64,000 nucleotides of DNA, taken from assembly GCA_022703645.1 (NCBI GenBank), contig JAKLDG010000001.1, forward strand, positions 573,393 to 637,392. Direction: 5' to 3'. Of this stretch, positions 1 through 64,000 are shown one piece after another; the stretch's first letter is position 1; each line of letters begins with the position of its first letter. The notes below the pieces were generated by a model, which saw only the letters and a list, made by a program, of their open reading frames with translations, had not been told where the DNA came from and made no database searches. The stretch is from Patescibacteria group bacterium (GTDB lineage: Bacteria > Patescibacteriota > JACPGU01). The translations under genes and the position numbers were made by a program.

Positions 1-3000
1 GAGCTGAGGTGGTAGTAGTGCTAGAAGCATCCACCACTACATTGGTATTTAATATTCCCTGATTGTCAGTCACATGAATAGTTGTGTTTGTAATGGAACT
101 CTGCGCAACCTTGGTTAACGCGGTAATCGCAATGACCGGCAGAGTGGTATCTATATTTATAGTCTTGAAATTATCAATGTTGCTATCAGCAGGTATCACC
201 GTACTGCTATCGGTATTTGGGTTTGTAATGTTATCTAATATAGTAGAAGAATTAATAGCCGAAACATTTATCGGCATTATATCTTCACCGCTCCCAATAG
301 CGCCAATAGTGTAAGTTGCCGCAATACTAGACCCTGAAACATTATTTAAAACCAAAGTCTTTCCGTTATTCAAGGTAATATTGAGTGAACTTCCGACTGC
401 TTTAATATTCTCATTGTAATTTGCGGTAATATTGACTGCCTGCCCAGCGCCATACGTACCATTGCTGGTAGTTGAAGTAATGTTTTGTAAAACCGGAGCT
501 GTGGTGTCTATCACGATATCCTTGCTATTGGCAATATTGTTTCCACCTGGAATTGATGGAGATGTATTGCTATTTGGGTTTTCAGCCGTTCTATCGGTAA
601 TAGTACCTGCAACACTGCTGACAGATAAGTCGCCTATATCTTGCCCGCTCCCGGTAGCTCCAACAGTATAAGTACCGCTATAAATAGTTTGATTATTTAC
701 CGCTCCTGTGTTAATAACTGCTCCGTTATTCAAAGTAATTGCTAAGCCTCCGACACTATTAACTGCCTCAGAGAAATTTAAAGTAATATTTATGCCAGCG
801 GTTGGACCGTAAGAACCATTTGTCGTTGTGGATGCCGCGCTGCTAATTGTCGGAGCGGTAGTATCTACTTTTATATCTTTGGAATTATTTATGTTTTGCC
901 CCGCATTGATTGTCGGATTGACAGTGGAATTATTGGATCCATCCGTTATAGTACCGGTAACTGTAGAAATTGATAAGTCATTTGTGTTTTGTCCGCTTCC
1001 CATTGCTCCTACTATATATATCCCGCTATAGCTGTTTTGATTTGTTAAAGCGCCGGTATTTATTACAGCGCCGGTATTTAAAGTAATCGCCAAACCAGCT
1101 GACGAAACTGTTTCATTGAAATTTAAAGTAATATTTATTTCCGATGTTGGACCGTAAGAACTGGTTGGAGTAGTAGAAGTAGCGCTGCTAATAATTGGCG
1201 CACCGGTATCAATAGTAAATGAAGTAATATTTATTGTATTGCTTTGATTGCCGGCAGCATCAGTAACTTTGAGAGTACAATTATTATGAGTACCAGCTCC
1301 TAAAGTATTAAAAGTAATGGTATTATTCCCTGATGTTGCGCTGCCTGTAGCAGACGAACAGTCCCCTCCATATGTAATAGTTCCATCCTCCGAAGAATTA
1401 AATGTGTAATCTGGAGTTGTATCATTGGTTGGAGTTGTTACGGGAGTTACTTGAGTGACGGTTGGATTAATATTATCTACTGTAAACGTTGCTCCGCTTG
1501 TTGGAGCAGAAGTTATAACATTACCAGATAAATCAGTACCGACTGATAAAGCAATGGTTGCGGTGCCATTTCCAGAACCAACTGTATGTATGTATGTATA
1601 ATGTGTGCTATCTACCTTTGTCATATCAGTTGCCGAAACAGTGTTTGATCCGGAGATAGCAATTTTTACAATTGGGCTATCTGCCATAGCTTCGGAGAAG
1701 GTTGCTGTGATGGTCAGAGAATCTCCCGCCTTTACAGATCCATCTGCATCCGAATACGTGATTGAAGCGGTTGGCGCAGAGGTATCTATGGTAAATGAAC
1801 TAACACCGAGGTTTGAACTTTGGTTGCCTACGGCATCGGTAACTTTTATCGTACAGTTACTATGAGTGCCTGCAGAAAGCGCATTAAATGTAACCGTATT
1901 ATTGCCTACTGTTGCGCTCGTTGTAGCTGAAATACAATCTCCGCCATAAGTAATAGTCCCGGCCTTGGTAGTATTAAATGTATAATCAGGAGTCGTATCA
2001 TTAGATGGAGTAACGACTGGGGTTACTTGAGTAACGACCGGAGCAGTAGTATCGATTGTAAAAGAATTAACATTAAGATTAGAACTTTGATTGCCGGCAG
2101 AGTCTGTAACTTTTATCGTACAATTGGAATGAGTTCCTGCAGAAAGTGTATTAAATGTTACCGTATTATTTCCAGCTGTCGCGCTGCCTGTAGCAGATGA
2201 ACAATCTCCTCCATATGTAATGGTGCCGGCTTCAGAAGTATTAAATGTATAATCTGGAGTCGTATCATTGGTTGGAGTTGTTACGGGAGTTACTTGAGTT
2301 ACGGTCGGAGCAGTGATATCTATATTAATATCATTAGCAGAAGCCAAAGTTGATTTATTTCCTACTGCATCTTCAGCGTATAAACAAATGTATTTGGTAT
2401 TATTCGCTTCGGTCGATTGATTCATACTATTGGCATCTGTCTTGGAATAATCGCCTGCCGTTGTTGAACAAGTACCATCAGCATCATAATCCCATTTTTT
2501 GACTGATGCATCACCCCAACCGGCTGTGATCGTATCGGACTGAATCGGTCCGGCCGCTACATTGTCTGAGAAAGAAAGAGAAGGGCCGGTAGTATCCAAA
2601 ATGAAATTCCCCATACTCGTCCAAGCAGACGTAGCTACTCCGTCATTATTCTGCGCGCACCAGTAATAGGTGGTATCTGAACCGATTGTTGAACCCGGTG
2701 TCCATGTAGTTGCTTCATTAATAGTTGCCGTTTCCCCAGATGTGCCGCTGGCAACAACTGAAGTGTTATTGAGACAATTCGCCGCACTGCCGGTTGCGAT
2801 ACGATAATTCGTCGTACCGGTATCATCCGTATCCGGATCTATATATTGAGCTGATAGAGTTGGTGTATTGTCAGCTGTCGTTGAGCCATTAGCAGGCGAA
2901 ACCAATGTTGGAACGCTTGGCGCTACGTTAACAGATTGACCGATTATGAAGTCACCAAATGCAGATAACCCGGTTGCTTGCGTGCTGGTAGAAGTTTTTG

Positions 3001-4537
3001 TACCAACAGTTGGGAGAGACCAGGTACCGGATTTTTCTCCAACTAAGAAACTATTCGTATCTGCCCCGCCGTCTATATCGCCTGCAGCATAATTAAAAGT
3101 TGCGCTATAATTATTAAATGCAATTCCGGAATTCACAAAAGTCCAATATCGGTTAACGCTTTTTGCTGAATTGATTCCTGAATTGGCAATGTCGGAATGA
3201 TCTCCATTTGTTGTACTAACCGTTAAGTCACCTGCTACAGTTACATTTCCAAAGGCGATTGTTACTGGAGCATAATTTGAATCACCGACATAAAAAGTCT
3301 TGCTGGTTGCGCCTGTCGCAATATATTTTTTAAAATTACCGATAATATAACCGGATGTTTGTGTCGTACTACCGGTTGAATTTACATAAATATTATTAGC
3401 CCCCGTCGTCACAGTTCCTTGGGCTAAATTAAGAGCCCCCCCTACAATCGTATTCCCGCCAAGCGCCACGCCAGATGCATTATTGATTTTCAACCCACCG
3501 TAAGTTAATGCGCTCACTGTCTGCGCGCTCGCCCCGGCATATTCTATAGTTAATCCGGAAATTGTATTGGTTGTAAATTTATATTGGCTGGAATAATCAG
3601 CCGTGGCAGCAGTTCGAGTTACTTGAACCGTACCGGAACCGGTAATGGTACCGGCAGCGCCGGCAGTATTGGCAACCACACCTGCATCTGCCGCAAAAGT
3701 CGCTCCTGAATCTACCTGCATCGTGCCACTAACATTGAAATTCGTACTAGCCGAAACTATATTTGAAGTATTGGAAATCGTTAAGTTATTAAAACTGGTC
3801 GCTGTTGAACCGCTAATATTCTGCGCTCCCGAACCGTTAAAAGTCACTGTACCGGAACGCTTGGTAAAGGTAGCATTATTAGTAAAATTCCCACCAACAT
3901 TTAAAGTGCGGTTGCTAGTAGTAACATCCAGTGTACCCGCTGAAATAAGAAGGTCGCCGGCAACTATAGTATTAACACTCAAACTATCTGTAAAACCGGT
4001 GCTGGCGATTGTTAAATTATTATAATTAGTAATTATTGCTGGCAGAGTCGTGTTGGCAGTATGAGCATATATGATAGTACCTGCCCCCGGTATAAAAGTT
4101 TGGTTTGTCGTTGTCCAAGAAGAACGGATTTTTAAATTACCACCATTAGTCATATCAATACTACTGCCCGCTACTGTAGATGAAACAGCTTTTACATTTA
4201 ATGTATGAGTACCACCAACCGGCCAGACCAGAGAACCGGCCATATTTTTACCTACAATCAACGCTCCATAAGCCAAGTCAGGATAAGCATCATCCACAAT
4301 AGCTTCACCATCAATTTGGAGAGTGTTCCCTGCAGCCGCTGCACCACTCCAACAATCCGTATCACTCATAAGACCGCTACAATTGGCGTTGCTTCTGGTA
4401 AATGTTTTACTCGCCGCTTCAACTGGTTTAGCATTATTATCGGCGAATAAAGTAATAAAAAAAGCGAGTACAAAAATACTCACTAACAGAACAGAAAGTA
4501 ATCCCTTTTTATTTTTGTTTCGAATAATTTTTTGCAT
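1..4537 (-). CDS. Giant repeat-rich cell-surface protein, N-terminal ~1512 codons (3' end beyond window start)
   Basis: Own minus-strand translation: ATG at 4535-4537 (MQKIIRNKNKKGLLSVLLVSIFVLAFFITLF, signal-anchor-like) stays open to position 1; spot-checked at 2599-2641 (GVATSAWTSMGNFIL). Missing from ORF track because no stop lies in window. T/S/N/G-rich Ig-like modules. Confidence 0.75.
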   Translation of the reverse strand, partial: MQKIIRNKNKKGLLSVLLVSIFVLAFFITLFADNNAKPVEAASKTFTRSNANCSGLMSDTDCWSGAAAAGNTLQIDGEAIVDDAYPDLAYGALIVGKNMAGSLVWPVGGTHTLNVKAVSSTVAGSSIDMTNGGNLKIRSSWTTTNQTFIPGAGTIIYAHTANTTLPAIITNYNNLTIASTGFTDSLSVNTIVAGDLLISAGTLDVTTSNRTLNVGGNFTNNATFTKRSGTVTFNGSGAQNISGSTATSFNNLTISNTSNIVSASTNFNVSGTMQVDSGATFAADAGVVANTAGAAGTITGSGTVQVTRTAATADYSSQYKFTTNTISGLTIEYAGASAQTVSALTYGGLKINNASGVALGGNTIVGGALNLAQGTVTTGANNIYVNSTGSTTQTSGYIIGNFKKYIATGATSKTFYVGDSNYAPVTIAFGNVTVAGDLTVSTTNGDHSDIANSGINSAKSVNRYWTFVNSGIAFNNYSATFNYAAGDIDGGADTNSFLVGEKSGTWSLPTVGTKTSTSTQATGLSAFGDFIIGQSVNVAPSVPTLVSPANGSTTADNTPTLSAQYIDPDTDDTGTTNYRIATGSAANCLNNTSVVASGTSGETATINEATTWTPGSTIGSDTTYYWCAQNNDGVATSAWTSMGNFILDTTGPSLSFSDNVAAGPIQSDTITAGWGDASVKKWDYDADGTCSTTAGDYSKTDANSMNQSTEANNTKYICLYAEDAVGNKSTLASANDINIDITAPTVTQVTPVTTPTNDTTPDYTFNTSEAGTITYGGDCSSATGSATAGNNTVTFNTLSAGTHSNCTIKVTDSAGNQSSNLNVNSFTIDTTAPVVTQVTPVVTPSNDTTPDYTFNTTKAGTITYGGDCISATTSATVGNNTVTFNALSAGTHSNCTIKVTDAVGNQSSNLGVSSFTIDTSAPTASITYSDADGSVKAGDSLTITATFSEAMADSPIVKIAISGSNTVSATDMTKVDSTHYTYIHTVGSGNGTATIALSVGTDLSGNVITSAPTSGATFTVDNINPTVTQVTPVTTPTNDTTPDYTFNSSEDGTITYGGDCSSATGSATSGNNTITFNTLGAGTHNNCTLKVTDAAGNQSNTINITSFTIDTGAPIISSATSTTPTSSYGPTSEINITLNFNETVSSAGLAITLNTGAVINTGALTNQNSYSGIYIVGAMGSGQNTNDLSISTVTGTITDGSNNSTVNPTINAGQNINNSKDIKVDTTAPTISSAASTTTNGSYGPTAGINITLNFSEAVNSVGGLAITLNNGAVINTGAVNNQTIYSGTYTVGATGSGQDIGDLSVSSVAGTITDRTAENPNSNTSPSIPGGNNIANSKDIVIDTTAPVLQNITSTTSNGTYGAGQAVNITANYNENIKAVGSSLNITLNNGKTLVLNNVSGSSIAATYTIGAIGSGEDIMPINVSAINSSTILDNITNPNTDSSTVIPADSNIDNFKTINIDTTLPVIAITALTKVAQSSITNTTIHVTDNQGILNTNVVVDASSTTTTSA
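140..1200 (-). repeat. Three tandem ~350-bp intragenic repeat units (~115-aa module) inside the giant surface gene
   Basis: Near-identical peptide modules in own translation (SYGPT..INITLNF.E.V...LAITLN.GAVINTGA...GSGQ..DLS.S.V.GTITD); boundaries approximate. Confidence 0.55.
1195..2320 (-). repeat. Three copies of a ~285-bp intragenic repeat (~95-aa module DTTAPTVTQVTPVTTPTNDTTPDYTFN...GGDCSSAT...CTIKVTD) at about 1195-1480, 1755-2040 and 2035-2320
   Basis: Near-identical nucleotide and peptide blocks seen in own translation; boundaries approximate. Confidence 0.6.
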
Positions 4538-4758
4538 TTCTCAGCTTTACTTTCTTTAGCAACTCCATCCTGATTTCATTTTAGCACCACTTCTAAATAT
4601 ACGCAAAGTCAAAAATATTGGCTAATAAAAGGGTTATTTTTGACGGTGGAAAAACATGATTTTTATTTATTGATAATTATTATCAAAAAACAGTGATTTT
4701 TAATAGCAAAACTGTGGATAAGTCGCATGTTTTTTTCTCGGTTAAAATCTCTTTTTTT

Positions 4759-4895
4759 GTCATCCTCGAGCACTGTTGTACTCAACAGTAAATCGGGGAT
4801 CCACAACATTAAGAAAATATTATATAGCTATTTATATTCTTGTTGAACTGGATCCCCGATTTCATGATGTGTACATCTATGAGCTCGAGGATGAC
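4759..4895. repeat. 137-bp inverted-repeat element: GTCATCCTC-N26-CGGGGATCC unit in both arms, each arm holding its own small hairpin
   Basis: gtcatcctcgagc (4759-4771) pairs with gctcgaggatgac (4883-4895); cggggatcc (4794-4802) with ggatccccg (4850-4858); partial second copy at 19713-19777. Confidence 0.6.
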
Positions 4896-4907
4896 AACGA
4901 AGAAGCG

Positions 4908-4975
4908 AGAACTTAATTGGAAATTTTAACATTGTTTCATTGATTGAAAATTGTAAATTGAGAATTGAAAATTTA
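4908..4975. repeat. Degenerate GAAAATT/GGAAATT heptamer-type simple repeat (intergenic)
   Basis: ggaaattttaac...gattgaaaattgtaaattgagaattgaaaattt; same motif family recurs at 7856, 10480, 23751, 50759 and 51033. Confidence 0.5.
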
Positions 4976-5025
4976 TTTTGTATATTATAACACTATTATA
5001 ACTTCAACAGATAAAATAATTTTAT

Positions 5026-5056
5026 AACAAAAAAGGACTCCGCTTTCGCGGAGCCC
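5026..5056 (-). terminator. Rho-independent terminator downstream of glyQS
   Basis: Minus-strand RNA GGGCUCCGC-GAAA-GCGGAGUCC followed by UUUUUUGUU; 20 nt after the stop. Confidence 0.7.
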
Positions 5057-5075
5057 TTAATTAATCAATTTTTAT

Positions 5076-6395
5076 TTATCCAAGTCTTTCCTTCAACCAA
5101 CCCTCCAATTCCTCGATCTTAACGATTTCCTGTTTCATCGTATCGCGGTCTCGCACAGTCACAGTACCCTTTTCCAGCGAATCAAAATCTACCGTCACGC
5201 AATACGGAGTTCCGATTTCGTCTTGATATCGATATCTCTTCCCAATATTTCCCCTATCATCCCAAAATACATTAAATTGTTTTTTCAAAGTTCCGTAAAC
5301 TTCTCGCGCCTTCTCAACTAACTCCGGTTTGTTTTTGAGAAGTGGAAATACTGCGACTTTGAACGGTGCTAATAATGGTTTGAGATGCAAAACAACCCGC
5401 GTCTCGCCATCTTCCATTTTTTCTTCTTCAAAAGCCTCGGATAATACCGCAAGCAATGTTCTATTAATACCAAATGTTGGTTCAAGTACATGAGGAATAT
5501 ATCTTTTACTATCCTCATCATCAAAATATTCCATATTCTCACCAGATGCTTTTTGATGATTGGAAAGATCGAAATCCGTGCGATATGCTATCGCCCATAG
5601 CTCATCCTGACCAAAAGGAAACTGATATTCCATATCGATAGTTCTCTTGGAATAAAAAGCGCGATCAGCTTCTGGAATTTCATGATTATACATTTTTTTT
5701 CGGTCAAGCCCCACAATATCCATAAACCCATACATATAATCAACCCATTCTTCAAAAATCTTGTTCCAATCACTGTCCGGCTTGATAAAATATTCTATCT
5801 CTCCCTGCTCAAATTCATAAGTTCGGAAAATAAAATTTCCCGTCGTTACTTCATTGCGAAAAGCCTTACCAATCTGGCCAATACCAAAAGGAATTTTCTT
5901 GTTCGTAGAATTTAAAACATTTTTATAATCCGCAAATATTGCCTGCGCTGTTTCAGGTCGCAGGTATGCGACTAATCCGTCTTCCTCTACTGGACCGATA
6001 ATGGTTTTAAACATTCCATTGAATCTTCTTTCTTCTGTAAATTCACCTCCGCAATCAGGACATTTGCTGGCGTCCTCTAATTTATCAGGGCGGAATCTTT
6101 TGTGACATTTCTTACATTCGACAAGAGGATCAGTAAAGTTTTCAACGTGAGTAGAAGCCTGCCAAATCTTTGGAGATAGAATTATTCCTCCATCGATTCC
6201 AGTCATATCTTCCCTATCCTGAACGAAATATTTCCACCAAGCATGTTTGATATTGTTATTCAGTTCAACCCCCATCGGACCGTAATCATAACTGGAAGCC
6301 AAACCACCATATATCTCAGAAGATGGAAACACAAATCCCCTTCTCTTACAAAGAGAAACTATTTTTTCCATCTTATCGTCTAATTCTTTTGCCAT
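5076..6395 (-). CDS. glyQS: Glycine--tRNA ligase (class II, alpha2 type)
   Basis: 439 aa; MAKELDDKMEKIVSLCKRRGFVFPSSEIYGGLASSYDYGPMG N-terminus and overall class II GlyRS pattern; ATG start confirmed in text. Confidence 0.93.
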   Translation of the reverse strand: MAKELDDKMEKIVSLCKRRGFVFPSSEIYGGLASSYDYGPMGVELNNNIKHAWWKYFVQDREDMTGIDGGIILSPKIWQASTHVENFTDPLVECKKCHKRFRPDKLEDASKCPDCGGEFTEERRFNGMFKTIIGPVEEDGLVAYLRPETAQAIFADYKNVLNSTNKKIPFGIGQIGKAFRNEVTTGNFIFRTYEFEQGEIEYFIKPDSDWNKIFEEWVDYMYGFMDIVGLDRKKMYNHEIPEADRAFYSKRTIDMEYQFPFGQDELWAIAYRTDFDLSNHQKASGENMEYFDDEDSKRYIPHVLEPTFGINRTLLAVLSEAFEEEKMEDGETRVVLHLKPLLAPFKVAVFPLLKNKPELVEKAREVYGTLKKQFNVFWDDRGNIGKRYRYQDEIGTPYCVTVDFDSLEKGTVTVRDRDTMKQEIVKIEELEGWLKERLG

Positions 6396-6449
6396 AAGTT
6401 TTATCTAATTATATTCGATACTTTATATTCTATATTATTTTGTATTTTT

Positions 6450-7193
6450 TTAAAACATCAAAAATTGCTTTGATTTTAGCTCTCTTCCGAGAACGTGTTC
6501 AAGAAAGAACGCGTTTATCCTTTTTGCTTCTTCTTGAATCTCCTTTTCCATAACTACTTTACCAATAAAACCAAAATCTTTTTCTACGATTAAGCGCATT
6601 AATTTTATCGCGTTTTGAGAAATTTTATTGGAATAAAGATCTTTGTCGCTGCATGTTTCGCAGAGTATTCCCCCTCTATCTTCGCTGAAATAAAATTTAT
6701 GCCCTGATATCTCATCGCGACATCCAACACAAACCAGAAATTCCGGTTTGAAGCCAAGATAAGACAAAACATTTAATTCAAAATATACGGTAAGCAAAAG
6801 CAGATTGGTTTCTTTCTTTTTTAATTCTTCAAGCAGAGAAAGGAAAAATGCAAAAGTGTTTTTATGTCTTACACCTTCCTCTAATATTTTGTCGAGTACC
6901 TCACAAAAATAGTAATAAACTCCAGTTCGATCAAAATCTTTTTTTATATCTTCGAAACTATCAATTATTTGAGCTCCAATCACAATATACATATTCTTTC
7001 CTTTTATCAATTCCAATTCGACAAGATTGAAAACCTCAAGATGCCCCGCCATTTTGGCAAGCGCTCTTTTCAATCCTTTTGCTTTAATCTGAATTTTACC
7101 AAGGTCTTGCGTGAAAACTGTGAGAATTTTATCCGCTTCAAAAAAATCTCTTTTGCCAATCACAATACCTTGGGTTTTATATGATTCATTCAT
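6450..7193 (-). CDS. recO: DNA repair protein RecO
   Basis: 247 aa; N-terminal OB-fold-like region and C..C...C..C zinc motif (CVGCRDE...CETCSDK) typical of RecO. Confidence 0.8.
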   Translation of the reverse strand: MNESYKTQGIVIGKRDFFEADKILTVFTQDLGKIQIKAKGLKRALAKMAGHLEVFNLVELELIKGKNMYIVIGAQIIDSFEDIKKDFDRTGVYYYFCEVLDKILEEGVRHKNTFAFFLSLLEELKKKETNLLLLTVYFELNVLSYLGFKPEFLVCVGCRDEISGHKFYFSEDRGGILCETCSDKDLYSNKISQNAIKLMRLIVEKDFGFIGKVVMEKEIQEEAKRINAFFLEHVLGRELKSKQFLMF

Positions 7194-7222
7194 GGAAAAC
7201 TTTATAATTTTCTACTTTATAA

Positions 7223-8134
7223 CTACTTTTGACATTTCGTACAGTAATGAGCACTGCGTTGGCCAATCCTGATCTTTTTCACCACTCCCCCACATTTTCC
7301 GCACCTTTGCTTTTCTTTTCGATAAACGAAACTATGTTCTTGATAATGGCCTTTAAGCCCAAATGCATCACGAAAATCTGACTCCGATGAACCGCGGTAC
7401 TTAATCGCTTTTTCGAGCACCGGACGAATAGATTTGTATATTTTAACCAATTCTTTTGTCTTTAAACTTTTTATCGTTCTATCCGGTCTTACCCCTGCGT
7501 AAAAAAGAATTTCATCGCCATAAATATTTCCAATCCCGGAAAACTTCGCTTGATCCATGAGAACAGACTTTATTTTACCTGTAGAACGACCTATTATGCT
7601 TTGGAACACATCAAAAGTAAATTTAGGGTCCAGTGGTTCCGGGCCGAGTTTGCTCTCAAGAGAAGAAAGATAATCGCGTTTTACGAGCCTCCATTCTCCA
7701 AACTTTCGCACATCCGAATAAGCTAAAATGTAGCCTCCTGAAAGTTCGAGAACGATATGAATATATTGATTCCTCGGATCCTGCAAAACCTCCGGCAAAT
7801 TCTCTCCTACCCATCTCCCCTTTTTTATATATTGTCGCGAAACGACTCTGCCATTGGAAATTGGAAATTGAGAATTGGAAATTATAATTATGTGTCCTGT
7901 CATTTTGAGATGAATCGTCAAAAGCATTTCTCCCGATAAAAAGATAATAATGTTCTTTGCTCTTCTTTCAACCTTCTCGATTTTCCTATTTTTTATCCTT
8001 TTTTTGAAATCAGCAAGCACCGCTCCTTTAATCAATTTTGGCGCATCGCAATACCTGAGGCCAATAATTGTCTTGCCCTTGATAGATTCATTTAGATCAT
8101 TTACAATAGTCTGCACCTCAGGTAATTCTGGCAT
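7223..8134 (-). CDS. mutM: Formamidopyrimidine-DNA glycosylase (Fpg/MutM; Nei not excluded)
   Basis: Starts MPELPEV (catalytic Pro2/Glu3); C-terminal zinc finger CGKCGG...HYCTKCQ; carries an in-frame heptamer-repeat insert. Confidence 0.88.
   Translation of the reverse strand: MPELPEVQTIVNDLNESIKGKTIIGLRYCDAPKLIKGAVLADFKKRIKNRKIEKVERRAKNIIIFLSGEMLLTIHLKMTGHIIIISNSQFPISNGRVVSRQYIKKGRWVGENLPEVLQDPRNQYIHIVLELSGGYILAYSDVRKFGEWRLVKRDYLSSLESKLGPEPLDPKFTFDVFQSIIGRSTGKIKSVLMDQAKFSGIGNIYGDEILFYAGVRPDRTIKSLKTKELVKIYKSIRPVLEKAIKYRGSSESDFRDAFGLKGHYQEHSFVYRKEKQRCGKCGGVVKKIRIGQRSAHYCTKCQK
7856..7883. repeat. GGAAATT-type heptamer tandem repeat (4 units) inside mutM coding sequence
   Basis: ggaaattggaaattgagaattggaaatt; encodes ISNSQFPIS on the minus strand. 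Confidence 0.6.
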
Positions 8135-8162
8135 ATATTAATTATAGCAGAAAAAAAACCAT

Positions 8163-8211
8163 AAGAAAATAAAACAGCGCGATCGCTCTTTATAAAAATT
8201 TGCGATCGCGC
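8163..8211 (-). terminator. Rho-independent terminator (GC-rich 10-bp stem containing GCGATCGC) after the 8212-8598 gene
   Basis: gcgcgatcgc-N15-gcgatcgcgc perfect inverted repeat (8177-8211), followed on the minus strand by UGUUUUAUUUUCUU. Confidence 0.7.
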
Positions 8212-8598
8212 CTAATTTGCGCCCTCTTTGTTAAATGTATCTTGCGATGTCTCCCACTGTTCAATATTGGGATTAATCACAGTAGGCCCAGAAGCAGGAA
8301 AATTCACTCTGCTGATTTTCCTGACTTCAATCGATTCCGGATCCAATCTTATGTAGAGCCCCATTTTTTTGCAGAGCGGAACTTCTTTTTTTGCCAGACG
8401 TATTATCGCCTGCCTTTTTGCTTCAATAGCATTGAAGTCCTCGCCCCGCATTTTTACAATATATTCCCTCTTTTTTTCAACAGAGGGAATTGTGAGACCT
8501 GGATCTTCATAAGTCTCAAAAATGCAGAGGATTTTCCACTTTACAAAAGTTACCGGTCCTCTGTCTTTCAAGGAAATTACGTTATCATAAGAATCCAA
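8212..8598 (-). CDS. Hypothetical protein
   Basis: Track ORF 8212-8607 (GTG); likelier TTG start at 8598, 6 nt after GGGAGGTG. Real terminator and promoter flank it; the opposite-strand ORF 8200-8631 looks like a shadow. Confidence 0.5.
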   Translation of the reverse strand: MDSYDNVISLKDRGPVTFVKWKILCIFETYEDPGLTIPSVEKKREYIVKMRGEDFNAIEAKRQAIIRLAKKEVPLCKKMGLYIRLDPESIEVRKISRVNFPASGPTVINPNIEQWETSQDTFNKEGAN

Positions 8599-8660
8599 GT
8601 ATCTCACCTCCCTCGAATTTATCTATTTTAACGAACATGCCATAATGGCAATGTACATAA

Positions 8661-8689
8661 AGAATACCACATACAATTATGTATGTCAA
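8661..8689 (-). promoter_or_regulatory. Sigma70-like promoter (-35 TTGACA, 17-nt spacer, -10 TATTCT) with palindrome ACATACA-ATTA-TGTATGT overlapping spacer and -35
   Basis: Minus-strand reading of 8661-8689: ttgacatacataattgtatgtggtattct; about 60 nt upstream of the 8598 start. Confidence 0.5.
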
Positions 8690-8739
8690 GCATTTTCACA
8701 ATTATACTAGTTCAGATAGTATTTTACGCTATTTTTATT

Positions 8740-9147
8740 TTATATCTTGCCTATTTCTGATTTCACTTCAACTGCAGGTTCCGCTGCAACTTCTTGTTTT
8801 ATCTCAGCCACAACCTCTTTATTTGGCTCTTGAATTTCAGGAATACTTGGGGCTTGCGGTGCAGGAGAAGTTTCATCTTTTATTTCTACCTGTGGCGGTA
8901 ATTCTATTTTTTCTGGTTCCGGAGATAAAGCCTGAGTCGTATCTGGCGCAGATAAAGTTTCAATTCCTTTTTCTAATTTTACCTTTTCCGCTTCAATTTC
9001 AAGCTCGGGTATAGTATCAATGTCTTTAATTTTTTCTGCTGTAATTTTATTTTCCATCCATTCATCATGCACTTCCTTTTCATCTTTTACTAATTTCTCT
9101 TCCTCTGGAGGGATTATCGGTTGTACTGGATTTGTTTGATCTGTCAT
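8740..9147 (-). CDS. Hypothetical acidic low-complexity protein (E/K/P-rich)
   Basis: 135-aa ORF in operon orientation with neighbours; no family recognised. Confidence 0.4.
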   Translation of the reverse strand: MTDQTNPVQPIIPPEEEKLVKDEKEVHDEWMENKITAEKIKDIDTIPELEIEAEKVKLEKGIETLSAPDTTQALSPEPEKIELPPQVEIKDETSPAPQAPSIPEIQEPNKEVVAEIKQEVAAEPAVEVKSEIGKI

Positions 9148-9173
9148 ATTTTTTTAATTATTATTATAAGTTT

Positions 9174-9863
9174 CTAAGCTGCCATCTTTTTTTCTTTAAT
9201 GAGCAACACCTCGTTATATTTTGATTTTATTTTTTCCCCATATTTACTAAATATCTCGTTTAAGTCTTCGGATGACGGTATTTCTTCAGTTCTAGAATTT
9301 GGTAATACTTTCTCTACGCCATCTTTTTTTTGATTAACAAAGCTTGTTACGGTTATAGCGTCAATGTTACCGCGATATTTTGGATTTAAAAATATTTTTT
9401 TTGCTTCTACTTTCTTGGAAACACCGTCAATTTTCTCTGAAACAGAAGTTATAATTTTATTTTTTATTTCTTCCAGCAAAAGCCTATCATTTGCATCACC
9501 ACTTCTTTTTATCGTAAACTTAACCTCGTATCCGTTCTCATTTGGAACGGAAAAAGTAATCTGGCTTCCCCCATTGCGTTTTAGTAATTCATCCATAACA
9601 CCGTAAATTTGATCCCCAATTTTCTTTAAACCATCGAGGTATCTTGAATAACTTTTATCATAGCTTCCTAAAGAATTAGTTGATTCTGATAATGTATCGA
9701 TTTTATCATCAAAATTTTGAATCATTTCGGATCTTTCATTAAAGTCTTTTGGTTCAGCAACCTCAACTGAATGAAATTTGAAAGTCGCGGGTTGCGCTAA
9801 AATGGTGTCTATATTAGGTTTTTTTTCTGAACTATTATATTCTTCTCTATAGTTTATGGGCAT
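9174..9863 (-). CDS. Hypothetical protein
   Basis: 229-aa ORF, same strand and tight spacing with flanking genes; no motif recognised. Confidence 0.5.
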   Translation of the reverse strand: MPINYREEYNSSEKKPNIDTILAQPATFKFHSVEVAEPKDFNERSEMIQNFDDKIDTLSESTNSLGSYDKSYSRYLDGLKKIGDQIYGVMDELLKRNGGSQITFSVPNENGYEVKFTIKRSGDANDRLLLEEIKNKIITSVSEKIDGVSKKVEAKKIFLNPKYRGNIDAITVTSFVNQKKDGVEKVLPNSRTEEIPSSEDLNEIFSKYGEKIKSKYNEVLLIKEKKMAA

Positions 9864-9884
9864 ATCGAATTATTTACTTATATT

Positions 9885-10475
9885 CTAAATAAATTTCTTT
9901 AAAACTTGCGCGTCTTCAATTAAAACTTTCTTCATATTAGGATTATACGTCGCAACAGCCGGATGGTAAAGTGAAACTATCTTTACTGGGTAACTAAATG
10001 AAGGCGAATCAAAAGTCTGGCCATGAATTTTGCTAATTCCAACCAATTTATCGCCTAATCCAAATTGCTCAAAAATGAATCCTGCTGCGTGATTCCCCAT
10101 CGCGCAAATTATTTTAGGCTGAATAATCTCAATCTGCCTTTTCAAATAATCAACACATGCTAGTTTTTCCATTGGATTCGGATCGCGGTTGCCCGGCGGT
10201 CGGCATTTTAGGACGTTGCAAATATAAACATTTTCTCTTTTTAATCCGACTGATTCAATAACTTCATCCAAAATTTTCCCCGCTCTTCCGCAAAAAGGAA
10301 CTCCTGTAGCGTCTTCGTTTGCGCCGGGAGCTTCACCAACAAACATAATATGCGCGTCGTGATTCCCCACTCCGACAACTGGCAATGTTCGCGTTGCAAA
10401 AAGAGGACATTTCGTGCAGGCAACAACTTCGTCTTTAATTTTTTTAAGTTGTTCCGTTTTATTTTGAATATTCAT
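9885..10475 (-). CDS. Uracil-DNA glycosylase, family 4 (Fe-S type)
   Basis: VACTKCPL...FVGEAPG...FCGRAG...CNVLKCRPPGNR...LYHPA: family-4 UDG motifs. Confidence 0.85.
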   Translation of the reverse strand: MNIQNKTEQLKKIKDEVVACTKCPLFATRTLPVVGVGNHDAHIMFVGEAPGANEDATGVPFCGRAGKILDEVIESVGLKRENVYICNVLKCRPPGNRDPNPMEKLACVDYLKRQIEIIQPKIICAMGNHAAGFIFEQFGLGDKLVGISKIHGQTFDSPSFSYPVKIVSLYHPAVATYNPNMKKVLIEDAQVLKKFI

Positions 10476-10479
10476 TCTA

Positions 10480-10636
10480 TCTATTTTATTTATTTTAAAT
10501 AATTTTGTAATTTTTAATTTTTGAATTTTGTAAATAATTTATTAAATCTTAATTTTTAAATTCTCTTCGAAGATATTCTGTTTAAAAATTTGAAAATTAG
10601 AATTTATTTAAAAATTAAAAATTGCAAAATTAAAAA
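10480..10636. repeat. Intergenic AT-rich simple-repeat tract of the AAAATT/GAAAATT family
   Basis: tttgaattttgtaaat...tttgaaaattagaatttatttaaaaattaaaaattgcaaaattaaaaatt. Confidence 0.45.
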
Positions 10637-11263
10637 TTATCTTTTCAAAATTTCAGGAACCGGGATTCCCGCATATTCTTTTAATAAACCTTTTCCATAA
10701 ACAAGACGTGAGAAACATTCCGCTTCAAGCTTCGCGTCTTCAAGCGCGTTGTGCTCTTTCCTGTTGTCAATCATTCCACAAAGTTCGAGTGTTTTAGATA
10801 GTCCAAAATCCGAATGCCCGTTTTTAAATAAAAAATCTTTTTTTAAATCAAAGTATTTTAAATGCGCCACAGTATACAGATCCATACATCGATAAGAAAA
10901 AGGCAGACTCAATCCATATTTATCAGCCTTTGTTTTCATAAAAGCATAATCGAATTGAGGATTTTGACAAATCAGATCTTTTTCTTCGATTTCACTCACC
11001 CATTGAAAAAAATGTTCCAAAAGTTCCTTTTCACTTTGAGCGTTTTTATTCTTCATTTGTTCTTCACCTATTCCCAATAAATCCGTAACACTTTTTGAAT
11101 CCAGCATATTATCCGAATTTACAATAGTATATTCGTCCCCCAGTTTTGCGTCTTGCAAAAAAGTGTTGCCTGGATTTTTAATATCAATAGCGCCAATCTG
11201 AATTATTCCACACTTATTATAATCAACCCCGCTCGTTTCGATATCTACAACTATCATACACAT
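10637..11263 (-). CDS. DnaQ-like 3'-5' exonuclease (DEDDh family)
   Basis: Exo I VVDIETSG, Exo II NPQFDYAF, Exo III HNALEDAKL. Confidence 0.8.
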   Translation of the reverse strand: MCMIVVDIETSGVDYNKCGIIQIGAIDIKNPGNTFLQDAKLGDEYTIVNSDNMLDSKSVTDLLGIGEEQMKNKNAQSEKELLEHFFQWVSEIEEKDLICQNPQFDYAFMKTKADKYGLSLPFSYRCMDLYTVAHLKYFDLKKDFLFKNGHSDFGLSKTLELCGMIDNRKEHNALEDAKLEAECFSRLVYGKGLLKEYAGIPVPEILKR

Positions 11264-11309
11264 TCTCCCATTCGCGAAAATTAGTCTTAATTCGAAATAA
11301 TTCGCGATT

Positions 11310-11795
11310 TTATTTTTTAAAAAGAAGCCAGCTATCTCTATTTGCTGAAAAATTAGTTTTTATCATTACGTAATCCCCTTTCAGCTTTTTTCCAGAAAGC
11401 GTGAATTCCAAAATTTTAATTTTCTTTCTTTCAAACTCCATTTTCATTTTTGAAAACTTTCCACTATCCCAAATCTTAACAGTTCCCGCGCCATAATTTC
11501 CTTCCGGAATATTTCCTTCAAAGTCAATATATTCCACCGGATGATCTTCGGTGGCAACTGCGAGATGTTTGATTCCCACTTCAGTCGGAACACCTTTTGG
11601 CACTGCCCAAGATTTGAGGACGATTGAACCGCTCCTCCACTCTTCCGGTAATTCCAAGCGAAAATCGTAGTGCAGATTTCTTGCATGATGTTCTTGTACA
11701 ACAAATCTATTCTTGCCTTTTACAATATCAATCTTCCCCTGCGGTTCAGTGGTTTTTTTGAAACTTCTTTTTTTGTGATATTTTTCGAGTGCCAT
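11310..11795 (-). CDS. Stand-alone LigD-type 3'-phosphoesterase domain protein
   Basis: RFVVQEHHARNLHYDFRLE and LEKYHKKRSFKKTTEP match the LigD PE hallmark; track start is TTG at 11813, likelier ATG at 11793-11795 (MALEKY). Confidence 0.78.
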   Translation of the reverse strand: MALEKYHKKRSFKKTTEPQGKIDIVKGKNRFVVQEHHARNLHYDFRLELPEEWRSGSIVLKSWAVPKGVPTEVGIKHLAVATEDHPVEYIDFEGNIPEGNYGAGTVKIWDSGKFSKMKMEFERKKIKILEFTLSGKKLKGDYVMIKTNFSANRDSWLLFKK

Positions 11796-11842
11796 AAAAA
11801 AATTATACCACAAATTTTTGCAAATAAAAAAATAGGTTCAAT

Positions 11843-11952
<110 letters not shown>

Positions 11953-12029
11953 ACTGAATCTATTTCTTATTTTTTTAATCAAGTAAAACTATATCTTTTT
12001 GAAAATTAATTTAATGCTCTAAATGTTGC

Positions 12030-15231
<3,202 letters not shown>

Positions 15232-15724
15232 AATTTGCAACATTCAAAGCACTAACTGCTTAATATTGCTAACCTTGTTAATCTTCATGTTAGTTACATA
15301 TATTTTTACTCGATTTTCACATAGAATACTGTCGGCTGATCAAAATCAGATACGATATTCTATATGAATATATTATTAACGTTCGCTAGACAATCTCCTC
15401 TTGCTTTACTTTGCTAGCTTTATATCTCGTTTTCCAACAAGTTATCGAGCCAACAAACTAATCCCTAAAAATAAAAAATACCGCTCTATAAGCGGCTTTC
15501 TTCACACAAAGAAAACTTTTTTCTCACTTCCGCTTATATATTTTTTGATTGTAGTTTTTTAGAAACATTTATTTTTAGGCTAAAATATAATTATTTTTAC
15601 CTGTAAAAGCTATTTTATATCAATTATTGACCGCGGTCAACAACATTTTTTATCAGGTTAAAAATATGTTATTACTATTACTTTTAAAAATAACATATTA
15701 TATACTATTTGTCAATACACTTAA

Positions 15725-15796
15725 TGGACCCTAGCGGAATCGAACCGCTATCTCCTCGGTGCAAACGAGGTGTTATAGCCATTAGACTAAGGGCCC
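15725..15796 (-). tRNA. tRNA-Ala (anticodon TGC)
   Basis: GGGCCCTTAGTCTAATGGCTATAACACCTCGTTTGCACCGAGGAGATAGCGGTTCGATTCCGCTAGGGTCCA; G3:U70 identity pair; no encoded CCA. Confidence 0.9.
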
Positions 15797-15943
15797 ACGT
15801 CGTGGTTTACTGCGTTAGCCTTCATAAAAATTTATTAAAATTTTTCTTTCAGCAACTTCGCAATCACTCCTTTTATGAAAAAATCCTACTAATATATTAT
15901 TGTATAGATTTTTTCATTATTTTTTAACTTTCTAACTATCATT

Positions 15944-16180
15944 TTACTGACCAAATACACTCGCTAAATTTAATATCTTATCAATCGCGCCAAATGTATA
16001 TAAAACCGTAACCACCATTATAATTAAACCTATCAACTTCCACATTGTATATGTACCTGTCGGCCCAAAATATCTTTCTGCCATTGAGCTTCTACCTAAT
16101 ATTCCTGCAAACCATCTATGGTAATAAATAACAACAAACCCCAAACCCATTCCCACAATAAAGATAAAAAACTTAAACAT
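15944..16180 (-). CDS. Small hydrophobic (2-TM-like) protein ORF inside the rRNA spacer
   Basis: 78-aa ORF MFKFFIFIVGMGLGFVVIYYHRWFAG...; composition not AT-junk-like (G, W, R present); no convincing SD. Confidence 0.35.
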   Translation of the reverse strand: MFKFFIFIVGMGLGFVVIYYHRWFAGILGRSSMAERYFGPTGTYTMWKLIGLIIMVVTVLYTFGAIDKILNLASVFGQ

Positions 16181-16218
16181 GTTGCATTTTTATTTATAAC
16201 CTTAACGATTTTTCAAAG

Positions 16219-16292
16219 TGGGCGTGGGAGGACTCGAACCTCCGACCTTTACATTATCAGTGTAACGCTCTAACCACCTGAGCTACACGCCC
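16219..16292 (-). tRNA. tRNA-Ile (anticodon GAT)
   Basis: GGGCGTGTAGCTCAGGTGGTTAGAGCGTTACACTGATAATGTAAAGGTCGGAGGTTCGAGTCCTCCCACGCCCA. Confidence 0.9.
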
Positions 16293-16631
16293 TCGTCAGG
16301 ATGAGCTCCACATACGAGCTAAAATCGATTACGATTTTCTTTCTCACGTTACGCTATCCTTCCTCTGACAAAGAAATTCTATTTTTTATCTTTGTGGTAT
16401 AAATTTCTTTGTGATTAACCACATCCCAATCATTCTATCTTATTAAAAAAATAACTGCAATCCGGGTTTTTAAAACAGTAAAAACGTCCTTACAAAAAGA
16501 CGTTTTACATGTTAACATTTCAAATTCTTTTTCCTTAAGAATCCGAAAACGACAAAAAACTTTTAACCTGAGTTTCATATATAAATATACGAACGACCTA
16601 CAACTGTTATTCTCATAACAGTGTTTCTCCT

Positions 16632-18127
<1,496 letters not shown>

Positions 18128-18315
18128 AAGTTGAGAGCTTAACAAGCTCTTAAAAAAATTTCAAAATAATTAACAGGTCATGTTTCTTGTCGTTTTCGAG
18201 TTCTTAAGGTTCTATTTGCCTTAATCAATAATTTGCCGAAAATAAACACATTCCAAAAATCGCTTTTCGAATGTTGGTTTTTGTGTTTTTTTCCGCAATT
18301 AAAAAGCTATATTCT

Positions 18316-18344
18316 ATTTTATATCCTAAAAACATTACTGTCAA
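18316..18344 (-). promoter_or_regulatory. Candidate rRNA operon promoter (-35 TTGACA, 17-nt spacer, -10 TAAAAT)
   Basis: Minus-strand ttgacagtaatgtttttaggatataaaat, ~190 nt upstream of the 16S 5' end; -35 sits in palindrome TTACTGTCAACAGTAA. Confidence 0.45.
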
Positions 18345-18408
18345 CAGTAAATTTATTTGAAATTTTTTTCCTTCTTACTACTTGCCTATTTACAACCTAC
18401 TACTTATT

Positions 18409-19686
18409 CTAAAATCTTTTTCTCCCCCCGCTATGATAAATAACATTTGCAATACCAAAAATTACCACGAATGAAGATATCGAAAAAAGAACTGCTTTAA
18501 TATGAAATCGGTCTGCAATGTATCCAATAATAAGAACTGGGAGCATATTCACTACATTTGTGATCATATTTAGAAACCCAAAAACTCTACCCATCATCCC
18601 CTTCTCTGTGTTCTCCTGCAAAATCGTCTGAGAAGGAGCAATAATTGCCATCGCCCCAAAGCCAACCATTGCAAGCAACACCGCAATTATACCTGTTTTG
18701 AAAAAAGTGTGAATGTAATCATATGTATCAGGAGAATTTTTGAAAATAACTTCTCGAACCTCTGGAATCAGAGAAATTACCATAGCAGAAAAACCAACAA
18801 GGAATATTCCAAAACTGATAATATGTTTTTTTGCTGTCTTTTTTGAAAGGTAGTCTACCACTAGTACCCCTCCGGCAGTACCAATTACTGCTGGCAGCAC
18901 CACCATTCTACCTGCATCTGCAGTAGGAATATGTAGGATCTCATTAGTTAATGGCGGTACTAAAACATAAGCTACTCCAAAAGCAATCCAGATAAAAACA
19001 AGATATATTATCGGCATATAAACCCCAGCGGTATTTTTTATTAAATGCCAACCTGATAAAAAGTCCTTTTTCAAACCATCAAAAAGCAGCTCTTTTGTAA
19101 CATGCTTAATTTTTGGTTTATCATAGGGCAGAAAAAACAAAATAATCGCCGATAATAAGAATCCAATCGATATTATCACAAATTGATTATACCCATGCAC
19201 ATATTGAATAGCGCTAACAAGAGAAAAACCAAATATCATCGCACCATAATTGGTAGATATATATAGAGAATTCGCTGCGAGATAATCATTTTGATGTACT
19301 ATCGCCGGTATTCTTGCTGCCTCGGATGGCAAGAAAAACTGCATTGCGCTGCTAATCATAAATGTAAGAATATAAACAAACCATAGATTAAATCCAACAA
19401 AAATAAAACCAAGAGCCAAAACAGCACGCAAAAAATTTACCGTATACATGATTTTCTTCTGAGAAAAACGGTCAGCCAGAACCCCCGCATAAATACTAAA
19501 TAGAACAGAAGGCACAGTAAAACAAAGTATGAGAATGCTTACTTTGAGATTTGAACCTGTTATATCATATACCTTAACAACGAGAAGAAAGTTTAGAAGA
19601 TTATTTGCCGTCTGTGAAAAAATCTGAGCTATCCAGATTTTCAGAAAATTTTTATTCTTGAATACATTCGCGAATCCACTCAACAT
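18409..19686 (-). CDS. MFS-family transporter
   Basis: 425 aa, about 12 hydrophobic segments, MFS-like organisation. Confidence 0.8.
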   Translation of the reverse strand: MLSGFANVFKNKNFLKIWIAQIFSQTANNLLNFLLVVKVYDITGSNLKVSILILCFTVPSVLFSIYAGVLADRFSQKKIMYTVNFLRAVLALGFIFVGFNLWFVYILTFMISSAMQFFLPSEAARIPAIVHQNDYLAANSLYISTNYGAMIFGFSLVSAIQYVHGYNQFVIISIGFLLSAIILFFLPYDKPKIKHVTKELLFDGLKKDFLSGWHLIKNTAGVYMPIIYLVFIWIAFGVAYVLVPPLTNEILHIPTADAGRMVVLPAVIGTAGGVLVVDYLSKKTAKKHIISFGIFLVGFSAMVISLIPEVREVIFKNSPDTYDYIHTFFKTGIIAVLLAMVGFGAMAIIAPSQTILQENTEKGMMGRVFGFLNMITNVVNMLPVLIIGYIADRFHIKAVLFSISSFVVIFGIANVIYHSGGRKRF

Positions 19687-19712
19687 ATTTGTTTTTATTT
19701 AATATTAATGTT

Positions 19713-19777
19713 GTCATCCTCAAACACTGAAGTAGTAGAGAGTTGTTCGGGGATCCAGTTCAACAAGACTATAAATA
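19713..19777. repeat. Solo copy of the GTCATCCTC-N26-CGGGGATCC unit (same family as 4759-4895)
   Basis: gtcatcctc...cggggatccagttcaacaaga.tataaata; the 21-mer cggggatccagttcaacaaga is identical to the right arm of the 4759-4895 element in reverse complement. Confidence 0.6.
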
Positions 19778-19784
19778 ATACTCT

Positions 19785-20384
19785 TTATTTCTTCACTATC
19801 TTATCAATTATTCCATATTTAATTGCTTCTTCGGGATTCATAAAGAAATCTCTATCTGTATCTTTTTCTATCTTTGATAATGGCTGCTTGGTATCGCGCG
19901 CCAAAGTTTCATTAATCATTTTTTTAATTCTCAAAATTTCCTTTGTTTGAATCTCGATATCGGTCGCCTGCCCTTCGGATCCACCCATTACTTGGTGGAT
20001 CATTATCCTACTATTTGGCAAAGCGAATCTTTTTCCGCGAGCTCCACCAGCCAAAAGTACTGCAGCGGCAGATGCAGCTTGACCTATACATATAGTAGAG
20101 ACATCGGGCTTCACATATTGCATGGTGTCATAAATAGCCATTCCAGCAGTTACCGCTCCACCCGGAGAATTTATATATAATTGTATATCTTTTTTACTAT
20201 CTTCGCCAGAGAGAAAAAGCAATTGAGCAATTACAAGATTTGCCACATCATCATTGATTGGCGAACCAAGAAATATGATGCGATCTTTTAGTAGTCGCGA
20301 AAATATATCATAAGCTCTCTCATATCCGGCTTTTTGCTCTACTACCATTGGAACTAATGTTGAATTTTTTGTGTTATTTAGCAT
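19785..20384 (-). CDS. clpP: ATP-dependent Clp protease proteolytic subunit
   Basis: 199 aa; [17 protein letters not shown] (Ser), MIHQ (His) motifs. Confidence 0.95.
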
Positions 20385-20479
20385 ATTTTTCTCCTTTCTA
20401 TCAATCTATTATACTATGTCTAAAAAATCTTTGCAACAAAAAGGAGCTTTTATAAAAAAGCCCCTTTTGATATTATTAG

Positions 20480-21520
20480 CTAAAGCAAACCCTTCTCCAC
20501 CTTTTCCAGATCATCCTCCATCATCATTTTTGCTAATTTTTTGAAAGTTACTTTCGGTGTCCAACCCAAAACTTTTTTCGCCTTGGAGTTGTCACCAAGA
20601 AGCAGTGGCACTTCACCGGGTCGGAAGAATTCCGGGTTAATCCTAACTAATACTTTTCCGGTTTTTTTATCTTTACCGATTTCTTTTTCATCCTTCCCTT
20701 CCCAAACTATCTCATATCCTGCGACTCTGAACGATTCTTCGACGAATTCGCGGACCGTGTGAGTCTCACCGGTTGAAATGACATAGTCATCAGCTTTATC
20801 CTGTTGAAGCATTTCATACATCACTTCAACATAATCACCGGCAAAACCCCAGTCGCGTTTGGCATCCATGTTGCCCAGCTCGAGAACCTCTTGCTTCCCT
20901 GCTTTGATTCTTGCTACTGCAATCGTGATTTTGCGAGTGACAAAATCCTCTCCCCTGCGTGGCGATTCGTGATTGAATAGTATCCCATTGCAGGCGAAAA
21001 TTCCATAAGATTCGCGATAAAGTTTTATCATGTGAAATGCCGCAAGTTTCGCAATAGCGTATGGCGAGTGCGGATTGAAAGGCGTTTTCTCATTTTGCGG
21101 TTCTGTCCCCGGATCACCACCAAAAAGCTCTGAGGTTGACGCCTGATATATCTTTATCTTCTGATCTACCGCTCGAATAATTTCAAGCAGTATCCAAACG
21201 CTTTTGCCTGTCATGTCCAGCGTTGTCAGAGGAGTTTTGAAACTGGATCCGACATGCGACTGCGCTGCGAGATTATAAATCTCGTCCGGTTTTTCTGTTT
21301 CGATAATTCTGCGAAGAGATTCGTACTCCATCAAATCGCCTTCGATAATTTTTATCTTGTTTCTTGTCTCGCCCAGTCTCCAGTAATCTCGCTCGCTACA
21401 TCTGCGATCAAGTCCCACGACATCATAACCTTTTTTTACCAATAATTCCGCGAGATAACTTCCGTCTTGCCCGGTAACACCCGTAATAAATGCTTTCTTT
21501 TTAATGTTCATGATTTTCAC
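20480..21520 (-). CDS. gmd: GDP-mannose 4,6-dehydratase
   Basis: AFITGVTGQDGSYLAELL, YQASTSELFG, YAIAKL..., GILFNHESPRRGE. Confidence 0.9.
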   Translation of the reverse strand: MKIMNIKKKAFITGVTGQDGSYLAELLVKKGYDVVGLDRRCSERDYWRLGETRNKIKIIEGDLMEYESLRRIIETEKPDEIYNLAAQSHVGSSFKTPLTTLDMTGKSVWILLEIIRAVDQKIKIYQASTSELFGGDPGTEPQNEKTPFNPHSPYAIAKLAAFHMIKLYRESYGIFACNGILFNHESPRRGEDFVTRKITIAVARIKAGKQEVLELGNMDAKRDWGFAGDYVEVMYEMLQQDKADDYVISTGETHTVREFVEESFRVAGYEIVWEGKDEKEIGKDKKTGKVLVRINPEFFRPGEVPLLLGDNSKAKKVLGWTPKVTFKKLAKMMMEDDLEKVEKGLL

Positions 21521-21531
21521 CCCTTATATAT

Positions 21532-22878
21532 TTATTTTTTATTTACTTGCTCCATGATATATTCCATCGTCTTTCTCGCCAAAACCGCATTTTTTACAGA
21601 CGCGAGAAATTCTTCATCTTTATATCTTTCTTTAATTTTCTCTTCTATCTCAACAGCTTTATCATGCGGCGCTCCGGCAGTTTGAGAAACAATATCCATA
21701 CTCATTGCCTCTTCAATATCTTTTTCGCTTATATCAACCTTTTCATCCTTTTTTATTTGGCCCATTACGAGTCCCATCTTAACATTATTAATTGCATTGT
21801 CAGTGAAACCATCGCGGAATTCTTTTTCACTTTTACCAAGTGATGCGATATAATCAACGAACTTAATTCCTTTGTGATGCTCCAGATCATGAACAAATCT
21901 TTGCATGATCATATCTTTTTCTTGTTCAATTAAAGTATCAGGAATTTCGATTTTTGAAACGCCAATTACTGCTTGCAAAGCTTCATCTTCAACTCTCATT
22001 CTCTCAGCATCTCTTTTTCTGTTGAGAATATCTCCCGCTATCGCCTCTTTTAATTGCTCCACCTTTTCAAATCCAAAATTCTCAGCAAATTTATCATTTA
22101 CCTCAGGTAATATAATTTTTCTTATTTCGTTTAATTTGATCTGAAATTTAACTTTTTTATCCGCTAATGATTTTTCAAAATAGTTCGCAGGGAATGTTGA
22201 ATCAAATTCTTTTTCTGTTTCCGGTTTTAATCCAACTAACTCTTCTTCGAATCCCGGAATAAAGTTTGCTTCACCGATTACAAGCGCAAAACTTTTTGCT
22301 TGGAATTTCTTTAATTGCTCCGGCGTGAATTTTTCTTTTTCGGCAACATCAATATCTATTGAAATCCAATCTCCTTTTTCGCTCACTCCATCTTTTTTCT
22401 CTAGATCCGCAAATTGCTTCTTCAATCCCTCTATGACTTCTTCTATTTCTTTATCTTCTATCTCTATATCTTTAACTTTTAACTTTTCTTGTTTTATTTT
22501 TAACTCCTTCTTCCAGTCTCCGAGCTCGACTTCGGGCAATATATCCACTTCCCCTTCCCAGTCCAGACCTTTCTCTTCGCTCAGCTCATTAATCTTAATA
22601 TTTTCCGGACGCGAAAGCGGAGTGATGTTTTGACTGGTTACCATTTCAAAATATGAATCGTTAATTATAAGATCTTGCGCTTCGTTTTTTATCGCTCCCT
22701 CTCCGATTGCATCTTTCGCAATATCAGCTGGAACTTTCCCAGGACGAAAACCAGACAGCTTAAGATCTGCAGCTAATTTTTCAGTCGCTCTATCAAAATA
22801 CTTATGTACTTCTTCGCCAGTTCCGGTAATTTGAAACTTAATTTTACTCTTTGGTTGTTTTGTTACTTTGAAATCCAA
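21532..22878 (-). CDS. tig: Trigger factor
   Basis: 448 aa; N-terminal GFRPGKVP ribosome-binding motif; acidic C-terminal half. Confidence 0.88.
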   Translation of the reverse strand: MDFKVTKQPKSKIKFQITGTGEEVHKYFDRATEKLAADLKLSGFRPGKVPADIAKDAIGEGAIKNEAQDLIINDSYFEMVTSQNITPLSRPENIKINELSEEKGLDWEGEVDILPEVELGDWKKELKIKQEKLKVKDIEIEDKEIEEVIEGLKKQFADLEKKDGVSEKGDWISIDIDVAEKEKFTPEQLKKFQAKSFALVIGEANFIPGFEEELVGLKPETEKEFDSTFPANYFEKSLADKKVKFQIKLNEIRKIILPEVNDKFAENFGFEKVEQLKEAIAGDILNRKRDAERMRVEDEALQAVIGVSKIEIPDTLIEQEKDMIMQRFVHDLEHHKGIKFVDYIASLGKSEKEFRDGFTDNAINNVKMGLVMGQIKKDEKVDISEKDIEEAMSMDIVSQTAGAPHDKAVEIEEKIKERYKDEEFLASVKNAVLARKTMEYIMEQVNKK

Positions 22879-23057
22879 AATGCCTCCTTGAACTAATTTA
22901 ATTATATCTTTTAATTTATTGATTTATTGCTTTCTTGATTACTTGTTTTAAACATCGTATCAAAAAAACGGCTCTTTCGCAATAAAAAAAGCCATCGCAG
23001 AGTTTGTATTCGGAACATTACTCCTGCATGAAACTATAATGTATATTAAAAAATTTA

Positions 23058-23984
23058 TCACAAATATTGAATTTCTTCTTCTAAATTTATATTAAATTTA
23101 TCGCGCACTTTCATTTTTATAATTCCAACTAATTGTGATAATTCATCGCTAGTCCCCTTGCCTTTATTTAAAATAATTCCTGCGTGTTTTTCACTCACAC
23201 AAATATCCCCAACACAAAATCCCTTTAAATCGCATTGATCGATTAGCCACGCAGCAGGAACAATTTTTTTTGTAACAAATTGATCGGGTATTTCAGAAAA
23301 TTTTTTCTTTAATATTTTTATTTCCCTTTCTTTTAATTCAACATTCTTGAAAAAACTTCCCGCGTTATACCCCCCTTTAAATTTATCTCCTCTTTCATTT
23401 TTTATTTTATCTATTTTTTCTTTTGCTGATTTTAATCTTTCAGTATTTCCTTTTTCTAATTTAATCTTTATTCCTAAAATAATATTCTCATCCTTTTTGA
23501 AAATACTTTCGCGATAACCAAATCCACATTCTTTATTTTTTAATTTAACAATTTTTCCGTTTCGCAAAACCGTAACCGCTTCAATACCATCTTTCATCTC
23601 TCCGCCATACGCTCCAGCATTTCCTCGTACCGCTCCACCCACAGTCCCCGGAATCCCCCACGCCCATTCCATGCCGATTAAACCATTTTTCATACTCTCA
23701 CTCACAACCTTAGCCAATGATACTCCTGCGTCGCATTCTATATATTCTTTGAAAATTGAAAATTGAAAATTGAAAATTTTGATGATAATCCCCTTGTATC
23801 CTTCGTCGCTCGCAATAACGTTAGAACCACCACCAAGGATAAAATATGACAAACTATTTTCTTCCGCAAATTCTAAAGCTTCTTTCAGCTCCTCAATGCT
23901 TTTCACTTCACAAAAATACCGCGCCGGTCCCCCGATATGAAATGTTGTATGTTTTGCTATGTTTTCATTTTCTATAATTCCCAT
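23058..23984 (-). CDS. murB: UDP-N-acetylenolpyruvoylglucosamine reductase
   Basis: FILGGGSNV, GMEWAWGIPGTVGGAVRGNAGAYGGE; in-frame (GAAAATT)x4 insert encoding FNFQFSIF. Confidence 0.88.
   Translation of the reverse strand: MGIIENENIAKHTTFHIGGPARYFCEVKSIEELKEALEFAEENSLSYFILGGGSNVIASDEGYKGIIIKIFNFQFSIFKEYIECDAGVSLAKVVSESMKNGLIGMEWAWGIPGTVGGAVRGNAGAYGGEMKDGIEAVTVLRNGKIVKLKNKECGFGYRESIFKKDENIILGIKIKLEKGNTERLKSAKEKIDKIKNERGDKFKGGYNAGSFFKNVELKEREIKILKKKFSEIPDQFVTKKIVPAAWLIDQCDLKGFCVGDICVSEKHAGIILNKGKGTSDELSQLVGIIKMKVRDKFNINLEEEIQYL
23751..23778. repeat. Perfect (GAAAATT)x4 heptamer tandem repeat inside murB coding sequence
   Basis: gaaaattgaaaattgaaaattgaaaatt read directly. Confidence 0.7.
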
Positions 23985-24222
23985 AATATAATTTTACCAT
24001 AAATACCATAAAGGCGCGATTATGACCGCTTTTAAGTATAAAGTGTTATATTATCAATATCAATTTATTTTAAGTATGGCACAATAAACGTCATTCGTGG
24101 CATCTCATTTAAAATTTAAAAATAATATATTGTCTGTTTTATTTTTACATATTGTTTAGTATTTATAAAAAGCATATAATATCATTGTGATGTATCTTAC
24201 GTCATAAATAAATTATAAAAAT

Positions 24223-25020
24223 ATGCAAAAAACTATCCAACTTTTAAAAACCTTGGGACTTGATGAACGCGAAGCAAAAACTTATTTAACCGCCCTTGAA
24301 ATCGGTTCCTCCACTATTGCCTATCTAGCAAAGAAAACGGGGGTGAAAAGGACTTCTCTCTATGTATATATCGAAGATATGATTGCGAGAGGATTGATTA
24401 GTATCACAGTATCCGGAAAAAGAAAATTGTATGAGGCATTAGAACCGGAAGGACTTGAGGCTTTAATTGAAAGGCAAAAAGAAGCCGTAGATATTTTAGT
24501 GCCAGAACTATTGTTGTTATCAAGGAAAAGTCCTGAAAAACCCCGCATTAGATTTTATGAAAAAGAAGAAGGCCTGAAGCATCTATTTAATGAAAGTCTC
24601 AATCAAGCTCATGGTTCGGAGATATTATGCTATTCGAATTATGAGGAATATTATAAAGTATTTGATGAAAAGTTTACGAATGATTATATTGCTCGGCGAG
24701 TAGCAAAAGAAATTTCAGTTCGTACAATTCTTACTGAGAATAAGCTGGCAACAGAAATTACAAAAAAGCAAAATAAAAAAGAACTGCGAGAAATCATCAC
24801 AGTTCCCTATGATAAACTGCCAATTGCCATTGAAATGCATATTTACGAAAATAAGCTTGCCATAATGTCATTCGGAAATGAACGGATTGGTGTCTTAATT
24901 GAATCCCCTCAAATCGTCAATACCCAACGCGCAATTTTTAATCTGCTTTGGGAAAAATTAGAAACAGATGAGAAACCACCTGTTCCAAATGTTGTAAAAG
25001 CGCCAATTACAATATTATAA
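24223..25020 (+). CDS. TrmB-family transcriptional regulator
   Basis: N-terminus LGLDEREAKTYLTALEIGSSTIAYLAKKTGVKRTSLYVYIEDMIARGLI matches the TrmB winged-helix pattern. Confidence 0.72.
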   Translation: MQKTIQLLKTLGLDEREAKTYLTALEIGSSTIAYLAKKTGVKRTSLYVYIEDMIARGLISITVSGKRKLYEALEPEGLEALIERQKEAVDILVPELLLLSRKSPEKPRIRFYEKEEGLKHLFNESLNQAHGSEILCYSNYEEYYKVFDEKFTNDYIARRVAKEISVRTILTENKLATEITKKQNKKELREIITVPYDKLPIAIEMHIYENKLAIMSFGNERIGVLIESPQIVNTQRAIFNLLWEKLETDEKPPVPNVVKAPITIL

Positions 25021-26487
25021 TTTATTATCCACTATACTCTTGTCTCTCATCATCGCTTGAATTGACCAGCGGATTCCTTGAATTCCAAGGCCAGATTCTT
25101 TGATTCCGAGAAAAGGAAAATTATCTGGATACCTCTCGCTTTTCGCATTAATCTGAATCACCCCAGTTTGAAGTCTTTCTGCGATTTCTTTTGCCTTTGC
25201 TAAGTCCGAAGTGAATATTGATCCTCCTAAGCCATATTGACTTTGATTGTGAAGTTCTATCATTTCTTCGACGCTTTCGCAAATAATAATAGGCAAAACA
25301 GGACCAAATTGTTCTTCCCAAGCAATTCGCATATCTTTATTAACGCCATCGATAATTGTCGCATCCATATAATTCGCCTTTCTCATACCTCCGTGAATAA
25401 TTTTGGCTCCTGATTCCACTGCATCAAAAACTAATTCTTGAACATAATCAGTTTGTTTTTCAGAAATGATTGGACCCATCTGTGTTTCTTCTTTTCTCGG
25501 ATCCCCTACTTTATCATATTTTTCTTTTACAACCTCAATTAATTTTTTTGTAAATTCATCATGTATGTCGGGCAGTATAAAAACTCTTTTTATCGCAGTG
25601 CACCTCTGCCCCGCATAAGAAAATGCTCCGTCAGCTACCTGAGCGACCGCAATATCCATATCTGCATCAGATAGGACTAAAGCAGCGTCCTTACCGCCAA
25701 GTTCAAGTATAAGGGGCTTCAGTCCTGCTTTTGTGACCAAGTTTTTTCCAACATCACTACTACCGGTAAAACTAATCATTCCGATTTTTTTATGAGAAAC
25801 TAAATAATCACCTATCTCACTGCCTTTGCCGCTGACAAAATTTACTACTCCCTCCGGAAATCCTGCTTTATGGAAAACTTGAGCGACCATTGCTGTGCAA
25901 ATTGTTCCTTGCGTTGGTCCCTTCATTATTACTGCATTTCCAGCTAGTAAAGCTGGCGCTAATTTTGTAACAAGCAGATTGACGGGATAATTAAAAGGAG
26001 AAATTGCCAATACTACACCAATCGGTTCATGCATAAATGTAGATGTTTTTTTGTCATCAGCACCGGGAAAATTTTTCGAATAGAAAATCTCACTATCATT
26101 TACTACCGCAATTTGATCTGCAGTGTAAGAAACAATGCCCGCACTGCGAATAACACTTGATATAGCTGCCTTTTTAGTTTTTCCGACTTCTAAAACTTTC
26201 ATATCAGCAATTTCTTCTTTATTCTCCAACATTATTTCTGCAGCTTTTTTTATTAATGCCGCTCTGTCTTCGGTAGAATAGTTTGCCCATTTTTTTTGCG
26301 CGATCTCAGCATTACTCAACATCTCATCTATTTCTTCAGGAAGTACGGCTTGAATCTTCCCAATCAAAGTCCCGTCTATCGGCGACATAATATCTATAGT
26401 TCTTTCACTTTTACTTTTTATCCACTTACCACCACTAAAAAACTTATATTCATCACCCTCTTTTATATCATCAAATATGTTAGCCAT
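25015..26487 (-). CDS. Aldehyde dehydrogenase family protein, probably non-phosphorylating GAPDH (GapN-like)
   Basis: ELGGKDA and GQRCTAIKR catalytic-Cys motif; 490 aa; adjacent to a sugar kinase, FBA and TPI. Confidence 0.8.
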   Translation of the reverse strand: MANIFDDIKEGDEYKFFSGGKWIKSKSERTIDIMSPIDGTLIGKIQAVLPEEIDEMLSNAEIAQKKWANYSTEDRAALIKKAAEIMLENKEEIADMKVLEVGKTKKAAISSVIRSAGIVSYTADQIAVVNDSEIFYSKNFPGADDKKTSTFMHEPIGVVLAISPFNYPVNLLVTKLAPALLAGNAVIMKGPTQGTICTAMVAQVFHKAGFPEGVVNFVSGKGSEIGDYLVSHKKIGMISFTGSSDVGKNLVTKAGLKPLILELGGKDAALVLSDADMDIAVAQVADGAFSYAGQRCTAIKRVFILPDIHDEFTKKLIEVVKEKYDKVGDPRKEETQMGPIISEKQTDYVQELVFDAVESGAKIIHGGMRKANYMDATIIDGVNKDMRIAWEEQFGPVLPIIICESVEEMIELHNQSQYGLGGSIFTSDLAKAKEIAERLQTGVIQINAKSERYPDNFPFLGIKESGLGIQGIRWSIQAMMRDKSIVDNKL

Positions 26488-26533
26488 AAATTTTTTTTAT
26501 TGATATTAGAAATTATTATTTAGAAATTAAAAA

Positions 26534-27523
26534 CTAAATTTCCGTAACCCTAACTTTATTCTGCTTTAATCTTTTAATCAAAGGCTCCCAGTTCAATAGT
26601 CCTTTTTGCGCTCCATAATTTTTTATCACGCTCGCAGAATTTATTGATGCTAATTTTAAGCTTTCATCAATACTATAACCCTTAAATCCTGCCGCGATAA
26701 ATGTTGAGAAAAAACAATCTCCACTGCCGGTACTGCTAATTCTTTTTGCAGGATAAAGTCCTATTTTTAAAAACCTTTTTCCATCATAGAAATATGCGCC
26801 TTCCTTACCATTTGTAATTATAATTGATTTCGCACCAAGATCATAAATATCTCCTAAAACATTTTTTATTTTTGCATTCTTGACTTCGAGTAATTCAGAA
26901 GCTTCGTTGAGGTTCATTGCAACAACTTCCGATTTTGAAATTAATTTTTTTAATTTTGTTTTATTTTGTTTTAGTTGAAAACCGCTTGGATTTAAATATA
27001 ATTTTTTCTTTTTCGAATTAATCTTATTAAATAATTTGTCCTGTAACACACCGGATGATTGGTTGACCCCGGAAAGATATATAGAATCAGTGCTGCGTAG
27101 AATTTTGTCTAAATCGATTTTTGAAAAATCATTTTTTGCTCTGTATGTTAGAATACTACGATCTCCGTCTTCACCAATTAATACAACCGAAAAACCCAGA
27201 TATGAATTTTTTTCTTTTTTTATAAAATCCGTTCGAACTTTTTTTTGCTTTATTCTTTCCCATGCTTCACTACTTAGTGAATCGTCACCCAATACTGTCG
27301 CAAAAGCAGTTTTTATTCCAAGCCCAGAAAAGTTTATTGCCGCGTTAAAAGAACAACCACCAAAATCATAAGTTAGTTCGTCGATTGAAACTTTATCACC
27401 ATAAGGATATGCAATATATTTTCTTCTCCGGCCCATCCATTTTCCTTTAAATAGAATTTCCGATGGCGCTTTGATAAAAATATCTTTCAGACATCCGCCG
27501 ATTGTGATAATTTGATATTTCAT
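26534..27523 (-). CDS. PfkB-family carbohydrate kinase
   Basis: C-terminal ISSTGSGDCFFSTFIAAG resembles the PfkB DTxGAGD motif; 329 aa. Confidence 0.7.
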   Translation of the reverse strand: MKYQIITIGGCLKDIFIKAPSEILFKGKWMGRRRKYIAYPYGDKVSIDELTYDFGGCSFNAAINFSGLGIKTAFATVLGDDSLSSEAWERIKQKKVRTDFIKKEKNSYLGFSVVLIGEDGDRSILTYRAKNDFSKIDLDKILRSTDSIYLSGVNQSSGVLQDKLFNKINSKKKKLYLNPSGFQLKQNKTKLKKLISKSEVVAMNLNEASELLEVKNAKIKNVLGDIYDLGAKSIIITNGKEGAYFYDGKRFLKIGLYPAKRISSTGSGDCFFSTFIAAGFKGYSIDESLKLASINSASVIKNYGAQKGLLNWEPLIKRLKQNKVRVTEI

Positions 27524-27524
27524 A

Positions 27525-28424
27525 TTATCTACCGCTAAATAATTTGATTTTACCTATCACTTCTTCTCCCATCGCTTCAGCAACATTATTCAATATTTTA
27601 TATAGTTTTGTTTCATCGCCTTTTTTAACTTCCTTTACTAATTGCAAAAACATTGCTAATTGCAGATCGGTATCGATATTTACTTTTCTTATTCCAAGTT
27701 TAATCGCTTCTTTTATATTCGCATCACTTACTCCGGATGTCCTGCCAAGATTTATTCCGATTTTTTTCAATCCTCTCGTAACTTCCCCACTAACACCAGA
27801 CGCGCCATGAAGCACTAGTGGAATATCTACAAGATTTTTTATCTGTTTCAAAATTTGAAAATTCAATCTACTTTCGCCTTTGAATTTATATGCGCCATGA
27901 CTTGTCCCAATGGAAACCGCAAGAGAATTGCATGCTGTCTTTTTGACAAATTCTTCTGCCTGAATCGGATCAGTATATATTAAACCACGATTATTATTTT
28001 TTTCTTCTGCTCCTCCAACAGAACCAATTTCAGATTCAACCCAAACGCCATACTTTCTCGCAATTTTTACAATATACTTTGTCAAATACACATTCTGTTG
28101 AAATTTTTCGGCAGATGCATCTATCATTACTGAATCAAAACCTTTCCTGATTGCAGATTCTAAAAGATCCAGATCTTTACCATGATCAATATGAATAAAT
28201 ATTTGGGTTGCGTATTTCTCTTGAAAATATTCCTTTGCCCAAATAAAAAAGTCTAAACCAGCATGTTTTATAGCTCCCTCACTCGCACCAATAATAATCG
28301 GTGTTTTTGTTTTTTTACTTGCCATCACCGCCGCTTCAAAAGTTTCCAGATTACTAACATTGAAATGGCCGATCGCTTTTTTACCTTTTTCTAATTGTTG
28401 GAAAACTTTTTTTAAACTATTCAT
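27525..28424 (-). CDS. fba: Class II fructose-bisphosphate aldolase
   Basis: IHIDHG and VLHGASGV motifs. Confidence 0.88.
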   Translation of the reverse strand: MNSLKKVFQQLEKGKKAIGHFNVSNLETFEAAVMASKKTKTPIIIGASEGAIKHAGLDFFIWAKEYFQEKYATQIFIHIDHGKDLDLLESAIRKGFDSVMIDASAEKFQQNVYLTKYIVKIARKYGVWVESEIGSVGGAEEKNNNRGLIYTDPIQAEEFVKKTACNSLAVSIGTSHGAYKFKGESRLNFQILKQIKNLVDIPLVLHGASGVSGEVTRGLKKIGINLGRTSGVSDANIKEAIKLGIRKVNIDTDLQLAMFLQLVKEVKKGDETKLYKILNNVAEAMGEEVIGKIKLFSGR

Positions 28425-28444
28425 TTTTATTTTTGTTTTTTTGT

Positions 28445-29230
28445 TTAATTGACAACGTGTTTATCAATATTTACGATAATCTCGCTTACAGAATTCGGTT
28501 TTAGACTTTCTCTTCCGAGAATAAATCCATTCAAATCTGGTATGGCTAAAAAGTTTTTATAATTGTCAATATTTACACTTCCTCCATACAAAACCGCGGG
28601 TCTTGGAATTATATCTTTTTTACTGCCAAGTCCCACAAATTTCAAGACTGCTTTCCTTCGAAACTTTCGAAAAATTGTTTTTCTAATTTGTCGGATAGAA
28701 TACGCCACTTTGTCAACCGATGCTGGATTATCGGAACCTATTGCTTCATGAGGTTCATATGCAAATATCATCTTATTAATGTCTTCAGCTGAAAAAGCAT
28801 TTACCACATTTCTTGTTTCAACTCGAAAATCTTTATAGCCTACACAAATTACAGGAATAATTCCATTTCTTAGTGATTCTTTAATCTTTAGATTTACAAC
28901 TAGGTTACTATCCCCCATAACTCTCAATTCTGAATGACCAATAATTGCATACTCCACTCCAAAATCTTTCGCCATTTTTGCACTAACCTTCCCAGTATAA
29001 GAACCAGAAGATTTCCAAAAGACATCTTGAGCCCCAAGTTTGATCATTCTAGATCGCATTTGATCAAAAAGATGAAAATAAAGATATGGCGGACAAACAA
29101 CAACTCTTTTGTTTGCCCATTTCTCTTTTTTATTTTCGGACAATATCTTATTATAAGCTGACAGAAGTGAGCGAGCTTTATCAAAGCTCGAAGGATTCAT
29201 TTTCCAGTTGCAAATTAGGTAATAGCGCAC
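28445..29230 (-). CDS. tpiA: Triosephosphate isomerase (divergent)
   Basis: CNWKMN, IGHSE, AYEPHEAIGS, LYGGSV. Confidence 0.82.
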   Translation of the reverse strand: MRYYLICNWKMNPSSFDKARSLLSAYNKILSENKKEKWANKRVVVCPPYLYFHLFDQMRSRMIKLGAQDVFWKSSGSYTGKVSAKMAKDFGVEYAIIGHSELRVMGDSNLVVNLKIKESLRNGIIPVICVGYKDFRVETRNVVNAFSAEDINKMIFAYEPHEAIGSDNPASVDKVAYSIRQIRKTIFRKFRRKAVLKFVGLGSKKDIIPRPAVLYGGSVNIDNYKNFLAIPDLNGFILGRESLKPNSVSEIIVNIDKHVVN

Positions 29231-29370
29231 TATCCCCCCTTTTTACCCAGTCAAATATCACCGGTAATTTTGCTCCGGCAAAACCATTTGACGAGGTTAA
29301 ATTTTAACGAATATTATTATATTCATAATAGTTTTTTAAAATAAATATTACAAGATAGATTTTATTTAAA

Positions 29371-29405
29371 TCTTTATAAAAATGAGCGACTTTTTCAGTC
29401 GCTCA
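29371..29405 (-). terminator. Rho-independent terminator downstream of the FmdB-like gene
   Basis: Minus-strand GAGCGACUGAAAAAGUCGCUC followed by AUUUUUAUAAAG, 11 nt after the stop. Confidence 0.65.
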
Positions 29406-29416
29406 AATAATCCTAA

Positions 29417-29623
29417 TTATTTACTGCATCCTCCTCCCGAACACCCCGAACAGCTGCCGCAACTACCTTTGTCCTGCTTTAAATCGAAAGACTGTAATTC
29501 TTTCAATTCCTTATGCCCGCATTTTGCGCATTTCTCTTCCAAAGATTTTTTTTCTTTCTTATCTTTAAAAAGACGCGTGAAAGTGTATTTACATTTTTTG
29601 CATTCATATTCTGTTATATTCAT
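29417..29623 (-). CDS. FmdB-family zinc-ribbon protein
   Basis: MNITEYECKKCKYTF...CAKCGH...GSCGSCSGCSGGGC; internal ATG at 29621-29623 fits the family N-terminus better than the track start at 29692. Confidence 0.65.
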   Translation of the reverse strand: MNITEYECKKCKYTFTRLFKDKKEKKSLEEKCAKCGHKELKELQSFDLKQDKGSCGSCSGCSGGGCSK

Positions 29624-29804
29624 GCGTCCAAACTTTCTCAGTGTTCTCCGCGAAATCTTTTCTAAAAAGATTTCTCTATAAACACATCGCAAGTTTCTCC
29701 TTTTAAGAAAAAATCCGACTATATATCTCGGTGTAGATTTTTTCTTAGATTAATATTTATTCATAATTCATAATTCTAAATTTCAGATTCTAAATTCTTC
29801 CCCA

Positions 29805-30122
29805 TTATTTAATCGCTGATTCTAATCTACTGATAATTGTGTCTTTTGATTGCAGTCCGATCATCTGATCAACAATCTTCCCATTTTTGAAAATCAGTAG
29901 CGTTGGTATGCTCATTACCTTATATCTTCCTGCAATAATCGGGTTTTCATCTACATTGAGCTTTGCTATATAAGCTTTCTCTCCTATTTCTTTCATAACT
30001 TCTTCGATAACAGGCGTTAACATTTTACAGGGGCCACACCAAGGCGCCCAAAAATCTACTAAGGAAACTTTTTCGTTATCAACAACGTTTTTATCAAAAT
30101 TATAATCATCCAATTCTGTCAT
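29805..30122 (-). CDS. trxA: Thioredoxin
   Basis: 105 aa, WCGPC active site. Confidence 0.93.
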   Translation of the reverse strand: MTELDDYNFDKNVVDNEKVSLVDFWAPWCGPCKMLTPVIEEVMKEIGEKAYIAKLNVDENPIIAGRYKVMSIPTLLIFKNGKIVDQMIGLQSKDTIISRLESAIK

Positions 30123-30210
30123 ATTTTTTTCTCTCCAACAATATTACTAGTTTATATAAACTATTATAGAATTTTTTTAGAACTTTTCCAAGGACTTTTG
30201 TTGCCCATTA

Positions 30211-31179
30211 CTACTTGCTGGCTTTTTCCAATCTTACTATCTCATCCAATGCCGCCTGGCCAACTGCGATATTTATATCACTGGGGTTTGATAAAAAAAA
30301 ATATTGTACCAGGTTTATGGGTTTAATAAATATAAAATTAAATATTGAACCTTCGATTTTACTTAACAACATTACGAATTCATAAGCCAACGAGGAAGAC
30401 AGCAAAAACAAACCAATAACTACTAAACCCCCCCAAATAACACCGTATTCCGGTATTTTTAGAAAAGTAACAAGCAAAGAAAGAAAAACAGCCACCCAAA
30501 AACCGACGACCAGCCCGCATCTGTCATTATATATACTGATATCATTATCTTTTCTAGTATGCCTTTCGTGCATATTAATAATCCTATGCTCCACGCTATG
30601 ATATGCGAAATATTGATAATCTCTTTTCCGACCAATAGTAACGAGAGCAAAAAGTACCGCAAAAAATAATATGAGTCCCAATGTAATCAAAAAATTATAA
30701 CAAAAAGTAACTCCTTCACTAGATAAACCATGAGTTATATTGCCATAGAGATAATTAAAAAAACCTACCACAAGCAGTAGATAGATTATATATAAAATAT
30801 ATTGATCAATTTTAATAAAAAGTCTCTGCGCTCTAGTCTTACGTCTTAATAGATTTTTAACAAAAGCTCTTTTATGCCACATTGCTTTTATTAAAAAAAC
30901 CAAGTTTTCAATAAAATAAGTTATGCCGCGAATAAACGGGATAAAGAGTAAGCTATATTTTTCTCTGATATTTTTCAGTTTAAAAGATAGAACTTCAATC
31001 TTGCCAACCTCATCAGTCATGGCAATTGCCATATAATTATAACTACGCAACATAATACCATTTGATAGCGCCATACCACCCATTGGAATATATTCTTGAA
31101 AAGAAACTTTCTTTGTTTTTTTATTTAATTTCTTTTTTGGTTTTTCGGTTTGTTTTTTTATTTTTTTCTTTGGCATCAT
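30211..31179 (-). CDS. DUF1385-family membrane protein
   Basis: MGGMALSNGIMLRS and YHSVEHRIINMHE resemble DUF1385 conserved blocks; several TM segments. Confidence 0.6.
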   Translation of the reverse strand: MMPKKKIKKQTEKPKKKLNKKTKKVSFQEYIPMGGMALSNGIMLRSYNYMAIAMTDEVGKIEVLSFKLKNIREKYSLLFIPFIRGITYFIENLVFLIKAMWHKRAFVKNLLRRKTRAQRLFIKIDQYILYIIYLLLVVGFFNYLYGNITHGLSSEGVTFCYNFLITLGLILFFAVLFALVTIGRKRDYQYFAYHSVEHRIINMHERHTRKDNDISIYNDRCGLVVGFWVAVFLSLLVTFLKIPEYGVIWGGLVVIGLFLLSSSLAYEFVMLLSKIEGSIFNFIFIKPINLVQYFFLSNPSDINIAVGQAALDEIVRLEKASK

Positions 31180-31490
31180 CCCCCCTTTTATTTATTACCT
31201 ACATAATACAACAATAGATTTTTTTGGCAATAAAAAAAAGAGGCCGCGAAAAGCTTCTGTAAATCCCTCTGAAATGCCCCACTCAGGTCTTGAACCCCAC
31301 TTAACAGGAGTGTTAAGGCCTTTTCCACTAGGGGTCTTTACAGGGAAAAGGTCGGGGCGTTGTGAGGCAGTATAAACAATGCTTTAACCTGATAATGAGA
31401 CAAATGAGACACTATAAAAAGGGACTGTCTCATGTCTCAAACTTGACTTACTAGAAACATTATAGCATGAGTAAAGGAATTTGATAAGTA

Positions 31491-32057
31491 TTAAAGTTGG
31501 ATAGTAATGCTCTCATCCTCATTTTTAGTCACTTTATGCTCTCTTTTCTTGGGACCAAACAACTCTATGTTTTCTTTGATCATAAAAACATAATAATAAG
31601 GGCTACTTTCTGCGGTAGGCACAATCCTTGCATTTAGTTTGCCTTCCCTAATCATCTTTTTCGCAGTAGCTGTCCTTATTTTAAAATAATGATCAAGCTC
31701 CCACATAGCATACCAACTATCCTTATCTTTGCACGCTTTAGATGGGACTATTTTCTGATCAACTGCTTTTTGGCACAATAAGCACTTAATACCGTTTTTA
31801 TCATACCAACTCGACTCTCCCTCAACATAGGTACCGCAAATACAACAGGAGTATTTGCCACCCTCCATATGGAACCCTTTCGGATTATCTTTTAATTTTA
31901 ATTTACGAAAATGCTCTTTCTTGGCAACATCAAACAAAATCTTATAGAATTCATGCAATCGCCATGATGCGTCAGAAGCCTCTTCCCATGTTAGCTTCTT
32001 GCCATATTCTTTTTCGTAGATTTCTTGAAATTCTTTTATTGCTTCGTCTGATAACAT
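31491..32057 (-). CDS. Hypothetical Cys-containing protein (last gene of candidate defence operon)
   Basis: 188 aa; SCCICG...CLLCQ cysteine pairs; 22 bp downstream of the 801-aa gene. Confidence 0.5.
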   Translation of the reverse strand: MLSDEAIKEFQEIYEKEYGKKLTWEEASDASWRLHEFYKILFDVAKKEHFRKLKLKDNPKGFHMEGGKYSCCICGTYVEGESSWYDKNGIKCLLCQKAVDQKIVPSKACKDKDSWYAMWELDHYFKIRTATAKKMIREGKLNARIVPTAESSPYYYVFMIKENIELFGPKKREHKVTKNEDESITIQL

Positions 32058-32079
32058 AATTTTATGTATTACTTTAAAC

Positions 32080-34485
32080 CTATTCCAAGTTTTGACCCAT
32101 AAGCAACTCCTCTAATTCAGTTTTATTTATTTCAATCTTGTTGCTTATCATTAAATCATCATAAACACAAACCTTTCCACTATCATCTTTTTTAGTTGAA
32201 CAAAATACGGAATACAGCCAATTATAAAATGATCTTTTTGATTTTATATTGCTATTAATAGACTCCTTGTAAGTCTTAAAATGGTTAAATATATCCAAAA
32301 GATTCTTGTTTGAAACGACAACAATCTTAAGCCGCCTATTTTTTGTAAGCTTCTTTGCTATTCCAGCAAAAGATCCATTAGGCTTTTTATTGGAAATGAA
32401 AATAAGACTCTTAAGACCACCCTTACTCTTAACATATTTATTTTTCTTGAAGCTAGAGACATAAATATCATTTTTTTTGAATCCTCCACAAGAAAAAGGC
32501 TTTGAGTAAAATTTAGAGTCCCAAATAAATAGTCCATTCTTAACACCAGGAAATATAGGGAAAGCCGATTTACCATCAGGTACTGCCTTACCGCGCTTAG
32601 TTGTTCCGAGCCAACTAGAAAAGCCAAACATTGATCTTAACAGCACATGGCAATGAGCCTCAAAAAGCTCTGCCCCTAAATTATTGCCTCCTGCATTTTT
32701 GGAACTATAGAATGAGTTATCTCCTATCTTCCTGGAAACCTCATTCGCAAGATTTTCTATTTTTGTAATGCTTTCTCTCTTTATCTCGTTTGATAATAGT
32801 GTAAAAATGTCTTTATTTTCATATTGTATCTTATAAAACAACTTATGTAATTCGATAGCCATAATATTGTAGCTTTTTAGTTTTGATACATCATCTTTTG
32901 AAGTAACAACATGAACATCCGGAAAACGATGAGACAATAGCTCTAATTGATTATTGCTCAATTCTTCAGTAAGGGGTAGTAATAAAATTGTTTTTCCATT
33001 CTTTTCCCCCTCAATAAGATGTATTTTTCTTTTTAATAGCTCCTTTGGGGTATTGCTAATAAGTCTATAACCAAAATCATCGAACTTAGTTTTAATATAT
33101 CTTGCAATGCTTTCTTCGTTAATATTATTGATTATAATTTCTTTATTAGCATAGAGTGGAGACTTGCATATGCCACACAAAGACCCAACATCCTGTGGCT
33201 TACAATAATTAAGACACCCTTTATTAAAACAAAAATAACTTATGAAAAATTCGTCTTTCTCCTTATCAAAAAAGTTTAATTTCTTAAGCAAAGACAATAC
33301 CTCCATCCCTCGCTTATCTCTTATGCTATATGGCGTATATCTTTTTGCTGAATTACATAAAAATGTTTCACAAAAATACTTTTCATTAAGCTCATCATTT
33401 TTCACAAAAGCTCCCATACTTATATCAAAATCTTTTTCAAAATCTTGAAAAACTTTTTGCCTATCAAGCGGATTTAGCTTTCTATCATTAAAATCAAAGA
33501 GTACCGCACCCAATATGCCAGAGTTAGTAAATGATCGTAAAAAAATGGTTAACTTTTTACCCTTTAATTCATTGTGAATCAAATGGATAATTTTTAGATT
33601 AGGAACTTTTATTTTTATTTGCTGAAAAAACTCACTATTAGAAACTCCGAGATCTGTTCGAAACTTTGAAAATTTAGGCATTATAGTAACTTCAAAATCT
33701 CCATTATACGAAGTTAACCCCAAAAGATTAAATGATTCAGATGAACCTGTCTTGATAAATCTTTCAATTTTTTTAAAATCATTTTTGATTTCAACACAAT
33801 CAATATAAGCATTAAAATAACGTGCTAGATGATTTCGAATAATATTTGTCTCTTTCTTGGAATCTGCCGATATTTTAATATCTAGCTTATTGCGTGTTTT
33901 TTTGACTTGTAGAAATTTGTAAATAGGATTGTTTCCCTTCCCACGTCTAAATATGAATACATTCCATCCACGCAACTCGACTCTATCAAGAAACCTATAT
34001 TGATCATTCATGAATCTTGATAACCAGCGTTGTAGATCCTTGGGACGATAACCACTAATGTTATTAATTACTTTCGTATTAGTAGTATATAAATAACCCT
34101 GCCCCTTTCTGTTTAGTTCGCGCAAGTAAACAATCTTTTTAAAGATATTCTCCAAATTTTCATATGATTTGTACCTGAAAGTATTAGAAAGACTTAAAAA
34201 AGAGCTTGGGATATCTTTTTTCTCAAAGAAAATTTGAATAGTTAGTGAGTCGTTTAAGAAAAACTTACAAAAACGGAGCAATTGCAAATCGGGTGCTTTA
34301 TATTTATCGAATATCCTCTTTGTCTTTTCTGCTAACTCATCATCTATGCCCTTAGATAAGAGCCTCCTTTTTAGACCTTGCCAGCTATATTTCTTATACT
34401 CACGATCGTTGGCAAGCAAATAAATACCTGACTTCTTCCAAAAAGAAGACCATTGTTGTTTTGAAATTGAGGACTTAGAACTCAT
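32080..34485 (-). CDS. Large multidomain protein with C-terminal Mrr-type PD-(D/E)xK nuclease-like domain and central Cys cluster
   Basis: 801 aa; C-terminus NLGAELFEAHCHVLLRSMFGFSSWLG...VPDGKSAFPIF...LFIWDSKFYSK (E...D...DxK pattern); CFNKGCLNYC...CGIC; N-terminal ~550 aa unassignable. Confidence 0.6.
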   Translation of the reverse strand: MSSKSSISKQQWSSFWKKSGIYLLANDREYKKYSWQGLKRRLLSKGIDDELAEKTKRIFDKYKAPDLQLLRFCKFFLNDSLTIQIFFEKKDIPSSFLSLSNTFRYKSYENLENIFKKIVYLRELNRKGQGYLYTTNTKVINNISGYRPKDLQRWLSRFMNDQYRFLDRVELRGWNVFIFRRGKGNNPIYKFLQVKKTRNKLDIKISADSKKETNIIRNHLARYFNAYIDCVEIKNDFKKIERFIKTGSSESFNLLGLTSYNGDFEVTIMPKFSKFRTDLGVSNSEFFQQIKIKVPNLKIIHLIHNELKGKKLTIFLRSFTNSGILGAVLFDFNDRKLNPLDRQKVFQDFEKDFDISMGAFVKNDELNEKYFCETFLCNSAKRYTPYSIRDKRGMEVLSLLKKLNFFDKEKDEFFISYFCFNKGCLNYCKPQDVGSLCGICKSPLYANKEIIINNINEESIARYIKTKFDDFGYRLISNTPKELLKRKIHLIEGEKNGKTILLLPLTEELSNNQLELLSHRFPDVHVVTSKDDVSKLKSYNIMAIELHKLFYKIQYENKDIFTLLSNEIKRESITKIENLANEVSRKIGDNSFYSSKNAGGNNLGAELFEAHCHVLLRSMFGFSSWLGTTKRGKAVPDGKSAFPIFPGVKNGLFIWDSKFYSKPFSCGGFKKNDIYVSSFKKNKYVKSKGGLKSLIFISNKKPNGSFAGIAKKLTKNRRLKIVVVSNKNLLDIFNHFKTYKESINSNIKSKRSFYNWLYSVFCSTKKDDSGKVCVYDDLMISNKIEINKTELEELLMGQNLE

Positions 34486-34499
34486 ATTCCTTATTTTAC

Positions 34500-35192
34500 C
34501 TATATTCTAGCTTTTATGTGATTGCCACCATTATCATAATTTAGAGATTCAGCAAGACCGCATGCATTCCATATGAGATCGAAAAGTGGCCTCAAAATAG
34601 TTTCCGGTTTCTCATCGTAAGAATTTATTATAATACCCGGCAGATCCAGATTATCCCTATCAATGGGTGCACCATCATAAGAAGAATACGCTGGACCAGT
34701 GGCCATGCCACAACCACCAACGCCAATAAGAGTTAAAAATATCATCATGGGCATATTTACGCCTAGATCTTTTAGAATTTTCAAATATTCCGTTAAAGAA
34801 TCTATCAATACGTTTTCAAGTGCCAAGCCTTTGATTGTTTTGCCTTCTCTACATGATGCCAAGGACAGACAATCTACTGCCTCTACAATTCCATTCCTAT
34901 AAAGTTGAACATATGAGGCTGTCTTATTGATATCATTCCCGCCACAAGCGAGAACCCCATCTACATTTATTCGACTGATATCGGGTCCTCCATGTATCGG
35001 ACTAATAGATACTGTGCGATCAAATAAAGTGCTCAAATCCAAACTGTACTCATAGTCAAGCGTGCCCAGAGGAATCAAATGTAAAATTATTCTGTTTTCG
35101 TATGATAACGAGACTGGCCTTTCATCTGAAACTATTTTCCGCACCATCTCTTTTTTTATACCGTCTATCTTTTCTATTTCACTTTGCTCCAT
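34500..35192 (-). CDS. Hypothetical protein (operon partner)
   Basis: 230-aa ORF, 14-bp gaps to both neighbours; no family recognised. Confidence 0.5.
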   Translation of the reverse strand: MEQSEIEKIDGIKKEMVRKIVSDERPVSLSYENRIILHLIPLGTLDYEYSLDLSTLFDRTVSISPIHGGPDISRINVDGVLACGGNDINKTASYVQLYRNGIVEAVDCLSLASCREGKTIKGLALENVLIDSLTEYLKILKDLGVNMPMMIFLTLIGVGGCGMATGPAYSSYDGAPIDRDNLDLPGIIINSYDEKPETILRPLFDLIWNACGLAESLNYDNGGNHIKARI

Positions 35193-35206
35193 TTATTTCT
35201 CCATTT

Positions 35207-35434
35207 CTAATTCATTAATTTTCCTATCGCATTAAACCATTCTTGCTCTAATTTTCTTACTTCTTCACGCATTTCTTCCAATTTATTAAGAGATTCAATG
35301 GTTAATACTTTCTCCGGCATTTTTTGTTTCTCGCCTTCCCATGAAATCGCCACAAATTTATCTCTATAATCTGCTAATTCATTTTCCGCTTTGACATATC
35401 GATTTGTAAGGTCATTAAATTCTTCTTGATTCAT
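35207..35434 (-). CDS. Small charged, coiled-coil-like protein (first gene of operon)
   Basis: 75 aa, E/K/R-rich heptad-like sequence; ATG at 35432-35434. Confidence 0.45.
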   Translation of the reverse strand: MNQEEFNDLTNRYVKAENELADYRDKFVAISWEGEKQKMPEKVLTIESLNKLEEMREEVRKLEQEWFNAIGKLMN

Positions 35435-35465
35435 ATTTTTTATTCTTCCTAAAATTAGTTTTATT

Positions 35466-35499
35466 TAAGGGTTGGGATCAATTGACCCCAACCCTTTAT
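35466..35499. terminator. Hairpin, terminator-like (aagggttggg-N-cccaaccctt)
   Basis: Near-perfect inverted repeat 35466-35497 with a T-run on the plus strand; 8 nt beyond the DUF1508 stop. Confidence 0.45.
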
Positions 35500-35506
35500 T
35501 TTTCTC

Positions 35507-35674
35507 CTATGCAACCGGGGCTTTCAGCGCATTGCTCCTAACCCATGCCACTGAGTTGATTGCGCCTTGTTCGCTGTCATATTCTTCGGACCAACAAACA
35601 ATCCTATTATTACCAGCGATTAATCGCCAGTAAAATAGTCCTCGACTACTTTTGCGGATTTCAAATTTTACCAT
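35507..35674 (-). CDS. DUF1508 (YegP-like) small protein, 55 aa; absent from ORF track
   Basis: Own translation MVKFEIRKSSRGLFYWRLIAGNNRIVCWSEEYDSEQGAINSVAWVRSNALKAPVA*; AGAGGTG SD-like sequence 4 nt upstream of the ATG. Confidence 0.6.
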   Translation of the reverse strand: MVKFEIRKSSRGLFYWRLIAGNNRIVCWSEEYDSEQGAINSVAWVRSNALKAPVA

Positions 35675-35838
35675 TTGACACCTCTTAAACTTGCCTTAAT
35701 TAACCACAGAGGATATAATAAATATAACCTCTGTGGCCTGTGGATATTTAAAATATCGACACGGTTTTTACAAGAAACCATTTAAACCACAGATTGGTAT
35801 ATAACTCAAAAAATCAGGCTTGCCTGATTTTTTGTTTC

Positions 35839-36219
35839 CTAAGCAACTTCTTTTTTCTTCAAATTAACGACATACACCTCGCCAACTTCTGGCATATCAT
35901 ACTTTTCCCACTTATAGCGTCCATGAAACTCTTTGGGGTCTATATTGTTGGACCTAAAAAAGCTTCTAGCCACTACACTCCCGCCATAACCTTGCTTACT
36001 ATGTAAAATGCTAAACTTATTTTTTTCTGTTTCACTGTTAGTAAATTGGATTCCTATCGCTTTACTCCCTTCATCCCAAAAAAGCACCACAAATTTTATA
36101 TCTTTTATCCCATTATCAATGTAGAACTTTTGAGGGAACCCTATGCTGTTTGACTTTGTAATAGTGATGCGATCTTCAAGCCTTAAGTTTCTTCCTTCAA
36201 ACTTTTTAAAATTATACAT
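35839..36219 (-). CDS. Hypothetical protein
   Basis: 126-aa ORF; no motif recognised. Confidence 0.45.
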   Translation of the reverse strand: MYNFKKFEGRNLRLEDRITITKSNSIGFPQKFYIDNGIKDIKFVVLFWDEGSKAIGIQFTNSETEKNKFSILHSKQGYGGSVVARSFFRSNNIDPKEFHGRYKWEKYDMPEVGEVYVVNLKKKEVA

Positions 36220-36507
36220 GTTTTTATCGTTATTTAATAATTTTCATAAGTCATTATATCACATATCCCCATAATAGGTCAATAGTATTTTATTATTATC
36301 TACTATTAATATAATATTGCGCTTTATATCATAAAAAACAGCCATACAGACTGTTTTTGTTATTATATAATAGTATATCATTTTTTCTAATTGTCTACCC
36401 TTAACACAATTTTAGCTTTCTCATGTAATATCATAATCATCTTCTGATAACGTTCAATTCCATCATTTGAAAGTTTTTTACCATTGCAACTATTGGGGCA
36501 ATTGTTT

Positions 36508-37599
36508 TTACTTCCCAGATTTTCTACGGTTGTCTTCCTTGCATAGCATCTGACAATTTTTAGAAATTGTTTTTCCGCCTTCATGCCAGGGTTTTATATG
36601 ATCTGCTTCCATTTCTCCTATTTCAAAATGTTTCTTGCATTTTACGCATTTGCCTTTTTGCTTTTCATATGCTTCTCTTTTTTGTTTGTCCGTAAAAGCC
36701 CGGATATTTAAATATCTTTCATTTCTTGTTAAGACATACGGATAAACCCCGGATTTTTTGGTCACATCTTCATCTTGCATCAATTTGACAATTTCCTTTT
36801 CCATTTTTTTGGAATCAAACTTTTCATCTTTAAATTCATTGTACAGTTCTCCCCACTCCACACTACTCATCTCTCTACGATAATTCGTAAATGTTACCCG
36901 CACCCATGCAATCACTTCTTGAAAATACTCCCACAACTTGTCGGCATTCGCATCGTGCTGGTGTTTTGCCATATAATCTTCTATCTTGCCTTTGTTAATC
37001 CATGAGAGCGCGGTTTCTAAATACTCTTGGCGAATCGGCGAACCACCAACTAATTGCCCGCCGTCATTTGCCAGAAGATATGCCGCACAATGTGTTTTGC
37101 TAAACTTTAGTTTTGCATCAGAAAGCCATGGACCAGTATAGACAGCGTTGCGCAATTCTTGGTCATATAGCTTTTCTCCAGCGATGTTAATGATTCTAAA
37201 CCAGTCCAACCGTTCTTTGTCTGTGCCCTCGCAGAAATAAATCATCAATTCATAATCCAAAATCTGATTTTGTTCTTCGTCGGTCAAGTTATGAAAAAAG
37301 CGATCATTGAGTGAAAAGTCTCCGTTTATATATTGTCCTACGCTAATAGTGCGCTGTTGGCCATCCAAAACTTCAAAATTTCCCTGATCTGTCTTAACCC
37401 AGTACATCACGTTAAGTGGAAAACCATTTTTGATTGTTTCAATCACGGCGTCCCGTTGCTTGCCGTTATAAACAAATTCGCGTTGATATTTCGGACGAAT
37501 ATCAAGTTTGCCATCGTAAGCAACTACGCCTTCTTCGGCACTATCTTTATATCCGATAATTACTTTCCTTATTGGAATTCGATGTAATTCAATTTTCAT
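36508..37599 (-). CDS. DUF262 (ParB-like/GmrS-type) domain fused to HNH endonuclease
   Basis: YQREFVYNGKQRD and LDGQQRT; C-terminal CVKCKKHF...EADHIKPWHEGGKTISKNCQMLC. Confidence 0.78.
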   Translation of the reverse strand: MKIELHRIPIRKVIIGYKDSAEEGVVAYDGKLDIRPKYQREFVYNGKQRDAVIETIKNGFPLNVMYWVKTDQGNFEVLDGQQRTISVGQYINGDFSLNDRFFHNLTDEEQNQILDYELMIYFCEGTDKERLDWFRIINIAGEKLYDQELRNAVYTGPWLSDAKLKFSKTHCAAYLLANDGGQLVGGSPIRQEYLETALSWINKGKIEDYMAKHQHDANADKLWEYFQEVIAWVRVTFTNYRREMSSVEWGELYNEFKDEKFDSKKMEKEIVKLMQDEDVTKKSGVYPYVLTRNERYLNIRAFTDKQKREAYEKQKGKCVKCKKHFEIGEMEADHIKPWHEGGKTISKNCQMLCKEDNRRKSGK

Positions 37600-37600
37600 A

Positions 37601-38644
37601 TTATTTTTTTACTTTCTTATTTTTAATAATAACTCGCGCATAAGGAACATCAACAATCCCATCTGTCATCATATATAAATCACCGTCAACAGCGCCTCTT
37701 TTTTGAATTTCTTTTCTATATTTTTTATGTTCTTCTTTATATGGTTTGACACCAATTTCTATCCCTGAGTTAGATATGCCTAAACCAATTATTTCAAATT
37801 GTTCCGGATTATATTTATCGAGGAAAGTAATTGGTACGCCTATGGCACCATTATAGTCCATTGGAATTTCAGAATTTTTATCAACATTGATAGCGTCGTA
37901 ATTCTCATATTTTGGATACTCCTCAGGTGTGTATTTTTTGTAAAGAGTAATCTCTTGCTTATGTTTTTCAACCTCAAGATTTGTAAACCAACACGAAGTT
38001 GAAACTCTCGCAATTTTCTTGCCATTATTATCAATATGATGAAAAAGCTCCCAATCGTCTGGCACAATAAAAAACATGCCAACATTAAAGTTTGTATAAC
38101 CAGTACGAAGTTTGTTATCTTTAATAAGTTTAAACACTTCCTTATAGGTCATAGCGTTAGTATTACCAATAATCAAAAACTTTTTATCGTATTCGATAAG
38201 TTGTGATAGATATTCACGAAATAACGAAAACGGAGGATTGGTCACGACAATATCGGCTTCTTTTAGCAGTTTGATACACTCCTCGCTGCGAAAATCGCCA
38301 TCGCTTATCATTTCAGTTATAAACTCTTCCGGGTCGGGCATGCGATTGCCGTTTTTGTCTCCGGCGTATTCCAATTTATAAGGCGGTTCGTGAGTAAATA
38401 AATTTGCTTCTTTGTAATGCGTTGCAATTAATTTTTTCATACCAAGTTCTTCGAACTTCATGCTGAAATACTTAACAAAATTGCTTTCTTTTGGGTCATC
38501 GCAATTGCAAAATACCACTTTGCCACGAAATTGGTCTTTGTAGTGTTTTAGCTCATTTTCAATATCGGCGAGCTGAGTATAAAACTCATCTTTCTTCGCA
38601 GCGCTTGCCTTGTGTAAGTTTTTATTTGAAGATTTATTTTCCAT
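37601..38644 (-). CDS. N6-adenine-type DNA methyltransferase (amino-MTase, NPPF motif)
   Basis: DEFYT near N-terminus, VVTNPPF motif IV; 1 bp from the downstream gene, 9 bp from the upstream gene. Confidence 0.78.
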   Translation of the reverse strand: MENKSSNKNLHKASAAKKDEFYTQLADIENELKHYKDQFRGKVVFCNCDDPKESNFVKYFSMKFEELGMKKLIATHYKEANLFTHEPPYKLEYAGDKNGNRMPDPEEFITEMISDGDFRSEECIKLLKEADIVVTNPPFSLFREYLSQLIEYDKKFLIIGNTNAMTYKEVFKLIKDNKLRTGYTNFNVGMFFIVPDDWELFHHIDNNGKKIARVSTSCWFTNLEVEKHKQEITLYKKYTPEEYPKYENYDAINVDKNSEIPMDYNGAIGVPITFLDKYNPEQFEIIGLGISNSGIEIGVKPYKEEHKKYRKEIQKRGAVDGDLYMMTDGIVDVPYARVIIKNKKVKK

Positions 38645-38653
38645 ATAATATTT

Positions 38654-39124
38654 TTATAAGTTTAGAAAATCCCAACGATTTAAATACTTTTCATCTGGAT
38701 CATCAAATTTTCTCATTATAGTATCCTTATGTTTTTGTCCATTTTTTCCAGGTGTATCTAACCAATGTGAATGTCCTTTTTTGCAATATTTTGCCACAAC
38801 TTCACTTGGCACAATAAAAAACTCAGGATATTCTTTGCGTTTATTCAAATTAACAAAAATATAGAAAAAATTATTTGAGAAATAATCCTCTGCTTTTTGA
38901 TTTAGAATCCAACTCCTAGTTGGACTACTGCTTGCCTTTACTTGAATATTTACTGATTTACTGGCTTCAGAGTTTGAACATAGAATATCGATTCCTCTGG
39001 TGTTTCTCAAAATGATTGACGCGATATAACCTCTCTTCGATAATTCCGCGGCAACAAAATATTCTCCAGCTACACCAGTTAAAACAGACCCGATTTTTTC
39101 AGTTTCATTCTTAATGACTGGCAT
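38654..39124 (-). CDS. Small PD-(D/E)xK-like endonuclease-fold protein (putative)
   Basis: GEYFVAAELSKRGY...GIDIL...NIQVK spacing; 156 aa. Confidence 0.45.
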   Translation of the reverse strand: MPVIKNETEKIGSVLTGVAGEYFVAAELSKRGYIASIILRNTRGIDILCSNSEASKSVNIQVKASSSPTRSWILNQKAEDYFSNNFFYIFVNLNKRKEYPEFFIVPSEVVAKYCKKGHSHWLDTPGKNGQKHKDTIMRKFDDPDEKYLNRWDFLNL

Positions 39125-39169
39125 AAAATTAAGTTAATTTTATTTCTTCTATTTTACCATAAAAAATAC

Positions 39170-39210
39170 CTAAAAACAATTGAAAGAGGAGCTATACGAG
39201 CCCCTCTTTC
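39170..39210 (-). terminator. Rho-independent terminator after membrane-protein gene
   Basis: Minus-strand GAAAGAGGGGCUCGUAUAGCUCCUCUUUC followed by AAUUGUUUUUAGG. Confidence 0.6.
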
Positions 39211-39227
39211 AACAGTGAATACTAATT

Positions 39228-39884
39228 CTAGTTATAAGCGTCTATTTTCTTATCACCATCATTATCATAGAAACACATCGTGGTTTTACCGTGATAACAC
39301 CATTGCCACTGAGTGCCACTTCCATAATTTGAAGGCTTAGCAGAATCAGGCTCTCTACCAGCAGACGCCACTAGCATTTCATAAGTCATTCCAATCCAAA
39401 CATTTTGCTTTGCAACATCTTCACATATCTTCTTGGTCCAATCAGGATGTGCTGATTTGCATTTCTGCCCTTCTGGTGTAGCCTCATATGCTTTTTCTTC
39501 TGCTGCCAATTTTTCAAAAGCTTCTGCGGCCATATTAACTGCATCATAATCTAGTTCATCTTTATTTTGCTGAACTAAAGACGGCTTATTGAGACTCGAA
39601 GCTATATTATTAAATATAAGAAAGTTTAAGAAAAAGATGACAGCGAATACTGGCAAGATCGCTACAGCATTTATTACGGTTTTCTTTTTCTTGGAAAAAC
39701 CTTTTCTTGACCATAACCACCAAACAAGTAACCCCGTTATATAAACAGGTAAACCAAATAGCGGAACTGCCAAAAAATCGATATTAACTAACAACCCCAG
39801 TATAATCATCAGGGCAAATAAACCCGCGCCTGAAACAGCTATTATTTTACCCTTCCCCCACTTTTTAATTTCTTCTTGAGACAT
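39228..39884 (-). CDS. Membrane protein (3 N-terminal TM segments, Cys-containing C-terminal domain)
   Basis: 218 aa; hydrophobic N-terminal third. Confidence 0.55.
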   Translation of the reverse strand: MSQEEIKKWGKGKIIAVSGAGLFALMIILGLLVNIDFLAVPLFGLPVYITGLLVWWLWSRKGFSKKKKTVINAVAILPVFAVIFFLNFLIFNNIASSLNKPSLVQQNKDELDYDAVNMAAEAFEKLAAEEKAYEATPEGQKCKSAHPDWTKKICEDVAKQNVWIGMTYEMLVASAGREPDSAKPSNYGSGTQWQWCYHGKTTMCFYDNDGDKKIDAYN

Positions 39885-40065
39885 AAAACCTCCTTCTAAT
39901 TAAAATAACCACAAGAAAAACTTGTGGTATTTGATAATATTATTTCTAAATTTTATATTACATTTTTGTAACATGGTTCTTGGTCGGTTTTTATAATTTT
40001 TGGTGAAAAACACAAAGCTCCCCACCAGCGATCTCTTGCGAGACCCACACCCCTTTCGGGGCATG

Positions 40066-40118
40066 ACCGACCAAGGTGCTCTGATGGAGAGCTTTCTACC
40101 TTGGTCGGGTTTTATACC
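40066..40118 (+). other. Nested stem-loop (12-bp stem accgaccaaggt/accttggtcggg plus inner gctc-tgatgga-gagc) followed by T-run
   Basis: Read directly; 18-nt motif cttggtcggtttttata also occurs at 39979-39995. Confidence 0.4.
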
Positions 40119-40256
40119 ATATCCTACAGATATACTGCAGGGGTTAGGTAACTAAATTGTTAGTCCTATCTTAGCAGATAAAACACTCAAAGTAAAGCGT
40201 TATTGAGCTGGTCTTTTAACGCCTTTTATGCCATAATTTAAGAAATAAATATCATT

Positions 40257-40823
40257 ATGAAGAAAAAGACTATAAATAAAAATATAGAACCAGTATCCTT
40301 TCCCAAGCTTTTTGAATGGGGTTCGAGAAAGTCGAACAAACCTGTAATTTTGGATTATCTTAGTAAGCATACGGAAGTTAATATGATGAAATCATTAATG
40401 CCAAAGGGATTAGTAACACATGGAAATATGGCATCACAAATCAAGCTTAATCTACCAGATCGAAACATGGCAGATATTATAATAGATGGGATCGCAGCAA
40501 AGCTCAACGCTTCTGGAGACAAAATTGTTCTATATATCAATTCAAGTGGTGACTTGTATCAAAAAGGAGATCAAGAACATAAACACTCTTTCAAATTATC
40601 ATCTCTAAGATTTCAGATATTAAGAATTTTAAAAGATTCTTTTGTAAAGCCGGAATATATTAGACACGAAACCGATAGTGTAAGTGTAGGATCCGTCAGA
40701 AAAGCAGTTAATGAGATTAACAGCCAAGTGAAAATAAAGCTTGGCATTGAAAACAACATAATTGAGGGTAAAGGCGGTAGCGGATACAGGATTAATCCAA
40801 AATATAAACTAGAATTTATCTAA
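40257..40823 (+). CDS. Hypothetical protein (first gene of phage-derived module)
   Basis: 188-aa ORF; no SD; no family recognised. Confidence 0.45.
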   Translation: MKKKTINKNIEPVSFPKLFEWGSRKSNKPVILDYLSKHTEVNMMKSLMPKGLVTHGNMASQIKLNLPDRNMADIIIDGIAAKLNASGDKIVLYINSSGDLYQKGDQEHKHSFKLSSLRFQILRILKDSFVKPEYIRHETDSVSVGSVRKAVNEINSQVKIKLGIENNIIEGKGGSGYRINPKYKLEFI

Positions 40824-40968
40824 AGACAAAATGTCCTCGTAAGTGGAGTGGATAATGTTTATAGAAAATGGTCATTAAGGCCATTTTTTGTTTTGGAAAA
40901 CTCCATGTAGAGGTCGCTCCCAAAAAAATATAATGATTCCAAGTAATAACTAAACGGAAAGGAATCTT

Positions 40969-42342
40969 ATGTCAAAAGAAAAAATGACAAAGACAAGCGA
41001 CCTTAGGGTCGAACAGGTTGCAATCAGCAACCTAAAGCCCAGCGACTATAACCCGAGACGCTGGACAACCGATGCTATCAAGCAATTGCGAGACAGCATC
41101 GAGAGATTCGGATTAGTGGATCCCATAATATGTAACATTGCTCCAGGTCGAGAGCAGATTGTTATTGGGGGTCACTTCAGATTGAAGGTGGCGAAGGATC
41201 TGGGATTTAAAGAAGTCCCAGTTGTGTATCTTAATATCCCAGACATCGAGAAAGAGAAAGAGTTGAATATTCGCTTGAATAAAAATTTAGGCGAATTCGA
41301 TTTCGATTTGCTCAAAAGTTTCGGTGAGGATTTTCTATCGAATATAGGATTCTCATCCGAAGACCTCGATAGGATTTTTGAAGTTGAAGATACACCTGGG
41401 GTCTTCGATTTGGAAAAAGAATTGAAAAAGTTGGATATCAAAAACATTGAAATCCAAAAAGGAGATCTTTGGGATCTTGATGGAAGCAGAATGTACTGTG
41501 GTGACTCCACCATCGAAGAAGATGTGCTGGCACTAATGGGAAATGAAAAGGCCGACATGGTCATGACGGATCCTCCATATCTACTAAATTATCTTGTAGG
41601 CAAGAAAAAACACGGTCAAGCAACAGAAGGATTCGGATATAAAAGAGATCGCAAATATCTTGAAACAGACTTCTTACCCGAAGACTTCACAGAAAAATGG
41701 ATGGCCAATGTTAATAAAGTTCAAAAGGATGACTTTCATATTATCGTGTATGAAAACTGGAAGAACATTAGGACTATATGGGGCGAAATGGAAAAGTATT
41801 GGAAGGTCAAAAATATGATTGTGTGGCATTTGCCCAACCGTGTTCAGAACTTCTCATCAAAATATAAGTTGTTCAATAAGCATGACATAGCCATGGTTGG
41901 CACAGCCAAAGACTTGGAATTTAATTTTGAGCAAGAGAACAAGGAATTGCAAAACGAATATGATACTGCGCTTTATGCTATAGCCGGGAAGCCAGCGTGG
42001 GAGTCATATGAAAAAGGTAAAAAATATTGTCCTACCGACTTTATAGAATTCAACGCCGCCGATGAAAAAAGTTCTGGCCAAGGAATTATATTCGGCACCA
42101 AGCCAATCGAGATTCTAATTCCGTATATAAAAGTATTAACCAAAAGAGATGATTTAGTCCTAGAACCCTTCGGCGGTAGTGGTAGTACTTTAATAGCGGC
42201 AACAAAACTGAAACGCCGTTGTTTCCTTATGGAAAAATCGCCTGTCTACGCGGAAGTGATTAGAAAAAGGTGGGAAAACCTTACAGGCCTGAAAGCTGTG
42301 CTGATTTCCAAAAAGGAGGTGAAAGATGATAAAGCAGGATAA
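40969..42342 (+). CDS. ParB-like nuclease domain fused to DNA methyltransferase (beta-class amino-MTase)
   Basis: N-terminal ISNLKPSDYNPRR; MVMTDPPY motif IV before LEPFGGSGSTLIAA motif I; SD GGAAAGGAA upstream. Confidence 0.82.
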   Translation: MSKEKMTKTSDLRVEQVAISNLKPSDYNPRRWTTDAIKQLRDSIERFGLVDPIICNIAPGREQIVIGGHFRLKVAKDLGFKEVPVVYLNIPDIEKEKELNIRLNKNLGEFDFDLLKSFGEDFLSNIGFSSEDLDRIFEVEDTPGVFDLEKELKKLDIKNIEIQKGDLWDLDGSRMYCGDSTIEEDVLALMGNEKADMVMTDPPYLLNYLVGKKKHGQATEGFGYKRDRKYLETDFLPEDFTEKWMANVNKVQKDDFHIIVYENWKNIRTIWGEMEKYWKVKNMIVWHLPNRVQNFSSKYKLFNKHDIAMVGTAKDLEFNFEQENKELQNEYDTALYAIAGKPAWESYEKGKKYCPTDFIEFNAADEKSSGQGIIFGTKPIEILIPYIKVLTKRDDLVLEPFGGSGSTLIAATKLKRRCFLMEKSPVYAEVIRKRWENLTGLKAVLISKKEVKDDKAG

Positions 42343-42739
42343 GGTTCAGAAGGCATTACTAGAACAATTGGTTAAAATGCCAATTGTTCAGGTAGCAGTA
42401 GATAAGACCAGAATAAGCCGAGCTACATTCTACAGAATGATTAAGAAAAATAAGAAGTTCAAAGAAGATGTAGATAAGGCAATTGAACAAGGCAGGCTAC
42501 TTATAAATGATATGGCCGAGGTACAAATAATCTCGGCAATCAAGGACCGCAACATAACCAGCCTAATTTACTGGCTCAACCATAATCATCCAGTATACCG
42601 AACGAAGATCGAAATCGAAGCCAATCACAAGATGATTGATGGAAAAATAAGTAAAGAACAAGAATTATTAATTAAAAAAGCGATAGAACTAATATCGCCT
42701 AATCTACAGGAGGTTCAAGATGAACAAAATAACAAATAG
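42326..42739 (+). CDS. Putative terminase small subunit / HTH DNA-binding protein
   Basis: 137 aa with VAVDKTRISRATFYRMI HTH-like segment; overlaps both neighbours (17 and 20 nt); AGGAGGTG SD. Confidence 0.45.
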   Translation: MIKQDKVQKALLEQLVKMPIVQVAVDKTRISRATFYRMIKKNKKFKEDVDKAIEQGRLLINDMAEVQIISAIKDRNITSLIYWLNHNHPVYRTKIEIEANHKMIDGKISKEQELLIKKAIELISPNLQEVQDEQNNK

Positions 42740-44183
42740 TCAAAATCAAGATTTACCTATTGAGGTAATCGAAAGCGTCATTAACGATCAAAAGCTCAGG
42801 ACAAATCTCACCAAAAGAAATCCGCTATGGTTCTTTGGGCTTTACTTCTCGCACTATATCACTTTCCCAATTGCTGATTTCCAGAGAGAGATATTTCAGA
42901 TCATGAGTGATGAGAGTCAAAAGCAGGTCGTAATCACAGCTTTTCGTGGAAGCGCAAAATCTACATTAATTACCCTGTGCTATGCTCTTTGGAGTATTAT
43001 GGGGTCGCAAAACAAGAAATTTATAGTGATCATTAGTCAAACCCAAGAGTTAGCAAAACAACATCTGAAAAATATTAAACGAGAACTTGAGGAAAATGAT
43101 CTATTAAAGGCGGATCTTGGCCCATTTCAAGAGGAAAATGAATGGGGTTCTGGAGCAATAGTATTGCCAAAATACAATGCAAAAATAATGGTGGCTTCAA
43201 CAGAGCAAAGTATCCGTGGTATCAAACATGGACCATACAGACCGGATATCATAATCGCAGACGATGTAGAGGATGTAAATTCTACTAAGACGTCGGATAG
43301 CCGGAACAAAACTTATGAATGGTACAATAGTGAAATTGTGCCACTGGGAGACATTGGCACAAGAATTATCGTTGTAGGAAACCTACTTCACGAAGATTCT
43401 TTAGTAATGAGATTAATAAATGAGATGGAAGATGGCCAGCGAACTGGAATCTTTAGAAAATACCCCATCATGGATAATGGAGATAATATATTGTGGCCAG
43501 GAAAATACCCAGATCTAAACGCAATCGAAACTGAAAAACTAAAAGTTGGCGATAAATTCTCATTTGCAAGAGAATATATGTTAAGCATTGTAGATCGCAG
43601 AGAAGCTATCGTAGTCAGAGAAAACATCCACTATTATAAGGAAGTTCCTCCAAAGGGTCATGGAGATTACAATGTAATTAGCACCGATCTAGCCGTATCG
43701 CTAAAAGAGTCTGCGGATTATACTGCAATAATTTCTGCCAAGATAATTGGGCAAGGAAAAGACAGAAAGATATATATTCTCGAAAATCCTGTAAACGAAA
43801 GACTGGATTTCTCGCAAGCTACGGATATGGTCAAGGCAACCATTAGCAGTCTTGGAAATATATTTGAAACCGAAGTCTATGTTGAAAATGTAGGAGCTCA
43901 AGATTACTTTGCTCAACATCTTGGCGAACAGTCGTATCTAGTTAAAAGCCTAAAGGTTGGAAATATGGATAAAAGAGGCAGATTGTATGTTTCCCATAAA
44001 TGGATAAGCTCCGGCAGAGTCCTCTTCCCAGAACATGGTGCTGAAAAACTTATTGAACAGATATTGGGATTCGGAGTTGAAAAACATGATGATTTAGTAG
44101 ATGCCTTCACGCTATTGGTGATGAATACCATAGAGAAAACCTTCGAATATGAAGGGAAAACGATCGGGCTTTTACGATTCTAG
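42720..44183 (+). CDS. Phage terminase large subunit
   Basis: Walker-A-like AFRGSAKST, acidic IIIADDVED, C-terminal nuclease-like region; AGGAGG SD. Confidence 0.8.
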   Translation: MNKITNSQNQDLPIEVIESVINDQKLRTNLTKRNPLWFFGLYFSHYITFPIADFQREIFQIMSDESQKQVVITAFRGSAKSTLITLCYALWSIMGSQNKKFIVIISQTQELAKQHLKNIKRELEENDLLKADLGPFQEENEWGSGAIVLPKYNAKIMVASTEQSIRGIKHGPYRPDIIIADDVEDVNSTKTSDSRNKTYEWYNSEIVPLGDIGTRIIVVGNLLHEDSLVMRLINEMEDGQRTGIFRKYPIMDNGDNILWPGKYPDLNAIETEKLKVGDKFSFAREYMLSIVDRREAIVVRENIHYYKEVPPKGHGDYNVISTDLAVSLKESADYTAIISAKIIGQGKDRKIYILENPVNERLDFSQATDMVKATISSLGNIFETEVYVENVGAQDYFAQHLGEQSYLVKSLKVGNMDKRGRLYVSHKWISSGRVLFPEHGAEKLIEQILGFGVEKHDDLVDAFTLLVMNTIEKTFEYEGKTIGLLRF

Positions 44184-44329
44184 ATTGCTGGACTTTAATA
44201 GTGGTTTGTAGTCTTATTAAAGACTTAGTTATCTACAGCTTTAAGTCTGGACTTGAAAGGACGCTTGCGGTACCCTCCCCTTTGCCTGGTAGAGATATCG
44301 GGAAATATAAATAAAGGGAAAGGAGAAAA

Positions 44330-45721
44330 ATGCCAAAAACAAGCGTCCTTGATTGCCCTCCTACTATATATGGCAATCGGAACAAGGAGGTAGCTGAAAT
44401 ACCAATCAGATACTGCCTCTATGCTAGAAAATCAACTGAACAGGACGAATTACAAGCCCTGTCAATTGATTCTCAGATCCACGAGATGAAAACACTGGCT
44501 GAAAGAGAAAATCTGGAAGTGGTAGAGATTAGAAAAGAATCCCATTCGGCGAAGGAATCGGGACAACGACCAGTGTTCAACAAAATACTAACCGACCTGC
44601 GGGAAGGAATGTTTAATGGGATTCTCACATGGGCTCCTGATAGATTGAGTAGAAATGCTGGGGACTTAGGATCATTAGTAGATCTGATGGATCGGGATGT
44701 ATTAGTAAAGATAAGGACACCTAATCAATTCTTCACTAATTCTCCAAATGAGAAATTCATGCTAATGATCCTATGTTCTCAAGCCAAGTTGGAAAATGAT
44801 AATAAAAGCTTGAATGTAAAGCGAGGTCTAAAAGCTAAATGCCAAATGGGATATAGACCGGGGGTCACTCCCCTAGGATACCTAAATGAACCCACTGGGA
44901 TAAAGGGACAAAGAAAAGTGACGATTGATCCAAGTAGAGCACCAACAGTTAAAAAGATGTTTGAAAAAGTTGGGTATGAAAGAGCTAGTGGCAGAGAAAT
45001 ATATAGATGGCTGGTATATGATCAGGACTTCAAAACCAAATCTGGAAAGCGAGTAACATTGAGCAACATCTTCCGAATGCTTCATACACCATTCTATTAT
45101 GGAGACTTTGAATATCCGCAAGGATCCAATACTTGGTATAAAGGAAATCATGAACCAATAATAACAAAGGAACTTTATGAAACGGTTCAAGAGAATCTCA
45201 AAGTAGATCCGAAAATTAAATATGGAATCAAGGACTTCCAATTCACAAAGCTGGTATTCTGCGGAACATGCGGAGCGATGATCACGGCTGAAGAAAAGTT
45301 CAAGAAACTGCTCGATGGCGGTGTGAGAAGGCATGTCTACTACAGGTGCGTAAAGAGAGTAGATGTTGATTGCCAAGAACCACCAATAAAAGAAGAAGAA
45401 TTATTAGAACAAATGATTCAGCTAATGGATAAAATAGATTTTTATAAAAAAGGAACCTTCGACAAGATTCAGCAGGAAGTTGAAAGGTATAACAAATTCT
45501 CCCAAGTAGTATTCGGCAAAGGCAACCAAGACAAACAAATCAAAGTCAAAAAGACCGATATCAAATCCTACGCCGCCTACATCCTCCGCGAGGGTGGTAG
45601 AGAAGAAAAACGAGAACTGCTGATGAATCTGCGAACGAAACTATATATAAAAGATAGTAAGATATTTATCAAAGAGAATGAGGTAGTAGAAAACCCAGAT
45701 CAAGCAACACAAAATGAATGA
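44330..45721 (+). CDS. Large serine recombinase (integrase/resolvase family)
   Basis: YARKSTEQDE (catalytic Ser), APDRLSRN, C-terminal Cys zinc ribbon (CGTCGAM...CVKRVDVDC); AGGAG SD. Confidence 0.85.
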   Translation: MPKTSVLDCPPTIYGNRNKEVAEIPIRYCLYARKSTEQDELQALSIDSQIHEMKTLAERENLEVVEIRKESHSAKESGQRPVFNKILTDLREGMFNGILTWAPDRLSRNAGDLGSLVDLMDRDVLVKIRTPNQFFTNSPNEKFMLMILCSQAKLENDNKSLNVKRGLKAKCQMGYRPGVTPLGYLNEPTGIKGQRKVTIDPSRAPTVKKMFEKVGYERASGREIYRWLVYDQDFKTKSGKRVTLSNIFRMLHTPFYYGDFEYPQGSNTWYKGNHEPIITKELYETVQENLKVDPKIKYGIKDFQFTKLVFCGTCGAMITAEEKFKKLLDGGVRRHVYYRCVKRVDVDCQEPPIKEEELLEQMIQLMDKIDFYKKGTFDKIQQEVERYNKFSQVVFGKGNQDKQIKVKKTDIKSYAAYILREGGREEKRELLMNLRTKLYIKDSKIFIKENEVVENPDQATQNE

Positions 45722-45776
45722 TAATTAGCTGAGCTATGGGCATAATACATATTATCACCTTGGCGAATTTATTTAC

Positions 45777-45831
45777 TTGACATGTATTTATCCACTTTGA
45801 TATACTATAACTAACTTACCGAGCGGTAAGT
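45777..45831 (+). promoter_or_regulatory. Sigma70-like promoter (TTGACA, 18 nt, TATACT) plus 18-bp perfect palindromic operator ACTTACCG-AG-CGGTAAGT
   Basis: -35 at 45777-45782, -10 at 45801-45806, palindrome 45814-45831, 24 nt before the TetR start. Confidence 0.6.
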
Positions 45832-45854
45832 AAATAAAAGTAATTTATAGAATT

Positions 45855-46442
45855 ATGGAAACAATTGCAAAACAATCCGGGGATGTTATTCAAGACACCC
45901 AAAAACACATTATTAACACAGCTCGTCGTTTTTTCTCTGAATACAGCTACCTAGGTGTTTCGATGAATGATATCGCCAAAAAGCTAGGTATTACCAAAGC
46001 TGCCCTTTACTATCACTTTACTGGTAAAGCGGAAATCTACGGAAAAGTGTTGGATAGTGTTTTTAGTGATTTAAACCTAACTATTGCCCATGCACTAAAT
46101 GAAGGTACGGTTGATAAAAAACTACATAAACTAATAAAAAATTATCTAGATTTTGGTTGTAAAGAGAAAAACCTAATCAAGGCCTTAATGTTAAAGCTAT
46201 CTCCAGCCGATTCTCAAATAACAAAACAGATTTCTCAGTTGAGAGAACAAGCTGCTTATTTAATTCAACCAGTAATTGAAGAGGTATCAATAAGTAAAAA
46301 CTTAACCAAGAAAGTTGATGCTAGCCTATTAACATCAATGCTTACCAGCATGATGGATGGACTGCTTTTGGAATATTCATTCCTCAACAAAAAAATAAAT
46401 TCAGCAAAAATATCAGATCAGATTGTTGCTGTTTTATTTTAG
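45855..46442 (+). CDS. TetR/AcrR-family transcriptional regulator
   Basis: N-terminal HTH ARRFFSEYSYLGVSMNDIAKKLGITKAALYYHF. Confidence 0.8.
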   Translation: METIAKQSGDVIQDTQKHIINTARRFFSEYSYLGVSMNDIAKKLGITKAALYYHFTGKAEIYGKVLDSVFSDLNLTIAHALNEGTVDKKLHKLIKNYLDFGCKEKNLIKALMLKLSPADSQITKQISQLREQAAYLIQPVIEEVSISKNLTKKVDASLLTSMLTSMMDGLLLEYSFLNKKINSAKISDQIVAVLF

Positions 46443-46514
46443 TGGTCGAGGGTTGATCCACCATAAGGATTTTATGGATTAATTAAATTAAATAAATATA
46501 AAAGGAGTATACCA

Positions 46515-46643
46515 ATGAGTTTTCTATCAAACATAAATTGGTCAAGCCCAACAACTATCGTGATTGAGGTGGCAATAGTTGTGGTTATAGCTGCTGCTGG
46601 TTATCTGATTTGGGCTTGGAAATCAAAACAGTGGCCATTTTAG
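46515..46643 (+). CDS. Small single-TM peptide, 42 aa; absent from ORF track
   Basis: AAAGGAG SD 5 nt before the ATG; MSFLSNINWSSPTTIVIEVAIVVVIAAAGYLIWAWKSKQWPF*. Confidence 0.4.
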   Translation: MSFLSNINWSSPTTIVIEVAIVVVIAAAGYLIWAWKSKQWPF

Positions 46644-46748
46644 TCAAATAGTATTTGGGGCGCTCAATTACCTAGATATCTTAAATAAAAATAACATTGA
46701 GCGCCCTATAATATTTTACTCAAGTGAAATGATAATTAAAAAATAAAT

Positions 46749-46856
46749 ATGGGTTTTGTAACAAACACTATAGCAAATATTCGCGAAGCATCTGGAGGAA
46801 TAGTTTTCTTACTAGGTATTATTTGTGTATATTATTTTACGCTTATAAAAAAATGA
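46749..46856 (+). CDS. Possible small TM peptide, 35 aa; stop overlaps next start (ATGA)
   Basis: MGFVTNTIANIREASGGIVFLLGIICVYYFTLIKK*; no SD; TGA at 46854-46856 overlaps ATG at 46853. Confidence 0.25.
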   Translation: MGFVTNTIANIREASGGIVFLLGIICVYYFTLIKK

Positions 46857-47587
46857 AAAACTCTACAATAATCAAACAACTGGTTTGGCTCACTATTTTT
46901 GCCATAGCCATGGGTTTCCTGGAAGCAACGGTAGTTGTTTATCTCAGAGACCTGTATTACCCGAACGGATTTGATTTTCCTCTCGTCATGAACACTAACC
47001 CCCACTTTATTGTTATGGAGTGGTGTAGAGAAGCCTCCACAATAATAATGCTTGTGGCCATAGGAGTATTGGCAAGCAAGGACCTACTCCGAAGGTTTTC
47101 TTATTTTCTATACAGCTTTGCTATATGGGATATCTCTTATTATGTCTGGCTGAAAGTGGTTTTGGGATGGCCAACATCTTTTCTGACATGGGATCTTCTT
47201 TTTCTTATTCCTGTGCCTTGGATAGGGCCCGTTCTTGCTCCGATAATATGCTCCCTGACCATGATTGCTCTTTGCTTCTCTATAATCTATTTACAGAAAA
47301 AAGAACTTCTAAAAAAAATAAATCTATATGAGTGTATCTTAATGATTTCTGGAGCCTTTTTGATTTTTATTTCTTTTATATGGGACTATTCTAAGATAGT
47401 TATTCAAGGAGGATTTCTAAAGGGATTTTTTCACCTTGGATCAAATCCTGAATTCCAGCAAATAATTTCACATTATATTCCAGTCCATTATAATTGGGGA
47501 CTATTTATTGTTGGTGAGGTTTTAATATTGTGCACTTTTGTATTGTTTTATAGAAAAAAACCGGCTAATAAGGAGAATAATAAATGA
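46853..47587 (+). CDS. Integral membrane protein (multi-TM)
   Basis: Track ORF 46823-47587; ATG at 46853 (MKNSTIIKQ) preferred; stop overlaps the GT2 start (ATGA). Confidence 0.55.
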   Translation: MKNSTIIKQLVWLTIFAIAMGFLEATVVVYLRDLYYPNGFDFPLVMNTNPHFIVMEWCREASTIIMLVAIGVLASKDLLRRFSYFLYSFAIWDISYYVWLKVVLGWPTSFLTWDLLFLIPVPWIGPVLAPIICSLTMIALCFSIIYLQKKELLKKINLYECILMISGAFLIFISFIWDYSKIVIQGGFLKGFFHLGSNPEFQQIISHYIPVHYNWGLFIVGEVLILCTFVLFYRKKPANKENNK

Positions 47588-48360
47588 AGAAAATGATTTC
47601 TATAATTATTCCTACATTAAACGAGGAGATCTACTTACCTAAATTATTAAAATCAATTAAAGAGCAAGATTATGAAAACTATGAGGTTATAATAGCCGAT
47701 GCCGGTTCTACAGATAGTACCAAAGATATAGCTCGAGAATTTGATTGTAAAATTGTAAGAGGCGGCCTCCCGGCTGTTGGCAGAAATGCTGGCGGAGAAG
47801 TTGCAAGAGGAAAGTACCTGTTATTTTTAGATGCGGATGTTGTCTTGCATAATGATTTTATAAAAAAAGCACTAAAAGAATTTGAAGAAAGGTCTCTAGA
47901 TATAGCTACTTGCAGATTTTACCCATTAAGTGACAGGTATATTGATATACTTTTGCATCAAGTATATTTCATTTATATGTTAGTTTTGCAATATTCCTCT
48001 CCAAAGGCACCAGGCTTTTGTATCTTATCTAGACGCTGGGTTTTTAATATGACAAGAGGATTTGATGAAAAGATTAGAGTGGGAGAAGATCACGATTACT
48101 GTATCAGGGCAAGTAAATTTGGGGCATTTAGGATACTTAAAAAGCCGAAACTTTATGTATCCGTCAGGAGACTAGAAAAGGAAGGAAGGCTTGGTTTGGC
48201 AACAAAGTATGTTACTTACTCAGTATATAAAAACTTAACGGGTAAAGATTTTCCTTTGATGAAATATGAATTTAGCAATTATAATAATATTTCTCATGAA
48301 AAAGAAAGGTCTTTTTATAATAAGATAGTTAATAAAATCAGTGCAAAAAAAGAGATGTAA
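47584..48360 (+). CDS. Family-2 glycosyltransferase
   Basis: ISIIIPTLNEE and LFLDADV (DxD). Confidence 0.8.
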   Translation: MKKMISIIIPTLNEEIYLPKLLKSIKEQDYENYEVIIADAGSTDSTKDIAREFDCKIVRGGLPAVGRNAGGEVARGKYLLFLDADVVLHNDFIKKALKEFEERSLDIATCRFYPLSDRYIDILLHQVYFIYMLVLQYSSPKAPGFCILSRRWVFNMTRGFDEKIRVGEDHDYCIRASKFGAFRILKKPKLYVSVRRLEKEGRLGLATKYVTYSVYKNLTGKDFPLMKYEFSNYNNISHEKERSFYNKIVNKISAKKEM

Positions 48361-48365
48361 TAAAT

Positions 48366-49211
48366 ATGACAAAATCAAAGCAACCTAAAATTGGTTTGGT
48401 ATTGGGAAGTGGCGGTCCAAGAGGATTAGCACATATTGGCGTAATTAAAGTTTTAGAGGAAAATAATATCCCGATTGATTTTATCGCCGGCTCAAGCATT
48501 GGTGCTATGGTTGGTGGATTTTATGCTGCTACGAAAGATATACAACAAGTAGAAAAAATAGCACTTGATACTGATTGGAGACTGATTTTATCTCTTTTAG
48601 ACCCCTCTTTCCGACAAGGATTGCTTGGTGGGAATAAAGTAAAAAACTTTATTGAAAGCAATTTGGATGGAATAAAATTTGAAAACTTAAAGATTCCCCT
48701 TTCAATAGTGGCAACTGATTTAAAAAGTGGCGATGCTGTTGTTATAAACAAAGGCGAGATCGATTCAGCAATTAGAGCCAGTATTTCAGTCCCCCTGATT
48801 TTCAAGCCCATAGAACGAGAGGGTAAATTATTGGCTGATGGCGGTTTATCATTGCCTGTTCCTGTTGAAGTCGTAAGGAAAATGGGAGCAGAGTTGGTAA
48901 TAGCAGTTAATTTAGATGCAGACTACTTTACTAGCAGCAACAATGAAAATAAGAAATTGGGTTTTTATAAAATAGCTGATAATTCAATTAATCTCCTGCG
49001 CCATCACCTCGCTTATTGGAATGTCAAGGATGCCGATCTTGTTATTAATCCTAAAGTTGGCAATGCAAACTGGGGTAAATTTTTGAATGGCAAAGATATG
49101 ATTCGGGCTGGCGAGGAAGCAACGAGGGGAATTTTACCCCAATTAAAAAATTTAATACACCCAACCAGTAATAGTAGCTGGAGAAGGTATTGGGAATTTT
49201 TTAAAGGATAA
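48366..49211 (+). CDS. Patatin-like phospholipase
   Basis: GLVLGSGGPRGLAHIGV, GSSIGA (GxSxG), LADGG. Confidence 0.85.
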   Translation: MTKSKQPKIGLVLGSGGPRGLAHIGVIKVLEENNIPIDFIAGSSIGAMVGGFYAATKDIQQVEKIALDTDWRLILSLLDPSFRQGLLGGNKVKNFIESNLDGIKFENLKIPLSIVATDLKSGDAVVINKGEIDSAIRASISVPLIFKPIEREGKLLADGGLSLPVPVEVVRKMGAELVIAVNLDADYFTSSNNENKKLGFYKIADNSINLLRHHLAYWNVKDADLVINPKVGNANWGKFLNGKDMIRAGEEATRGILPQLKNLIHPTSNSSWRRYWEFFKG

Positions 49212-49232
49212 AGTTAAAAGTAAAAACCAAAA

Positions 49233-49748
49233 ATGCAGAAAGATGGTTTGAAAATTATTAAAGACAAGCTTACTAATTCTGAGATAAAAATTATCAGGTC
49301 AGAGATTAGAGAGTCTCCCGACATGACTGGTTATAGTTTGTCAGAACTTTTACAACATAGGAATGTTTTTAAGGCATACAAAAACAACGAGCTTGCGGGA
49401 GCCTGTATTAATTCTGATTTTGGAGAAAATTGGACAGAAATCGGCGGTTTTATTGTACTGCATAAGTTCCGCAGACAAGAAATCGGCAAACTGCTTTATA
49501 GGACAGGCTTTGAGGATGCGATCAAAAGACACAAAAACATTTACATTACTAGCAGAAATCCAGCGATGATAAGAATATTAAAAAATAGTGATTTGAAAAT
49601 AACCACTAGTTTTTTGAAATTGCCAAAAGAAATTCAGCTTCATTCTTTGAGATTTACAGTTAACTGGTTCAGGTTTTGGGAGGCGATCCGTAAAACAATA
49701 GTCATGAATAAATCAGGAAGGCTAATTTATGGGTATAAGAAACTTTAG
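49233..49748 (+). CDS. Probable GNAT-family acetyltransferase
   Basis: HKFRRQEIGKLL resembles GNAT motif A; low-confidence family call. Confidence 0.45.
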   Translation: MQKDGLKIIKDKLTNSEIKIIRSEIRESPDMTGYSLSELLQHRNVFKAYKNNELAGACINSDFGENWTEIGGFIVLHKFRRQEIGKLLYRTGFEDAIKRHKNIYITSRNPAMIRILKNSDLKITTSFLKLPKEIQLHSLRFTVNWFRFWEAIRKTIVMNKSGRLIYGYKKL

Positions 49749-49786
49749 ACCCATACACTTAGAACAATAACAAAACAGATTCGATC

Positions 49787-49816
49787 AAAAAAGAGAGTTA
49801 GGCTCTCTTTTTTGTG
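49787..49816 (+). terminator. Rho-independent terminator (perfect 11-bp stem aaaaaagagag/ctctctttttt)
   Basis: 49787-49813 inverted repeat with 5-nt loop, then T-rich tail; just after the GNAT stop. Confidence 0.6.
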
Positions 49817-49887
49817 CCTTTTCCTACCTAGGAAAGGTCGCCCTTTCCTCACCCTTAAACAGGTCGATTTACACGATTTTTATAGAA

Positions 49888-49969
49888 TGCCCGGGAGAGG
49901 ACTCGAACCTCCAAGCCTTGCGGCACATGCTCCTAAGGCATGCGTGTCTGCCAATTTCACCACCCGGGC
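49888..49969 (-). tRNA. tRNA-Leu (anticodon TAG), long variable arm
   Basis: GCCCGGGTGGTGAAATTGGCAGACACGCATGCCTTAGGAGCATGTGCCGCAAGGCTTGGAGGTTCGAGTCCTCTCCCGGGCA. Confidence 0.88.
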
Positions 49970-49971
49970 AT

Positions 49972-50014
49972 AATGATAATTGAAAAATTGTGAAACGATT
50001 TTTCAATTATCATT
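49972..50014 (-). terminator. AT-rich 17-bp perfect hairpin between comEA stop and tRNA-Leu
   Basis: aatgataattgaaaaat-tgtgaaacg-atttttcaattatcatt; no clear U-tract. Confidence 0.4.
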
Positions 50015-50032
50015 ATATCAAATTATCTTCCA

Positions 50033-50740
50033 TTATTCAATTGTTATCAAATCTTTTACTCCATCAAAAAGTGAATCGCCTATTCCTTTTACCTTTTTTA
50101 GATCTTCCAATACCTCAAAACCTCCATTTGCAACTCTCCAATCTATAATCCTCTGCGCAATAGCCGGACCAATTTTTGGCAAAGTATCCAGTTCTGCCAC
50201 AGTTGCTGAATTAATATTTATTCTTGTTGCAGGCGCACTCGACGTACTTGGCTGTGAACTGCCCGAAATAATGTTTGCGGCAGTTGAACTGCTATTAATA
50301 ACCCTCACTCCTCTATCACTCAATCTAAATATATATAATTTTGCATTGTTTCCAATCACTGTTGCTTGATTTAATTCTCTTGAAATTCTTTCTGCATCTG
50401 CCTCACTACTAAAACCACCGGCTTTATTAATAGCATCAATCATTACAGAGCCGCTTGCTAATTTATATACACCGGGATTTTTCACTGCTCCTTCTATATC
50501 GAATATAATTTCCTCTGAAATTTTTTCCCCATTGTTTTCTTGATTTGCTGGTTTCTTGATTTCTTGTTGAATATCGCTGCTTTTAATTATTTTAGAATCT
50601 GTTTTGCCCGCATTTGCGCCTTGAATCATTAGCACAGTTCCACCAAACACAATAAAAACGATTAAAAACAATCCGACATACAATCTATTCTTTTCAAAAT
50701 ATTCTTCTGCTTTTTGTTTGTATTTTTGATAGTTTCCCAT
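50033..50740 (-). CDS. comEA: ComEA-family DNA-binding protein (SLBB + helix-hairpin-helix)
   Basis: C-terminal NINSATVAELDTLPKIGPAIAQRIIDWR...KGIG; N-terminal TM segment. Confidence 0.82.
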   Translation of the reverse strand: MGNYQKYKQKAEEYFEKNRLYVGLFLIVFIVFGGTVLMIQGANAGKTDSKIIKSSDIQQEIKKPANQENNGEKISEEIIFDIEGAVKNPGVYKLASGSVMIDAINKAGGFSSEADAERISRELNQATVIGNNAKLYIFRLSDRGVRVINSSSTAANIISGSSQPSTSSAPATRININSATVAELDTLPKIGPAIAQRIIDWRVANGGFEVLEDLKKVKGIGDSLFDGVKDLITIE

Positions 50741-50758
50741 ATTAAAAATTGAATCATT

Positions 50759-50790
50759 GGAAATTGATTGGAAATTGAAAATTGTAAATT
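50759..50790. repeat. GGAAATTG-type heptamer repeat between rsmD stop and comEA start
   Basis: ggaaattgattggaaattgaaaattgtaaatt. Confidence 0.55.
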
Positions 50791-51319
50791 ATGTTTTCTC
50801 AAAAAACATTACCCGCGTATCGCCATAAACCTTTTCAACTATCAGATCAAGATTTTCTAATTTTCCTGTTTTAATACGTTTACTGCTCTCTAAAATAAAA
50901 ATCCCGTTTTTGTTTAGAATTCTATATATATCATTTAATTTCCCGAAATCGAATTGATAATATGGCGGATCCGCAAAAATCAGGTCAAATTTCTTCTCAC
51001 TTTTTTTTATAAATATTTCATAAGAAATATTTAAAATTGAAAATTTAAAATTGAAAATTTTAAGATTGTTCTTTAACTGCTTAATTACCATTTTGCTTTC
51101 ATCAACAAATGTAACTGATTCAGCCCCTCGACTTGCCGCCTCTATCCCATACATCCCGCTTCCGCAAAAAAGATCGGCAACATTCGTGCTTTCAAGGTCA
51201 ACCAGACCTTTAAGCACATCAAAAACCGCCTTGCGCACCTTATCCGTCGTAACGCGAGTCCCCTTTTGCTCTTTATAGTTAACTATTGCCCCAGCAAGAG
51301 AGCCTTCGATAATTTTCAT
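50789..51319 (-). CDS. rsmD: 16S rRNA (guanine-N2)-methyltransferase, RsmD-like
   Basis: DLFCGSGMYGIEAASRG motif I, FADPPY motif IV; in-frame (AAAATTGAAAATTT)x2 insert encoding FNFKFSI. Confidence 0.85.
   Translation of the reverse strand: MKIIEGSLAGAIVNYKEQKGTRVTTDKVRKAVFDVLKGLVDLESTNVADLFCGSGMYGIEAASRGAESVTFVDESKMVIKQLKNNLKIFNFKFSILNISYEIFIKKSEKKFDLIFADPPYYQFDFGKLNDIYRILNKNGIFILESSKRIKTGKLENLDLIVEKVYGDTRVMFFEKT
51033..51060. repeat. (AAAATTGAAAATTT)x2 tandem repeat inside rsmD coding sequence
   Basis: aaaattgaaaatttaaaattgaaaattt read directly. Confidence 0.65.
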
Positions 51320-51457
51320 AATAACATTATACCAAAGAATTTAATATTTCATAAATATCTTAAAATATTTAAGCTCCACATATACTTTAAGTATATTGCG
51401 TGCATATAAAAAATTATTACTCGGTTTATAAATATTATAAATTTATTTATCATATCA

Positions 51458-51730
51458 TTATAATATTGTTAGTATCTCTTTTAAATTATTTACCACAAAA
51501 TCTGCCTCCCCTTCCTCTTCCAATTGATTTATCCAAACAGTTTTTATGCCAAGCTTTTTCGCCAGTTCGATATCATTTTCATGGTTATCACCAACCATCG
51601 CCACTTCCTTTGGTTTTAATTGAAGATTATCAAGGATATATTGAAAAAATCTTAAATCCGGTTTTTTGTAACCAATCTCTACAGATAAGTATACTTTCTC
51701 AAAATACTTTTCTATACCAAAATCACTCAA
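51458..51730 (-). pseudogene. HAD-family hydrolase remnant: C-terminal half intact, N-terminal motif degenerate and lacking a canonical start
   Basis: VAMVGDNHENDIELAKKLG (HAD motif III/IV region); in-frame upstream DVKFIIFNLRANQSL lacks the DxD aspartates and any ATG/GTG; track start is TTG. Confidence 0.4.
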
Positions 51731-52077
51731 AAATTGACGCCCATATAAAGACTGATTTGCTCTAAGATTAAATATTATAAATTTGACATCCTTAACCTTA
51801 ATTTTTTCATAAAATTATTATTTTAATTTATTAATAATATTTTATCATATTTTTCCCTATAATTTTTTAATATTTATTATATTCAAATTTCACCCATTTT
51901 TTTTGCCTTGTTTTGGACCTTTTTTATATCTTAAAAATAGTCTGAAAAATCATTTAAAAACTATAGACAAACAAATTAAATATTGCTATATTTTAGATAA
52001 ACTCAAAGACCCTTCTATATATTATGTTATTAATGTATAGATTTTAAAATATTTTATTAAAAATAAAAATTAAAAAC

Positions 52078-53814
52078 ATGAACCAATTTTGGCTTGAATA
52101 CCTTTATTTCGTCGTCTCTATTTTTGCGATTCTCGTAGGCATTTCTGCGGCTTCTCTTTTCGTAATTACTATGCGCGCTGAGAAAAAACTTAAAACTATC
52201 TGGAGAGCACTGGGTTTCTCATTGATTGCGCTGTCTTTTCTTCTTTTCATACTAGAAAGAAAATATTCTATAATAGGTATCGCTGCTCTAATAACAGAAG
52301 TGTTCGCTTTTTTCAGCATATATAAAGGCGTTTCATCCGAACCTGATTTAACCCCTTTACAACTTGCTCCTGATTACATGGCGTACACGCCCACCGGCAC
52401 TATCCCCGCTGGACCAGTTATAAACAATAACCCAGCTGCATCAGTTATGGCTAATACCCTAATTGAAGCAAATCAGTCCAAAAAACAGAAGAAAGAAAGG
52501 ATAGTATCTATTACTGCTATCGTTTTGATTATTGCCCTTTCAGTATTAATATATATATTTTTAAGGCAGTATATTCATTCTGCTTTAGCTGCGGGTGTAG
52601 CAGTATTTATTGCCGCTACAATACCAATCCAAGTTCGTAGGTTACGTACTCAAAGTAAAGATCGCGCTACAAGGGCGCAAAATATATATCCTTTAATCGG
52701 TTATATAATGCTCCTAATAAGTGGAATTTTTTATATTTTCTACCGACTTCCGGATTTGAACATCGTTTTCTTAAGACAAGCAAAATTGGAATATAGCGCT
52801 GTATGGCAGATTGCGGTATTTTTCTCAGCGCTAGGATTTTTATTCCTCTTTATTTGGGCATGGAATTTCATTAAGCTCAGAGTGTTCCTGCGAACTTATG
52901 TTGTTATATTGACCGTTGCAATTATTATTTCAACACTAGGTTCATTAGTATTCACCAGTTTAATTTTTACAATTGTTGAAAAAAATAATCTGCAATTAAT
53001 GATCCAGGGTTCCCAAGCTCAACAAGTAATTCTAGTTGATCGTTCCAATGCGGCTCTTTTTATCGCGAGAACAATATCAAATGACAGTGGTACAAAAAGT
53101 CTGATAATCAGCGACAATAAGACCGACTTATCTACAAAAATGAGAGATTTTCTTGATCAATCAGGTGTTGATTTTATAAAAATTTATAACCAAGATGCGG
53201 TGGTAATAGCCAGCCCGCAGGATGAAAGGGATGTAAACCAAACCGCAACAAATGATTCTCTTCTACAAAACGCTATTTCAGAAAAGAAACAAGCGAAATC
53301 TTTTGATGTTGAACCGGGGGTTCTTTCTGATGTAATTGTCGCAAGAGGAATCGTTCCTATTATATCAAACAATAATCTTATTGGCATGGTTGAGGTCGGC
53401 TACAAGTTTGATAATGCTTATGTAGATTTCGCGAAAGAAAAAACCACTTTGGATGTTACTATATATACTGGTTCAAAAAGATCCGCAACTACTATCAAAA
53501 CATTGGATGGTGTATCGCGCTGGACTGGAAGTGAAGAAACTGATCAAAATGTCGTAAAAACAGTTTTACAAAATGGCGAAGAATATAGTTTGACAGCAGA
53601 CCGCCTTGGGATTATCTATTACAATGCTTACGAACCAATCAGAAACACCAATGGGCAAATCATTGGAATGGTTTCTGTTGGAGTTCCAACAAATATTCTA
53701 TTTGAGAATACCCGCCAACAGCTTATCTCAACATTCTTGATTATGACTCTAGTTTCAATACTTATCGCGATGATAGGATATTACCCTCTTCGAAGTTTCC
53801 AAAAAAAATCATAA
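52078..53814 (+). CDS. Multi-TM membrane protein with extracytoplasmic sensor-like domain (Cache-like, tentative)
   Basis: 578 aa; about 8 N-terminal hydrophobic segments, ~250-aa hydrophilic domain, C-terminal TM; domain call from general architecture only. Confidence 0.55.
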   Translation: MNQFWLEYLYFVVSIFAILVGISAASLFVITMRAEKKLKTIWRALGFSLIALSFLLFILERKYSIIGIAALITEVFAFFSIYKGVSSEPDLTPLQLAPDYMAYTPTGTIPAGPVINNNPAASVMANTLIEANQSKKQKKERIVSITAIVLIIALSVLIYIFLRQYIHSALAAGVAVFIAATIPIQVRRLRTQSKDRATRAQNIYPLIGYIMLLISGIFYIFYRLPDLNIVFLRQAKLEYSAVWQIAVFFSALGFLFLFIWAWNFIKLRVFLRTYVVILTVAIIISTLGSLVFTSLIFTIVEKNNLQLMIQGSQAQQVILVDRSNAALFIARTISNDSGTKSLIISDNKTDLSTKMRDFLDQSGVDFIKIYNQDAVVIASPQDERDVNQTATNDSLLQNAISEKKQAKSFDVEPGVLSDVIVARGIVPIISNNNLIGMVEVGYKFDNAYVDFAKEKTTLDVTIYTGSKRSATTIKTLDGVSRWTGSEETDQNVVKTVLQNGEEYSLTADRLGIIYYNAYEPIRNTNGQIIGMVSVGVPTNILFENTRQQLISTFLIMTLVSILIAMIGYYPLRSFQKKS

Positions 53815-53828
53815 TTAAAAAATAGCAA

Positions 53829-56800
53829 GTGAATACAAAAACTAGTTTCAAAAAAAGCGTCCTGTTATTTCTCTCGGTTACTATATTATTAGTTGTAATT
53901 GCGGTTTTGATTCCTGCTTTCACGAAAATTCTAGATCAGAATAAAACTAATACATACAAAATCTCTTTCACTGACCCATTAAACTTTAGTTACAGCCCAG
54001 AAAAAATTACAATAGATGGAAGTGGTGCAAGATTAATCGACATAAATGAAAAAGGGCTCGTTGAGACATCAACACCAATTACCCTGCCAAAGGATGTTAA
54101 GCTGCTAGGCTTTAAAGAAGTATCGGACAAAAAAGGAAATTCTGATATATCCTACCGAGTAACTACTAGTAGTAATAGCTGGTATTATTTTGATGGATCG
54201 AACTGGAGAATCGTTCCTGAAAGCTGCAAAGATTGCACTAATAACGCTCAAGAAATAGATAAAAATATCGGAAGTTTGCCAATTGAATCGACAAATCTAA
54301 AAATTAATACTTATCTTTCTAGTACTTCAAAAGGTATACCAATATTAAATTCAATTAAATTGATTACTCGTGGAAATGAGATAAAACGACTCTATGCTGA
54401 AAAACCAAATTACAAATTCCAATCTTCTTACGCAGAAGAAGGAGCTGATAATTGCGTATGCAAAGATGCGATAAAAACATTGCAGCTTAAATATGTTGGC
54501 CCGAGCGATGTTACTATTAATATTTATGAAGAAGATAACCATAAAAAATTATTCAAAACTTTCTCGGGCGTATCTAATGGTGATATATTGACTTTTTCTG
54601 GCAGCTTAGATAATGCTGAAAAAATAAAAGATAAATTATTTTTTGAAATACCAAATTCTGGGATTGCTGATATAGATCAATACGTAAAATGCGACAAAAT
54701 AAAGCTCGGGTTAGTTTTTGGTAATTTTACGGTCGTTGGCTATACAGATAAAGAAGATCATATCTGTAATGGCGCGTCAACCAACCAAGCGCCTATTATT
54801 AATGATGATACGGCGACAACTCCAAAAAATGTTACCGTAATAGTAGATGTCTTGTTGAATGACTTAGATTCAGATGGGACTTTATCTCCGTCAACAGTGA
54901 TAGTAACCACAAGCCCAACGAATGGTATTATCGCAAATATAAATTCTAATACTGGAGAAATATCTTATACCCCAAGTAATGATTATACCGGGACTGATAC
55001 TTTTGTTTATAAAGCATGTGATAATTTCGGCCTTTGCGATGAGGCAAATGTAACAGTAAATATTTCTGGCGGTGGATCGGGATCAATAATAGATGGTAAA
55101 AAAGATAGCTTTTATGGAAACGCAACACCTCAGTGCTTTATGGATATGCCCGTCGGAACACTATATACATATCTCGATGCTTCGGGCAACCTCTATATAT
55201 ATTATGAACAATCGAAGAACGTAGTTGATAATACTTATGGAACCAATATTGTAAATTGGTCTAGAAGCCATAGCTTTAGCGATCTTGTCGGAAGCGATGG
55301 GGCTCAATTTAATATTAAAGATTCTCTTGGTAACACAGTTCTGACTTTTAATTCTGATTATGTATCATCAAATAATGCCTTAACATCTAAATATGGCTGT
55401 TTGGGTGTTGCGGGTGGCGAAGGAGGAATTACTGTTGGCAGCGCAGCAAATATTTTAGGAGCAAAAACATCTATTGATTATAACCTTAATGTTTTAGGTT
55501 GCGCGTTTACAACCAACTCTCCTCCAGCGGATGCAAGCTATAATCCTACTGATGGCAGTTGCCCTTCCTGGATTTTTGAAGATTCTTACGAAGTCGGTAT
55601 TTCCAAAAATGCTTTTGGAGCAAATGGATTTGGAAGTGTTGATGTGGTTTACGTTCATGACTCGCCTTCAAAATTAGGAACAAATAAAATAATACCTGAT
55701 ACTTGCGGTGGTGGATCTTGCGGCAATGGAACTATCGAACAAGGAGAACAGTGCGATGATGGAAACACAAACAATGGAGATGGATGCAGCGCAACTTGCC
55801 AAAAAGAAACAACGAATAAAAAGCCACCTGTTGCCAAAAACGATAATGCAAAAACTTTTCAGGATGAACCAGTAACAATTGATGTTTTGGCAAATGATTC
55901 TGACCCTGATGGCAATATTGATCCAACTACTGTCACTATTACTACAAATCCTACTCATGGAACTGTTAGTGTCGACCCAGTGACTGGCGAAGTTACTTAC
56001 ACTCCTGATTCTGGATTTAGCGGAAAAGATAAATTTCGATATACAGTTAAAGACAGTGGCGGTTTAGTTTCAAATATTGCAGAGGTAACGATTGATATCG
56101 ACAAAAACCCAACTGCATGCGGATGCTACAAACACTTGACAAAACTTGTTTTAAAATATAATGGGACCCAAAGCGCTACAATAAAAGTTATAAAAGAAAA
56201 AGGTACGACTGCCTACTTTGAAGGAAACGTTTTACCGGGCGGACAAATTACCGCATACAATGGCGGTTCTAGTTTGGGAGATAGTGTTCAAGTTTATATA
56301 AATGGAATCCTTAATGCTTCATTTGATGCTGATTGCGATATTGAAGAAACAACTGGAAAAGAAACGGAAGTTGGTTTAGTTGTTGGTTTCTTTGAAGTTA
56401 TTAGTGGACAAAGTGATAAAGCACACCCGATCTGCGGTTCAATCCAAACCAATCTTCCTCCTATCGCTGATGATGACTCAGCTACCACACTGAAAAATAC
56501 TCCAACCACTATTAATGTTTTAAGTAATGATTCTGACCCAGATGGATACCTTGTTCCTTCTACAGTTACAGTTACCGTAAATCCATCTCATGGTACTACA
56601 ACAATAAATAGCACGACCGGAGCTATAACATATACACCAAATAACAATTTTACTGGGACAGATGTCTTTACTTATCAAGTATGCGATAACGAAGGTTTAT
56701 GCGATACTGCTGTAGTTACAATAATTGTAAATAAAACTGAAAATAATAAACCACCGGTTGCTAAAAATGAAACTGTTCATACACTGCAAGACGAACCAGT

Positions 56801-59800
56801 AGATATTGATATTTTAGCTAACGATTCCGACCCTGATGGTACAATCGATCCAACAACTGTGATAATAACTACGAACCCTTCAAATGGCACAGTTAGTGTT
56901 AATCCAACAACTGGAGAGGTTACCTACACACCTATCCCAGGATTCAGCGGTCAAGATAAATTCTATTATACTGTTAAAGACAATCTTGGATTGATTTCAA
57001 ATATTGCAGAAGTAAAGATTTACGTAGATAAAAACCCAAATTCTTGTGGATGCTACAAAAAACTTACCAAACTCGTCTTAAGATATAATGGCACAACAAG
57101 TGCCACGCTAAAATTTATTAAAGAAGGCGGTACTACTGCATATTTTGAAGGAACCGTCTCTCCTGGCGAACTAATTACCGCATACAATGGCGGTTCTGGT
57201 TTGGGAGATAGTGTTCAGGTTTATATAAATGGAATCCTCAATGCTACATTTGACGCTGACTGTGACGAAGAAGAAACAAGCGGAAAAGAAACCGAGGTAG
57301 GACTTGTTGTAGGTTTGATGGAAGTTATGGCTGGAGAAAGCTACAAGGCAATTCCGCTTTGTTCAAATGTCACGAATCTACCCCCTATCGCTAATGATAA
57401 TTCAGCTACAACATTAAAAAATACTCCCGTTGCTATTAGTGTTTTAAACAATGATTCTGATCCTGATGGAATATTAGTTCCTTCAACTGTTACAGTAACT
57501 GTTAACCCAAACCATGGGACTACTACTATTAATAGTATAACTGGGGTAATAACTTATACACCAAATAATAACTTTACTGGCATAGACACTTTCACTTACC
57601 AAGTATGTGATGACGGGGGTTTATGTGACACGGCGATTGTAACAGTAAATGTAAATGCTATTGCGCAACCTCCTGTCGCTGTTGATGACTCAGCCGCAAC
57701 TCCAAAAAATACCCCGACAACAATTGATGTTTTACTCAATGATTACGGTATTAGTGGAAACTTAGTCCCCTCTTCGGTAGTTATCACAGTTCCTCCAGCT
57801 CATGGAACTGTCACAAATATTAATCCTGCAAACGGAGAAATAACTTATACACCATATAACAACTTTACGGGAAATGATTCATTTACTTATTCAGTTTGTG
57901 ATACTAATTCATTATGCGATACAGCAGTAGTGGCGATAAGCATAAATGCAAATCCTCTACCTCCAGTTGCTAATGATGATACAACGGCAACCATAAAAAA
58001 TAACCCCGTTGTAATTGATGTTTTAGTAAACGATTTTGATCCAGATGGATATCTTATTCCTTCAACTGTTAGTATAACGGTTAACCCAAATAATGGAACA
58101 ATTACAAATATTAATACGACAACTGGAGAAATAACATATAGCCCAAATAACAACTTTACTGGAACGGACACTTTCAATTATCAAGTTTGTGACAATAATG
58201 GTTTATGTGATACTGCATTGGTCACTATAACAATAGAAAAAGATAAGGTGCCTATATGTCATTACACGGGAATAGTTGGCGACCTATATGTATTTATGAG
58301 ATTAGATGAAGCACAATTGCAAACCCACCTACCTCATACTTTGGATATTATCCCAATAACGGATCGTAACGGAGATGGAAAGGTTTATAAAGATGATTGT
58401 GATTATATTTCAAATCTTCCCCCAATCGCAAATAATGATTCTGTAAACACAAATGAAGATACTCCAACAACCATCAACGTTTTAGCCAATGATATTGCGG
58501 TTAGTAGCCCCCTTGTGCCATCCAGCGTTATCATACTTAGCAACCCAAGTCATGGAACTATTACTGGTATTGACCCAATAACGGGGATAATTAGCTACAC
58601 ACCAAACACTGGGTATAATGGAACTGACACATTTACCTACAGAGTTTGCGATGGTAATGGACTTTGTGACTCAGCCACAGTTACGGTAAATGTGTTGGGA
58701 GCAAACCTACCTCCTATCGCAAATAACGATACAGCCTCAACTATAGCTACAGACCCTGTTGTAATAGGTGTATTGTTAAATGATTCTGACCCTGATGGCA
58801 CACTTAACCCAGCTAGCGTTACCGTGACTGTCCCTCCATCAAATGGTGTTATCACAAATATCAATCCAATTAATGGTAATATAACTTATACTGCAAACCC
58901 TGGATTTTATGGAACGGATAATTTCACTTATCAGGTTTGCGATAATGAAGGCCTTTGCGCAACGGCAACAGTCAGTATTACTGTTAAGGCAAGACCAATT
59001 GCTCAAAATGATTCCGCATTCACTGATAAAAATAAACCTGTTGAAGTAGATGTTTTGAATAATGACTCTACACCAAGTGGTACGCTAGTCCCTTCATCAG
59101 TTGTTGTTACTTCTAACCCAAGTAATGGAACCGTAACAGTTGATAGTACGACTGGAAAAATAACTTATAATCCATTAACAAACTTTACTGGTGTTGATAG
59201 TTTTGAATACCAAGTTTGCAATAGCTACGGATTATGTGACACGGCTACAGTAAATATAGGGGTTTCTTCCAAACTTCCACCTGTTGCTAATGATGATTCT
59301 TCTACAACTAACCAAAACACTCCTGTAGTAATAAATATTCTATCTAATGATACTGCGCCAAGTGGCACTATTAACCCTGCTACTGTAAATATTACTTCTA
59401 ACCCAGCTAATGGAATTGTTACAGTCGATAGCACTACCGGCCAAGCAACTTATACACCAAACATTGGTTTTTATGGAACAGATGTTTTCACTTATATAGT
59501 AAAAGATAGCAATGGCCTTGAATCAAATATTGCAACAGTCACGATAACAATAAAAGCACCTCCGATAGCAAATAATGACGAAACTAACACGCCATATAAT
59601 ACACCTGTAGTTGTAAATATATTAGGAAATGATCTCGACCCTGATGGTTCTCTTGTCCCATCTACGGTTGCTATTATCTCTGATCCAACTCACGGAACAA
59701 TAATTGTCGATACTACAAACGGCAAGGTAACTTATACTCCTAATACAGGTTATTATGGCACCGATTCTTTTACCTACCAAGTTAAAGATAATGACGGATT

Positions 59801-62495
59801 ATTATCAAATATTGCGACAGCAACAATTAATGTGGGGCCACCAGGGGTCTGTGTAATTAATTGTGGCGGCGGGCCTTCTTCACCTGTTGCTGTAAATGAC
59901 AATGTTACTACAAATAAAAATCAAGATGTGGTTATTGATATATTAATAAACGACTTTGCTCCAAGTGGATATATTATTAATTCATCAGTGACAATAACCT
60001 CAGACCCAAAAAATGGTACTATTACTAATATTGATAAAACTACAGGAAAGGTCACTTACACTCCAAATACCGACTTTACCGGAATTGATACATTCGTCTA
60101 TAAAATATTAGATAACAATGGATTATCTGCCACTGCTTTGGTAACGGTAACTATTAGTCCAAAAGTACCACCAGTAGCAGTTAATGATTCGGCAGCTACT
60201 CCAATCGGAACACCAGTTGTTATTGATGTTTTAATTAACGATTCTGATCCTGACGGTACGCTAAATAACGGAACTGTCCAGGTAATTACAAACCCCCTAC
60301 ATGGTACTATTACAAATATAGATCCTCTAACTGGAAAAGTAACTTACCAGCCAGACCCAGGATTCAATGGAATAGATACGTTTGTTTATAAAGTCAAAGA
60401 TAATGACGGATTAGATTCTAACCCTGCTACCGTAACTATTGGAGTTGGAACCATACTTCCACCAGTAGCTAATGATGATGTGAAAAATACCAACCCAAAT
60501 ACACCAACATCTATAGATATTTTGGCAAACGATATAGCTCAAAGTGGTACATTGGTTCCTGCAACTGTAAAGATTACAAAAAACCCAACCAATGGTACTA
60601 TAACGAATGTTAATACAGCAACTGGAGTGGTTGATTATACTCCAAATATAGGGTTTATTGGCTTAGATACATTCAACTATGAGGTTTGCAATAGCAACGG
60701 ACTTTGTGACACAGCTGTTGTAACAATCAATGTAGGCATCACCCTTCCTCCTATAGCAAACCCCGATGTAGGCGTAGCACCTGTTGATACCCCAATTGTA
60801 ACAGATGTTTTAGTCAACGATGTTGATCCAGGAGGAAACTTGATCCCCGCTACCACAAAACTTATTACTCCTCCGGTAAATGGAATCATAACTACCATCA
60901 ATCCGATAAACGGAAATATCACCTACGTTCCTGCGGTGGGATTTGTTGGAGCTGATACATATATCTATGAGGTATGTAACGGCGCCGGGCTCTGTGCTAC
61001 AGCTGCTGTTACAATAACCGTGCTTCCTCCTGCTCCAGCTGTTATTAGCATCAATGCTGAATTCTGTAACGGCAGAGTTTACACTACTCCTGATATCGGT
61101 TTTGTTGGAACGATAACTAATGTCCCAAATTCAATTACAGCAATTCAGTATTCTCTTGATGGTGGTACTACTTGGATTCCTGTCGCCACCGTACCTGCTC
61201 CAGCTGCGCCGGGTGGACTATACACTTTCGCCACAATAGGATTACCTGATGGTGTTTATAATGCGCTCGCCAGATCTATCTCTACCACGGGGGTCATCAC
61301 TATCTCGCCTATTTGTAACTTCTCTGTTGCTCTAGAAAAACTTATCTTTGGTGCAAATCAATTTGTAACGATTTCTAGGTCATCACCATTATCCAACTCT
61401 GGCGTGATACAGTTTGTAGAAAACACACCTCAAATTTTATATCTTGAAGCTCAAGGAGCGACAGATGCTTATATTGAGGCGACTCCAACAACATTAGCTG
61501 CTAGCGGTAAGACGAATATATCAGCAGTCGATAATTCATCAGTGATTAAATTCCCATTAACTTATAGCCAAGAATTGAAACTCTGGACTGGAGAAATAAA
61601 ATTCGATCAACCTGGTGCTTATAGTCTTGTTGGATTTATATCAAACAGTAGAGATTCTTACTCAAGAGAGATAAACTCCGTTACAGTATCAATCAAATCA
61701 AATATTGTTGATGTGGATACTAACCAATCAATCACAAATGCCACTATAACTGTTTATGAAAGAAATGCGAATACAGGCAGTTTTGAAATTTGGAACGCTT
61801 CTTCTTATGGTCAACAAAATCCTCAAAACGCATCCGAAAATGGTGGATTCTCACTATTCTTGCCAACTGGAGAGTTTTACTTGAAAGTTGACGCACCGGA
61901 TTACGGTTCTGTAACTTCTTTGATCACAAAAGTCGATCAGTACGGTAGTGTCACAGCAAGTATAAAAATGAAGAAACAACTTTCAGTATGGAATAGATTG
62001 TTTGCTTCTTCAGGAGATGACACATCTGCAAATTTCCCACTTTCTGTAACTCCAATGCCTCATAAAGAATTCTTGCAAATTGGCAAAAAAGTACCTGATA
62101 TCACATTGATTAACAAGAAAGGTAAGAGCATTAGTATGTTTAGTAAATTGGCAAAGAAACCAACAATAATAATTGCTTATAGTAGTTGGAACACCTTAGC
62201 TCAAGAACAGTTGAAGATATTTGATAATGTATCGGTACAATTTGGAGATAAGTATAATTACATCCCTATCTCAACTATGGAACCGGGAGAAACTAGTATA
62301 AATTATATTACTAGAGGACAATATATTCTTGAATCATATAAAGCCAGCGATCAGTTCTTTGATGACTATATGATTATCAGCCTTCCACACTTCTTTATAC
62401 TGGATGAAAATAATAATCTCATTGGTAATATTGTTGGACCTCAAGCAGAAGCTAATTTAATAACTCAGATTCAAAATATTATGGGAAATAAATAG
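53829..62495 (+). CDS. Giant (2888-aa) surface adhesin-like protein with >20 tandem ~95-aa Ig/cadherin-like repeats
   Basis: GTG start; N-terminal signal/TM; repeats PxANDDxATT..NTPVxIDVLxNDxDPDGxL.PSTVT.T..P..GT.T.N..TG.ITYTPN..FTGTDTF.Y.VCDN.GLCDTA.VTI.V; Cys-rich CGNGTIEQGEQCDDGNTNNGDGCSATC; C-terminal thioredoxin-fold-like segment without CxxC. Confidence 0.85.
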   Translation: MNTKTSFKKSVLLFLSVTILLVVIAVLIPAFTKILDQNKTNTYKISFTDPLNFSYSPEKITIDGSGARLIDINEKGLVETSTPITLPKDVKLLGFKEVSDKKGNSDISYRVTTSSNSWYYFDGSNWRIVPESCKDCTNNAQEIDKNIGSLPIESTNLKINTYLSSTSKGIPILNSIKLITRGNEIKRLYAEKPNYKFQSSYAEEGADNCVCKDAIKTLQLKYVGPSDVTINIYEEDNHKKLFKTFSGVSNGDILTFSGSLDNAEKIKDKLFFEIPNSGIADIDQYVKCDKIKLGLVFGNFTVVGYTDKEDHICNGASTNQAPIINDDTATTPKNVTVIVDVLLNDLDSDGTLSPSTVIVTTSPTNGIIANINSNTGEISYTPSNDYTGTDTFVYKACDNFGLCDEANVTVNISGGGSGSIIDGKKDSFYGNATPQCFMDMPVGTLYTYLDASGNLYIYYEQSKNVVDNTYGTNIVNWSRSHSFSDLVGSDGAQFNIKDSLGNTVLTFNSDYVSSNNALTSKYGCLGVAGGEGGITVGSAANILGAKTSIDYNLNVLGCAFTTNSPPADASYNPTDGSCPSWIFEDSYEVGISKNAFGANGFGSVDVVYVHDSPSKLGTNKIIPDTCGGGSCGNGTIEQGEQCDDGNTNNGDGCSATCQKETTNKKPPVAKNDNAKTFQDEPVTIDVLANDSDPDGNIDPTTVTITTNPTHGTVSVDPVTGEVTYTPDSGFSGKDKFRYTVKDSGGLVSNIAEVTIDIDKNPTACGCYKHLTKLVLKYNGTQSATIKVIKEKGTTAYFEGNVLPGGQITAYNGGSSLGDSVQVYINGILNASFDADCDIEETTGKETEVGLVVGFFEVISGQSDKAHPICGSIQTNLPPIADDDSATTLKNTPTTINVLSNDSDPDGYLVPSTVTVTVNPSHGTTTINSTTGAITYTPNNNFTGTDVFTYQVCDNEGLCDTAVVTIIVNKTENNKPPVAKNETVHTLQDEPVDIDILANDSDPDGTIDPTTVIITTNPSNGTVSVNPTTGEVTYTPIPGFSGQDKFYYTVKDNLGLISNIAEVKIYVDKNPNSCGCYKKLTKLVLRYNGTTSATLKFIKEGGTTAYFEGTVSPGELITAYNGGSGLGDSVQVYINGILNATFDADCDEEETSGKETEVGLVVGLMEVMAGESYKAIPLCSNVTNLPPIANDNSATTLKNTPVAISVLNNDSDPDGILVPSTVTVTVNPNHGTTTINSITGVITYTPNNNFTGIDTFTYQVCDDGGLCDTAIVTVNVNAIAQPPVAVDDSAATPKNTPTTIDVLLNDYGISGNLVPSSVVITVPPAHGTVTNINPANGEITYTPYNNFTGNDSFTYSVCDTNSLCDTAVVAISINANPLPPVANDDTTATIKNNPVVIDVLVNDFDPDGYLIPSTVSITVNPNNGTITNINTTTGEITYSPNNNFTGTDTFNYQVCDNNGLCDTALVTITIEKDKVPICHYTGIVGDLYVFMRLDEAQLQTHLPHTLDIIPITDRNGDGKVYKDDCDYISNLPPIANNDSVNTNEDTPTTINVLANDIAVSSPLVPSSVIILSNPSHGTITGIDPITGIISYTPNTGYNGTDTFTYRVCDGNGLCDSATVTVNVLGANLPPIANNDTASTIATDPVVIGVLLNDSDPDGTLNPASVTVTVPPSNGVITNINPINGNITYTANPGFYGTDNFTYQVCDNEGLCATATVSITVKARPIAQNDSAFTDKNKPVEVDVLNNDSTPSGTLVPSSVVVTSNPSNGTVTVDSTTGKITYNPLTNFTGVDSFEYQVCNSYGLCDTATVNIGVSSKLPPVANDDSSTTNQNTPVVINILSNDTAPSGTINPATVNITSNPANGIVTVDSTTGQATYTPNIGFYGTDVFTYIVKDSNGLESNIATVTITIKAPPIANNDETNTPYNTPVVVNILGNDLDPDGSLVPSTVAIISDPTHGTIIVDTTNGKVTYTPNTGYYGTDSFTYQVKDNDGLLSNIATATINVGPPGVCVINCGGGPSSPVAVNDNVTTNKNQDVVIDILINDFAPSGYIINSSVTITSDPKNGTITNIDKTTGKVTYTPNTDFTGIDTFVYKILDNNGLSATALVTVTISPKVPPVAVNDSAATPIGTPVVIDVLINDSDPDGTLNNGTVQVITNPLHGTITNIDPLTGKVTYQPDPGFNGIDTFVYKVKDNDGLDSNPATVTIGVGTILPPVANDDVKNTNPNTPTSIDILANDIAQSGTLVPATVKITKNPTNGTITNVNTATGVVDYTPNIGFIGLDTFNYEVCNSNGLCDTAVVTINVGITLPPIANPDVGVAPVDTPIVTDVLVNDVDPGGNLIPATTKLITPPVNGIITTINPINGNITYVPAVGFVGADTYIYEVCNGAGLCATAAVTITVLPPAPAVISINAEFCNGRVYTTPDIGFVGTITNVPNSITAIQYSLDGGTTWIPVATVPAPAAPGGLYTFATIGLPDGVYNALARSISTTGVITISPICNFSVALEKLIFGANQFVTISRSSPLSNSGVIQFVENTPQILYLEAQGATDAYIEATPTTLAASGKTNISAVDNSSVIKFPLTYSQELKLWTGEIKFDQPGAYSLVGFISNSRDSYSREINSVTVSIKSNIVDVDTNQSITNATITVYERNANTGSFEIWNASSYGQQNPQNASENGGFSLFLPTGEFYLKVDAPDYGSVTSLITKVDQYGSVTASIKMKKQLSVWNRLFASSGDDTSANFPLSVTPMPHKEFLQIGKKVPDITLINKKGKSISMFSKLAKKPTIIIAYSSWNTLAQEQLKIFDNVSVQFGDKYNYIPISTMEPGETSINYITRGQYILESYKASDQFFDDYMIISLPHFFILDENNNLIGNIVGPQAEANLITQIQNIMGNK
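55810..57690 (+). repeat. Intragenic tandem duplication of a ~940-bp (~315-aa) block
   Basis: KKPPVAKND...CGCYKHLTKLVLKYNGT...PICGS...PPIADDD...GLCDTAVVTIIVN repeated as KPPVAKNE...CGCYKKLTKLVLRYNGT...PLCSN...PPIANDN...; boundaries approximate. Confidence 0.65.
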
Positions 62496-62507
62496 ATCTA
62501 AGAAAAA

Positions 62508-62545
62508 TAAAAAATCACCGAGATATTCTTGGTGATTTTTTATTT
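62508..62545. terminator. Bidirectional rho-independent terminator between the adhesin gene and recG
   Basis: aaaaatcacc-gagatattctt-ggtgattttt stem-loop with T-runs on both strands. Confidence 0.7.
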
Positions 62546-62554
62546 ATATAATAT

Positions 62555-64000
62555 CTACTCAAAATGTTGAATTATATTTATCTCTTTTATTTTTAAAAAT
62601 ATTTTATCATATTTTTCTATTCCTTCATTCACTATTTTTTGCGCCTCATCGCGCGCAATTTTAATCAAGGATTGATCCCAGATATTTGCGACTTTGAGAA
62701 TCGGGAAACCAGATTGCTCTGCTCCCCAGAATTCTCCCGGTCCTCGGTTTTTCAAATCGAATTCTGACAATTCAAATCCCGATGTAATCTGCGCAAATTT
62801 TTTCAAGCGTTCAATGGCCTCCGGGTTTTTGCTTTCAGAAAATACCAAGCAATATGATTGTCTCGTCCCCCTGCCAACACGTCCTCTGAATTGATGCAAT
62901 TGGGCCAATCCAAAACGATCCGCATTTTCGATTAACATAATATTTGCATTCGGAATATCTACACCTACCTCAATTACGGAAGTTGAAACTAATATCTGAA
63001 TCTTGCCCAATTTAAAATCCTGCATGATTTTTTCTTTTTCTTCACTCTTCATTTTCCCATGTAAAAATTCTATTTTAAACTTTGGAAATATTTTTTTTAG
63101 TTTTGCCGTTTCGGCAATAACAGTTTTACGATCATCGGGCATGGGCAATTCATGAATTGCCCCTACGGAATCCGAATTATTGTTTTGCTGATTTTTTGTT
63201 TTATTGCTTTCTTGTATCAGCGGACACACTACAAATACTTGCCCACCGTCTTTTACCTTTTCTGAAATAAACTCATAAGCTTTCTTTCTTTTCGCTCCTT
63301 CCACAAAACGTGATACAATCGGTTTGCGGTTTTTTGGCAATTCATCAATTACTGAGATATCTAGATCTCCATAAAGCGTAAGAGCTAATGATCTCGGGAT
63401 GGGCGTAGCCGTCATAGAAAGAAAATGCGGGTTCATTCCCTTCAACCCAGATTTATCTTTTATTTTTTTTCTTTGCTCAACACCAAACCTATGCTGTTCA
63501 TCAACAATAGCTAACCCAACTTTCTTATATTTTATTTTTTCACTAAATAGCGCGTGCGTCCCAATATAAATATCGTACTCGCCTTCTAACAACGATTTTT
63601 TCTCATCGCGATCCGTACAATCTAGAACTTGCCCGTCAATCGCGAATGACATTTTTGAGTTCGTAAATAAGGATATGTTTAGACTAAAATCCTTTAACAG
63701 TTTCGAAAATGTTTCAAAATGTTGACACGCTAATATTTCAGTTGGCGCCATAATCGCTACCTGATATCCTGAATTGCAAGTAATCAAAGATGCTATTGCC
63801 GCGACGAGAGTTTTACCACTTCCCACATCCCCCTCTATCAATCTATTCATTGGCCTTTCTTTCTCGAGATCTTTTAGAATTTCCCAAATAGACCTTTTCT
63901 GCGCACCTGTCAATTCATATGGTAAGGTTTTGATAAAACTTTTTACTAAATTAATATCTGCGTTAATTTTCGGCGCCTTAAACTTCGCCAATTCTTTTTT
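62555..64000 (-). CDS. recG: ATP-dependent DNA helicase RecG, C-terminal ~480 codons (5' end beyond window)
   Basis: [34 protein letters not shown]; frame stays open from 63991 to 64000. Confidence 0.85.

Follow-up and report, generated by a model that had tools for sequence, protein, structure and literature searches.

The question raised by this locus is what kind of element lies between two genes of a Patescibacteria group bacterium in the form of an inverted repeat, and recurs as a single copy about 15 kb away. The DNA considered here (referred to below as the window) is the whole stretch of 64,000 nucleotides, GCA_022703645.1 JAKLDG010000001.1:573393-637392. The original prediction proposed a small non-autonomous mobile element, a family of structured regulatory RNAs, or a family of binding sites. 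We believe that the last of these comes closest to the mark: judging by their architecture, the copies look like the single-stranded DNA hairpins targeted by GIY-YIG endonucleases of the Ssn family. They belong to a real and very widespread family of repeats, present in this Patescibacteria genome in a long-stem form; elements of this kind have been described before, and no new class is involved.

The presence of a repeated unit in both arms of the inverted repeat, with a third copy elsewhere, is borne out. The pattern GTCATCCTC-N(20-40)-CGGGGATCC has exactly three matches in the 64-kb window, at 4759-4802 (+), 4850-4895 (-) and 19713-19756 (+), and none in 100 dinucleotide-preserving shuffles, i.e., three matches are found against zero expected. 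The conserved ends, TTGTCATCCTC and TCGGGGATCCA (three exact copies each), are slightly longer than first given, and the whole unit has the form TTGTC-ATCCTC…CGGGGAT-CCA, where the hyphens mark the limits of the palindrome. Such units occupy 4757-4803 (+, unit A), 4849-4897 (-, unit B) and 19711-19757 (+, unit C). The base after the conserved ATCCA is G in units B and C (CCAG) and C in unit A (CCAC). A variable part of 26 nt was predicted; this is its length in units A and C, while in unit B it is 28 nt.

The "inverted repeat" consists of two units placed tail-to-tail, a BIME/REPIN-like doublet of 141 bp (4757-4897), the outer 15-nt arms of which (4757-4771 and 4883-4897) are 100% complementary. 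Its left arm, unit A, is an SRM-like hairpin (the term is introduced below) with exact pattern matches, TTGTC-ATCCTCGA-GC-ACTGTTG-TACT-CAACAGT-AAA-TCGGGGAT-CCA; the right arm, unit B, has a different inner stem, which is self-complementary as well (CATAGATG-TACA-CATCATG). The AT-rich spacer of 45 nt between them (4804-4848) is made of the overlapping 3' tails of the two units (…AGTTCAACAAGAATATAAATAGC… in the minus-strand reading). The solo copy is a single unit with the same tail of about 25 nt (GTTCAACAAGACTATAAATAATACTCT, 19758-19784, +). The 21-mer CGGGGATCCAGTTCAACAAGA, said to be shared by the right arm (in reverse complement) and the solo copy, is indeed found at 4838-4858 (-) and 19748-19768 (+), with zero occurrences expected by chance. 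A metagenome match to this 21-mer (L124) was discarded as a coincidence in a coding region of a GC-rich organism. Unit C is partly decayed: an A replaces the near-invariant G after CCTC, and the inner stem is weak.

A small hairpin had been proposed in the variable part of each arm. Hairpins are present there in units A and B, but the structure is larger, since each whole unit forms a hairpin with the outer stem ATCCTCGA/TCGGGGAT around a variable inner stem. Folded as RNA, unit A has a minimum free energy (MFE) of -21.1 kcal/mol (z = -5.6) and unit B one of -18.9 kcal/mol (z = -3.7); for DNA the values are -12.1 (z = -5.4) and -8.5 kcal/mol (z = -2.5), respectively. Folded as RNA, the strand that reads GTCAT is more stable than its complement (-21.1 vs -18.6 kcal/mol in A, -18.9 vs -15.7 kcal/mol in B) because of a conserved T·G (G·U) pair. 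The folding of unit C is no better than that of shuffled sequences (z = -0.2 as RNA and +1.2 as DNA); unstable and without the near-invariant G, this unit fits a decaying half-element. The full doublet is predicted to be able to form one long branched hairpin as single-stranded DNA (ssDNA) on either strand, with an MFE of -45 kcal/mol (z = -13).

Both loci are intergenic, as stated in the original prediction; their neighbour genes, described there as convergent, are in fact co-directional on the minus strand. The first locus lies between the stop of glyQS (5076), followed by its terminator (5033-5058), and the start (about 4537) of a giant minus-strand ORF. This ORF (1-4537) exceeds 1513 aa, leaves the window at its left end and starts 219 nt downstream of the doublet; an N-terminal hydrophobic segment can be seen in it. 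A second giant ORF of 2888 aa is found at 53829-62495 (+). At the second locus, unit C and its tail lie within the gap of 98 nt that separates the stop of clpP from the start of a gene for an MFS transporter. A scan for terminators gave matches at 5033-5058 and 4463-4484 only; neither the units nor the region 19600-19900 yielded any. Since neither a terminator nor a promoter was detected at the clpP-MFS junction, unit C is probably inside a clpP-MFS co-transcript.

Two further readings of the first locus were tried and rejected. The doublet spacer contains a promoter-like sequence, TCAACA-16-TATAAT (minus strand, 4846..4819, directed towards the giant ORF), which is a 10/12 consensus match only; the region has 29% GC, such matches are common in it, and the solo copies have no promoter by eye, so that a promoter borne by the doublet was not retained. 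Just to the left of the doublet there is a DnaA-box-like sequence, TGTGGATAA (4713-4721), again a consensus match only. Together with a sign change of the GC skew near 3-5 kb, it led us to consider a replication terminus, a dif site or an origin; the idea was dropped, as the position of the skew change is also that of the giant ORF, the third copy lies 15 kb off, and the element occurs at many positions in many genomes.

Some other features of the window deserve a record. A full-length LOOT RNA (RF03000; 96.6 bits vs a gathering score of 46.4) is found at 40030-40150 (-), at the point of divergence of a minus-strand and a plus-strand gene block, inside an island (about 31500-46400) that resembles a defence island or a prophage remnant. 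On the minus strand, the island encodes a GmrSD_N+HNH nuclease (36511-37608) and an EcoRI-type adenine methyltransferase (37604-38653); on the plus strand there are a fusion of ParB_N with an N6/N4 methylase (40954-42339), a terminase-like protein (42693-44180) and a large serine recombinase (44315-45718). Pfam gave no match for several ORFs next to these. The rRNA operon has the order 16S, two tRNAs, 23S, 5S, and its 23S rRNA gene (12031-15233, -) is about 3.2 kb long vs a model of 2925 nt, with several insertions in the cmscan alignment, e.g., a block of 77 nt.

In comparison with relatives, the element behaves like inserted DNA. The clpP-MFS gene pair is kept in related genomes; the spacer between the two genes is 8 nt in one of them (L126, ClpP 90% identical) and 15 nt in another (L129/L130, ClpP 87% identical) vs 98 nt in the window, and the segment of about 75 nt missing from the orthologous spacers is unit C with its 3' tail. 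A third relative (L127, ClpP 84% identical) has an unrelated hairpin, CCCTCC…ACTGGCAA…TTGCCAGT…GGAAGGG, in the same spacer (6598-6682), and the junction seems to collect hairpin insertions. The whole doublet is found in a metagenome contig (L123:21-161), where it is 93.7% identical to 4757-4897. There the homology ends exactly at the TTGTCATCC ends; the flanks are non-homologous, with an unrelated ABC-permease gene downstream. Between the two doublets the inner stem shows a compensatory change (TGTTG/CAACA to TGATG/CATCA), and the contig also holds a solo unit, which carries the AGTTCAACAAGAATATAAATAGC tail too, so that this tail is common to solo copies in the window and in the contig. One copy at least was inserted recently. 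The corresponding comparison for the first locus is uninformative because the closest GlyRS relative (83% identity) has a different downstream synteny (mraZ). Target-site duplications, which the original prediction proposed to look for, are lacking both at the doublet and at the solo unit, and this holds for L123 as well as for the window.

To see how far the family reaches, one genome per bacterial species (596 Gb) was scanned with the exact pattern TGTCATCCTC-N(20-40)-CGGGGATCCA, which gave at least 120 loci; by our own estimate, chance alone would give about 20. The loci listed belong to Patescibacteria (at least 25), Nitrospirales, Alpha- and Gammaproteobacteria, Rickettsiales, Holosporaceae, Babeliales, Bdellovibrionales, Sulfurovum and others, and 131 homologous units from them, 117 of which are distinct, were used in the further tests. 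Among these matches, the G after CCTC is present in 109 of the 117 distinct units and pairs with a fixed C. The first stem pair that the pattern leaves free forms in 96% of the 117 distinct units vs 47% with shuffled partners, and its identity varies (AT 43, GC 34, CG 24 and TA 4 among the distinct units listed). In a 46-sequence alignment (A1), this pair shows 24 double changes and one unpaired cell, and the observed covariation score is reached in none of 500 shuffles. Covariance across copies, the analysis of which was proposed in the original prediction, is present at the free stem pair, and a dispersed family with conserved ends and a variable core that conserves structure is supported. 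The base following ATCCA is G in 66% of 116 units listed.

An inverted SRM-type partner at most 100 nt downstream, in the tail-to-tail arrangement, accompanies 56 of the 131 units listed (43%), while an upstream partner accompanies three. The spacers of the doublets among the listed units range from 1 to 68 nt, and the spacer of 45 nt in the window is therefore typical. The partner matches the published SRM pattern in 19 units listed (e.g., TGTCATTCCCGCGAAGGCGGGAATCCAG) vs one in the upstream control, and among the units listed one doublet partner is an exact NTS. Loci with a canonical SRM partner include Saccharibacteria, Berkelbacteria, Microgenomates and Peribacteria. Since long-form and canonical units occur as partners in doublets, they are interchangeable halves of the same composite. 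The units avoid genes: 28% of those listed are inside ORFs of at least 120 aa, though such ORFs cover 83% of the loci. Their orientation shows no bias relative to the strand of local genes in the listed loci (66 vs 53 for all units, 39 vs 30 for solo units), nor relative to the GC skew, so that exposure of ssDNA linked to replication leaves no detectable signature.

Two observations made in the course of this survey can be added. The 10 nt upstream of the TGTCAT head (loci L001-L120) are poor in G (7-16% vs a background of 23%) and rich in pyrimidines, C and T together making up about 80% of positions -1 and -2; this composition may reflect a preference for the insertion site or for the cleavage site. 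A contig classed as viral (L133, IMG/VR UViG_3300037245_002917) has 15 SRM-type units in its 14.7 kb (at 3094-12300), mostly short forms such as GTCATCCTCGCGAAAGCGGGGATCC and all in the same orientation; an SsnA-like ORF was not detected in this contig.

The known system with which the units are best compared is the NTS (Neisseria Transformation Sequence), CGTCATTCCCGCGMAVGCGGGAATCYRG, which Chenal et al. (Nat Commun 2025; PMC11893778) generalised as the "Ssn-related motif" (SRM). Its nuclease, SsnA, is a 94-aa single-domain GIY-YIG protein (cd10448) that binds the NTS hairpin as ssDNA only and on one strand only, does not bind RNA, and cuts a few nucleotides upstream of the hairpin (PMC11893778). 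Cleavage is controlled by GTC, the 3 nt directly before the palindrome, and the base most crucial for binding is the C directly after it; the identity of the loop is irrelevant, an extended loop is tolerated, and the stem can be lengthened artificially (PMC11893778). The system was described in 2025, and a biological role is known for it only in Neisseria, in which transforming ssDNA that contains the NTS is restricted; the SsnA of Wolbachia cuts that organism's own SRMs (PMC11893778).

The window units agree with this description in several respects. GTC precedes the palindrome in all three (TTGTC-ATCC…). The AT(T/C)CC…GG(G/A)AT hairpin lies on the GTCAT strand, where units A and B are predicted to form ATCCTCG/CGGGGAT stems both as RNA and as DNA, unit C being marginal. 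The palindrome is followed by C and then by YRG, or (C/T)(A/G)G, the transition being GGGGAT-CCAG in B and C; unit A departs from this in its last base (GGGGAT-CCAC). The content of the loop is free, as in the NTS. The units are multicopy and mainly intergenic (three units at two intergenic loci in 64 kb, with more copies in L123), and a gene for a GIY-YIG protein of about 95 aa is near units of this type in other genomes, at five of the 120 loci listed. The published degenerate search pattern, HGTCWYN(0-2)YYVSBRHN(0-5)WNVSBRGN(0-2)RNCYNB (PMC11893778), has no match in the window. It misses the window units because it allows only a short loop; the definition given in prose, inverted repeats of 20-50 nt (PMC11893778), covers them. 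The differences from the NTS are as follows: the palindrome in the window is 38-40 nt, with a variable and mostly self-complementary insertion of 20-40 nt, vs about 20 nt in the NTS; the stem includes a T·G pair; the host, a Patescibacteria bacterium, has a small genome; there is a lineage-specific AT-rich 3' tail of about 25 nt; and no ssnA gene is seen in the 64 kb.

Two other known elements are close in form. The dRS3/NIME repeat of Neisseria (ATTCCC-N8-GGGAAT) belongs to the same family of core palindromes, dRS3 being the palindromic core of the NTS (PMC11893778). Unlike the window units, it is defined without oriented flanks. It is known as a phage recombinase target, and nothing of that kind was seen for the window units. 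The search of the whole window against Rfam at gathering thresholds, and of 4600-5100 under permissive settings, gave no family at threshold for the units; matches below threshold were to precursor families of plant and animal miRNAs and to WsnRNA46 of Wolbachia (RF02625). The latter is the closest bacterial look-alike, at 25.9 bits (-) and 22.5 bits (+) vs a gathering score of 65.3. Its consensus of about 150 nt is tail-to-tail like the window doublet (GuCaucc…GGgauCcaG / CugGauuCC…ggauGaC), whereas its inner sequence is unrelated; it was described as an RNA, while the evidence considered here points to an element at the DNA level.

The genes near the units were compared by all-against-all clustering of 5218 ORFs from the at least 120 loci listed. 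The only genuine gene family shared across distant taxa in the 120 loci listed is that of a GIY-YIG protein of about 95 aa, present at five of them (Phycisphaerae, two Gammaproteobacteria, Babeliales and Alphaproteobacteria). Its form is YxVYIL…LYIGVT…R…H…GFT…REKxLKKWNR, and it matches Pfam PF01541. At four of the five loci a unit is found within about 210 bp of the gene, and L095 has one unit on either side of it. Among the best 120 homologues listed, most bear the annotation "putative endonuclease" or "GIY-YIG nuclease family protein", and a Neisseriaceae MAG is the source of one. No homologue of ssnA or other GIY-YIG gene was found in the 64-kb window (by motif, tblastn and HMM), no ssnA homologue in the fetched flanks of the relatives, and no GIY-YIG gene at the 25 listed Patescibacteria unit loci (8-kb blocks).

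We consider it likely that the three units are repetitive extragenic hairpins of the NTS/SRM type, in a long-stem variant with a freely varying and mostly self-complementary loop insertion of 20-40 nt, that the hairpin base is the Ssn determinant, and that the doublet is the unit that is copied or inserted. When the DNA becomes single-stranded (in replication, in repair or as incoming transforming DNA), the strand reading GTCAT would fold into the hairpin. Small ssDNA endonucleases of the Ssn family, with a single GIY-YIG domain, would recognise its base, GTC-ATCCTCG…CGGGGAT-C, as their determinant; once bound to the hairpin, they would cut a few nucleotides to its 5' side. The tail-to-tail arrangement would give the 141-bp doublet one cleavable hairpin per strand, with predicted cuts at the two outer ends; these borders are where the homology between independent insertions ends. 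Solo units, each with its tail, would then be decaying half-elements of the doublet. We presume that the copies in the window are recognised by a nuclease of the Ssn type that is encoded elsewhere in the genome or acted formerly. Several results speak against the explanation: no GIY-YIG gene was found in the 64 kb, in the flanks of the relatives or at the 25 listed Patescibacteria loci, the published pattern misses all three units, unit A ends in CCAC, unit C is unstable as a hairpin, and no orientation bias relative to the GC skew is seen. We know of no covalent strand-transfer intermediates of GIY-YIG nucleases, and a transposition mechanism is thus unproven.

An alternative is a role at the level of RNA, the units being small RNAs or cis-acting hairpins (stabilisers, attenuators or processing sites) in the glyQS/giant-gene and clpP/MFS transcripts; such roles have been shown for some REPs. 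In its favour, the hairpins are stable as RNA, the GTCAT strand folds better than its complement through the T·G (G·U) pair, a Wolbachia doublet of analogous structure has been registered as an sRNA (though the match to WsnRNA46 is weak), and unit C is inside the probable clpP-MFS co-transcript. We nevertheless find this explanation improbable: the orientation of the units listed is random relative to the gene strand, units in both orientations adjoin minus-strand genes in the window, and relatives lack the element at the same clpP-MFS junction. The conserved bases, moreover, are at the hairpin base and in the single-stranded flanks, i.e., where a DNA-binding nuclease reads, and SsnA leaves RNA unbound. 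With random orientation, no Rfam family at the gathering score and a homologous system acting on ssDNA, the structured regulatory RNA of the original prediction is not supported, and nothing speaks for a strand-specific role at the RNA level. The likeness to REP, BIME and REPIN elements raises another alternative, namely, that the units are moved by a RAYT (REP-associated tyrosine transposase of the IS200/IS605 Y1 family) and not by a GIY-YIG nuclease. They share with these elements the short extragenic hairpins and the intergenic bias, the presumed recognition as ssDNA, and the absence of target-site duplications typical of IS200/IS605; the analogy is noted in the Ssn paper itself (PMC11893778). 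An inverted doublet that replicates as a unit and folds into one long hairpin, with decaying singlets such as the degenerate unit C, is the defining picture of a REPIN. The head that typifies RAYT-associated REPs is GTAG or GTGG, whereas the conserved head found here is TGTC. No family resembling a Y1 or any other transposase recurs among the ORFs of the 120 loci listed, where related loci carry GIY-YIG and not HUH/Y1 genes, and no Y1 gene is apparent among the large ORFs of the window, ten of which were scanned against Pfam. Mobilisation by a RAYT thus appears quite unlikely to us.

A classical MITE, i.e., a deletion derivative of a DDE-transposase insertion sequence (IS) moved in trans, would account for an element of 141 bp with perfect 15-bp terminal inverted repeats, an AT-rich interior, and presence/absence polymorphism in different contexts. 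Its "terminal repeats", however, are complete units that fold independently, occur singly, and are found in other genomes beside other partner units. These ends are also conserved in many phyla, while a MITE normally depends on an IS specific to its lineage. We reject a MITE of the DDE type, leaving it a very small probability, because there is no target-site duplication (no direct repeat at either locus, in the window or in L123) and no parent IS, none bounded by TTGTCATCC…GGATGACAA having been seen. What stands of the small non-autonomous mobile element proposed originally is that it behaves like inserted DNA (the empty clpP-MFS site in relatives and the same doublet between unrelated flanks in L123); the classical MITE, with neither target-site duplication nor a related transposase, does not stand. 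The location of both loci in AT-rich intergenic DNA downstream of genes would also suit chance palindromes or ordinary intrinsic terminators. Against chance, there are three matches where none is expected, and the 21-mer occurs twice where none is expected; against terminators, no T-run follows the hairpins, and the true terminator of glyQS is a separate hairpin (5033-5058). With hundreds of homologous covarying copies elsewhere, the probability of this explanation is negligible.

There is one more reading, which concerns the function of the element. The long-stem SRM doublets of Patescibacteria could be "orphan" replicators that have no resident ssnA and are mobilised or read by another enzyme, or they could serve as self-marks on DNA imported by competence; these reduced bacteria depend on the competence machinery. 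We regard this as unlikely; if true, it would make the doublets a separate functional system, sharing only the hairpin with the Ssn family.

We therefore return to the hairpins of the NTS/SRM type as the best explanation. What is new is a naturally loop-extended form of the NTS/SRM hairpin, found in Patescibacteria and in many other phyla, together with the observation that tail-to-tail doublets are its usual architecture and that long-form and canonical units are interchangeable within them. In annotation, such elements should not be taken by default for MITEs or sRNAs. In this Patescibacteria bacterium, the copies may have spread by an Ssn-dependent route and may affect the uptake of ssDNA or, as in Neisseria, restrict or pattern the recombination of ssDNA that enters the cell. 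The reach of the family is extended, and the units offer natural substrates for testing how far Ssn enzymes tolerate the extension of the stem.

What the first reader, a model, noticed from the sequence alone, without database searches (positions are those of the whole stretch)
23751..23778. Dispersed GAAAATT-type heptamer tandem repeats inserted in-frame in three unrelated housekeeping genes and in intergenic DNA
Seen: (GAAAATT)x4 in murB (23751-23778, encoding FNFQFSIF), (AAAATTGAAAATTT)x2 in rsmD (51033-51060, FNFKFSI), GGAAATT-type x4 in mutM (7856-7883, ISNSQFPIS), plus related tracts at 4908-4975, 10480-10636 and 50759-50790. Established: perfect short tandem repeats are slippage-prone, and heptamer copy-number changes shift the reading frame. 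Finding one perfect repeat family inside three essential-looking genes is unexpected. Inference: either a self-propagating short insertion module tolerated in surface loops, or a lineage-specific low-complexity feature.
Basis: partly seen in the sequence, partly recalled or inferred. Interest (0 to 1): 0.5.

Follow-up and report, generated by a model that had tools for sequence, protein, structure and literature searches.

The report
Heptamer tandem repeats in a Patescibacteria clade
The short 7-base tandem repeats inside murB, mutM and rsmD are real and belong to a clade-wide excess of heptamer repeats already known from other bacteria; unusually, they sit at the same codons in related genomes with different repeat units and mostly no change in protein length.

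Summary
The window, from a Patescibacteria MAG, holds 8 period-7 arrays against about 0.1 expected. Five loci match (GAAAATT)x3 within 3 mismatches, all on the + strand, giving 10 matches against 0.07 expected.

In MurB and RsmD the repeat-encoded peptides are not insertions, because orthologues have equal length there. Only in MutM does the array adjoin a roughly 13-residue lineage-specific loop.

- **Clade-specific and period-specific.** Relatives with at least 63% MutM identity carry 33 period-7 arrays in about 55 kb, and no other period exceeds 6. A 54% outgroup has none, and 628 kb of distant loci show no period-7 excess.
- **Same sites, different units.** Relatives carry period-7 arrays at the same mutM, murB and rsmD codons, but the unit sequence differs. 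Units within an array resemble each other more than aligned orthologous positions do, which indicates homogenisation in place.
- **Mostly intergenic.** 38 of 53 arrays lie in the 18% of DNA that is non-coding, and many abut the upstream stop codon.

Best explanation: a lineage-specific bias towards slippage or template switching in a 7-nt register, filtered by selection. This is a new member of the known heptanucleotide simple-repeat class (cyanobacterial STRR, TAACTGA, GGGAATC). A function for the arrays is not excluded.

The parts
23749..23778 (-). Perfect heptamer array, (AATTTTC)x4.3 on the sense strand, inside murB. It encodes K69-F78 (KIFNFQFSIF).
   Evidence: The lag-7 score is 21/21, the maximum for the gene. 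The AF2 model places it at the end of one strand, a 4-residue turn and the next strand, with pLDDT about 90.
23058..23984 (-). murB (UDP-N-acetylmuramate dehydrogenase), host gene of the perfect array.
   Evidence: NCBIfam TIGR00179, 228 bits. It is 100% identical to P0001 from a Patescibacteria MAG on an 867-kb contig.
7853..7883 (-). Heptamer array in mutM/fpg: sense AATTTCC AATTCTC AATTTCC AATTTCC. It encodes I84-N94 (IISNSQFPISN).
   Evidence: The gene-wide lag-7 maximum, 17/21, falls at codon 84. It adjoins a clade-specific loop of about 13 residues that is modelled with pLDDT below 50 at residues 93-98.
7223..8134 (-). mutM/fpg (formamidopyrimidine-DNA glycosylase), host gene.
   Evidence: NCBIfam TIGR00577, 255 bits. 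The exact protein is on record as HRY60534.1.
51024..51067 (-). Heptamer array in rsmD with period 7/14: sense AATTTTC and AATTTTA alternating. It encodes about residues 86-98 (KIFNFKFSILNI).
   Evidence: The gene-wide lag-7 maximum is 18/21 at codon 87. There is no insertion relative to orthologues.
50789..51319 (-). rsmD (16S rRNA m2G966 methyltransferase family), host gene.
   Evidence: NCBIfam TIGR00095 at 108.5 bits, below the curated cut-off of 117.5. It is 100% identical to P0121, which NCBI names an RsmD family methyltransferase.
50765..50794 (-). Array overlapping the rsmD stop codon, 25 nt upstream of the comEA start. Sense: AATTTAC AATTTTC AATTTCC.
4941..4976 (-). Intergenic array (sense AATTTTC AATTCTC AATTTAC AATTTTC). 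It lies 100 nt downstream of the glyS stop, beyond the glyS terminator hairpin (5033-5058), and about 400 nt upstream of a giant minus-strand gene.
   Evidence: The relative L130 has arrays in the equivalent spacer.
10501..10535 (.). Intergenic AATTTTG/AATTTTT-type array. It is the inverted partner of 10608-10639, between the family-4 UDG gene and a DnaQ-like exonuclease gene.
   Evidence: The spacer folds as a weak AU hairpin, z = -2.3.
10608..10639 (.). AAAAATT-type array overlapping the stop codon of the exonuclease gene (10637-11263).
29749..29789 (.). Intergenic period-7 array with a different unit (ATTCATA / AATTCTA).

Best explanation
These tracts are heptanucleotide simple-sequence repeats produced by a mutational bias specific to one Patescibacteria clade.

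**Proposed mechanism (inferred).** During replication or repair the nascent strand transiently misaligns by 7 nt on a neighbouring similar sequence, or on an inverted one. It copies a few bases and then realigns. Each such event, or a paired +7/-7 slippage, converts the neighbouring sequence into another copy of the unit without changing length. Imperfect AT-rich proto-repeats are therefore homogenised into arrays of about 4 units, and the units of an array then evolve together.

**Role of selection.** Selection decides where arrays survive. They are common in spacers, especially just after stop codons and away from the promoter and start region. Inside genes they survive only in the orientation and unit variants that contain no stop codon in any frame, only when the reading frame is kept, and only at structurally tolerant, indel-prone sites. 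Those sites here are a hairpin turn in MurB, a loop in MutM, and a variable stretch of RsmD that has equal or greater length in orthologues.

**What is shown and what is inferred.**
- Shown: the existence of the arrays, their period specificity, their restriction to the clade, their positional conservation with unit turnover, length neutrality in MurB and RsmD, and their intergenic enrichment.
- Inferred: the template-switch or slippage mechanism, the reason the register is 7, and the absence of a dedicated function.
For: **Period specificity.** The window has 8 arrays at period 7, 0-3 at periods 5-6 and 8-13, and 4 at period 14, which is twice 7; simulations give about 0.1.

**Unbiased clade test.** Loci were chosen by MutM homology, not by repeat content.
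- The close clade (about 55 kb) has 33 period-7 arrays, and no other period exceeds 6.
- L134 (54% identity, 21 kb) has none.
- 628 kb of distant loci have 20 at period 7, against 23, 27 and 33 at periods 6, 9 and 12.

**Same site, different unit.**
- All 7 clade mutM genes have their gene-wide lag-7 maximum at codons 82-85. The units are CAATTYY, TAATTYC, CCAATTY, CAAAWST, TATNAAG and TAGTAAG. Outgroups score only 10/21.
- At murB codons 68-69 the units are AATTTTC (window), AAATTTC (L121), GAATNAA (L209) and a weak one in L122.
- In rsmD the window has TTTCAAT/TTTAAAT and L210 has AATATTN.

**Homogenisation in place.** Within-array unit identity is 0.71-0.90. Between-species identity at aligned positions is 0.48 for mutM and 0.64 for murB.

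**Length neutrality.**
- MurB and RsmD orthologues have equal length at the site.
- L132 and the outgroup L134 have the same length in mutM and share TAYAAAGTAGT, so the array looks like that sequence spreading upstream.
- An in-frame inverted array pair in L212 recG is also length-neutral against the window's recG.

**Filtering by selection.**
- 38 of 53 arrays lie in the 18% of DNA that is non-coding.
- 13 of 25 spacer arrays begin within -12 to +17 nt of the upstream stop codon, against 5.3 expected (p about 3e-4). None lies that close to a start codon.
- (GAAAATT)n has TGA in every frame, so only the AATTTTC orientation can be coding. This follows directly from the sequence.
- The perfect murB array uses a unit that is stop-free in all three frames.

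**Literature.** Heptanucleotides are reported as the most abundant long simple-repeat class in repeat-rich prokaryotes, and polymerase slippage has been proposed as the cause (Mrazek 2007, as summarised in PMC4679880; PMC4692102).
Against: - No polymorphism in copy number was seen. Two assemblies of the same population are identical, so ongoing slippage is not demonstrated.
- A perfect 4-unit array inside an essential gene is a frameshift hazard that selection should erode. Its persistence at the same codons through about 35% protein divergence could instead mean the periodicity itself is selected.
- Placement next to stop codons and a sense-strand bias towards C over G (22 against 10) could reflect a function in RNA.
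- No enzyme or feature that would set a 7-nt register was identified.
- Within a genome, units are slightly more alike than between genomes (p about 0.02). Purely local evolution does not predict this.
Confidence: 0.6

Rival explanations
1. The arrays are functional cis-elements. On the sense strand they are G-poor, unstructured, C-punctuated A/U-rich RNA tracts, or the corresponding DNA. They would serve as multivalent binding sites for a general nucleic-acid-binding protein such as a cold-shock-domain protein, S1 or Rho, or, as inverted pairs, as hairpins acting in mRNA 3' ends, decoupling or processing. The coding copies would be the same elements embedded in mRNAs.
For: - Arrays sit next to upstream stop codons and are absent from the 30 nt before start codons.
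- The sense strand shows a C-over-G trend, opposite to the gene-strand G excess of this genome.
- Positions are conserved in spacers of the UDG-mutM-recO-glyS gene cluster across relatives, with a shared CAAATAACAAATTACAAAC motif.
- Inverted pairs fold as hairpins.
- Periodicity persists at the same codons although the unit changes.
- Comparable placement is reported for GGGAATC repeats (PMC4692102), and a translational role has been proposed for TAACTGA repeats (PMC4679880).
Against: - Unit sequences differ widely between relatives at the same site (CAATTTC, TATTAAG, CAAAAGT, AGCTTTT), which argues against sequence-specific recognition.
- Avoidance of the start-proximal region is equally explained by purifying selection on promoters. 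Many genes here look leaderless or lack a Shine-Dalgarno sequence.
- The orientation bias is modest, 22 against 10.
- Hairpin z-scores for the spacers are weak, -2.3 and -3.0.
- No binding factor was identified.
Confidence: 0.22
2. This is the first reader's mobile-module idea: a very small self-propagating element that inserts copies of a heptamer block into genes and spacers.
For: - Within the window, six arrays share one unit family, all in the same orientation relative to transcription.
- Within-genome units are slightly more alike than between genomes.
- In the relative L130, two nearly identical hairpin insertions of about 175 nt, built of inverted heptamer arrays, lie at two places in one 23S rRNA gene. 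That does look like a dispersed insertion.
- MutM has a clade-specific extra loop next to the array.
Against: - MurB and RsmD show no length gain at the array.
- The short tracts have no terminal inverted repeats or target-site duplications.
- Orthologous sites carry arrays with different units, and a pasted module would not produce that.
- The arrays are imperfect and grade into flanking sequence.
Confidence: 0.08
3. The arrays are contingency (phase-variation) loci. Gain or loss of one 7-nt unit would switch mutM, rsmD and murB off and on, for example giving a reversible mutator state through mutM.
For: - A 7-nt unit shifts the frame.
- mutM and rsmD are dispensable in model bacteria (general knowledge).
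- The cluster representative P0259 is a 175-residue protein, 91% identical to the C-terminal part of the window's MutM. It starts at an internal position (MELSG, where the window has L129), which might be a truncated allele.
Against: - murB is essential for peptidoglycan synthesis, so an off state would be lethal.
- Two assemblies show no copy-number difference.
- All seven clade mutM genes examined are intact with about 4 units.
- The genes are housekeeping genes, not surface or restriction-modification genes.
- The P0259 contig could not be read, so truncation may only reflect where the contig ends or how the gene was called.
Confidence: 0.05
4. The arrays are a chance or compositional artefact of an AT-rich genome, of its codon usage, or of MAG assembly.
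For: The genome is about 35% G+C and the units are AT-rich. Some lower-scoring period-7 signals in these genes are just lysine-rich A-runs.
Against: - Shuffles and Markov simulations give 0.07-0.1 expected, against 8-10 observed.
- Only period 7 and its double, period 14, are clearly enriched, not periods 6, 9 or 12 as coding repeats would give.
- AT-rich outgroup loci lack the excess.
- An independent assembly is identical.
- Relatives from different samples and assemblers show arrays at the same codons.
Confidence: 0.01

Closest known systems
Heptanucleotide long simple sequence repeats of prokaryotes (Mrazek, Guo and Shah 2007, as summarised in PMC4679880 and PMC4692102)
   Same: - Tandem 7-nt units dispersed over many loci of a genome.
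- Period 7 specifically over-represented compared with other unit lengths from 5 to 11 nt.
- A sporadic, lineage-specific distribution.
- Mostly non-coding.
- Slippage at the polymerase has been proposed as the origin.
   Different: - The host is a small, AT-rich Patescibacteria genome, whereas the repeat-rich genomes described were mainly large ones such as Burkholderia, cyanobacteria, actinobacteria and Xanthomonas.
- Several arrays lie in-frame inside housekeeping genes.
- Comparison with relatives shows conservation of position with turnover of the unit. I did not find this described in the papers I read.
Cyanobacterial STRR heptamers (Calothrix/Anabaena/Nostoc) and GGGAATC / GGGGAYT repeats of Xanthomonas and Nostoc (Rehm et al. 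2015, PMC4692102)
   Same: - Heptamer arrays of about four units.
- Over-represented in non-coding DNA and preferentially between co-directional ORFs.
- Close to the stop codon of the upstream gene.
- Occasional inverted pairs able to form stem-loops. All of these were seen here too.
   Different: - Units here are AT-rich with a single C or G, so a G-quadruplex cannot explain them or the length of about 4 units.
- There is no single dominant unit per genome.
- The coding copies are retained in essential genes.
TAACTGA direct repeats of marine Beggiatoaceae, some cyanobacteria and Bacteroidetes (MacGregor 2015, PMC4679880)
   Same: - Dispersed heptamer direct repeats of 2-6 copies.
- One orientation has stop codons in all frames, so only the reverse orientation occurs inside ORFs.
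- Copies inside ORFs sit at tolerant places.
- The genomes have few Shine-Dalgarno sequences.
   Different: - TAACTGA repeats lie immediately upstream of start codons. Here none of 25 spacer arrays lies within 17 nt of a start codon, and half abut the upstream stop.
- A single conserved unit there contrasts with many units here.
- ORF copies there lie at protein termini. Here they are internal, at codons 69-98.
Heptanucleotide coding repeats in phase-variable genes, such as the neuO O-acetyltransferase of E. coli K1 (PMC13001214; details from my own knowledge)
   Same: A 7-nt unit is read in all three frames within an ORF, so copy number decides whether the frame is kept.
   Different: - neuO repeats are numerous, polymorphic and located at the 5' end of an accessory surface-modification gene, where they act as a switch.
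- Here there are about 4 units, no polymorphism was seen, and the arrays are internal to housekeeping genes.
Templated mutagenesis at quasi-repeats and quasi-palindromes (the Ripley model; phage T4 work of Schultz and Drake; from my own knowledge)
   Same: It explains how an imperfect direct or inverted repeat becomes perfect through a cluster of substitutions with no length change. That matches what is inferred at the murB, rsmD, mutM (L132 against L134) and recG (L212) sites.
   Different: The model describes rare individual mutations in laboratory systems. It has not been described as a genome-wide bias specific to a 7-nt register that shapes a whole clade.

Membership tests
Heptanucleotide long simple sequence repeats (STRR-like) | Head-to-tail tandem copies of a 7-nt unit, three or more copies | tested here: met
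   TRF reports period 7 with 4.3-5.0 copies at 4943, 7853, 10608, 23749 and 51024. The lag-7 scan finds 8 arrays.
Heptanucleotide long simple sequence repeats (STRR-like) | Over-representation of period 7 relative to chance and to other unit lengths | tested here: met
   In the window: 8 at period 7, 0-3 at periods 5-6 and 8-13, 4 at period 14 (twice 7), and about 0.1 in simulations. In the clade: 33 arrays at period 7 and no more than 6 at any other period.
Heptanucleotide long simple sequence repeats (STRR-like) | Many dispersed loci, enriched in non-coding DNA | tested here: met
   There are 53 arrays in 153 kb of clade DNA. 38 of them lie in the 18% that is non-coding.
Heptanucleotide long simple sequence repeats (STRR-like) | Lineage-restricted occurrence | tested here: met
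   The excess is present in loci with at least 63% MutM identity. It is absent from L134 (54% identity) and from 628 kb of more distant loci.
Cyanobacterial STRR sensu stricto | Cyanobacterial host and the canonical units (CCCCAGT, TTGGTCA, CAACAGT; from my own knowledge) | tested here: not met
   The host is a Patescibacteria MAG. The units are AAAWTNN-type.
Phase-variation contingency locus | A simple repeat within an ORF or promoter whose unit length is not a multiple of three | tested here: met
   7-nt units lie inside the murB, mutM and rsmD ORFs.
Phase-variation contingency locus | Copy-number polymorphism between cells or strains, giving on and off alleles | tested here: inconclusive
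   Two assemblies are identical, and all clade orthologues examined are intact. One possibly truncated relative, P0259, could not be inspected. No read data were available.
Phase-variation contingency locus | The gene is dispensable and of variable benefit (surface, restriction-modification and similar) | tested here: not met
   The hosts are murB (peptidoglycan synthesis), fpg and rsmD.
Miniature mobile insertion element (MITE or small dispersed repeat) | The filled site is longer than the empty orthologous site by the element length | tested here: not met
   MurB and RsmD have equal length at the site. MutM short forms also carry an array. The roughly 175-nt hairpins in the L130 23S rRNA do meet this feature, but they are a different and larger object in a relative.
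Miniature mobile insertion element (MITE or small dispersed repeat) | Defined ends (terminal inverted repeats) or target-site duplication, with near-identical copies | tested here: not met
   The short tracts have no terminal repeats or duplications. Copies are imperfect and differ in length and unit.
Sigma-70 promoter-like element | -35 and -10 hexamers at 16-18 nt spacing, conserved in relatives | tested here: not met
   Only threshold-level antisense matches were found, TTGAAA-17-GAAAAT at 9 of 12 positions. Units in relatives do not keep these hexamers.

The most novel reading that the evidence does not exclude
The 7-nt periodicity itself may be maintained, either by selection on an RNA or DNA property or by a clade-specific templated-conversion activity. 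Under this reading, defined sites, including codons of an essential gene, are repeatedly rewritten into arrays of about four heptamers without changing length, while the unit is free to drift. This Patescibacteria clade would then be a compact comparative system: small genomes, orthologous arrays with different units, and an outgroup without arrays. It could be used to find the factor behind the long-noted but unexplained dominance of heptamers among prokaryotic long simple repeats.
Probability: 0.2. Interest if true: 0.7.

Novelty: new member of a known kind. Interest (0 to 1): 0.42.

Why it matters
An excess of heptanucleotide repeats in some bacteria has been on record since STRR (1990) and the 2007 survey of simple repeats, but its cause is still unknown.

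This case adds three things:
- It occurs in a reduced, AT-rich candidate-phyla-radiation genome, which rules out G-quadruplex explanations.
- It includes in-frame arrays inside housekeeping genes, among them murB, which is essential for peptidoglycan synthesis.
- Related genomes carry arrays at the same codons with different units and the same protein length. This points to homogenisation in place rather than insertion.

There is also a practical point. These arrays are frameshift-prone spots in housekeeping genes of MAGs. Annotators could mistake natural or sequencing-induced unit changes there for pseudogenes.

Tried and rejected
- **Genome-collection pattern scan.** It showed that AATTGNN arrays are widespread, but no control pattern could be run, so over-representation of this unit across bacteria is not established. 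One result is usable: the flanks of those loci hold 226 further period-7 arrays, against 1-38 at other periods.
- **Insertion hypothesis.** Rejected for MurB and RsmD from alignments and PDB homologues.
- **Promoter hypothesis.** Only minimal antisense matches were found, and they are not conserved in relatives.
- **Genome-specific unit 'dialect' (a trans-acting template or binding protein).** The effect is weak, 1.97 against 2.16 with p about 0.02, so it was not pursued.
- **Replication-strand explanation for the uniform orientation.** Arrays on both sides of the skew switch at about 40 kb keep the orientation of their genes. Orientation therefore follows transcription and coding constraints, although only two arrays lie to the right of the switch.
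- **Known RNA families.** No Rfam family overlaps any array.
- **Secondary lag-7 peaks in these genes.** These are lysine-rich A-runs, not arrays.
Full report
**1. The observation**

The window is about 35% G+C. It comes from a Patescibacteria MAG: its MurB, RsmD and MutM are identical to proteins on an 867-kb contig.

The reported tracts are all present.
- 23749-23778 is a perfect TTGAAAA x4.3 array.
- 7853-7883 is ATTGGAA-type x4.4.
- 51024-51067 alternates GAAAATT and TAAAATT.
- All three lie in minus-strand ORFs that NCBIfam identifies as murB, fpg/mutM and rsmD. The rsmD match scores just below the curated cut-off.
- They encode KIFNFQFSIF, ISNSQFPISN and IFNFKFSIL.
- Intergenic tracts lie at 4941-4976, 10501-10535, 10608-10639 and 50765-50794, with one more at 29749-29789.

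The signal is far above chance.
- (GAAAATT)x3 with up to 3 mismatches matches 10 times at 5 loci, all on the + strand, against 0.07 in shuffles.
- Counting arrays by lag (at least 16 of 21 matches) gives 8 at period 7, 0-3 at periods 5-6 and 8-13, and 4 at period 14, which is twice 7. Simulations give about 0.1.
- A second assembly of the same population is 100% identical over 20.9 kb, including the murB array.

**2. Are they insertions?**

*MurB.* The array-encoded segment aligns without gaps to 19 orthologues and is 1-2 residues shorter than PDB homologues. The same site carries +5 and +14 residue insertions in two other orthologues, so it tolerates indels. An AlphaFold model (pLDDT 92.7) places K69-F78 at the end of one beta-strand, a four-residue turn and the next strand.

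*RsmD.* There is likewise no insertion.

*MutM.* The array adjoins an extra loop of about 13 residues that is found only in some close relatives. That loop is modelled with pLDDT below 50.

'Inserted in-frame' is therefore wrong for two of the three genes.

**3. Relatives**

Contigs were fetched for orthologues with 58-71% protein identity.
- *mutM.* All seven clade members have their gene-wide maximum of 7-nt periodicity at codons 82-85, but the units differ.
  - The units are CAATTYY (window), TAATTYC (L126), CCAATTY (L129), CAAAWST (L130), TATNAAG (L131 and L133) and TAGTAAG/TATAAAG (L132).
  - The last three are short forms without the extra loop. Outgroups score only 10/21.
- *murB.* At codons 68-69 the units are AATTTTC (window, 21/21), AAATTTC (L121, 19/21), GAATNAA (L209, 16/21) and a weak one in L122 (15/21). 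L123 has none. The length is identical in all.
- *rsmD.* The window has TTTCAAT/TTTAAAT and L210 has AATATTN. L211 and L212 hold only two copies of another unit.

Units within an array are 0.71-0.90 identical. Aligned positions between species are only 0.48 (mutM) and 0.64 (murB) identical. This is the signature of concerted evolution, or of repeated homogenisation in place.

L132 and the outgroup L134 have the same length and share TAYAAAGTAGT. The L132 array looks like that sequence spreading upstream.

A further case is recG of L212. It holds an in-frame inverted pair of AAGTATA arrays and is length-neutral against the window's recG.

**4. How specific is the phenomenon?**

Loci retrieved by MutM homology alone give an unbiased test.
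- The close clade (about 55 kb) has 33 period-7 arrays, and no other period exceeds 6.
- L134 (54% identity, 21 kb) has none.
- 628 kb of more distant loci have 20 at period 7, against 23, 27 and 33 at periods 6, 9 and 12.

The excess is therefore specific to the clade and to period 7.

Across 153 kb of clade DNA, which is 82% coding, 15 arrays are coding and 38 are intergenic. That is roughly an eleven-fold higher density in spacers.

Among 25 arrays in co-directional protein-gene spacers, 13 begin within -12 to +17 nt of the upstream stop codon, against 5.3 expected (p about 3e-4). None lies that close to a start codon.

The sense strand tends to carry C rather than G (22 against 10). For coding copies this is forced, because (GAAAATT)n contains TGA in every frame. 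Units within one genome are only slightly more alike than units between genomes.

**5. Explanation**

The best-supported account is a mutational bias filtered by selection. Transient misalignment of the nascent strand in a 7-nt register, or onto an inverted copy, converts neighbouring sequence into further copies without net length change. Paired +7/-7 slippage would have the same effect. Units of an array then evolve together.

Selection removes arrays from most coding positions and from the promoter and start region. It leaves them in spacers and at tolerant, indel-prone sites of proteins, in the stop-free orientation.

The mechanism is inferred, and no polymorphism was observed.

- The main rival is that the periodicity is itself functional, as binding sites on RNA or single-stranded DNA or as 3'-end hairpins. 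Placement at stop codons, the strand trend and the persistence at identical codons fit it. The diversity of units argues against sequence-specific recognition.
- A mobile module, phase variation and chance are less likely, for the reasons given under the rival explanations.

**6. Comparison with what is known**

- Heptanucleotides are reported as the most abundant class of long simple repeats in repeat-rich prokaryotes, and polymerase slippage has been suggested as the cause (Mrazek et al. 2007, as summarised in PMC4679880).
- GGGAATC repeats of Xanthomonas and Nostoc lie between aligned ORFs, near stop codons, prefer about four units and can form inverted pairs (PMC4692102).
- TAACTGA repeats of Beggiatoaceae lie upstream of start codons, and one orientation is stop-rich (PMC4679880).
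- My own pattern scan shows AATTGNN arrays in many phyla. The flanks of those loci hold 226 further period-7 arrays, against 1-38 at other periods.

The present case meets all the defining features of that class that I tested, so I file it as a new member.

What I did not find described in the papers read is the positional conservation with unit turnover, and length-neutral arrays inside essential genes. The AT-rich units also show that G-quadruplex formation is not needed for arrays of about four heptamers.

**7. Verdict**

The finding is real and non-random, and its interpretation is partly correct. It belongs to a known but unexplained kind of bacterial repeat, and it brings an informative comparative twist. 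Interest is moderate.

Noticed in passing
L130:3095-3275 and L130:4674-4840 (23S rRNA gene of a relative, contig Ga0209777_10000007): The 23S rRNA gene of this relative is 3583 nt long. It carries two nearly identical insertions of about 175 nt at different positions, both absent from the window and from L132. Each insertion is an inverted pair of heptamer arrays, (CAAATNN)n ... (NNATTTG)n. The copy that was folded forms a very stable hairpin (-69.7 kcal/mol, z = -10). They look like a dispersed, intervening-sequence-like or MITE-like element built from heptamer arrays.
   Followed up: partly
L212:8004-8091 (recG of a relative): An in-frame inverted pair of AAGTATA / TACTTAA heptamer arrays lies inside recG. 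It encodes KYKVLSIKYK...LNTKYLIHNT and is length-neutral against the window's recG (62558-63976).
   Followed up: partly
L001-L120 (genome contigs pattern scan): AATTGNN-type heptamer arrays occur in many phyla. These include 60-65% G+C Thermoanaerobaculia and Planctomycetes, where AT-rich arrays flank GC-rich terminator-like hairpins as inverted pairs (L039, L118) or sit directly before start codons (L018, L039, and several Bacteroidales loci). The flanks of these loci hold 226 additional period-7 arrays, against 1-38 at other periods.
   Followed up: partly
P0259 (ENA, 1065-nt contig; not readable): This 175-residue protein is 91% identical to the C-terminal part of the window's MutM and is the representative of its 90% cluster. 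It starts at an internal position (MELSG, where the window has L129). It could be a truncated allele downstream of the array, or an effect of the contig end or of gene calling.
   Followed up: no
window 39,900-40,260: Gene orientation and GC skew both switch at about 40 kb: minus-strand genes with negative skew to the left, plus-strand genes with positive skew to the right. A LOOT RNA (RF03000, 96.6 bits) lies at 40030-40150. This may be the replication origin region.
   Followed up: no
window 1-4537 (-) and 53829-62495 (+): There are two giant ORFs. One is longer than 1513 residues, runs off the left end of the window and contains a 267-bp tandem duplication at 1782-2314. The other is 2888 residues. 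The relative L130 has a protein of more than 3296 residues at the syntenic place after glyS.
   Followed up: no
window, upstream of many genes (for example 7223-8134, 23058-23984, 50789-51319): TATAAT-like hexamers lie 6-9 nt upstream of the ATG and no Shine-Dalgarno sequence is visible. This suggests that many mRNAs are leaderless. Only some genes have GGAGG.
   Followed up: no
window 12031-15233: The 23S rRNA gene is 3203 nt, against a 2925-position Rfam model, so it carries about 280 nt of extra sequence. No period-7 array passed the threshold inside it.
   Followed up: no

Follow-up and report, generated by a model that had tools for sequence, protein, structure and literature searches.

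Tycheposons of Prochlorococcus are tRNA-associated, cargo-swapping islands of streamlined genomes; they mostly rely on tyrosine recombinases and possess replication genes, a minority use a large serine recombinase (LSR), and a PICI-like subset has a TerS or capsid gene, these PICI-like forms being reported without cargo (Hackl et al., bioRxiv 10.1101/2020.12.28.424599). A similar tRNA association and cargo swapping in a streamlined genome is seen in the island described here. The ssrA-specific genomic islands of Dehalococcoides (DsiB; McMurdie et al., 2011, PMC3146451) offer a second parallel: a CcrB-like LSR lies at the target-proximal end, the recombinase C-terminus is variable at the junction, and a conserved integration module is combined with cargo carriage without transfer genes of their own.

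We analyzed a stretch of 64,000 nt from a Patescibacteria (CPR) bacterium, hereafter the window. To our knowledge, the routes of HGT in this phylum, whose genomes are tiny, are poorly characterized. We regard it as likely that the block at ~31.2–49.9 kb of the window is an integrative genomic island in the slot between DUF1385 and tRNA-Leu(UAG), and a member of an LSR family. It is probably a phage-mobilized, satellite-like LSR island at tRNA-Leu with defense cargo aboard.

Gene content of the island

The features of the island are as follows:

31180–31275, no strand: left junction interval, following the DUF1385 start codon (31179) and enclosing the left copy of a 9-mer (31202–31210); X begins at ~31276
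31276–31471, plus: X, non-coding terminal region conserved in the island family (nhmmer and alignments)
31491–32057, minus: Zn-ribbon protein, 188 aa, semi-conserved gene of the X-proximal end (homologs in related loci)
32080–34485, minus: predicted FokI/Nt.BspD6I-like (type IIS-like) nuclease with Zn ribbon, 801 aa (AF2 model and Foldseek)
34500–36219, minus: small cargo ORFs without assigned function (ORF list)
34500–35192, minus: cargo ORF, 230 aa (ORF list)
35207–35434, minus: cargo ORF, 75 aa (ORF list)
35507–35674, minus: cargo ORF, 55-aa DUF1508 (precomputed Pfam on an identical contig)
35839–36219, minus: cargo ORF, 126 aa (ORF list)
36508–38644, minus: type II restriction-modification (R-M) pair (Pfam, PADLOC)
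36508–37599, minus: DUF262/GmrSD_N+HNH endonuclease (PADLOC REase_II, 2.5e-137)
37601–38644, minus: EcoRI-family adenine methylase (PADLOC MTase_II, 3.1e-114)
38654–39884, minus: 156-aa protein (phrog_29029, function not assigned) and 218-aa membrane protein, downstream of LOOT (PHROGs)
40030–40150, minus: LOOT RNA (Rfam RF03000; 96.6 bits against a gathering score of 46.4, model positions 1–121)
40257–45721, plus: core operon of five genes (Pfam, PHROG, NCBIfam)
40257–40823, plus: first core gene, 188-aa protein without assigned function
40969–42342, plus: ParB_N-N6/N4 DNA methylase (Pfam/PHROG/NCBIfam)
42326–42739, plus: TerS (Pfam/PHROG/NCBIfam)
42720–44183, plus: TerL (phrog_38, 5e-80)
44330–45721, plus: LSR, Resolvase+Recombinase+Zn-ribbon (PF00239, 4.3e-22; PF07508, 3.9e-14; PF13408, 5e-6)
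45722–49782, plus: TetR regulator, membrane protein, GT2 glycosyltransferase, patatin-like phospholipase and GNAT, putative variable cargo (Pfam)
45855–46442, plus: TetR regulator (Pfam)
49783–49886, no strand: terminator and ~70-nt spacer beside the tRNA (94–100% identical to the relative L011)
49887–49970, minus: tRNA-Leu(UAG), 3′ end facing the island (ARAGORN and Rfam)

Matches in Pfam, PADLOC, PHROGs and NCBIfam confirmed the contents that a first-pass annotation had assigned to the block (nuclease, methylases, HNH, terminases, and serine recombinase), and its left flank, formed by trxA (29805–30122) and DUF1385 (30211–31179), was likewise verified. The recombinase is of the large serine type, with an intact catalytic motif and R33/K34/S35 invariant in 30 homologs; Pfam revealed no second serine recombinase in the island. 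The reading of the block as an integrated mobile element driven by this enzyme and bearing defense cargo is supported.

The cargo of the window copy comprises the type II R-M pair, the predicted FokI-like nuclease, small uncharacterized proteins, and, in all likelihood, the TetR-controlled envelope operon. The endonuclease and methylase genes of the R-M pair are adjacent; the same pair is also found as cargo in three related loci (L036, L050, and L062), as well as elsewhere in the genome of the relative L007. The 801-aa protein has no sequence match in Pfam or PDB and belongs to a rare family, with only 41 representatives in 1.84 billion proteins; its invariant residues are E609, D637, D656, and K658 together with C419/C424/C437/C440. 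Its AF2 model (pLDDT 87, pTM 0.78) matched Nt.BspD6I (8e-4) and FokI (1.1e-3) in a Foldseek search of the PDB, and we predict a FokI/Nt.BspD6I-like nuclease. The small ORFs at 34500–36219 gave no family matches in Pfam, PHROGs, PADLOC, or NCBIfam, the DUF1508 assignment from precomputed Pfam aside. Homologs of the 218-aa membrane protein follow LOOT in L085 and lie downstream of TerL in L099. The Zn-ribbon protein lacks a Pfam, PHROG, or NCBIfam match; 10 other loci encode homologs, which in five cases (L050, L076, L079, L095, and L096) are immediate neighbors of X. The defense inventory amounts to one certified system (R-M), one candidate FokI-like nuclease, and the orphan-type methylase of the core, the remaining ORFs being without matches.

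Neither PHROGs nor Pfam identified portal, capsid, tail, or lysis genes in the island, which sets it apart from a prophage; the same PHROGs search does detect portal, capsid, and adaptor genes beside the nearest true-phage TerLs. With its LSR, TerS, and TerL, but no structural genes, the island has an integrase and packaging genes without a complete virion module, as do PICI-like phage satellites. No primase, helicase, or replicase domain was found in the window island with Pfam and PHROGs, and no replication module, excisionase/RDF, or helper phage was identified for it.

Probable boundaries at DUF1385 and tRNA-Leu

Distant relatives pair tRNA-Leu(UAG) with DUF1385: in L008 and L009 the two are separated by ~90 nt, and in L007 by a malic enzyme gene alone. 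In L011, whose LSR is 96% identical to that of the window at the amino acid level, the LSR stop codon lies ~120 nt from the same tRNA-Leu and the TetR operon is missing. The variable slot would therefore span 31180–49886 (18.7 kb), and the element is most likely ~18.7 kb long, reaching tRNA-Leu (49887). The TetR/envelope operon had been taken for a housekeeping flank, which does not hold, as it is missing here both in the close relative L011 and in the distant relatives L007, L008, and L009. The edges first proposed (31200–45750) are accordingly retained on the left, where ~31.2 kb agrees with the family-conserved region X, but not on the right, where the comparisons place the end at tRNA-Leu rather than at 45.75 kb.

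Homology between L011 and the window ends at 45682 and restarts at ~49786; the terminator and spacer of L011, located directly after the LSR gene, are 94–100% identical to window positions 49786–49919. Four elements at tRNA-Gln have an LSR-to-tRNA spacer that is 77–95% identical across hosts, while the DNA past the tRNA is unalignable, and on these alignments the spacer is shown to travel with the element. We consider 49783–49886 probably to be the right terminal segment, and tRNA-Leu(UAG) the probable integration target. The TetR operon would then be internal cargo between the LSR gene and the terminal spacer, as suggested by one pairwise comparison (L011) and by the family-level argument for an element-borne spacer. 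A Gln-type terminal spacer was not detected beside the tRNA in gapped loci, and the window/L011 pair is therefore the one case in which cargo is shown to lie within the spacer. The same TetR pattern would result from an independent insertion, or from a deletion in L011.

Two separate events could also account for this arrangement: an LSR island at ~31.2–45.7 kb and a TetR-GNAT module that either was inserted on its own exactly between the recombinase gene and the terminal spacer or is ancestral and was deleted in L011. Comparison with L011 reveals a clean indel that takes in the last 13 LSR codons, and modules are mosaic, TerL being 57% and LSR 96% identical between the window and L011. However, we found no recombinase or repeats belonging to the TetR-GNAT module itself, and this scenario, which we consider unlikely, is hardly distinct from internal cargo: the module has element-type sequence on both sides and would therefore be excised with the island.

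We hold it to be quite unlikely, and already disfavored, that the element is the 14.5-kb LSR element of the first-pass annotation, bounded by the 9-bp repeat CATAATACA (31202 and 45741) between housekeeping DUF1385 and TetR. Some LSR att cores are as long as 9 bp, and the word is indeed present at both edges, exactly at 31202–31210 and 45741–45749 and nowhere else in the window. Yet when the two junction intervals are compared for shared direct words of at least 9 nt, such a word turns up in 20% of dinucleotide shuffles, and random pairs of window segments give one in 24% of cases; we rejected CATAATACA as an edge repeat or att core as being at chance level. Its left copy overlaps the −10 box of a promoter-like sequence for DUF1385 (TTGCCA-16-TATTAT, minus strand, 31230 to 31203). 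Sequence conservation with L011 does end at the 3′ end of the LSR gene, as does the gene order in common with contig P0008, and the LSR C-terminal tails diverge past ...IFIKE(D/N)E, which is what a gene bordering a junction would show. Against such a boundary, L011 keeps the terminator and spacer beyond the gene while lacking the TetR operon between LSR and tRNA-Leu, the neighbor of DUF1385 in relatives is tRNA-Leu and not TetR, elements of the family end at a tRNA, often with cargo between it and the LSR, and the interval 45722–45854 shows no similarity to any related locus.

For the preferred 18.7-kb element, the left end would fall somewhere within 31180–31275. An intact tRNA-Leu(UAG) stands at one end with its 3′ end toward the island, as in islands of the Islander type; a displaced tRNA 3′ fragment at the other end is absent from the window copy but present in two relatives, L066 (17 nt) and L053 (16–20 nt), where the repeats lie just outside X and stop at the T-loop. 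L012 was rejected as an example of a clean direct repeat, since the tRNA-Asn on its left is an entire gene, group I intron included, and tRNA-Asn occurs three times at this locus. A tRNA-Leu fragment was sought with blastn-short and Smith-Waterman, and no significant one emerged at 31180–31300 or anywhere in 31–49.8 kb, the best alignments at the left end being matched by 12% of random segments and 187/300 shuffles. The imperfect repeat 31310–31352/49816–49850 was discarded as well (69/500 shuffles), and no other significant repeat marking the left end was found in the window.

In GC and tetranucleotide composition, neither the island nor its core nor the TetR operon departs from the host null distribution, and the composition profile suggested as a check proved uninformative. 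No empty site was seen in a close relative: among the contigs listed, all those with identical DUF1385 or trxA (seven for trxA) carry the island, a DUF1385 scan of genome contigs gave nothing, and the metagenome scan returned the same genome only. Where the slot is empty or almost so, the relatives concerned have a DUF1385 that is just 47–48% identical. An exact search of IMG/VR for the right-end spacer, as a sign of a circle junction, gave no match.

A cassette conserved across CPR bacteria

The LSR family comprises at least 8000 90%-clusters (E<1e-30) and at least 591 matches in GTDB species representatives. We surveyed 80 loci from species-representative genomes and, in addition, IMG/VR contigs; in the 80 loci, we detected upstream of the LSR gene ParB-MTase in 46, TerS in 40, and TerL in 29. 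A relative with an 85%-identical LSR has the same five-gene core, joined there to R-M cargo of type I between unrelated flanks. This gene order recurs in L011, in 27 to 38 of the 60 GTDB loci having at least 6 kb upstream, and in the 55 IMG/VR loci whose TerL reaches an identity of 38% or more (L099–L153). These IMG/VR loci were found by an alignment-based search, a single-protein scan of IMG/VR with TerL having given no match, and all contigs above this identity carry the cassette. Portal or capsid genes never accompany it in the surveyed loci; the true phages that come nearest (TerL 33%) have their genes for portal, protease/major capsid, and adaptor immediately behind TerL. Any further gene family is common to at most 14 of 91 loci. 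Variable cargo across the family includes type I, II, and IIG R-M, AbiV, and copper resistance; relatives carry, among others, an S24 repressor, type I and IIG R-M, and CopA. The first tRNA downstream of the LSR gene is convergent in 49/49 loci, and in equal amounts of DNA we counted 84 tRNAs downstream and six upstream.

These comparisons indicate that ParB-MTase/TerS/TerL/LSR is a CPR-wide conserved cassette. The statement that the block "has become a defense island" understates its content, the core being a conserved cassette in hundreds of CPR genomes and not prophage debris. A decayed, immobile prophage remnant, with terminase, methylase, and recombinase genes as leftovers, would be in line with the absence of structural, lysis, and replication genes and of a flanking repeat in the window copy, with the presence of the island in every sampled genome of the species and with its host-like composition, but is very improbable, since more than 100 loci spread across CPR classes show the same terminase-only layout, their ORFs being full-length and their Walker/nuclease residues invariant; related copies occupy different tRNAs and have different surroundings, and close relatives exchange modules.

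Two non-coding components accompany the cassette. Region X gave an nhmmer match of 3.8e-12 with L012/L013, other matches being weaker. Its blocks resemble GGTCTAGAACC and CTCGGGTCGGGG, then ATGAGACAAATGAGACACTATAAAAAGG and GTCTCA, and it contains a 17-mer (31395–31411) which, with up to two mismatches, has 25 matches in 20 of 91 sequences, every one on the LSR strand; in related loci, 24/24 lie upstream of the LSR gene, against ~0.2 expected by chance. A promoter-like sequence lies on the minus strand of X (31440 to 31411). X has no match in Rfam, and the idea of a tRNA-like or otherwise structured RNA was dropped, as RNAalifold consensus pairs were absent on both strands.

The LOOT RNA of the window matches its motif (RF03000) over the full length and is transcribed away from the core operon. 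With a covariance model built in this analysis, LOOT was found in 34 of 88 sources, making it a frequent component of the island family; ~27 of 36 matches flank the LSR gene or sit just upstream of the ParB-MTase operon, pointing away. Rfam lists the motif only as an sRNA, and the close linkage to an LSR island family shown here would give this orphan RNA its first genomic context. The searchable literature yielded no work linking either LOOT RNA or CPR bacteria with LSR islands, and we found no published description of a very widespread family uniting LSR, packaging genes, methylase, LOOT, and swappable defense cargo.

Proposed mobilization and known counterparts

We propose that the LSR inserts the element into the T-loop region, in the 3′ part of a tRNA gene, the recombinase gene being tRNA-proximal, and would also excise it. 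Closely upstream, on the LSR strand, lies a cassette, probably of phage origin, of ParB-domain DNA methylase, TerS, and TerL, without capsid, portal, or tail genes, with X at the far end, LOOT often pointing out of the core, and variable cargo both before and after the recombinase gene. The island's own terminase may package it, in a satellite-like manner, into capsids of an undiscovered helper phage; the methylase could protect the transferred DNA, and the cargo would defend the host, paying for the island's upkeep. Under self-packaging, LOOT could be, e.g., a packaging, antitermination, or regulatory RNA, and X could hold, e.g., recombination-directionality or promoter sites.

It is possible, and we suggest it tentatively, that CPR bacteria phylum-wide host a hitherto undescribed class of self-packaging integrative elements, i.e., tRNA T-loop LSR islands with a complete terminase and no capsid genes, which spread via hijacked capsids of undiscovered CPR phages, employ LOOT and X as functional parts, and serve as a main vehicle for defense and metal-resistance genes in these minimal genomes. 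If one island architecture, present in hundreds of species representatives, carries genes for R-M, Abi, and copper resistance from one tRNA site to another, it would account for a major share of the accessory-genome dynamics of CPR bacteria. The family would also provide a large set of natural LSRs with targets seemingly centered on tRNA T-arms, which is relevant to recombinase engineering, and the role of a complete terminase in a capsid-less element is a testable question. For the window, the outcome is a revised boundary and a new interpretation of its "flank."

Among known systems, SCCmec/Ccr elements are likewise site-specific islands with cargo and without transfer genes, and the window LSR finds its best NCBIfam match in CcrB (7.6e-36; 124 bits, far below the cut-off of 900). 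They differ in their target, which is rlmH in SCCmec and a tRNA here, and in the CcrA partner, which is missing from the window island. The same CcrB match, far below cut-off, and T-loop repeat ends confined to L066 and L053 describe how far the likeness to Dehalococcoides ssrA islands extends; in contrast to the latter, the window family targets many ordinary tRNAs and not ssrA, no small DsiA/CcrA-like partner recombinase was seen in the window island, the family core has TerS and TerL, the ParB-methylase, LOOT RNA, and X, and the host phylum is Patescibacteria.

We know of no definition of the four named satellite families (PICI, cfPICI, PLE, and P4-like) by LSR, TerS, TerL, and ParB-methylase without a capsid gene. 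What the window family shares with phage satellites (de Sousa et al., 2023, PMC10085698) is the pairing of an integrase with packaging gene(s) in the absence of a full virion module, defense cargo, and, in some relatives, an S24/CI-like repressor. Compared with tycheposons, the family is distinguished by a universal LSR, by both terminase subunits, by a replication module not being found, and by cargo as the usual condition.

Gene content and proposed edges of the island

The island in the window is real and the LSR (large serine recombinase) island is an ordinary concept, yet the boundaries proposed in the first-pass annotation (31200-45750) need revision, with the TetR operon inside the variable slot. 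Its gene list was borne out by ORF calls and profile searches, with the restriction-modification (R-M) pair recognized by PADLOC. The window comes from a genome of Patescibacteria (CPR), and identical sequence is found on JGI 3300009776 Ga0116154_10000029, ERZ795054 NODE-8 and GCA_035454225.1.

Features of the island and its flanks (window positions)
Left flank: TIM, Zn-ribbon protein, trxA and DUF1385
31491-39884, minus: arm with a 188-aa Zn-ribbon protein, several small ORFs, a DUF262/GmrSD_N+HNH endonuclease with an EcoRI-type methylase (PADLOC type II R-M pair), a phrog_29029 protein, a 218-aa membrane protein and the following gene
32080-34485, minus: 801-aa protein
40030-40150, minus: full-length LOOT RNA (RF03000, 96.6 bits), between both arms
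40257-45721, plus: one operon of a 188-aa protein, ParB_N-N6/N4 methylase, small terminase (TerS), T7-type large terminase (TerL) and LSR
45855-49748, right of LSR: TetR, membrane protein, GT2, patatin-like protein, GNAT
49887-49970, minus: tRNA-Leu(UAG)
Beyond tRNA-Leu(UAG): ComEA, then an RsmD-like methyltransferase

The left edge proposed earlier agrees with region X, a conserved non-coding stretch that marks the end of the islands opposite to the LSR (31276-31471 in the window). The 9-mer CATAATACA, noted at both proposed edges, occurs only at 31202 and 45741, but this does not exceed chance: a shared word of at least 9 nt is expected in 20-24% of trials with two such AT-rich intervals. 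Its left copy overlaps a promoter-like -10 box of DUF1385. Composition, offered as a check, sets no part of the block apart from the host.

Elsewhere in the window, a giant gene (product of 2888 aa) extends from about 53830 onward on the plus strand, encodes Big_9, Cadherin_4 and Cadherin_5 repeats (precomputed Pfam, identical contig) and is preceded by a Cache-domain sensor gene. The 23S rRNA match (12031-15233, minus) measures 3203 nt against a 2925-nt model; the roughly 280 extra bases could be an insertion or intron like those reported in rRNA genes of Patescibacteria (CPR).

The variable slot in related genomes

In distant relatives (DUF1385 47-48% identical) the order RsmD-ComEA-tRNA-Leu(UAG)-DUF1385-trxA-Zn-TIM-FBA-PfkB is kept; no gene separates tRNA-Leu(UAG) from DUF1385 in L008 and L009, and in L007 a malic enzyme gene alone stands between them. 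Thus, the variable slot of the window is 31180-49886, TetR operon included. In the close relative L011, the LSR (96% identity), ParB-methylase (89%) and TerS (77%) are accompanied by a TerL only 57% identical to that of the window, which indicates that the modules are mosaic. The alignment with L011 ends at 45682, 39 nt short of the LSR stop, and after 54 unrelated bases resumes at about 49786 with the terminator, a spacer of about 70 nt and the tRNA-Leu 3' end (94-100% identity). L011 lacks the TetR operon, its LSR lying about 120 nt from tRNA-Leu. By analogy, we infer that the island begins with X at about 31.2 kb and reaches the 3' region of tRNA-Leu, and that the TetR operon would be cargo placed between the LSR and the terminal spacer of the element, the alternative being loss of this operon from L011. 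An 85%-identical LSR accompanies a core with the same gene lengths (217, 188, 457, 137, 487 and 464 aa), on a contig with type I R-M cargo to the left and unrelated genes to the right. For the window island, searches found no repeat of tRNA-Leu at its left end and no circle junction, and no close relative showed an empty site.

A recombinase-terminase family beside tRNA genes

LSR homologues, most of them Patescibacteria proteins of 55-60% identity, form at least 8000 90%-clusters (E<1e-30), with at least 591 matches among GTDB species representatives. Upstream of the LSR and on its strand, the 80 fetched loci encode ParB-methylase (46), TerS (40) and TerL (29), the TerL end being at most 350 nt ahead of the LSR start in 13 of 28 loci; any further gene family is common to at most 14 of those fetched. 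No portal- or capsid-like gene was found among the recurring gene clusters examined (4-14, 17, 18). In IMG/VR, each of the 55 loci whose TerL reaches 38% identity has the cassette; the nearest true phages (TerL 33%) carry portal, protease/major capsid and adaptor genes immediately after TerL. The family is apparently a large, undescribed variant of the LSR island; a literature search found no account of it in CPR or of its LOOT association, which is absence of evidence only.

In 49/49 loci, the first tRNA 3' of the LSR is encoded on the strand opposite to it, and tRNAs total 84 downstream vs 6 upstream. Eight loci have this first tRNA 105-246 nt from the LSR, and the remaining 41 have it at 0.8-9.2 kb (4.2 kb in the window). 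Copies of the downstream tRNA 3' end lie just outside X in L066 (17 nt) and L053 (16-20 nt), both stopping exactly at the T-loop. When four tRNA-Gln elements are compared, identity across the LSR and the spacer that follows it is 74-95% as far as the tRNA, and the DNA beyond is unalignable; therefore, the spacer is part of the element.

In L029, L042, L060, L106, L109-L111, L115 and L153, two full-length TerL paralogues stand in tandem between TerS and LSR and share 44-46% identity with the TerL of the window. The 26-kb IMG/VR contig L097/L151 (IMGVR_UViG_3300020195_001307) has a 9117-nt repeat period, its unit comprising X, two unknown genes, ParB-methylase, a second methylase, TerS, a short TerL, a PfkB-like kinase, an RNR-like protein and a NUDIX protein, without LSR. 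This contig could represent a concatemeric or circular relative, or else a tandem duplication. The L012 island has tRNA-Asn copies on both sides (3025-3332, 11616-11692 and 11784-11850, all minus), the anticodon of the left one being split by a 225-nt group I intron (RF00028, 89.4 bits). A 45-nt motif with GGTCGATTTACAC is repeated beside two of these copies, and this 13-mer also occurs in the window spacer (49862-49874).

LOOT RNA, cargo and a possible route of transfer

The orphan motif LOOT (RF03000) is a component of this family, present in 34/88 sources (in addition to the window copy: L004, L016, L017, L020, L027, L028, L031, L034, L036, L038, L043, L045, L048, L050, L053-L057, L061, L068, L070-L072, L074, L076, L079, L080, L084, L085, L091-L094). 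About 27 of 36 copies occupy one of two placements flanking the core and pointing away from it: on the LSR strand, 40-180 nt downstream of the gene, or on the other strand, 150-1100 nt upstream of the LSR or ParB-methylase operon. In the window, L085, L020 and L092, LOOT is followed by a gene for a small membrane protein. The SRR5007146 Logan contigs L001 and L010 both stop in the apical loop of the long LOOT hairpin, overlapping by only 11 nt (40079-40089), which could reflect an assembly break at the hairpin or population heterogeneity.

Region X is present also in L012 (3394-3657) and 18 further loci. Its invariant block, the 17-mer ATGAGACAAATGAGACA, gave 25 matches (at most 2 mismatches) in 20/91 sequences, every one on the LSR strand, and in related loci lies upstream of the LSR in 24/24 cases vs about 0.2 expected by chance. 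X matches nothing in Rfam, neither strand yields a consensus RNA fold, and the region holds a minus-strand promoter-like site, TTGAGA-18-TATAGT.

Cargo, found both upstream and downstream of the LSR, includes S24 (LexA/CI-like) repressors, type I, II and IIG R-M systems, AbiV and CopA/CcdA/DsbA copper genes. The family of the 801-aa protein is rare, with 41 representatives in a set of 1.84 billion proteins; its E...PD...DxK motif is invariant, and a Zn ribbon is present. The 801-aa protein has no sequence match in Pfam or PDB; its confident AF2 model (pLDDT 87) has Nt.BspD6I and FokI as top PDB matches, with a PD-(D/E)XK domain of this kind at the C-terminus, and we read it as a candidate type IIS-like nuclease. 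Together with the R-M pair, this candidate lends partial support to the defence role suggested earlier. L007 carries GmrSD_N, EcoRI-methylase, DUF6602 and GmrSD_N+HNH genes at another locus (17074-21110) near the same glycolytic operon, the endonuclease and methylase being 68% and 60% identical to those of the window; the R-M module therefore moves independently of the LSR core.

The LSR is intact, tRNA polarity holds family-wide, repeats end at the T-loop in two relatives, the full-length terminase-only cassette is conserved and the cargo is exchangeable. In the proposed mechanism, the LSR would integrate the island at the tRNA T-arm, the island's own TerS and TerL would package it into capsids of a helper phage as the route of transfer, and the ParB-methylase would shield the transferred DNA. 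No replication gene, recombination directionality factor or helper phage was identified. The closest known relatives of the CPR islands are the Dehalococcoides ssrA islands (PMC3146451): an LSR with a variable C-terminus is common to both, and the T-loop insertion and repeat of about 20 bp in Dehalococcoides have their counterpart in the repeat ends of L066 and L053; tycheposons and phage satellites are also similar.

Follow-up and report, generated by a model that had tools for sequence, protein, structure and literature searches.

The 64-kb window (64,000 nucleotides, the whole stretch of DNA that was analysed, from an ultra-small bacterium of the CPR/Patescibacteria) carries on its plus strand, head-to-tail at positions 40,969-45,721, genes for a ParB-N6/N4 methyltransferase (MTase), a small and a large terminase subunit (TerS and TerL) and a large serine recombinase (SerRec). 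These four genes may well form the conserved core of an integrative island, about 18.7 kb long here and located at the 3' side of a tRNA-Leu gene, that behaves like a phage satellite and belongs to a large, undescribed family in Patescibacteria. An earlier sequence-only reading had left the choice between a degraded prophage and a satellite-like element, and the latter appears to fit the gene content better.

The first core gene (40,969-42,342) encodes a ParB N-terminal domain fused to an N6/N4 DNA methyltransferase (ParB_N 2.7e-10, N6_N4_Mtase 1.1e-22, phrog_498 1.5e-79), as the sequence-only reading had recognised. It overlaps by 17 nt with the gene for an HTH-type TerS (42,326-42,739), which in turn overlaps by 20 nt with that for TerL (42,720-44,183). 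The window TerS by itself is a weak match (phrog_309, 2.3e-6), and a PDB profile search with it yielded nothing significant; among its orthologs, 45 of 46 match PHROG small-terminase families, with a best value of 3.3e-13. As a small HTH protein encoded directly upstream of TerL and matching a TerS profile, the 42,326-42,739 product is predicted to be the small subunit, in agreement with the terminase pair proposed earlier. The large-subunit assignment survives the profile search, with matches to phrog_38 (5.1e-80, residues 23-474) and Terminase_6C (8.8e-6, residues 322-469), and the PDB profile search matched 4bij and 8dgc, with T7 gp19 among the matches. Residues K80/T82, D181/D182, D323 and D458/D461 are invariant in 30 homologs and are likely to represent Walker A/B-type and acidic nuclease positions, so that the protein appears to combine the N-terminal Walker A/B ATPase and C-terminal RNase-H-like nuclease of tailed-phage TerL. 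The last core gene (44,330-45,721) encodes, as had been proposed, a large serine recombinase of the integrase type (phrog_95, 1.2e-67), in which all three Pfam domains of this class exceed the cut-off (Resolvase 4.3e-22, Recombinase 3.9e-14, Zn_ribbon_recom 5e-6); the nearest solved chains are 3g13, 3guv and TP901-1 Int 3bvp.

The overlapping MTase-TerS-TerL block is bordered by gaps of 145 and 146 nt, consistent with the overlapping or short junctions described earlier. The strong Shine-Dalgarno sites reported for all five plus-strand ORFs hold for TerS, TerL and SerRec, which are preceded by GGAGG-type motifs; the site before MTase is weaker, and there is none before the ORF at 40,257. This orphan ORF (hyp188, 40,257-40,823, plus strand, 188 aa) starts at 40,383 in the NCBI annotation, giving 146 aa. 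It has no family match in Pfam, PHROG or PADLOC, and a search of 5.8 billion proteins returned only itself; as a guess from its position, it might be a regulator. All five ORFs are present where the sequence-only reading had placed them.

Packaging and integration genes without structural genes had been claimed for this region, and the wider search agrees. No capsid, portal or tail gene was found in the 64-kb window, whose other tested ORFs are housekeeping genes, restriction-modification (R-M) genes or unmatched, and none of the module loci has a homolog of a portal or major capsid protein within 10 kb. The virion structural and lysis genes that mark an intact prophage (Caudoviricetes) are absent from the islands. 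True phages in IMG/VR with a 33-44% identical TerL and no module have TerL followed by a portal (9.8e-120) and an HK97-type capsid gene (5.7e-90). In temperate tailed phages, the packaging module (ParB-MTase, TerS, TerL, portal) matches the present core in order and families through TerL, whereas beyond this gene the phages continue with portal and capsid and the islands with LOOT RNA and/or the serine recombinase.

The window TerL as a single query matched nothing in genome and viral collections, and family loci were gathered with a TerL alignment instead. Of 168 related loci, mostly from Patescibacteria, 145 have MTase, TerS and TerL side by side, with MTase coming directly before TerS. A SerRec gene follows downstream on the same strand in 55 of the 73 assessable GTDB genome loci; the other 18 have none downstream within the available sequence. 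The four core genes are the only clusters recurring in at least 100 loci, and the intact four-gene core is found in more than 130 loci, drawn from many Patescibacteria lineages and set in varied contexts. Relatives at 84% and about 50% TerL identity keep the core between differing flanks. Several copies can occur per contig or MAG, and the window's own genome also holds a TerL paralog.

Outside the core, no accessory cluster is present in more than 15 loci except a LexA/CI-type repressor (LexA_DNA_bind plus Peptidase_S24), which is divergent from MTase in 28 loci; an XRE HTH repressor occurs in 14. The cargo is variable and consists mostly of R-M and other anti-phage genes, found at nearly every locus examined. 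Replication genes (primase, Rep, helicase loader) are neither recurrent among the flanking clusters nor present in the window island. Some variants retain TerS only (MTase-TerS-SerRec), and one locus, L124, has two tandem recombinases. L124 is also the sole whole contig with a terminal repeat (17.3 kb, 44 bp), a weak sign of a circular form, and encodes no structural proteins.

The module boundaries drawn by the sequence-only reading turn out to be too narrow, as the core is part of a larger island (~31.2-49.9 kb) that abuts tRNA-Leu and includes a type II R-M pair and a LOOT RNA that had been missed. The probable whole island spans 31,180-49,886 (18,707 bp), bordered by DUF1385, a host gene, on one side and by the 3' end of tRNA-Leu(tag) (49,887-49,970, minus strand) on the other; its ends are approximate because no att repeat was found. 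In the sister genome L307, the order is RsmD-like, ComEA-like, tRNA-Leu(tag), one gene (malic enzyme) and DUF1385-Trx-TIM-FBA-PfkB-Aldedh, so that both genomes share the flanks and the 18.7 kb are interposed in the window. The segment therefore has the features of a tRNA-associated island, adjoining the 3' end of a tRNA and missing from the syntenic site of a relative, albeit a distant one; since DUF1385 is only 47% identical in L307, some of the 18.7 kb may be host DNA of ancestral origin.

The left part of the island is encoded on the minus strand. Six ORFs at 31,491-36,219 (188, 801, 230, 75, 55 and 126 aa), missing from the syntenic L307 site, have no function in Pfam, PHROG or PADLOC except for DUF1508 in the 55-aa ORF. 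They are followed by a type II restriction endonuclease (36,508-37,599; GmrSD_N/DUF262 plus HNH; PADLOC REase_II 2.5e-137, GmrSD_N 6.8e-16, HNH 9.6e-11) and its cognate EcoRI-family adenine methyltransferase (37,601-38,644; EcoRI_methylase 1.4e-127, PADLOC MTase_II 3.1e-114). Next come a 156-aa protein of a phage-associated family without assigned function (38,654-39,124; phrog_29029, 2.1e-15) and a predicted membrane protein of 218 aa with three TM-like segments (39,228-39,884), matched in position by a 217-aa gene in the relative with 84% TerL identity. To the right of the core, on the plus strand at 45,855-49,748, Pfam identifies a TetR regulator (45,855-46,442), a 254-aa membrane protein, a GT2 glycosyltransferase, a patatin-like phospholipase and a GNAT acetyltransferase. 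These genes probably belong to the island because they are located between SerRec and tRNA-Leu and are missing from the L307 site. The sequence-only reading was right in naming TetR as the next gene, which itself probably lies outside the host flank. The TetR gene and the orphan ORF are the only candidate regulator genes in the window island, from which the LexA-type repressor is absent.

The tRNA-Leu is the probable integration site: its 3' end faces SerRec, and the same tRNA marks the uninterrupted site in L307. This orientation is general, as each of the 34 tRNAs found downstream of SerRec is encoded on the other strand, its 3' end toward SerRec, 11 of them at 94-262 bp; in other family members, 1-8 kb of cargo separates the two. 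The islands L148, L150 and L126, 13.6-17.2 kb in size and with SerRec in the middle, not at an end, are bounded by direct repeats of 17-25 nt that begin no more than about 2 nt from the tRNA 3' end. Candidates for the att sites anticipated by the earlier reading were found only in these relatives; the window has neither a partial tRNA-Leu copy nor an approximate match of 12-20 nt to the tRNA 3' end, and repeats within its 29-47 kb region are at chance level. No strain-level empty site was encountered, with the same arrangement on 7 of 7 contigs with the exact TerL and 3 of 3 with the exact DUF1385 protein, and the exact TetR, ComEA-like and P0051 proteins had no database entry when looked up. 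No directionality factor for SerRec was identified.

The LOOT RNA (Rfam RF03000) lies on the minus strand at 40,005-40,150. It scores 96.6 bits over model positions 1-121 (40,030-40,150), against a gathering threshold of 46.4 bits, and 150.7 bits with our own model (40,005-40,150), which takes in a 3' extension of ~25 nt. The extension closes a long-range helix of 16 pairs (97.4% paired, compensatory changes at 10 pairs) and is followed by a U-tract. LOOT is present at 31 of 80 genome loci of the module family, and a core gene lies nearby in 21 of the 27 loci found LOOT-first. In most family loci it belongs to the element itself, occupying either the TerL-SerRec interval or the stretch that separates SerRec from the tRNA, and the idea that LOOT is a host gene used as the integration target was therefore rejected. 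A role as a guide or bridge-like RNA for the recombinase found no support, as the longest match of LOOT to the att site or tRNA end averages 7.0 nt within a locus versus 7.1 nt between mismatched loci. A same-strand ORF comes next in 105 of 106 loci, but this is also true for 71% of random positions; for same-strand ORFs of at least 150 aa, the values are 73% and 32%, respectively. The leader-like placement of LOOT is real, but weaker than it first appeared. In the window, the first same-strand gene is that of the 218-aa membrane protein, starting 120 nt past LOOT. The Rfam entry describes LOOT as an sRNA of unknown function and nothing more. The searched literature contains no account of the module or of a link between LOOT and a terminase or recombinase; the main text of the likely source of LOOT, Weinberg et al. 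2017 (PMC5737381), does not mention it, and the supplement was outside the search.

A satellite-like life cycle for these islands can be proposed as follows. A repressor would keep the core operon silent until SOS is triggered or a phage infects, upon which the serine recombinase would excise the island and later re-integrate it at the tRNA-proximal site. TerS would recognise a pac-type site on the island DNA, and TerL would cut this DNA and pump it into procapsids of a helper phage whose portal fits TerL. The ParB-methyltransferase might modify the DNA to shield it from restriction both in the donor and in the recipient, and the defence cargo would repay the host for carriage. Phages whose TerL is 33-44% identical do exist. 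We propose more tentatively, and with some doubt, that such helper-dependent islands, with MTase, TerS, TerL and a serine integrase and no replication or capsid genes, are widespread in Patescibacteria, and that LOOT serves them as a dedicated riboregulator. In that role it would be a leader, closed by a terminator-like helix, through which expression of the cargo (in many cases membrane or defence genes) is gated.

The invariant TerL residues, the recognisable TerS orthologs and the three-domain SerRec indicate intact enzymes and count for the satellite-like reading. Counting against it, no recurrent replication gene was found in the islands, while described satellites replicate once excised (PMC10803314, PMC10085698). 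Likewise, the window has neither an att repeat nor a LexA-type repressor, SerRec is mid-island in the repeat-bounded islands and does not follow downstream, within the available sequence, in 18 of 73 genome loci, and no excised circle, within-species empty site, packaged form or helper phage was seen; the satellite-like nature is what we infer.

Large serine recombinases also excise and site-specifically insert cargo cassettes, as with ccrAB of SCCmec and TnpX of Tn4451, which have no terminase genes. The tandem recombinases of L124 are reminiscent of ccrAB. Closer likenesses come from PICI/SaPI, site-specific islands of ~10-17 kb with an integrase, a repressor-type regulator, their own TerS and accessory or defence genes, and without structural or lysis genes (PMC10085698). 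The island shares the integrase, TerS, the accessory/defence genes and the absence of structural and lysis genes, and the likeness is strongest for the TerS-only variants. By the PICI definition, the integrase (serine type) and small terminase are present and the primase-replicase is missing; serine and tyrosine integrases are interchangeable in the SatelliteFinder models (PMC10085698). The present family further differs in having no capsid-morphogenesis gene, in its large, mid-island serine recombinase, in the addition of TerL, the ParB-methyltransferase and LOOT, and in its Patescibacteria hosts. PICI carry TerS and cfPICI TerS plus TerL, the same source mentioning phylogenies of cfPICI TerL and capsid (PMC10085698). 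An own TerL besides TerS is thus shared with cfPICI, which, however, have capsid, portal and head-tail genes as their defining feature; the present family has none of these. PICMI have a core of tyrosine integrase, AlpA and primase, lack terS and reside next to fis in Vibrionaceae; without capsid-remodelling genes, they protect the host from other phages and are presumably packaged without capsid resizing (PMC10803314). The present family resembles them in its minimal gene set without capsid remodelling, but has none of the PICMI core genes. The EPIPs of Mycolicibacterium, a satellite class proposed in a preprint (PMC12822802), likewise combine a small terminase with a serine integrase, but they encode head-tail adaptor, scaffold and tape-measure proteins and lack TerL, methyltransferase and LOOT.

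Other explanations of the core deserve consideration. MTase-TerS-TerL could serve as a weapon, by procapsid competition or concatemer cutting, in an anti-phage island that is moved by the serine recombinase and for which capsid transfer is not the main purpose. Such a role is rather unlikely, although the core is embedded among defence genes in nearly all loci examined, a methyltransferase beside a nuclease-ATPase resembles self/non-self marking, and the search for a replication module came up empty. Interference with packaging is one way in which known satellites protect their hosts (PMC10803314, PMC10085698), but they can combine this with transfer, and a sequence-specific HTH TerS kept with TerL in phage-like order and overlapping frames reflects the needs of specific DNA packaging. 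PADLOC gave no match for hyp188, the one module gene scanned (not ParB-MTase, TerS, TerL or SerRec). The absence of replication genes would also suit a platform for lateral transduction or gene transfer, in which in situ headful packaging from a pac site in the island exports cargo and host DNA in capsids of a co-resident phage, with neither excision nor replication. The terminase operon reads toward SerRec and, beyond it, the right-hand cargo and the tRNA, and phages and PICIs have been documented to move defence genes by lateral transduction (PMC12829572). We consider this improbable, as the conserved full-length integrase, the tRNA-end repeats and the presence of several copies in one genome point to movement of the island itself; furthermore, no pac site was identified.

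The degraded prophage of the sequence-only reading would be a temperate Patescibacteria phage that has lost its structural and lysis genes. All four core genes are indeed of phage type, the TerL family includes real phages, and IMG/VR lists many such contigs as viral. Nevertheless, decay is disfavoured, and the chance of it small, because the same four intact genes recur without structural genes in more than 130 loci of many lineages, which is unexpected from independent decay; they keep invariant catalytic residues and overlapping frames and are never accompanied by a portal or capsid fragment. Very improbable is a complete virus beyond recognition, whose novel capsid or tail proteins would hide among unmatched ORFs (e.g. 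those of 801 and 230 aa). No library gave a structural-family or functional match for the six ORFs at 31.5-36.2 kb, but they are not conserved between islands. Moreover, much of the 14-19 kb of an island is taken up by the core (~5.5 kb) and by R-M genes that can be identified (several kb), and real phages with related TerL use recognisable portal and HK97 capsid proteins.

Patescibacteria (CPR) make up a large share of bacterial diversity, yet little is known of their mobile elements or of how they interact with phages; to our knowledge, very few prophages have been found in them. The searched literature describes no satellites in Patescibacteria. If the satellite-like reading is true, these would be the first satellites of the Candidate Phyla Radiation and a major route of gene flow in reduced genomes, in particular for R-M genes and further defence systems. 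The satellite concept would then also cover a new minimal design in which TerS, TerL and a serine integrase come without a replicon. LOOT would gain a genomic context, its first biological one, and a testable role, and these compact serine integrases with tRNA-proximal sites would become candidates for genome engineering. Many of the module contigs are already recorded in IMG/VR, where virus-detection pipelines place these islands among the viral contigs.

All five open reading frames (ORFs) that the sequence-only reading had placed at 40257-45721 were found, each of them on the plus strand. The first, a 188-aa ORF starting at 40257, is an orphan without a Shine-Dalgarno sequence, for which the NCBI annotation uses an internal start at 40383 that yields 146 aa. 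It is followed by a fusion of a ParB N-terminal domain to an N6/N4 DNA methyltransferase (MTase; 40969-42342, +; Pfam 2.7e-10 and 1.1e-22; phrog_498 1.5e-79), a 137-aa protein, the large terminase subunit (TerL; 42720-44183, +) and a complete large serine recombinase (SerRec; 44330-45721, +; Resolvase, Recombinase and Zn_ribbon_recom; phrog_95 1.2e-67). The terminase assignment held under profile search, with TerL matching phrog_38 (5.1e-80) and Terminase_6C. Taken alone, the 137-aa product of the gene that separates MTase from TerL gives a weak match to a small-terminase PHROG (2.3e-6), but 45 of 46 orthologs match small-terminase families, supporting its designation as TerS. Alignment of 30 homologs displays invariant TerL residues K80/T82 (Walker-A-type), D181/D182 (Walker-B-type) and acidic D323, D458 and D461, and the TerL profile recovers T7 gp19 from the PDB. 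MTase and TerS overlap by 17 nt and TerS and TerL by 20 nt, with GGAGG-type ribosome-binding sites 5' of TerS, TerL and SerRec. As the sequence-only reading had also stated, structural genes are missing: among the ORFs tested in this Patescibacteria metagenome-assembled genome (MAG) window, no capsid, portal, tail or lysis gene was found, the remaining ones being housekeeping, restriction-modification (R-M) or unknown.

Five TerL homologs, between 84% and 48% identical and carried on chromosomal contigs as long as 465 kb, all lie within the order MTase-TerS-TerL-SerRec and differ in their flanking genes. Scans with the TerL alignment yielded 80 loci from GTDB species-representative genomes, with at least 492 relatives, plus 79 IMG/VR loci. 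Judged by record labels only, most of the 80 listed genome records belong to Patescibacteria lineages (Saccharibacteria, Berkelbacteria, Paceibacterota, Moraniibacteriota, Peribacteria, Gracilibacteria, Woesebacteria and further ones), and a minority are otherwise labelled. TerL is directly preceded by MTase and TerS in 145 of 168 loci, and 55 of the 73 genome loci having enough sequence carry SerRec further downstream on the same strand, at a spacing of < 600 bp (29 loci), 0.6-3 kb (16) or 3-9 kb (10). When 2,664 flanking ORFs were clustered all against all, only four clusters reached 100 or more loci, namely MTase, TerS, TerL and SerRec. TerL-less variants (MTase-TerS-SerRec) occur at L227 and L235 (L-numbers denote related loci gathered for comparison). 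At L189, a 440-aa ORF (5460-6782, +) without a TerL-profile match takes the place of TerL between TerS and SerRec; it may represent either a strongly diverged TerL or a gene that has replaced it.

The extent of the element was assessed from L307, a sister Patescibacteria genome, where RsmD-like, ComEA-like, tRNA-Leu(tag), malic enzyme, DUF1385, thioredoxin, TIM, FBA, PfkB and aldehyde dehydrogenase genes stand in a row from which both the module and the Rfam RNA LOOT (RF03000) are absent. In the window both flanks are as in L307, but 18,707 bp (31180-49886) separate the tRNA-Leu 3' end from DUF1385. This synteny indicates that the five-gene module, though present as first described, is the core of a larger island, probably about 31180-49886; as L307 is a distant relative (47% identity in DUF1385), some of the 18,707-bp segment could be ancestral. 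The TetR regulator (45855-46442, +; profile search), first taken for a gene beyond the module, and the genes from there to GNAT are by the same comparison probably island cargo rather than host flank. Just 5' of TetR, the region's best sigma-70-like promoter (45777-45806, TTGACA-18-TATACT) precedes an inverted repeat of the form 8-2-8, ACTTACCGAGCGGTAAGT (45814-45831); the arrangement looks like an autoregulated TetR operator.

Across loci, a tRNA downstream of SerRec is always on the opposite strand (34/34, of which 29 have at least 1.5 kb of downstream sequence), so that its 3' end faces SerRec. tRNA-Ser and tRNA-Gln predominate, and in 11 loci only 94-262 bp separate the SerRec stop codon from the tRNA. 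Direct repeats of the tRNA 3' end, starting at or within ~2 nt of it, were found in L148 (18 nt), L150 (25 nt) and L126 (17 nt), with the second copy to the left at 13.6, 17.2 and 16.6 kb, respectively; left-hand cargo, core and right-hand cargo lie between the repeats. The L092 junction carries partial tRNA-Gly duplicates, and a search of the window for a tRNA-Leu repeat found none. In L003 (7424-7663) and L051 (20054-20241), the stretch from the SerRec stop codon to tRNA-Ser contains two to three copies of the motif AAGTTCCAG, which may be recombinase-binding or att-associated repeats.

In the window, the region 5' of the core carries a complete type II R-M pair on the opposite strand (PADLOC REase_II 2.5e-137, MTase_II 3.1e-114). 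Other islands harbor type I, TaqI-type or type IIG R-M systems, an OLD-family nuclease with a UvrD helicase (Gabija-like by domain content), AbiEii, SNF2-PLD proteins, reverse transcriptases, DUF2779/HerA, DUF4145 and DUF6119. A similar GmrSD_N / EcoRI-methylase / GmrSD_N+HNH set is found in the island-free L307 (17074-21110), placed elsewhere than the island site, indicating that this R-M type moves between contexts. The most frequent accessory gene is a LexA_DNA_bind + Peptidase_S24 repressor divergent from MTase (28 loci; the window copy is without it), an arrangement of the kind by which temperate phages and satellites are controlled. XRE-type HTH proteins occur in 14 loci, and no recurrent replication gene was found among the islands.

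LOOT lies between cargo and core in the window (40030-40150, -; 96.6 bits). A covariance model built from three copies detects it in 31 of the 80 genome loci and ~ 12 of the 79 viral loci, almost always < ~1.5 kb from a core gene. Its recurrent positions are upstream of and divergent from MTase, as in the window, on the opposite strand in the TerL-SerRec interval, and immediately 3' of SerRec on the same strand. Conversely, a search by LOOT sequence pattern, with TerL not consulted, gave 80 metagenome loci. Of these, 27 extend 3 kb or more on the LOOT 5' side, and 21 of the 27 contain a core gene, most often SerRec; where core genes are lacking, defence-like genes lie 3' of LOOT. Short-read contigs frequently break inside LOOT or within a few hundred bp of its 5' side (L001 at position 1, equivalent to window ~40079, and many of L170-L249), which fits a LOOT and module that are present in several copies, or vary, within the communities sampled.

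The LOOT alignment (A5) extends ~25 nt past the 121-nt Rfam model (window 40005-40150, -) and displays a long-range helix of 16 pairs, 97.4% paired, with compensatory changes at 10 pairs; this support collapses once the partners are slid. The 3' extension pairs with a segment drawn by Rfam as inner hairpin, and a U-tract follows the helix, as in an intrinsic terminator. Since the helix crosses the Rfam outer hairpin, a pseudoknot or alternative fold is indicated. A same-strand ORF begins a median of 33 nt past the helix in 105 of 106 loci, against 71% at random positions (73% versus 32% for ORFs of at least 150 aa), an effect that is real but moderate. Of the 105 downstream proteins, 74 have a TM-like segment, including the 218-aa protein of the window (39228-39884, -). 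These features suggest that LOOT is not a free sRNA but acts as a 5' leader or attenuator; it would then be carried by the element to regulate expression of the cargo, as a leader or riboregulator. A guide-RNA role was unsupported by test. Between LOOT and the 218-aa gene, the window copy has a further terminator-like hairpin, ACCACAAG...CTTGTGGT, with a T-run (39908-39928, -), which places two terminator-like structures 5' of this ORF.

True phages also fall within the TerL family (L058, L059, L070, L071, L074-L076). Their TerL is 33-44% identical and has no TerS or SerRec beside it; the genes after it encode a portal (phrog_2662, 9.8e-120) and then a major head protein of HK97 type (phrog_10, 5.7e-90). 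At no module-bearing locus was a portal or major head homolog found within 10 kb, and several contigs or MAGs carry two copies. These comparative data argue against the degraded prophage, one of the two options proposed in the sequence-only reading, as such a pattern would not arise by independent decay; we regard it as quite improbable. They also disfavor a complete but unrecognizable virus, which appears barely credible.

The best-supported reading, which we hold at about even confidence, is a family of satellite-like integrative islands. Around the observed gene identities, recurrence, missing structural genes, tRNA-adjacent insertion, defence cargo and LOOT association, we infer four steps: induction, excision, packaging and helper dependence. 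The repressor would control induction, SerRec would excise the island and integrate it near a tRNA, and TerS and TerL would steer its DNA into procapsids of a helper phage; related phages do exist. The ParB-methyltransferase would shield island DNA, and the defence cargo would benefit the host. Main weaknesses of the satellite reading are the missing replication function and that no excised or packaged form was seen. Alternatively, the defence cargo could belong to a defence island whose terminase itself interferes with phages, which we consider unlikely, and less likely still is that TerS and TerL form an in-situ packaging platform, i.e., lateral transduction. The same genome encodes a second TerL (P0051, P5096_00840; 51% identical) ~140 genes away on the same 867-kb contig, outside the window; it may mark a second island or a real prophage, the latter a possible helper.

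The family resembles PICIs in its integrase, TerS, cargo and absence of structural genes, and may do so in its regulator, but lacks their primase-replicase and capsid-morphogenesis genes and adds TerL, ParB-MTase and LOOT (PMC10085698). Unlike cfPICIs, it is without capsid genes. It is not a PICMI, as PICMIs sit beside fis, lack terS and have a core of tyrosine integrase, AlpA and primase (PMC10803314). EPIPs share TerS and a serine integrase, but have structural genes too (PMC12822802). We classify the family as phage-satellite-like (hitcher) islands; our literature search, incomplete in coverage, found no description of the module or of a link between LOOT and terminase or recombinase genes.

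In three pairs (L012/L036, L034/L054 and L051/L052), two module copies share one IMG/VR contig at a distance of 12-37 kb, which suggests tandem or composite islands. The Falkowbacteria MAG contig JAFGMD010000010.1 (L124, 1-17334) is bounded over its whole length by a 44-bp direct terminal repeat and encodes two MTases, TerS, TerL, LOOT, an Ntox44 toxin-domain protein and two tandem large serine recombinases (576 and 582 aa); it may be a circular form of a related element. Elsewhere in the window, the 23S rRNA match (12031-15233, -) covers 3,203 nt where the model has 2,925 nt, indicating ~280 nt of extra sequence inside the gene; CPR bacteria commonly have insertions in their rRNA genes. Behind a Cache-domain protein (52078-53814) comes a giant protein of 2,888 aa with Big_9/cadherin-like repeats (53829-62495, +), probably a surface adhesin of this episymbiont.
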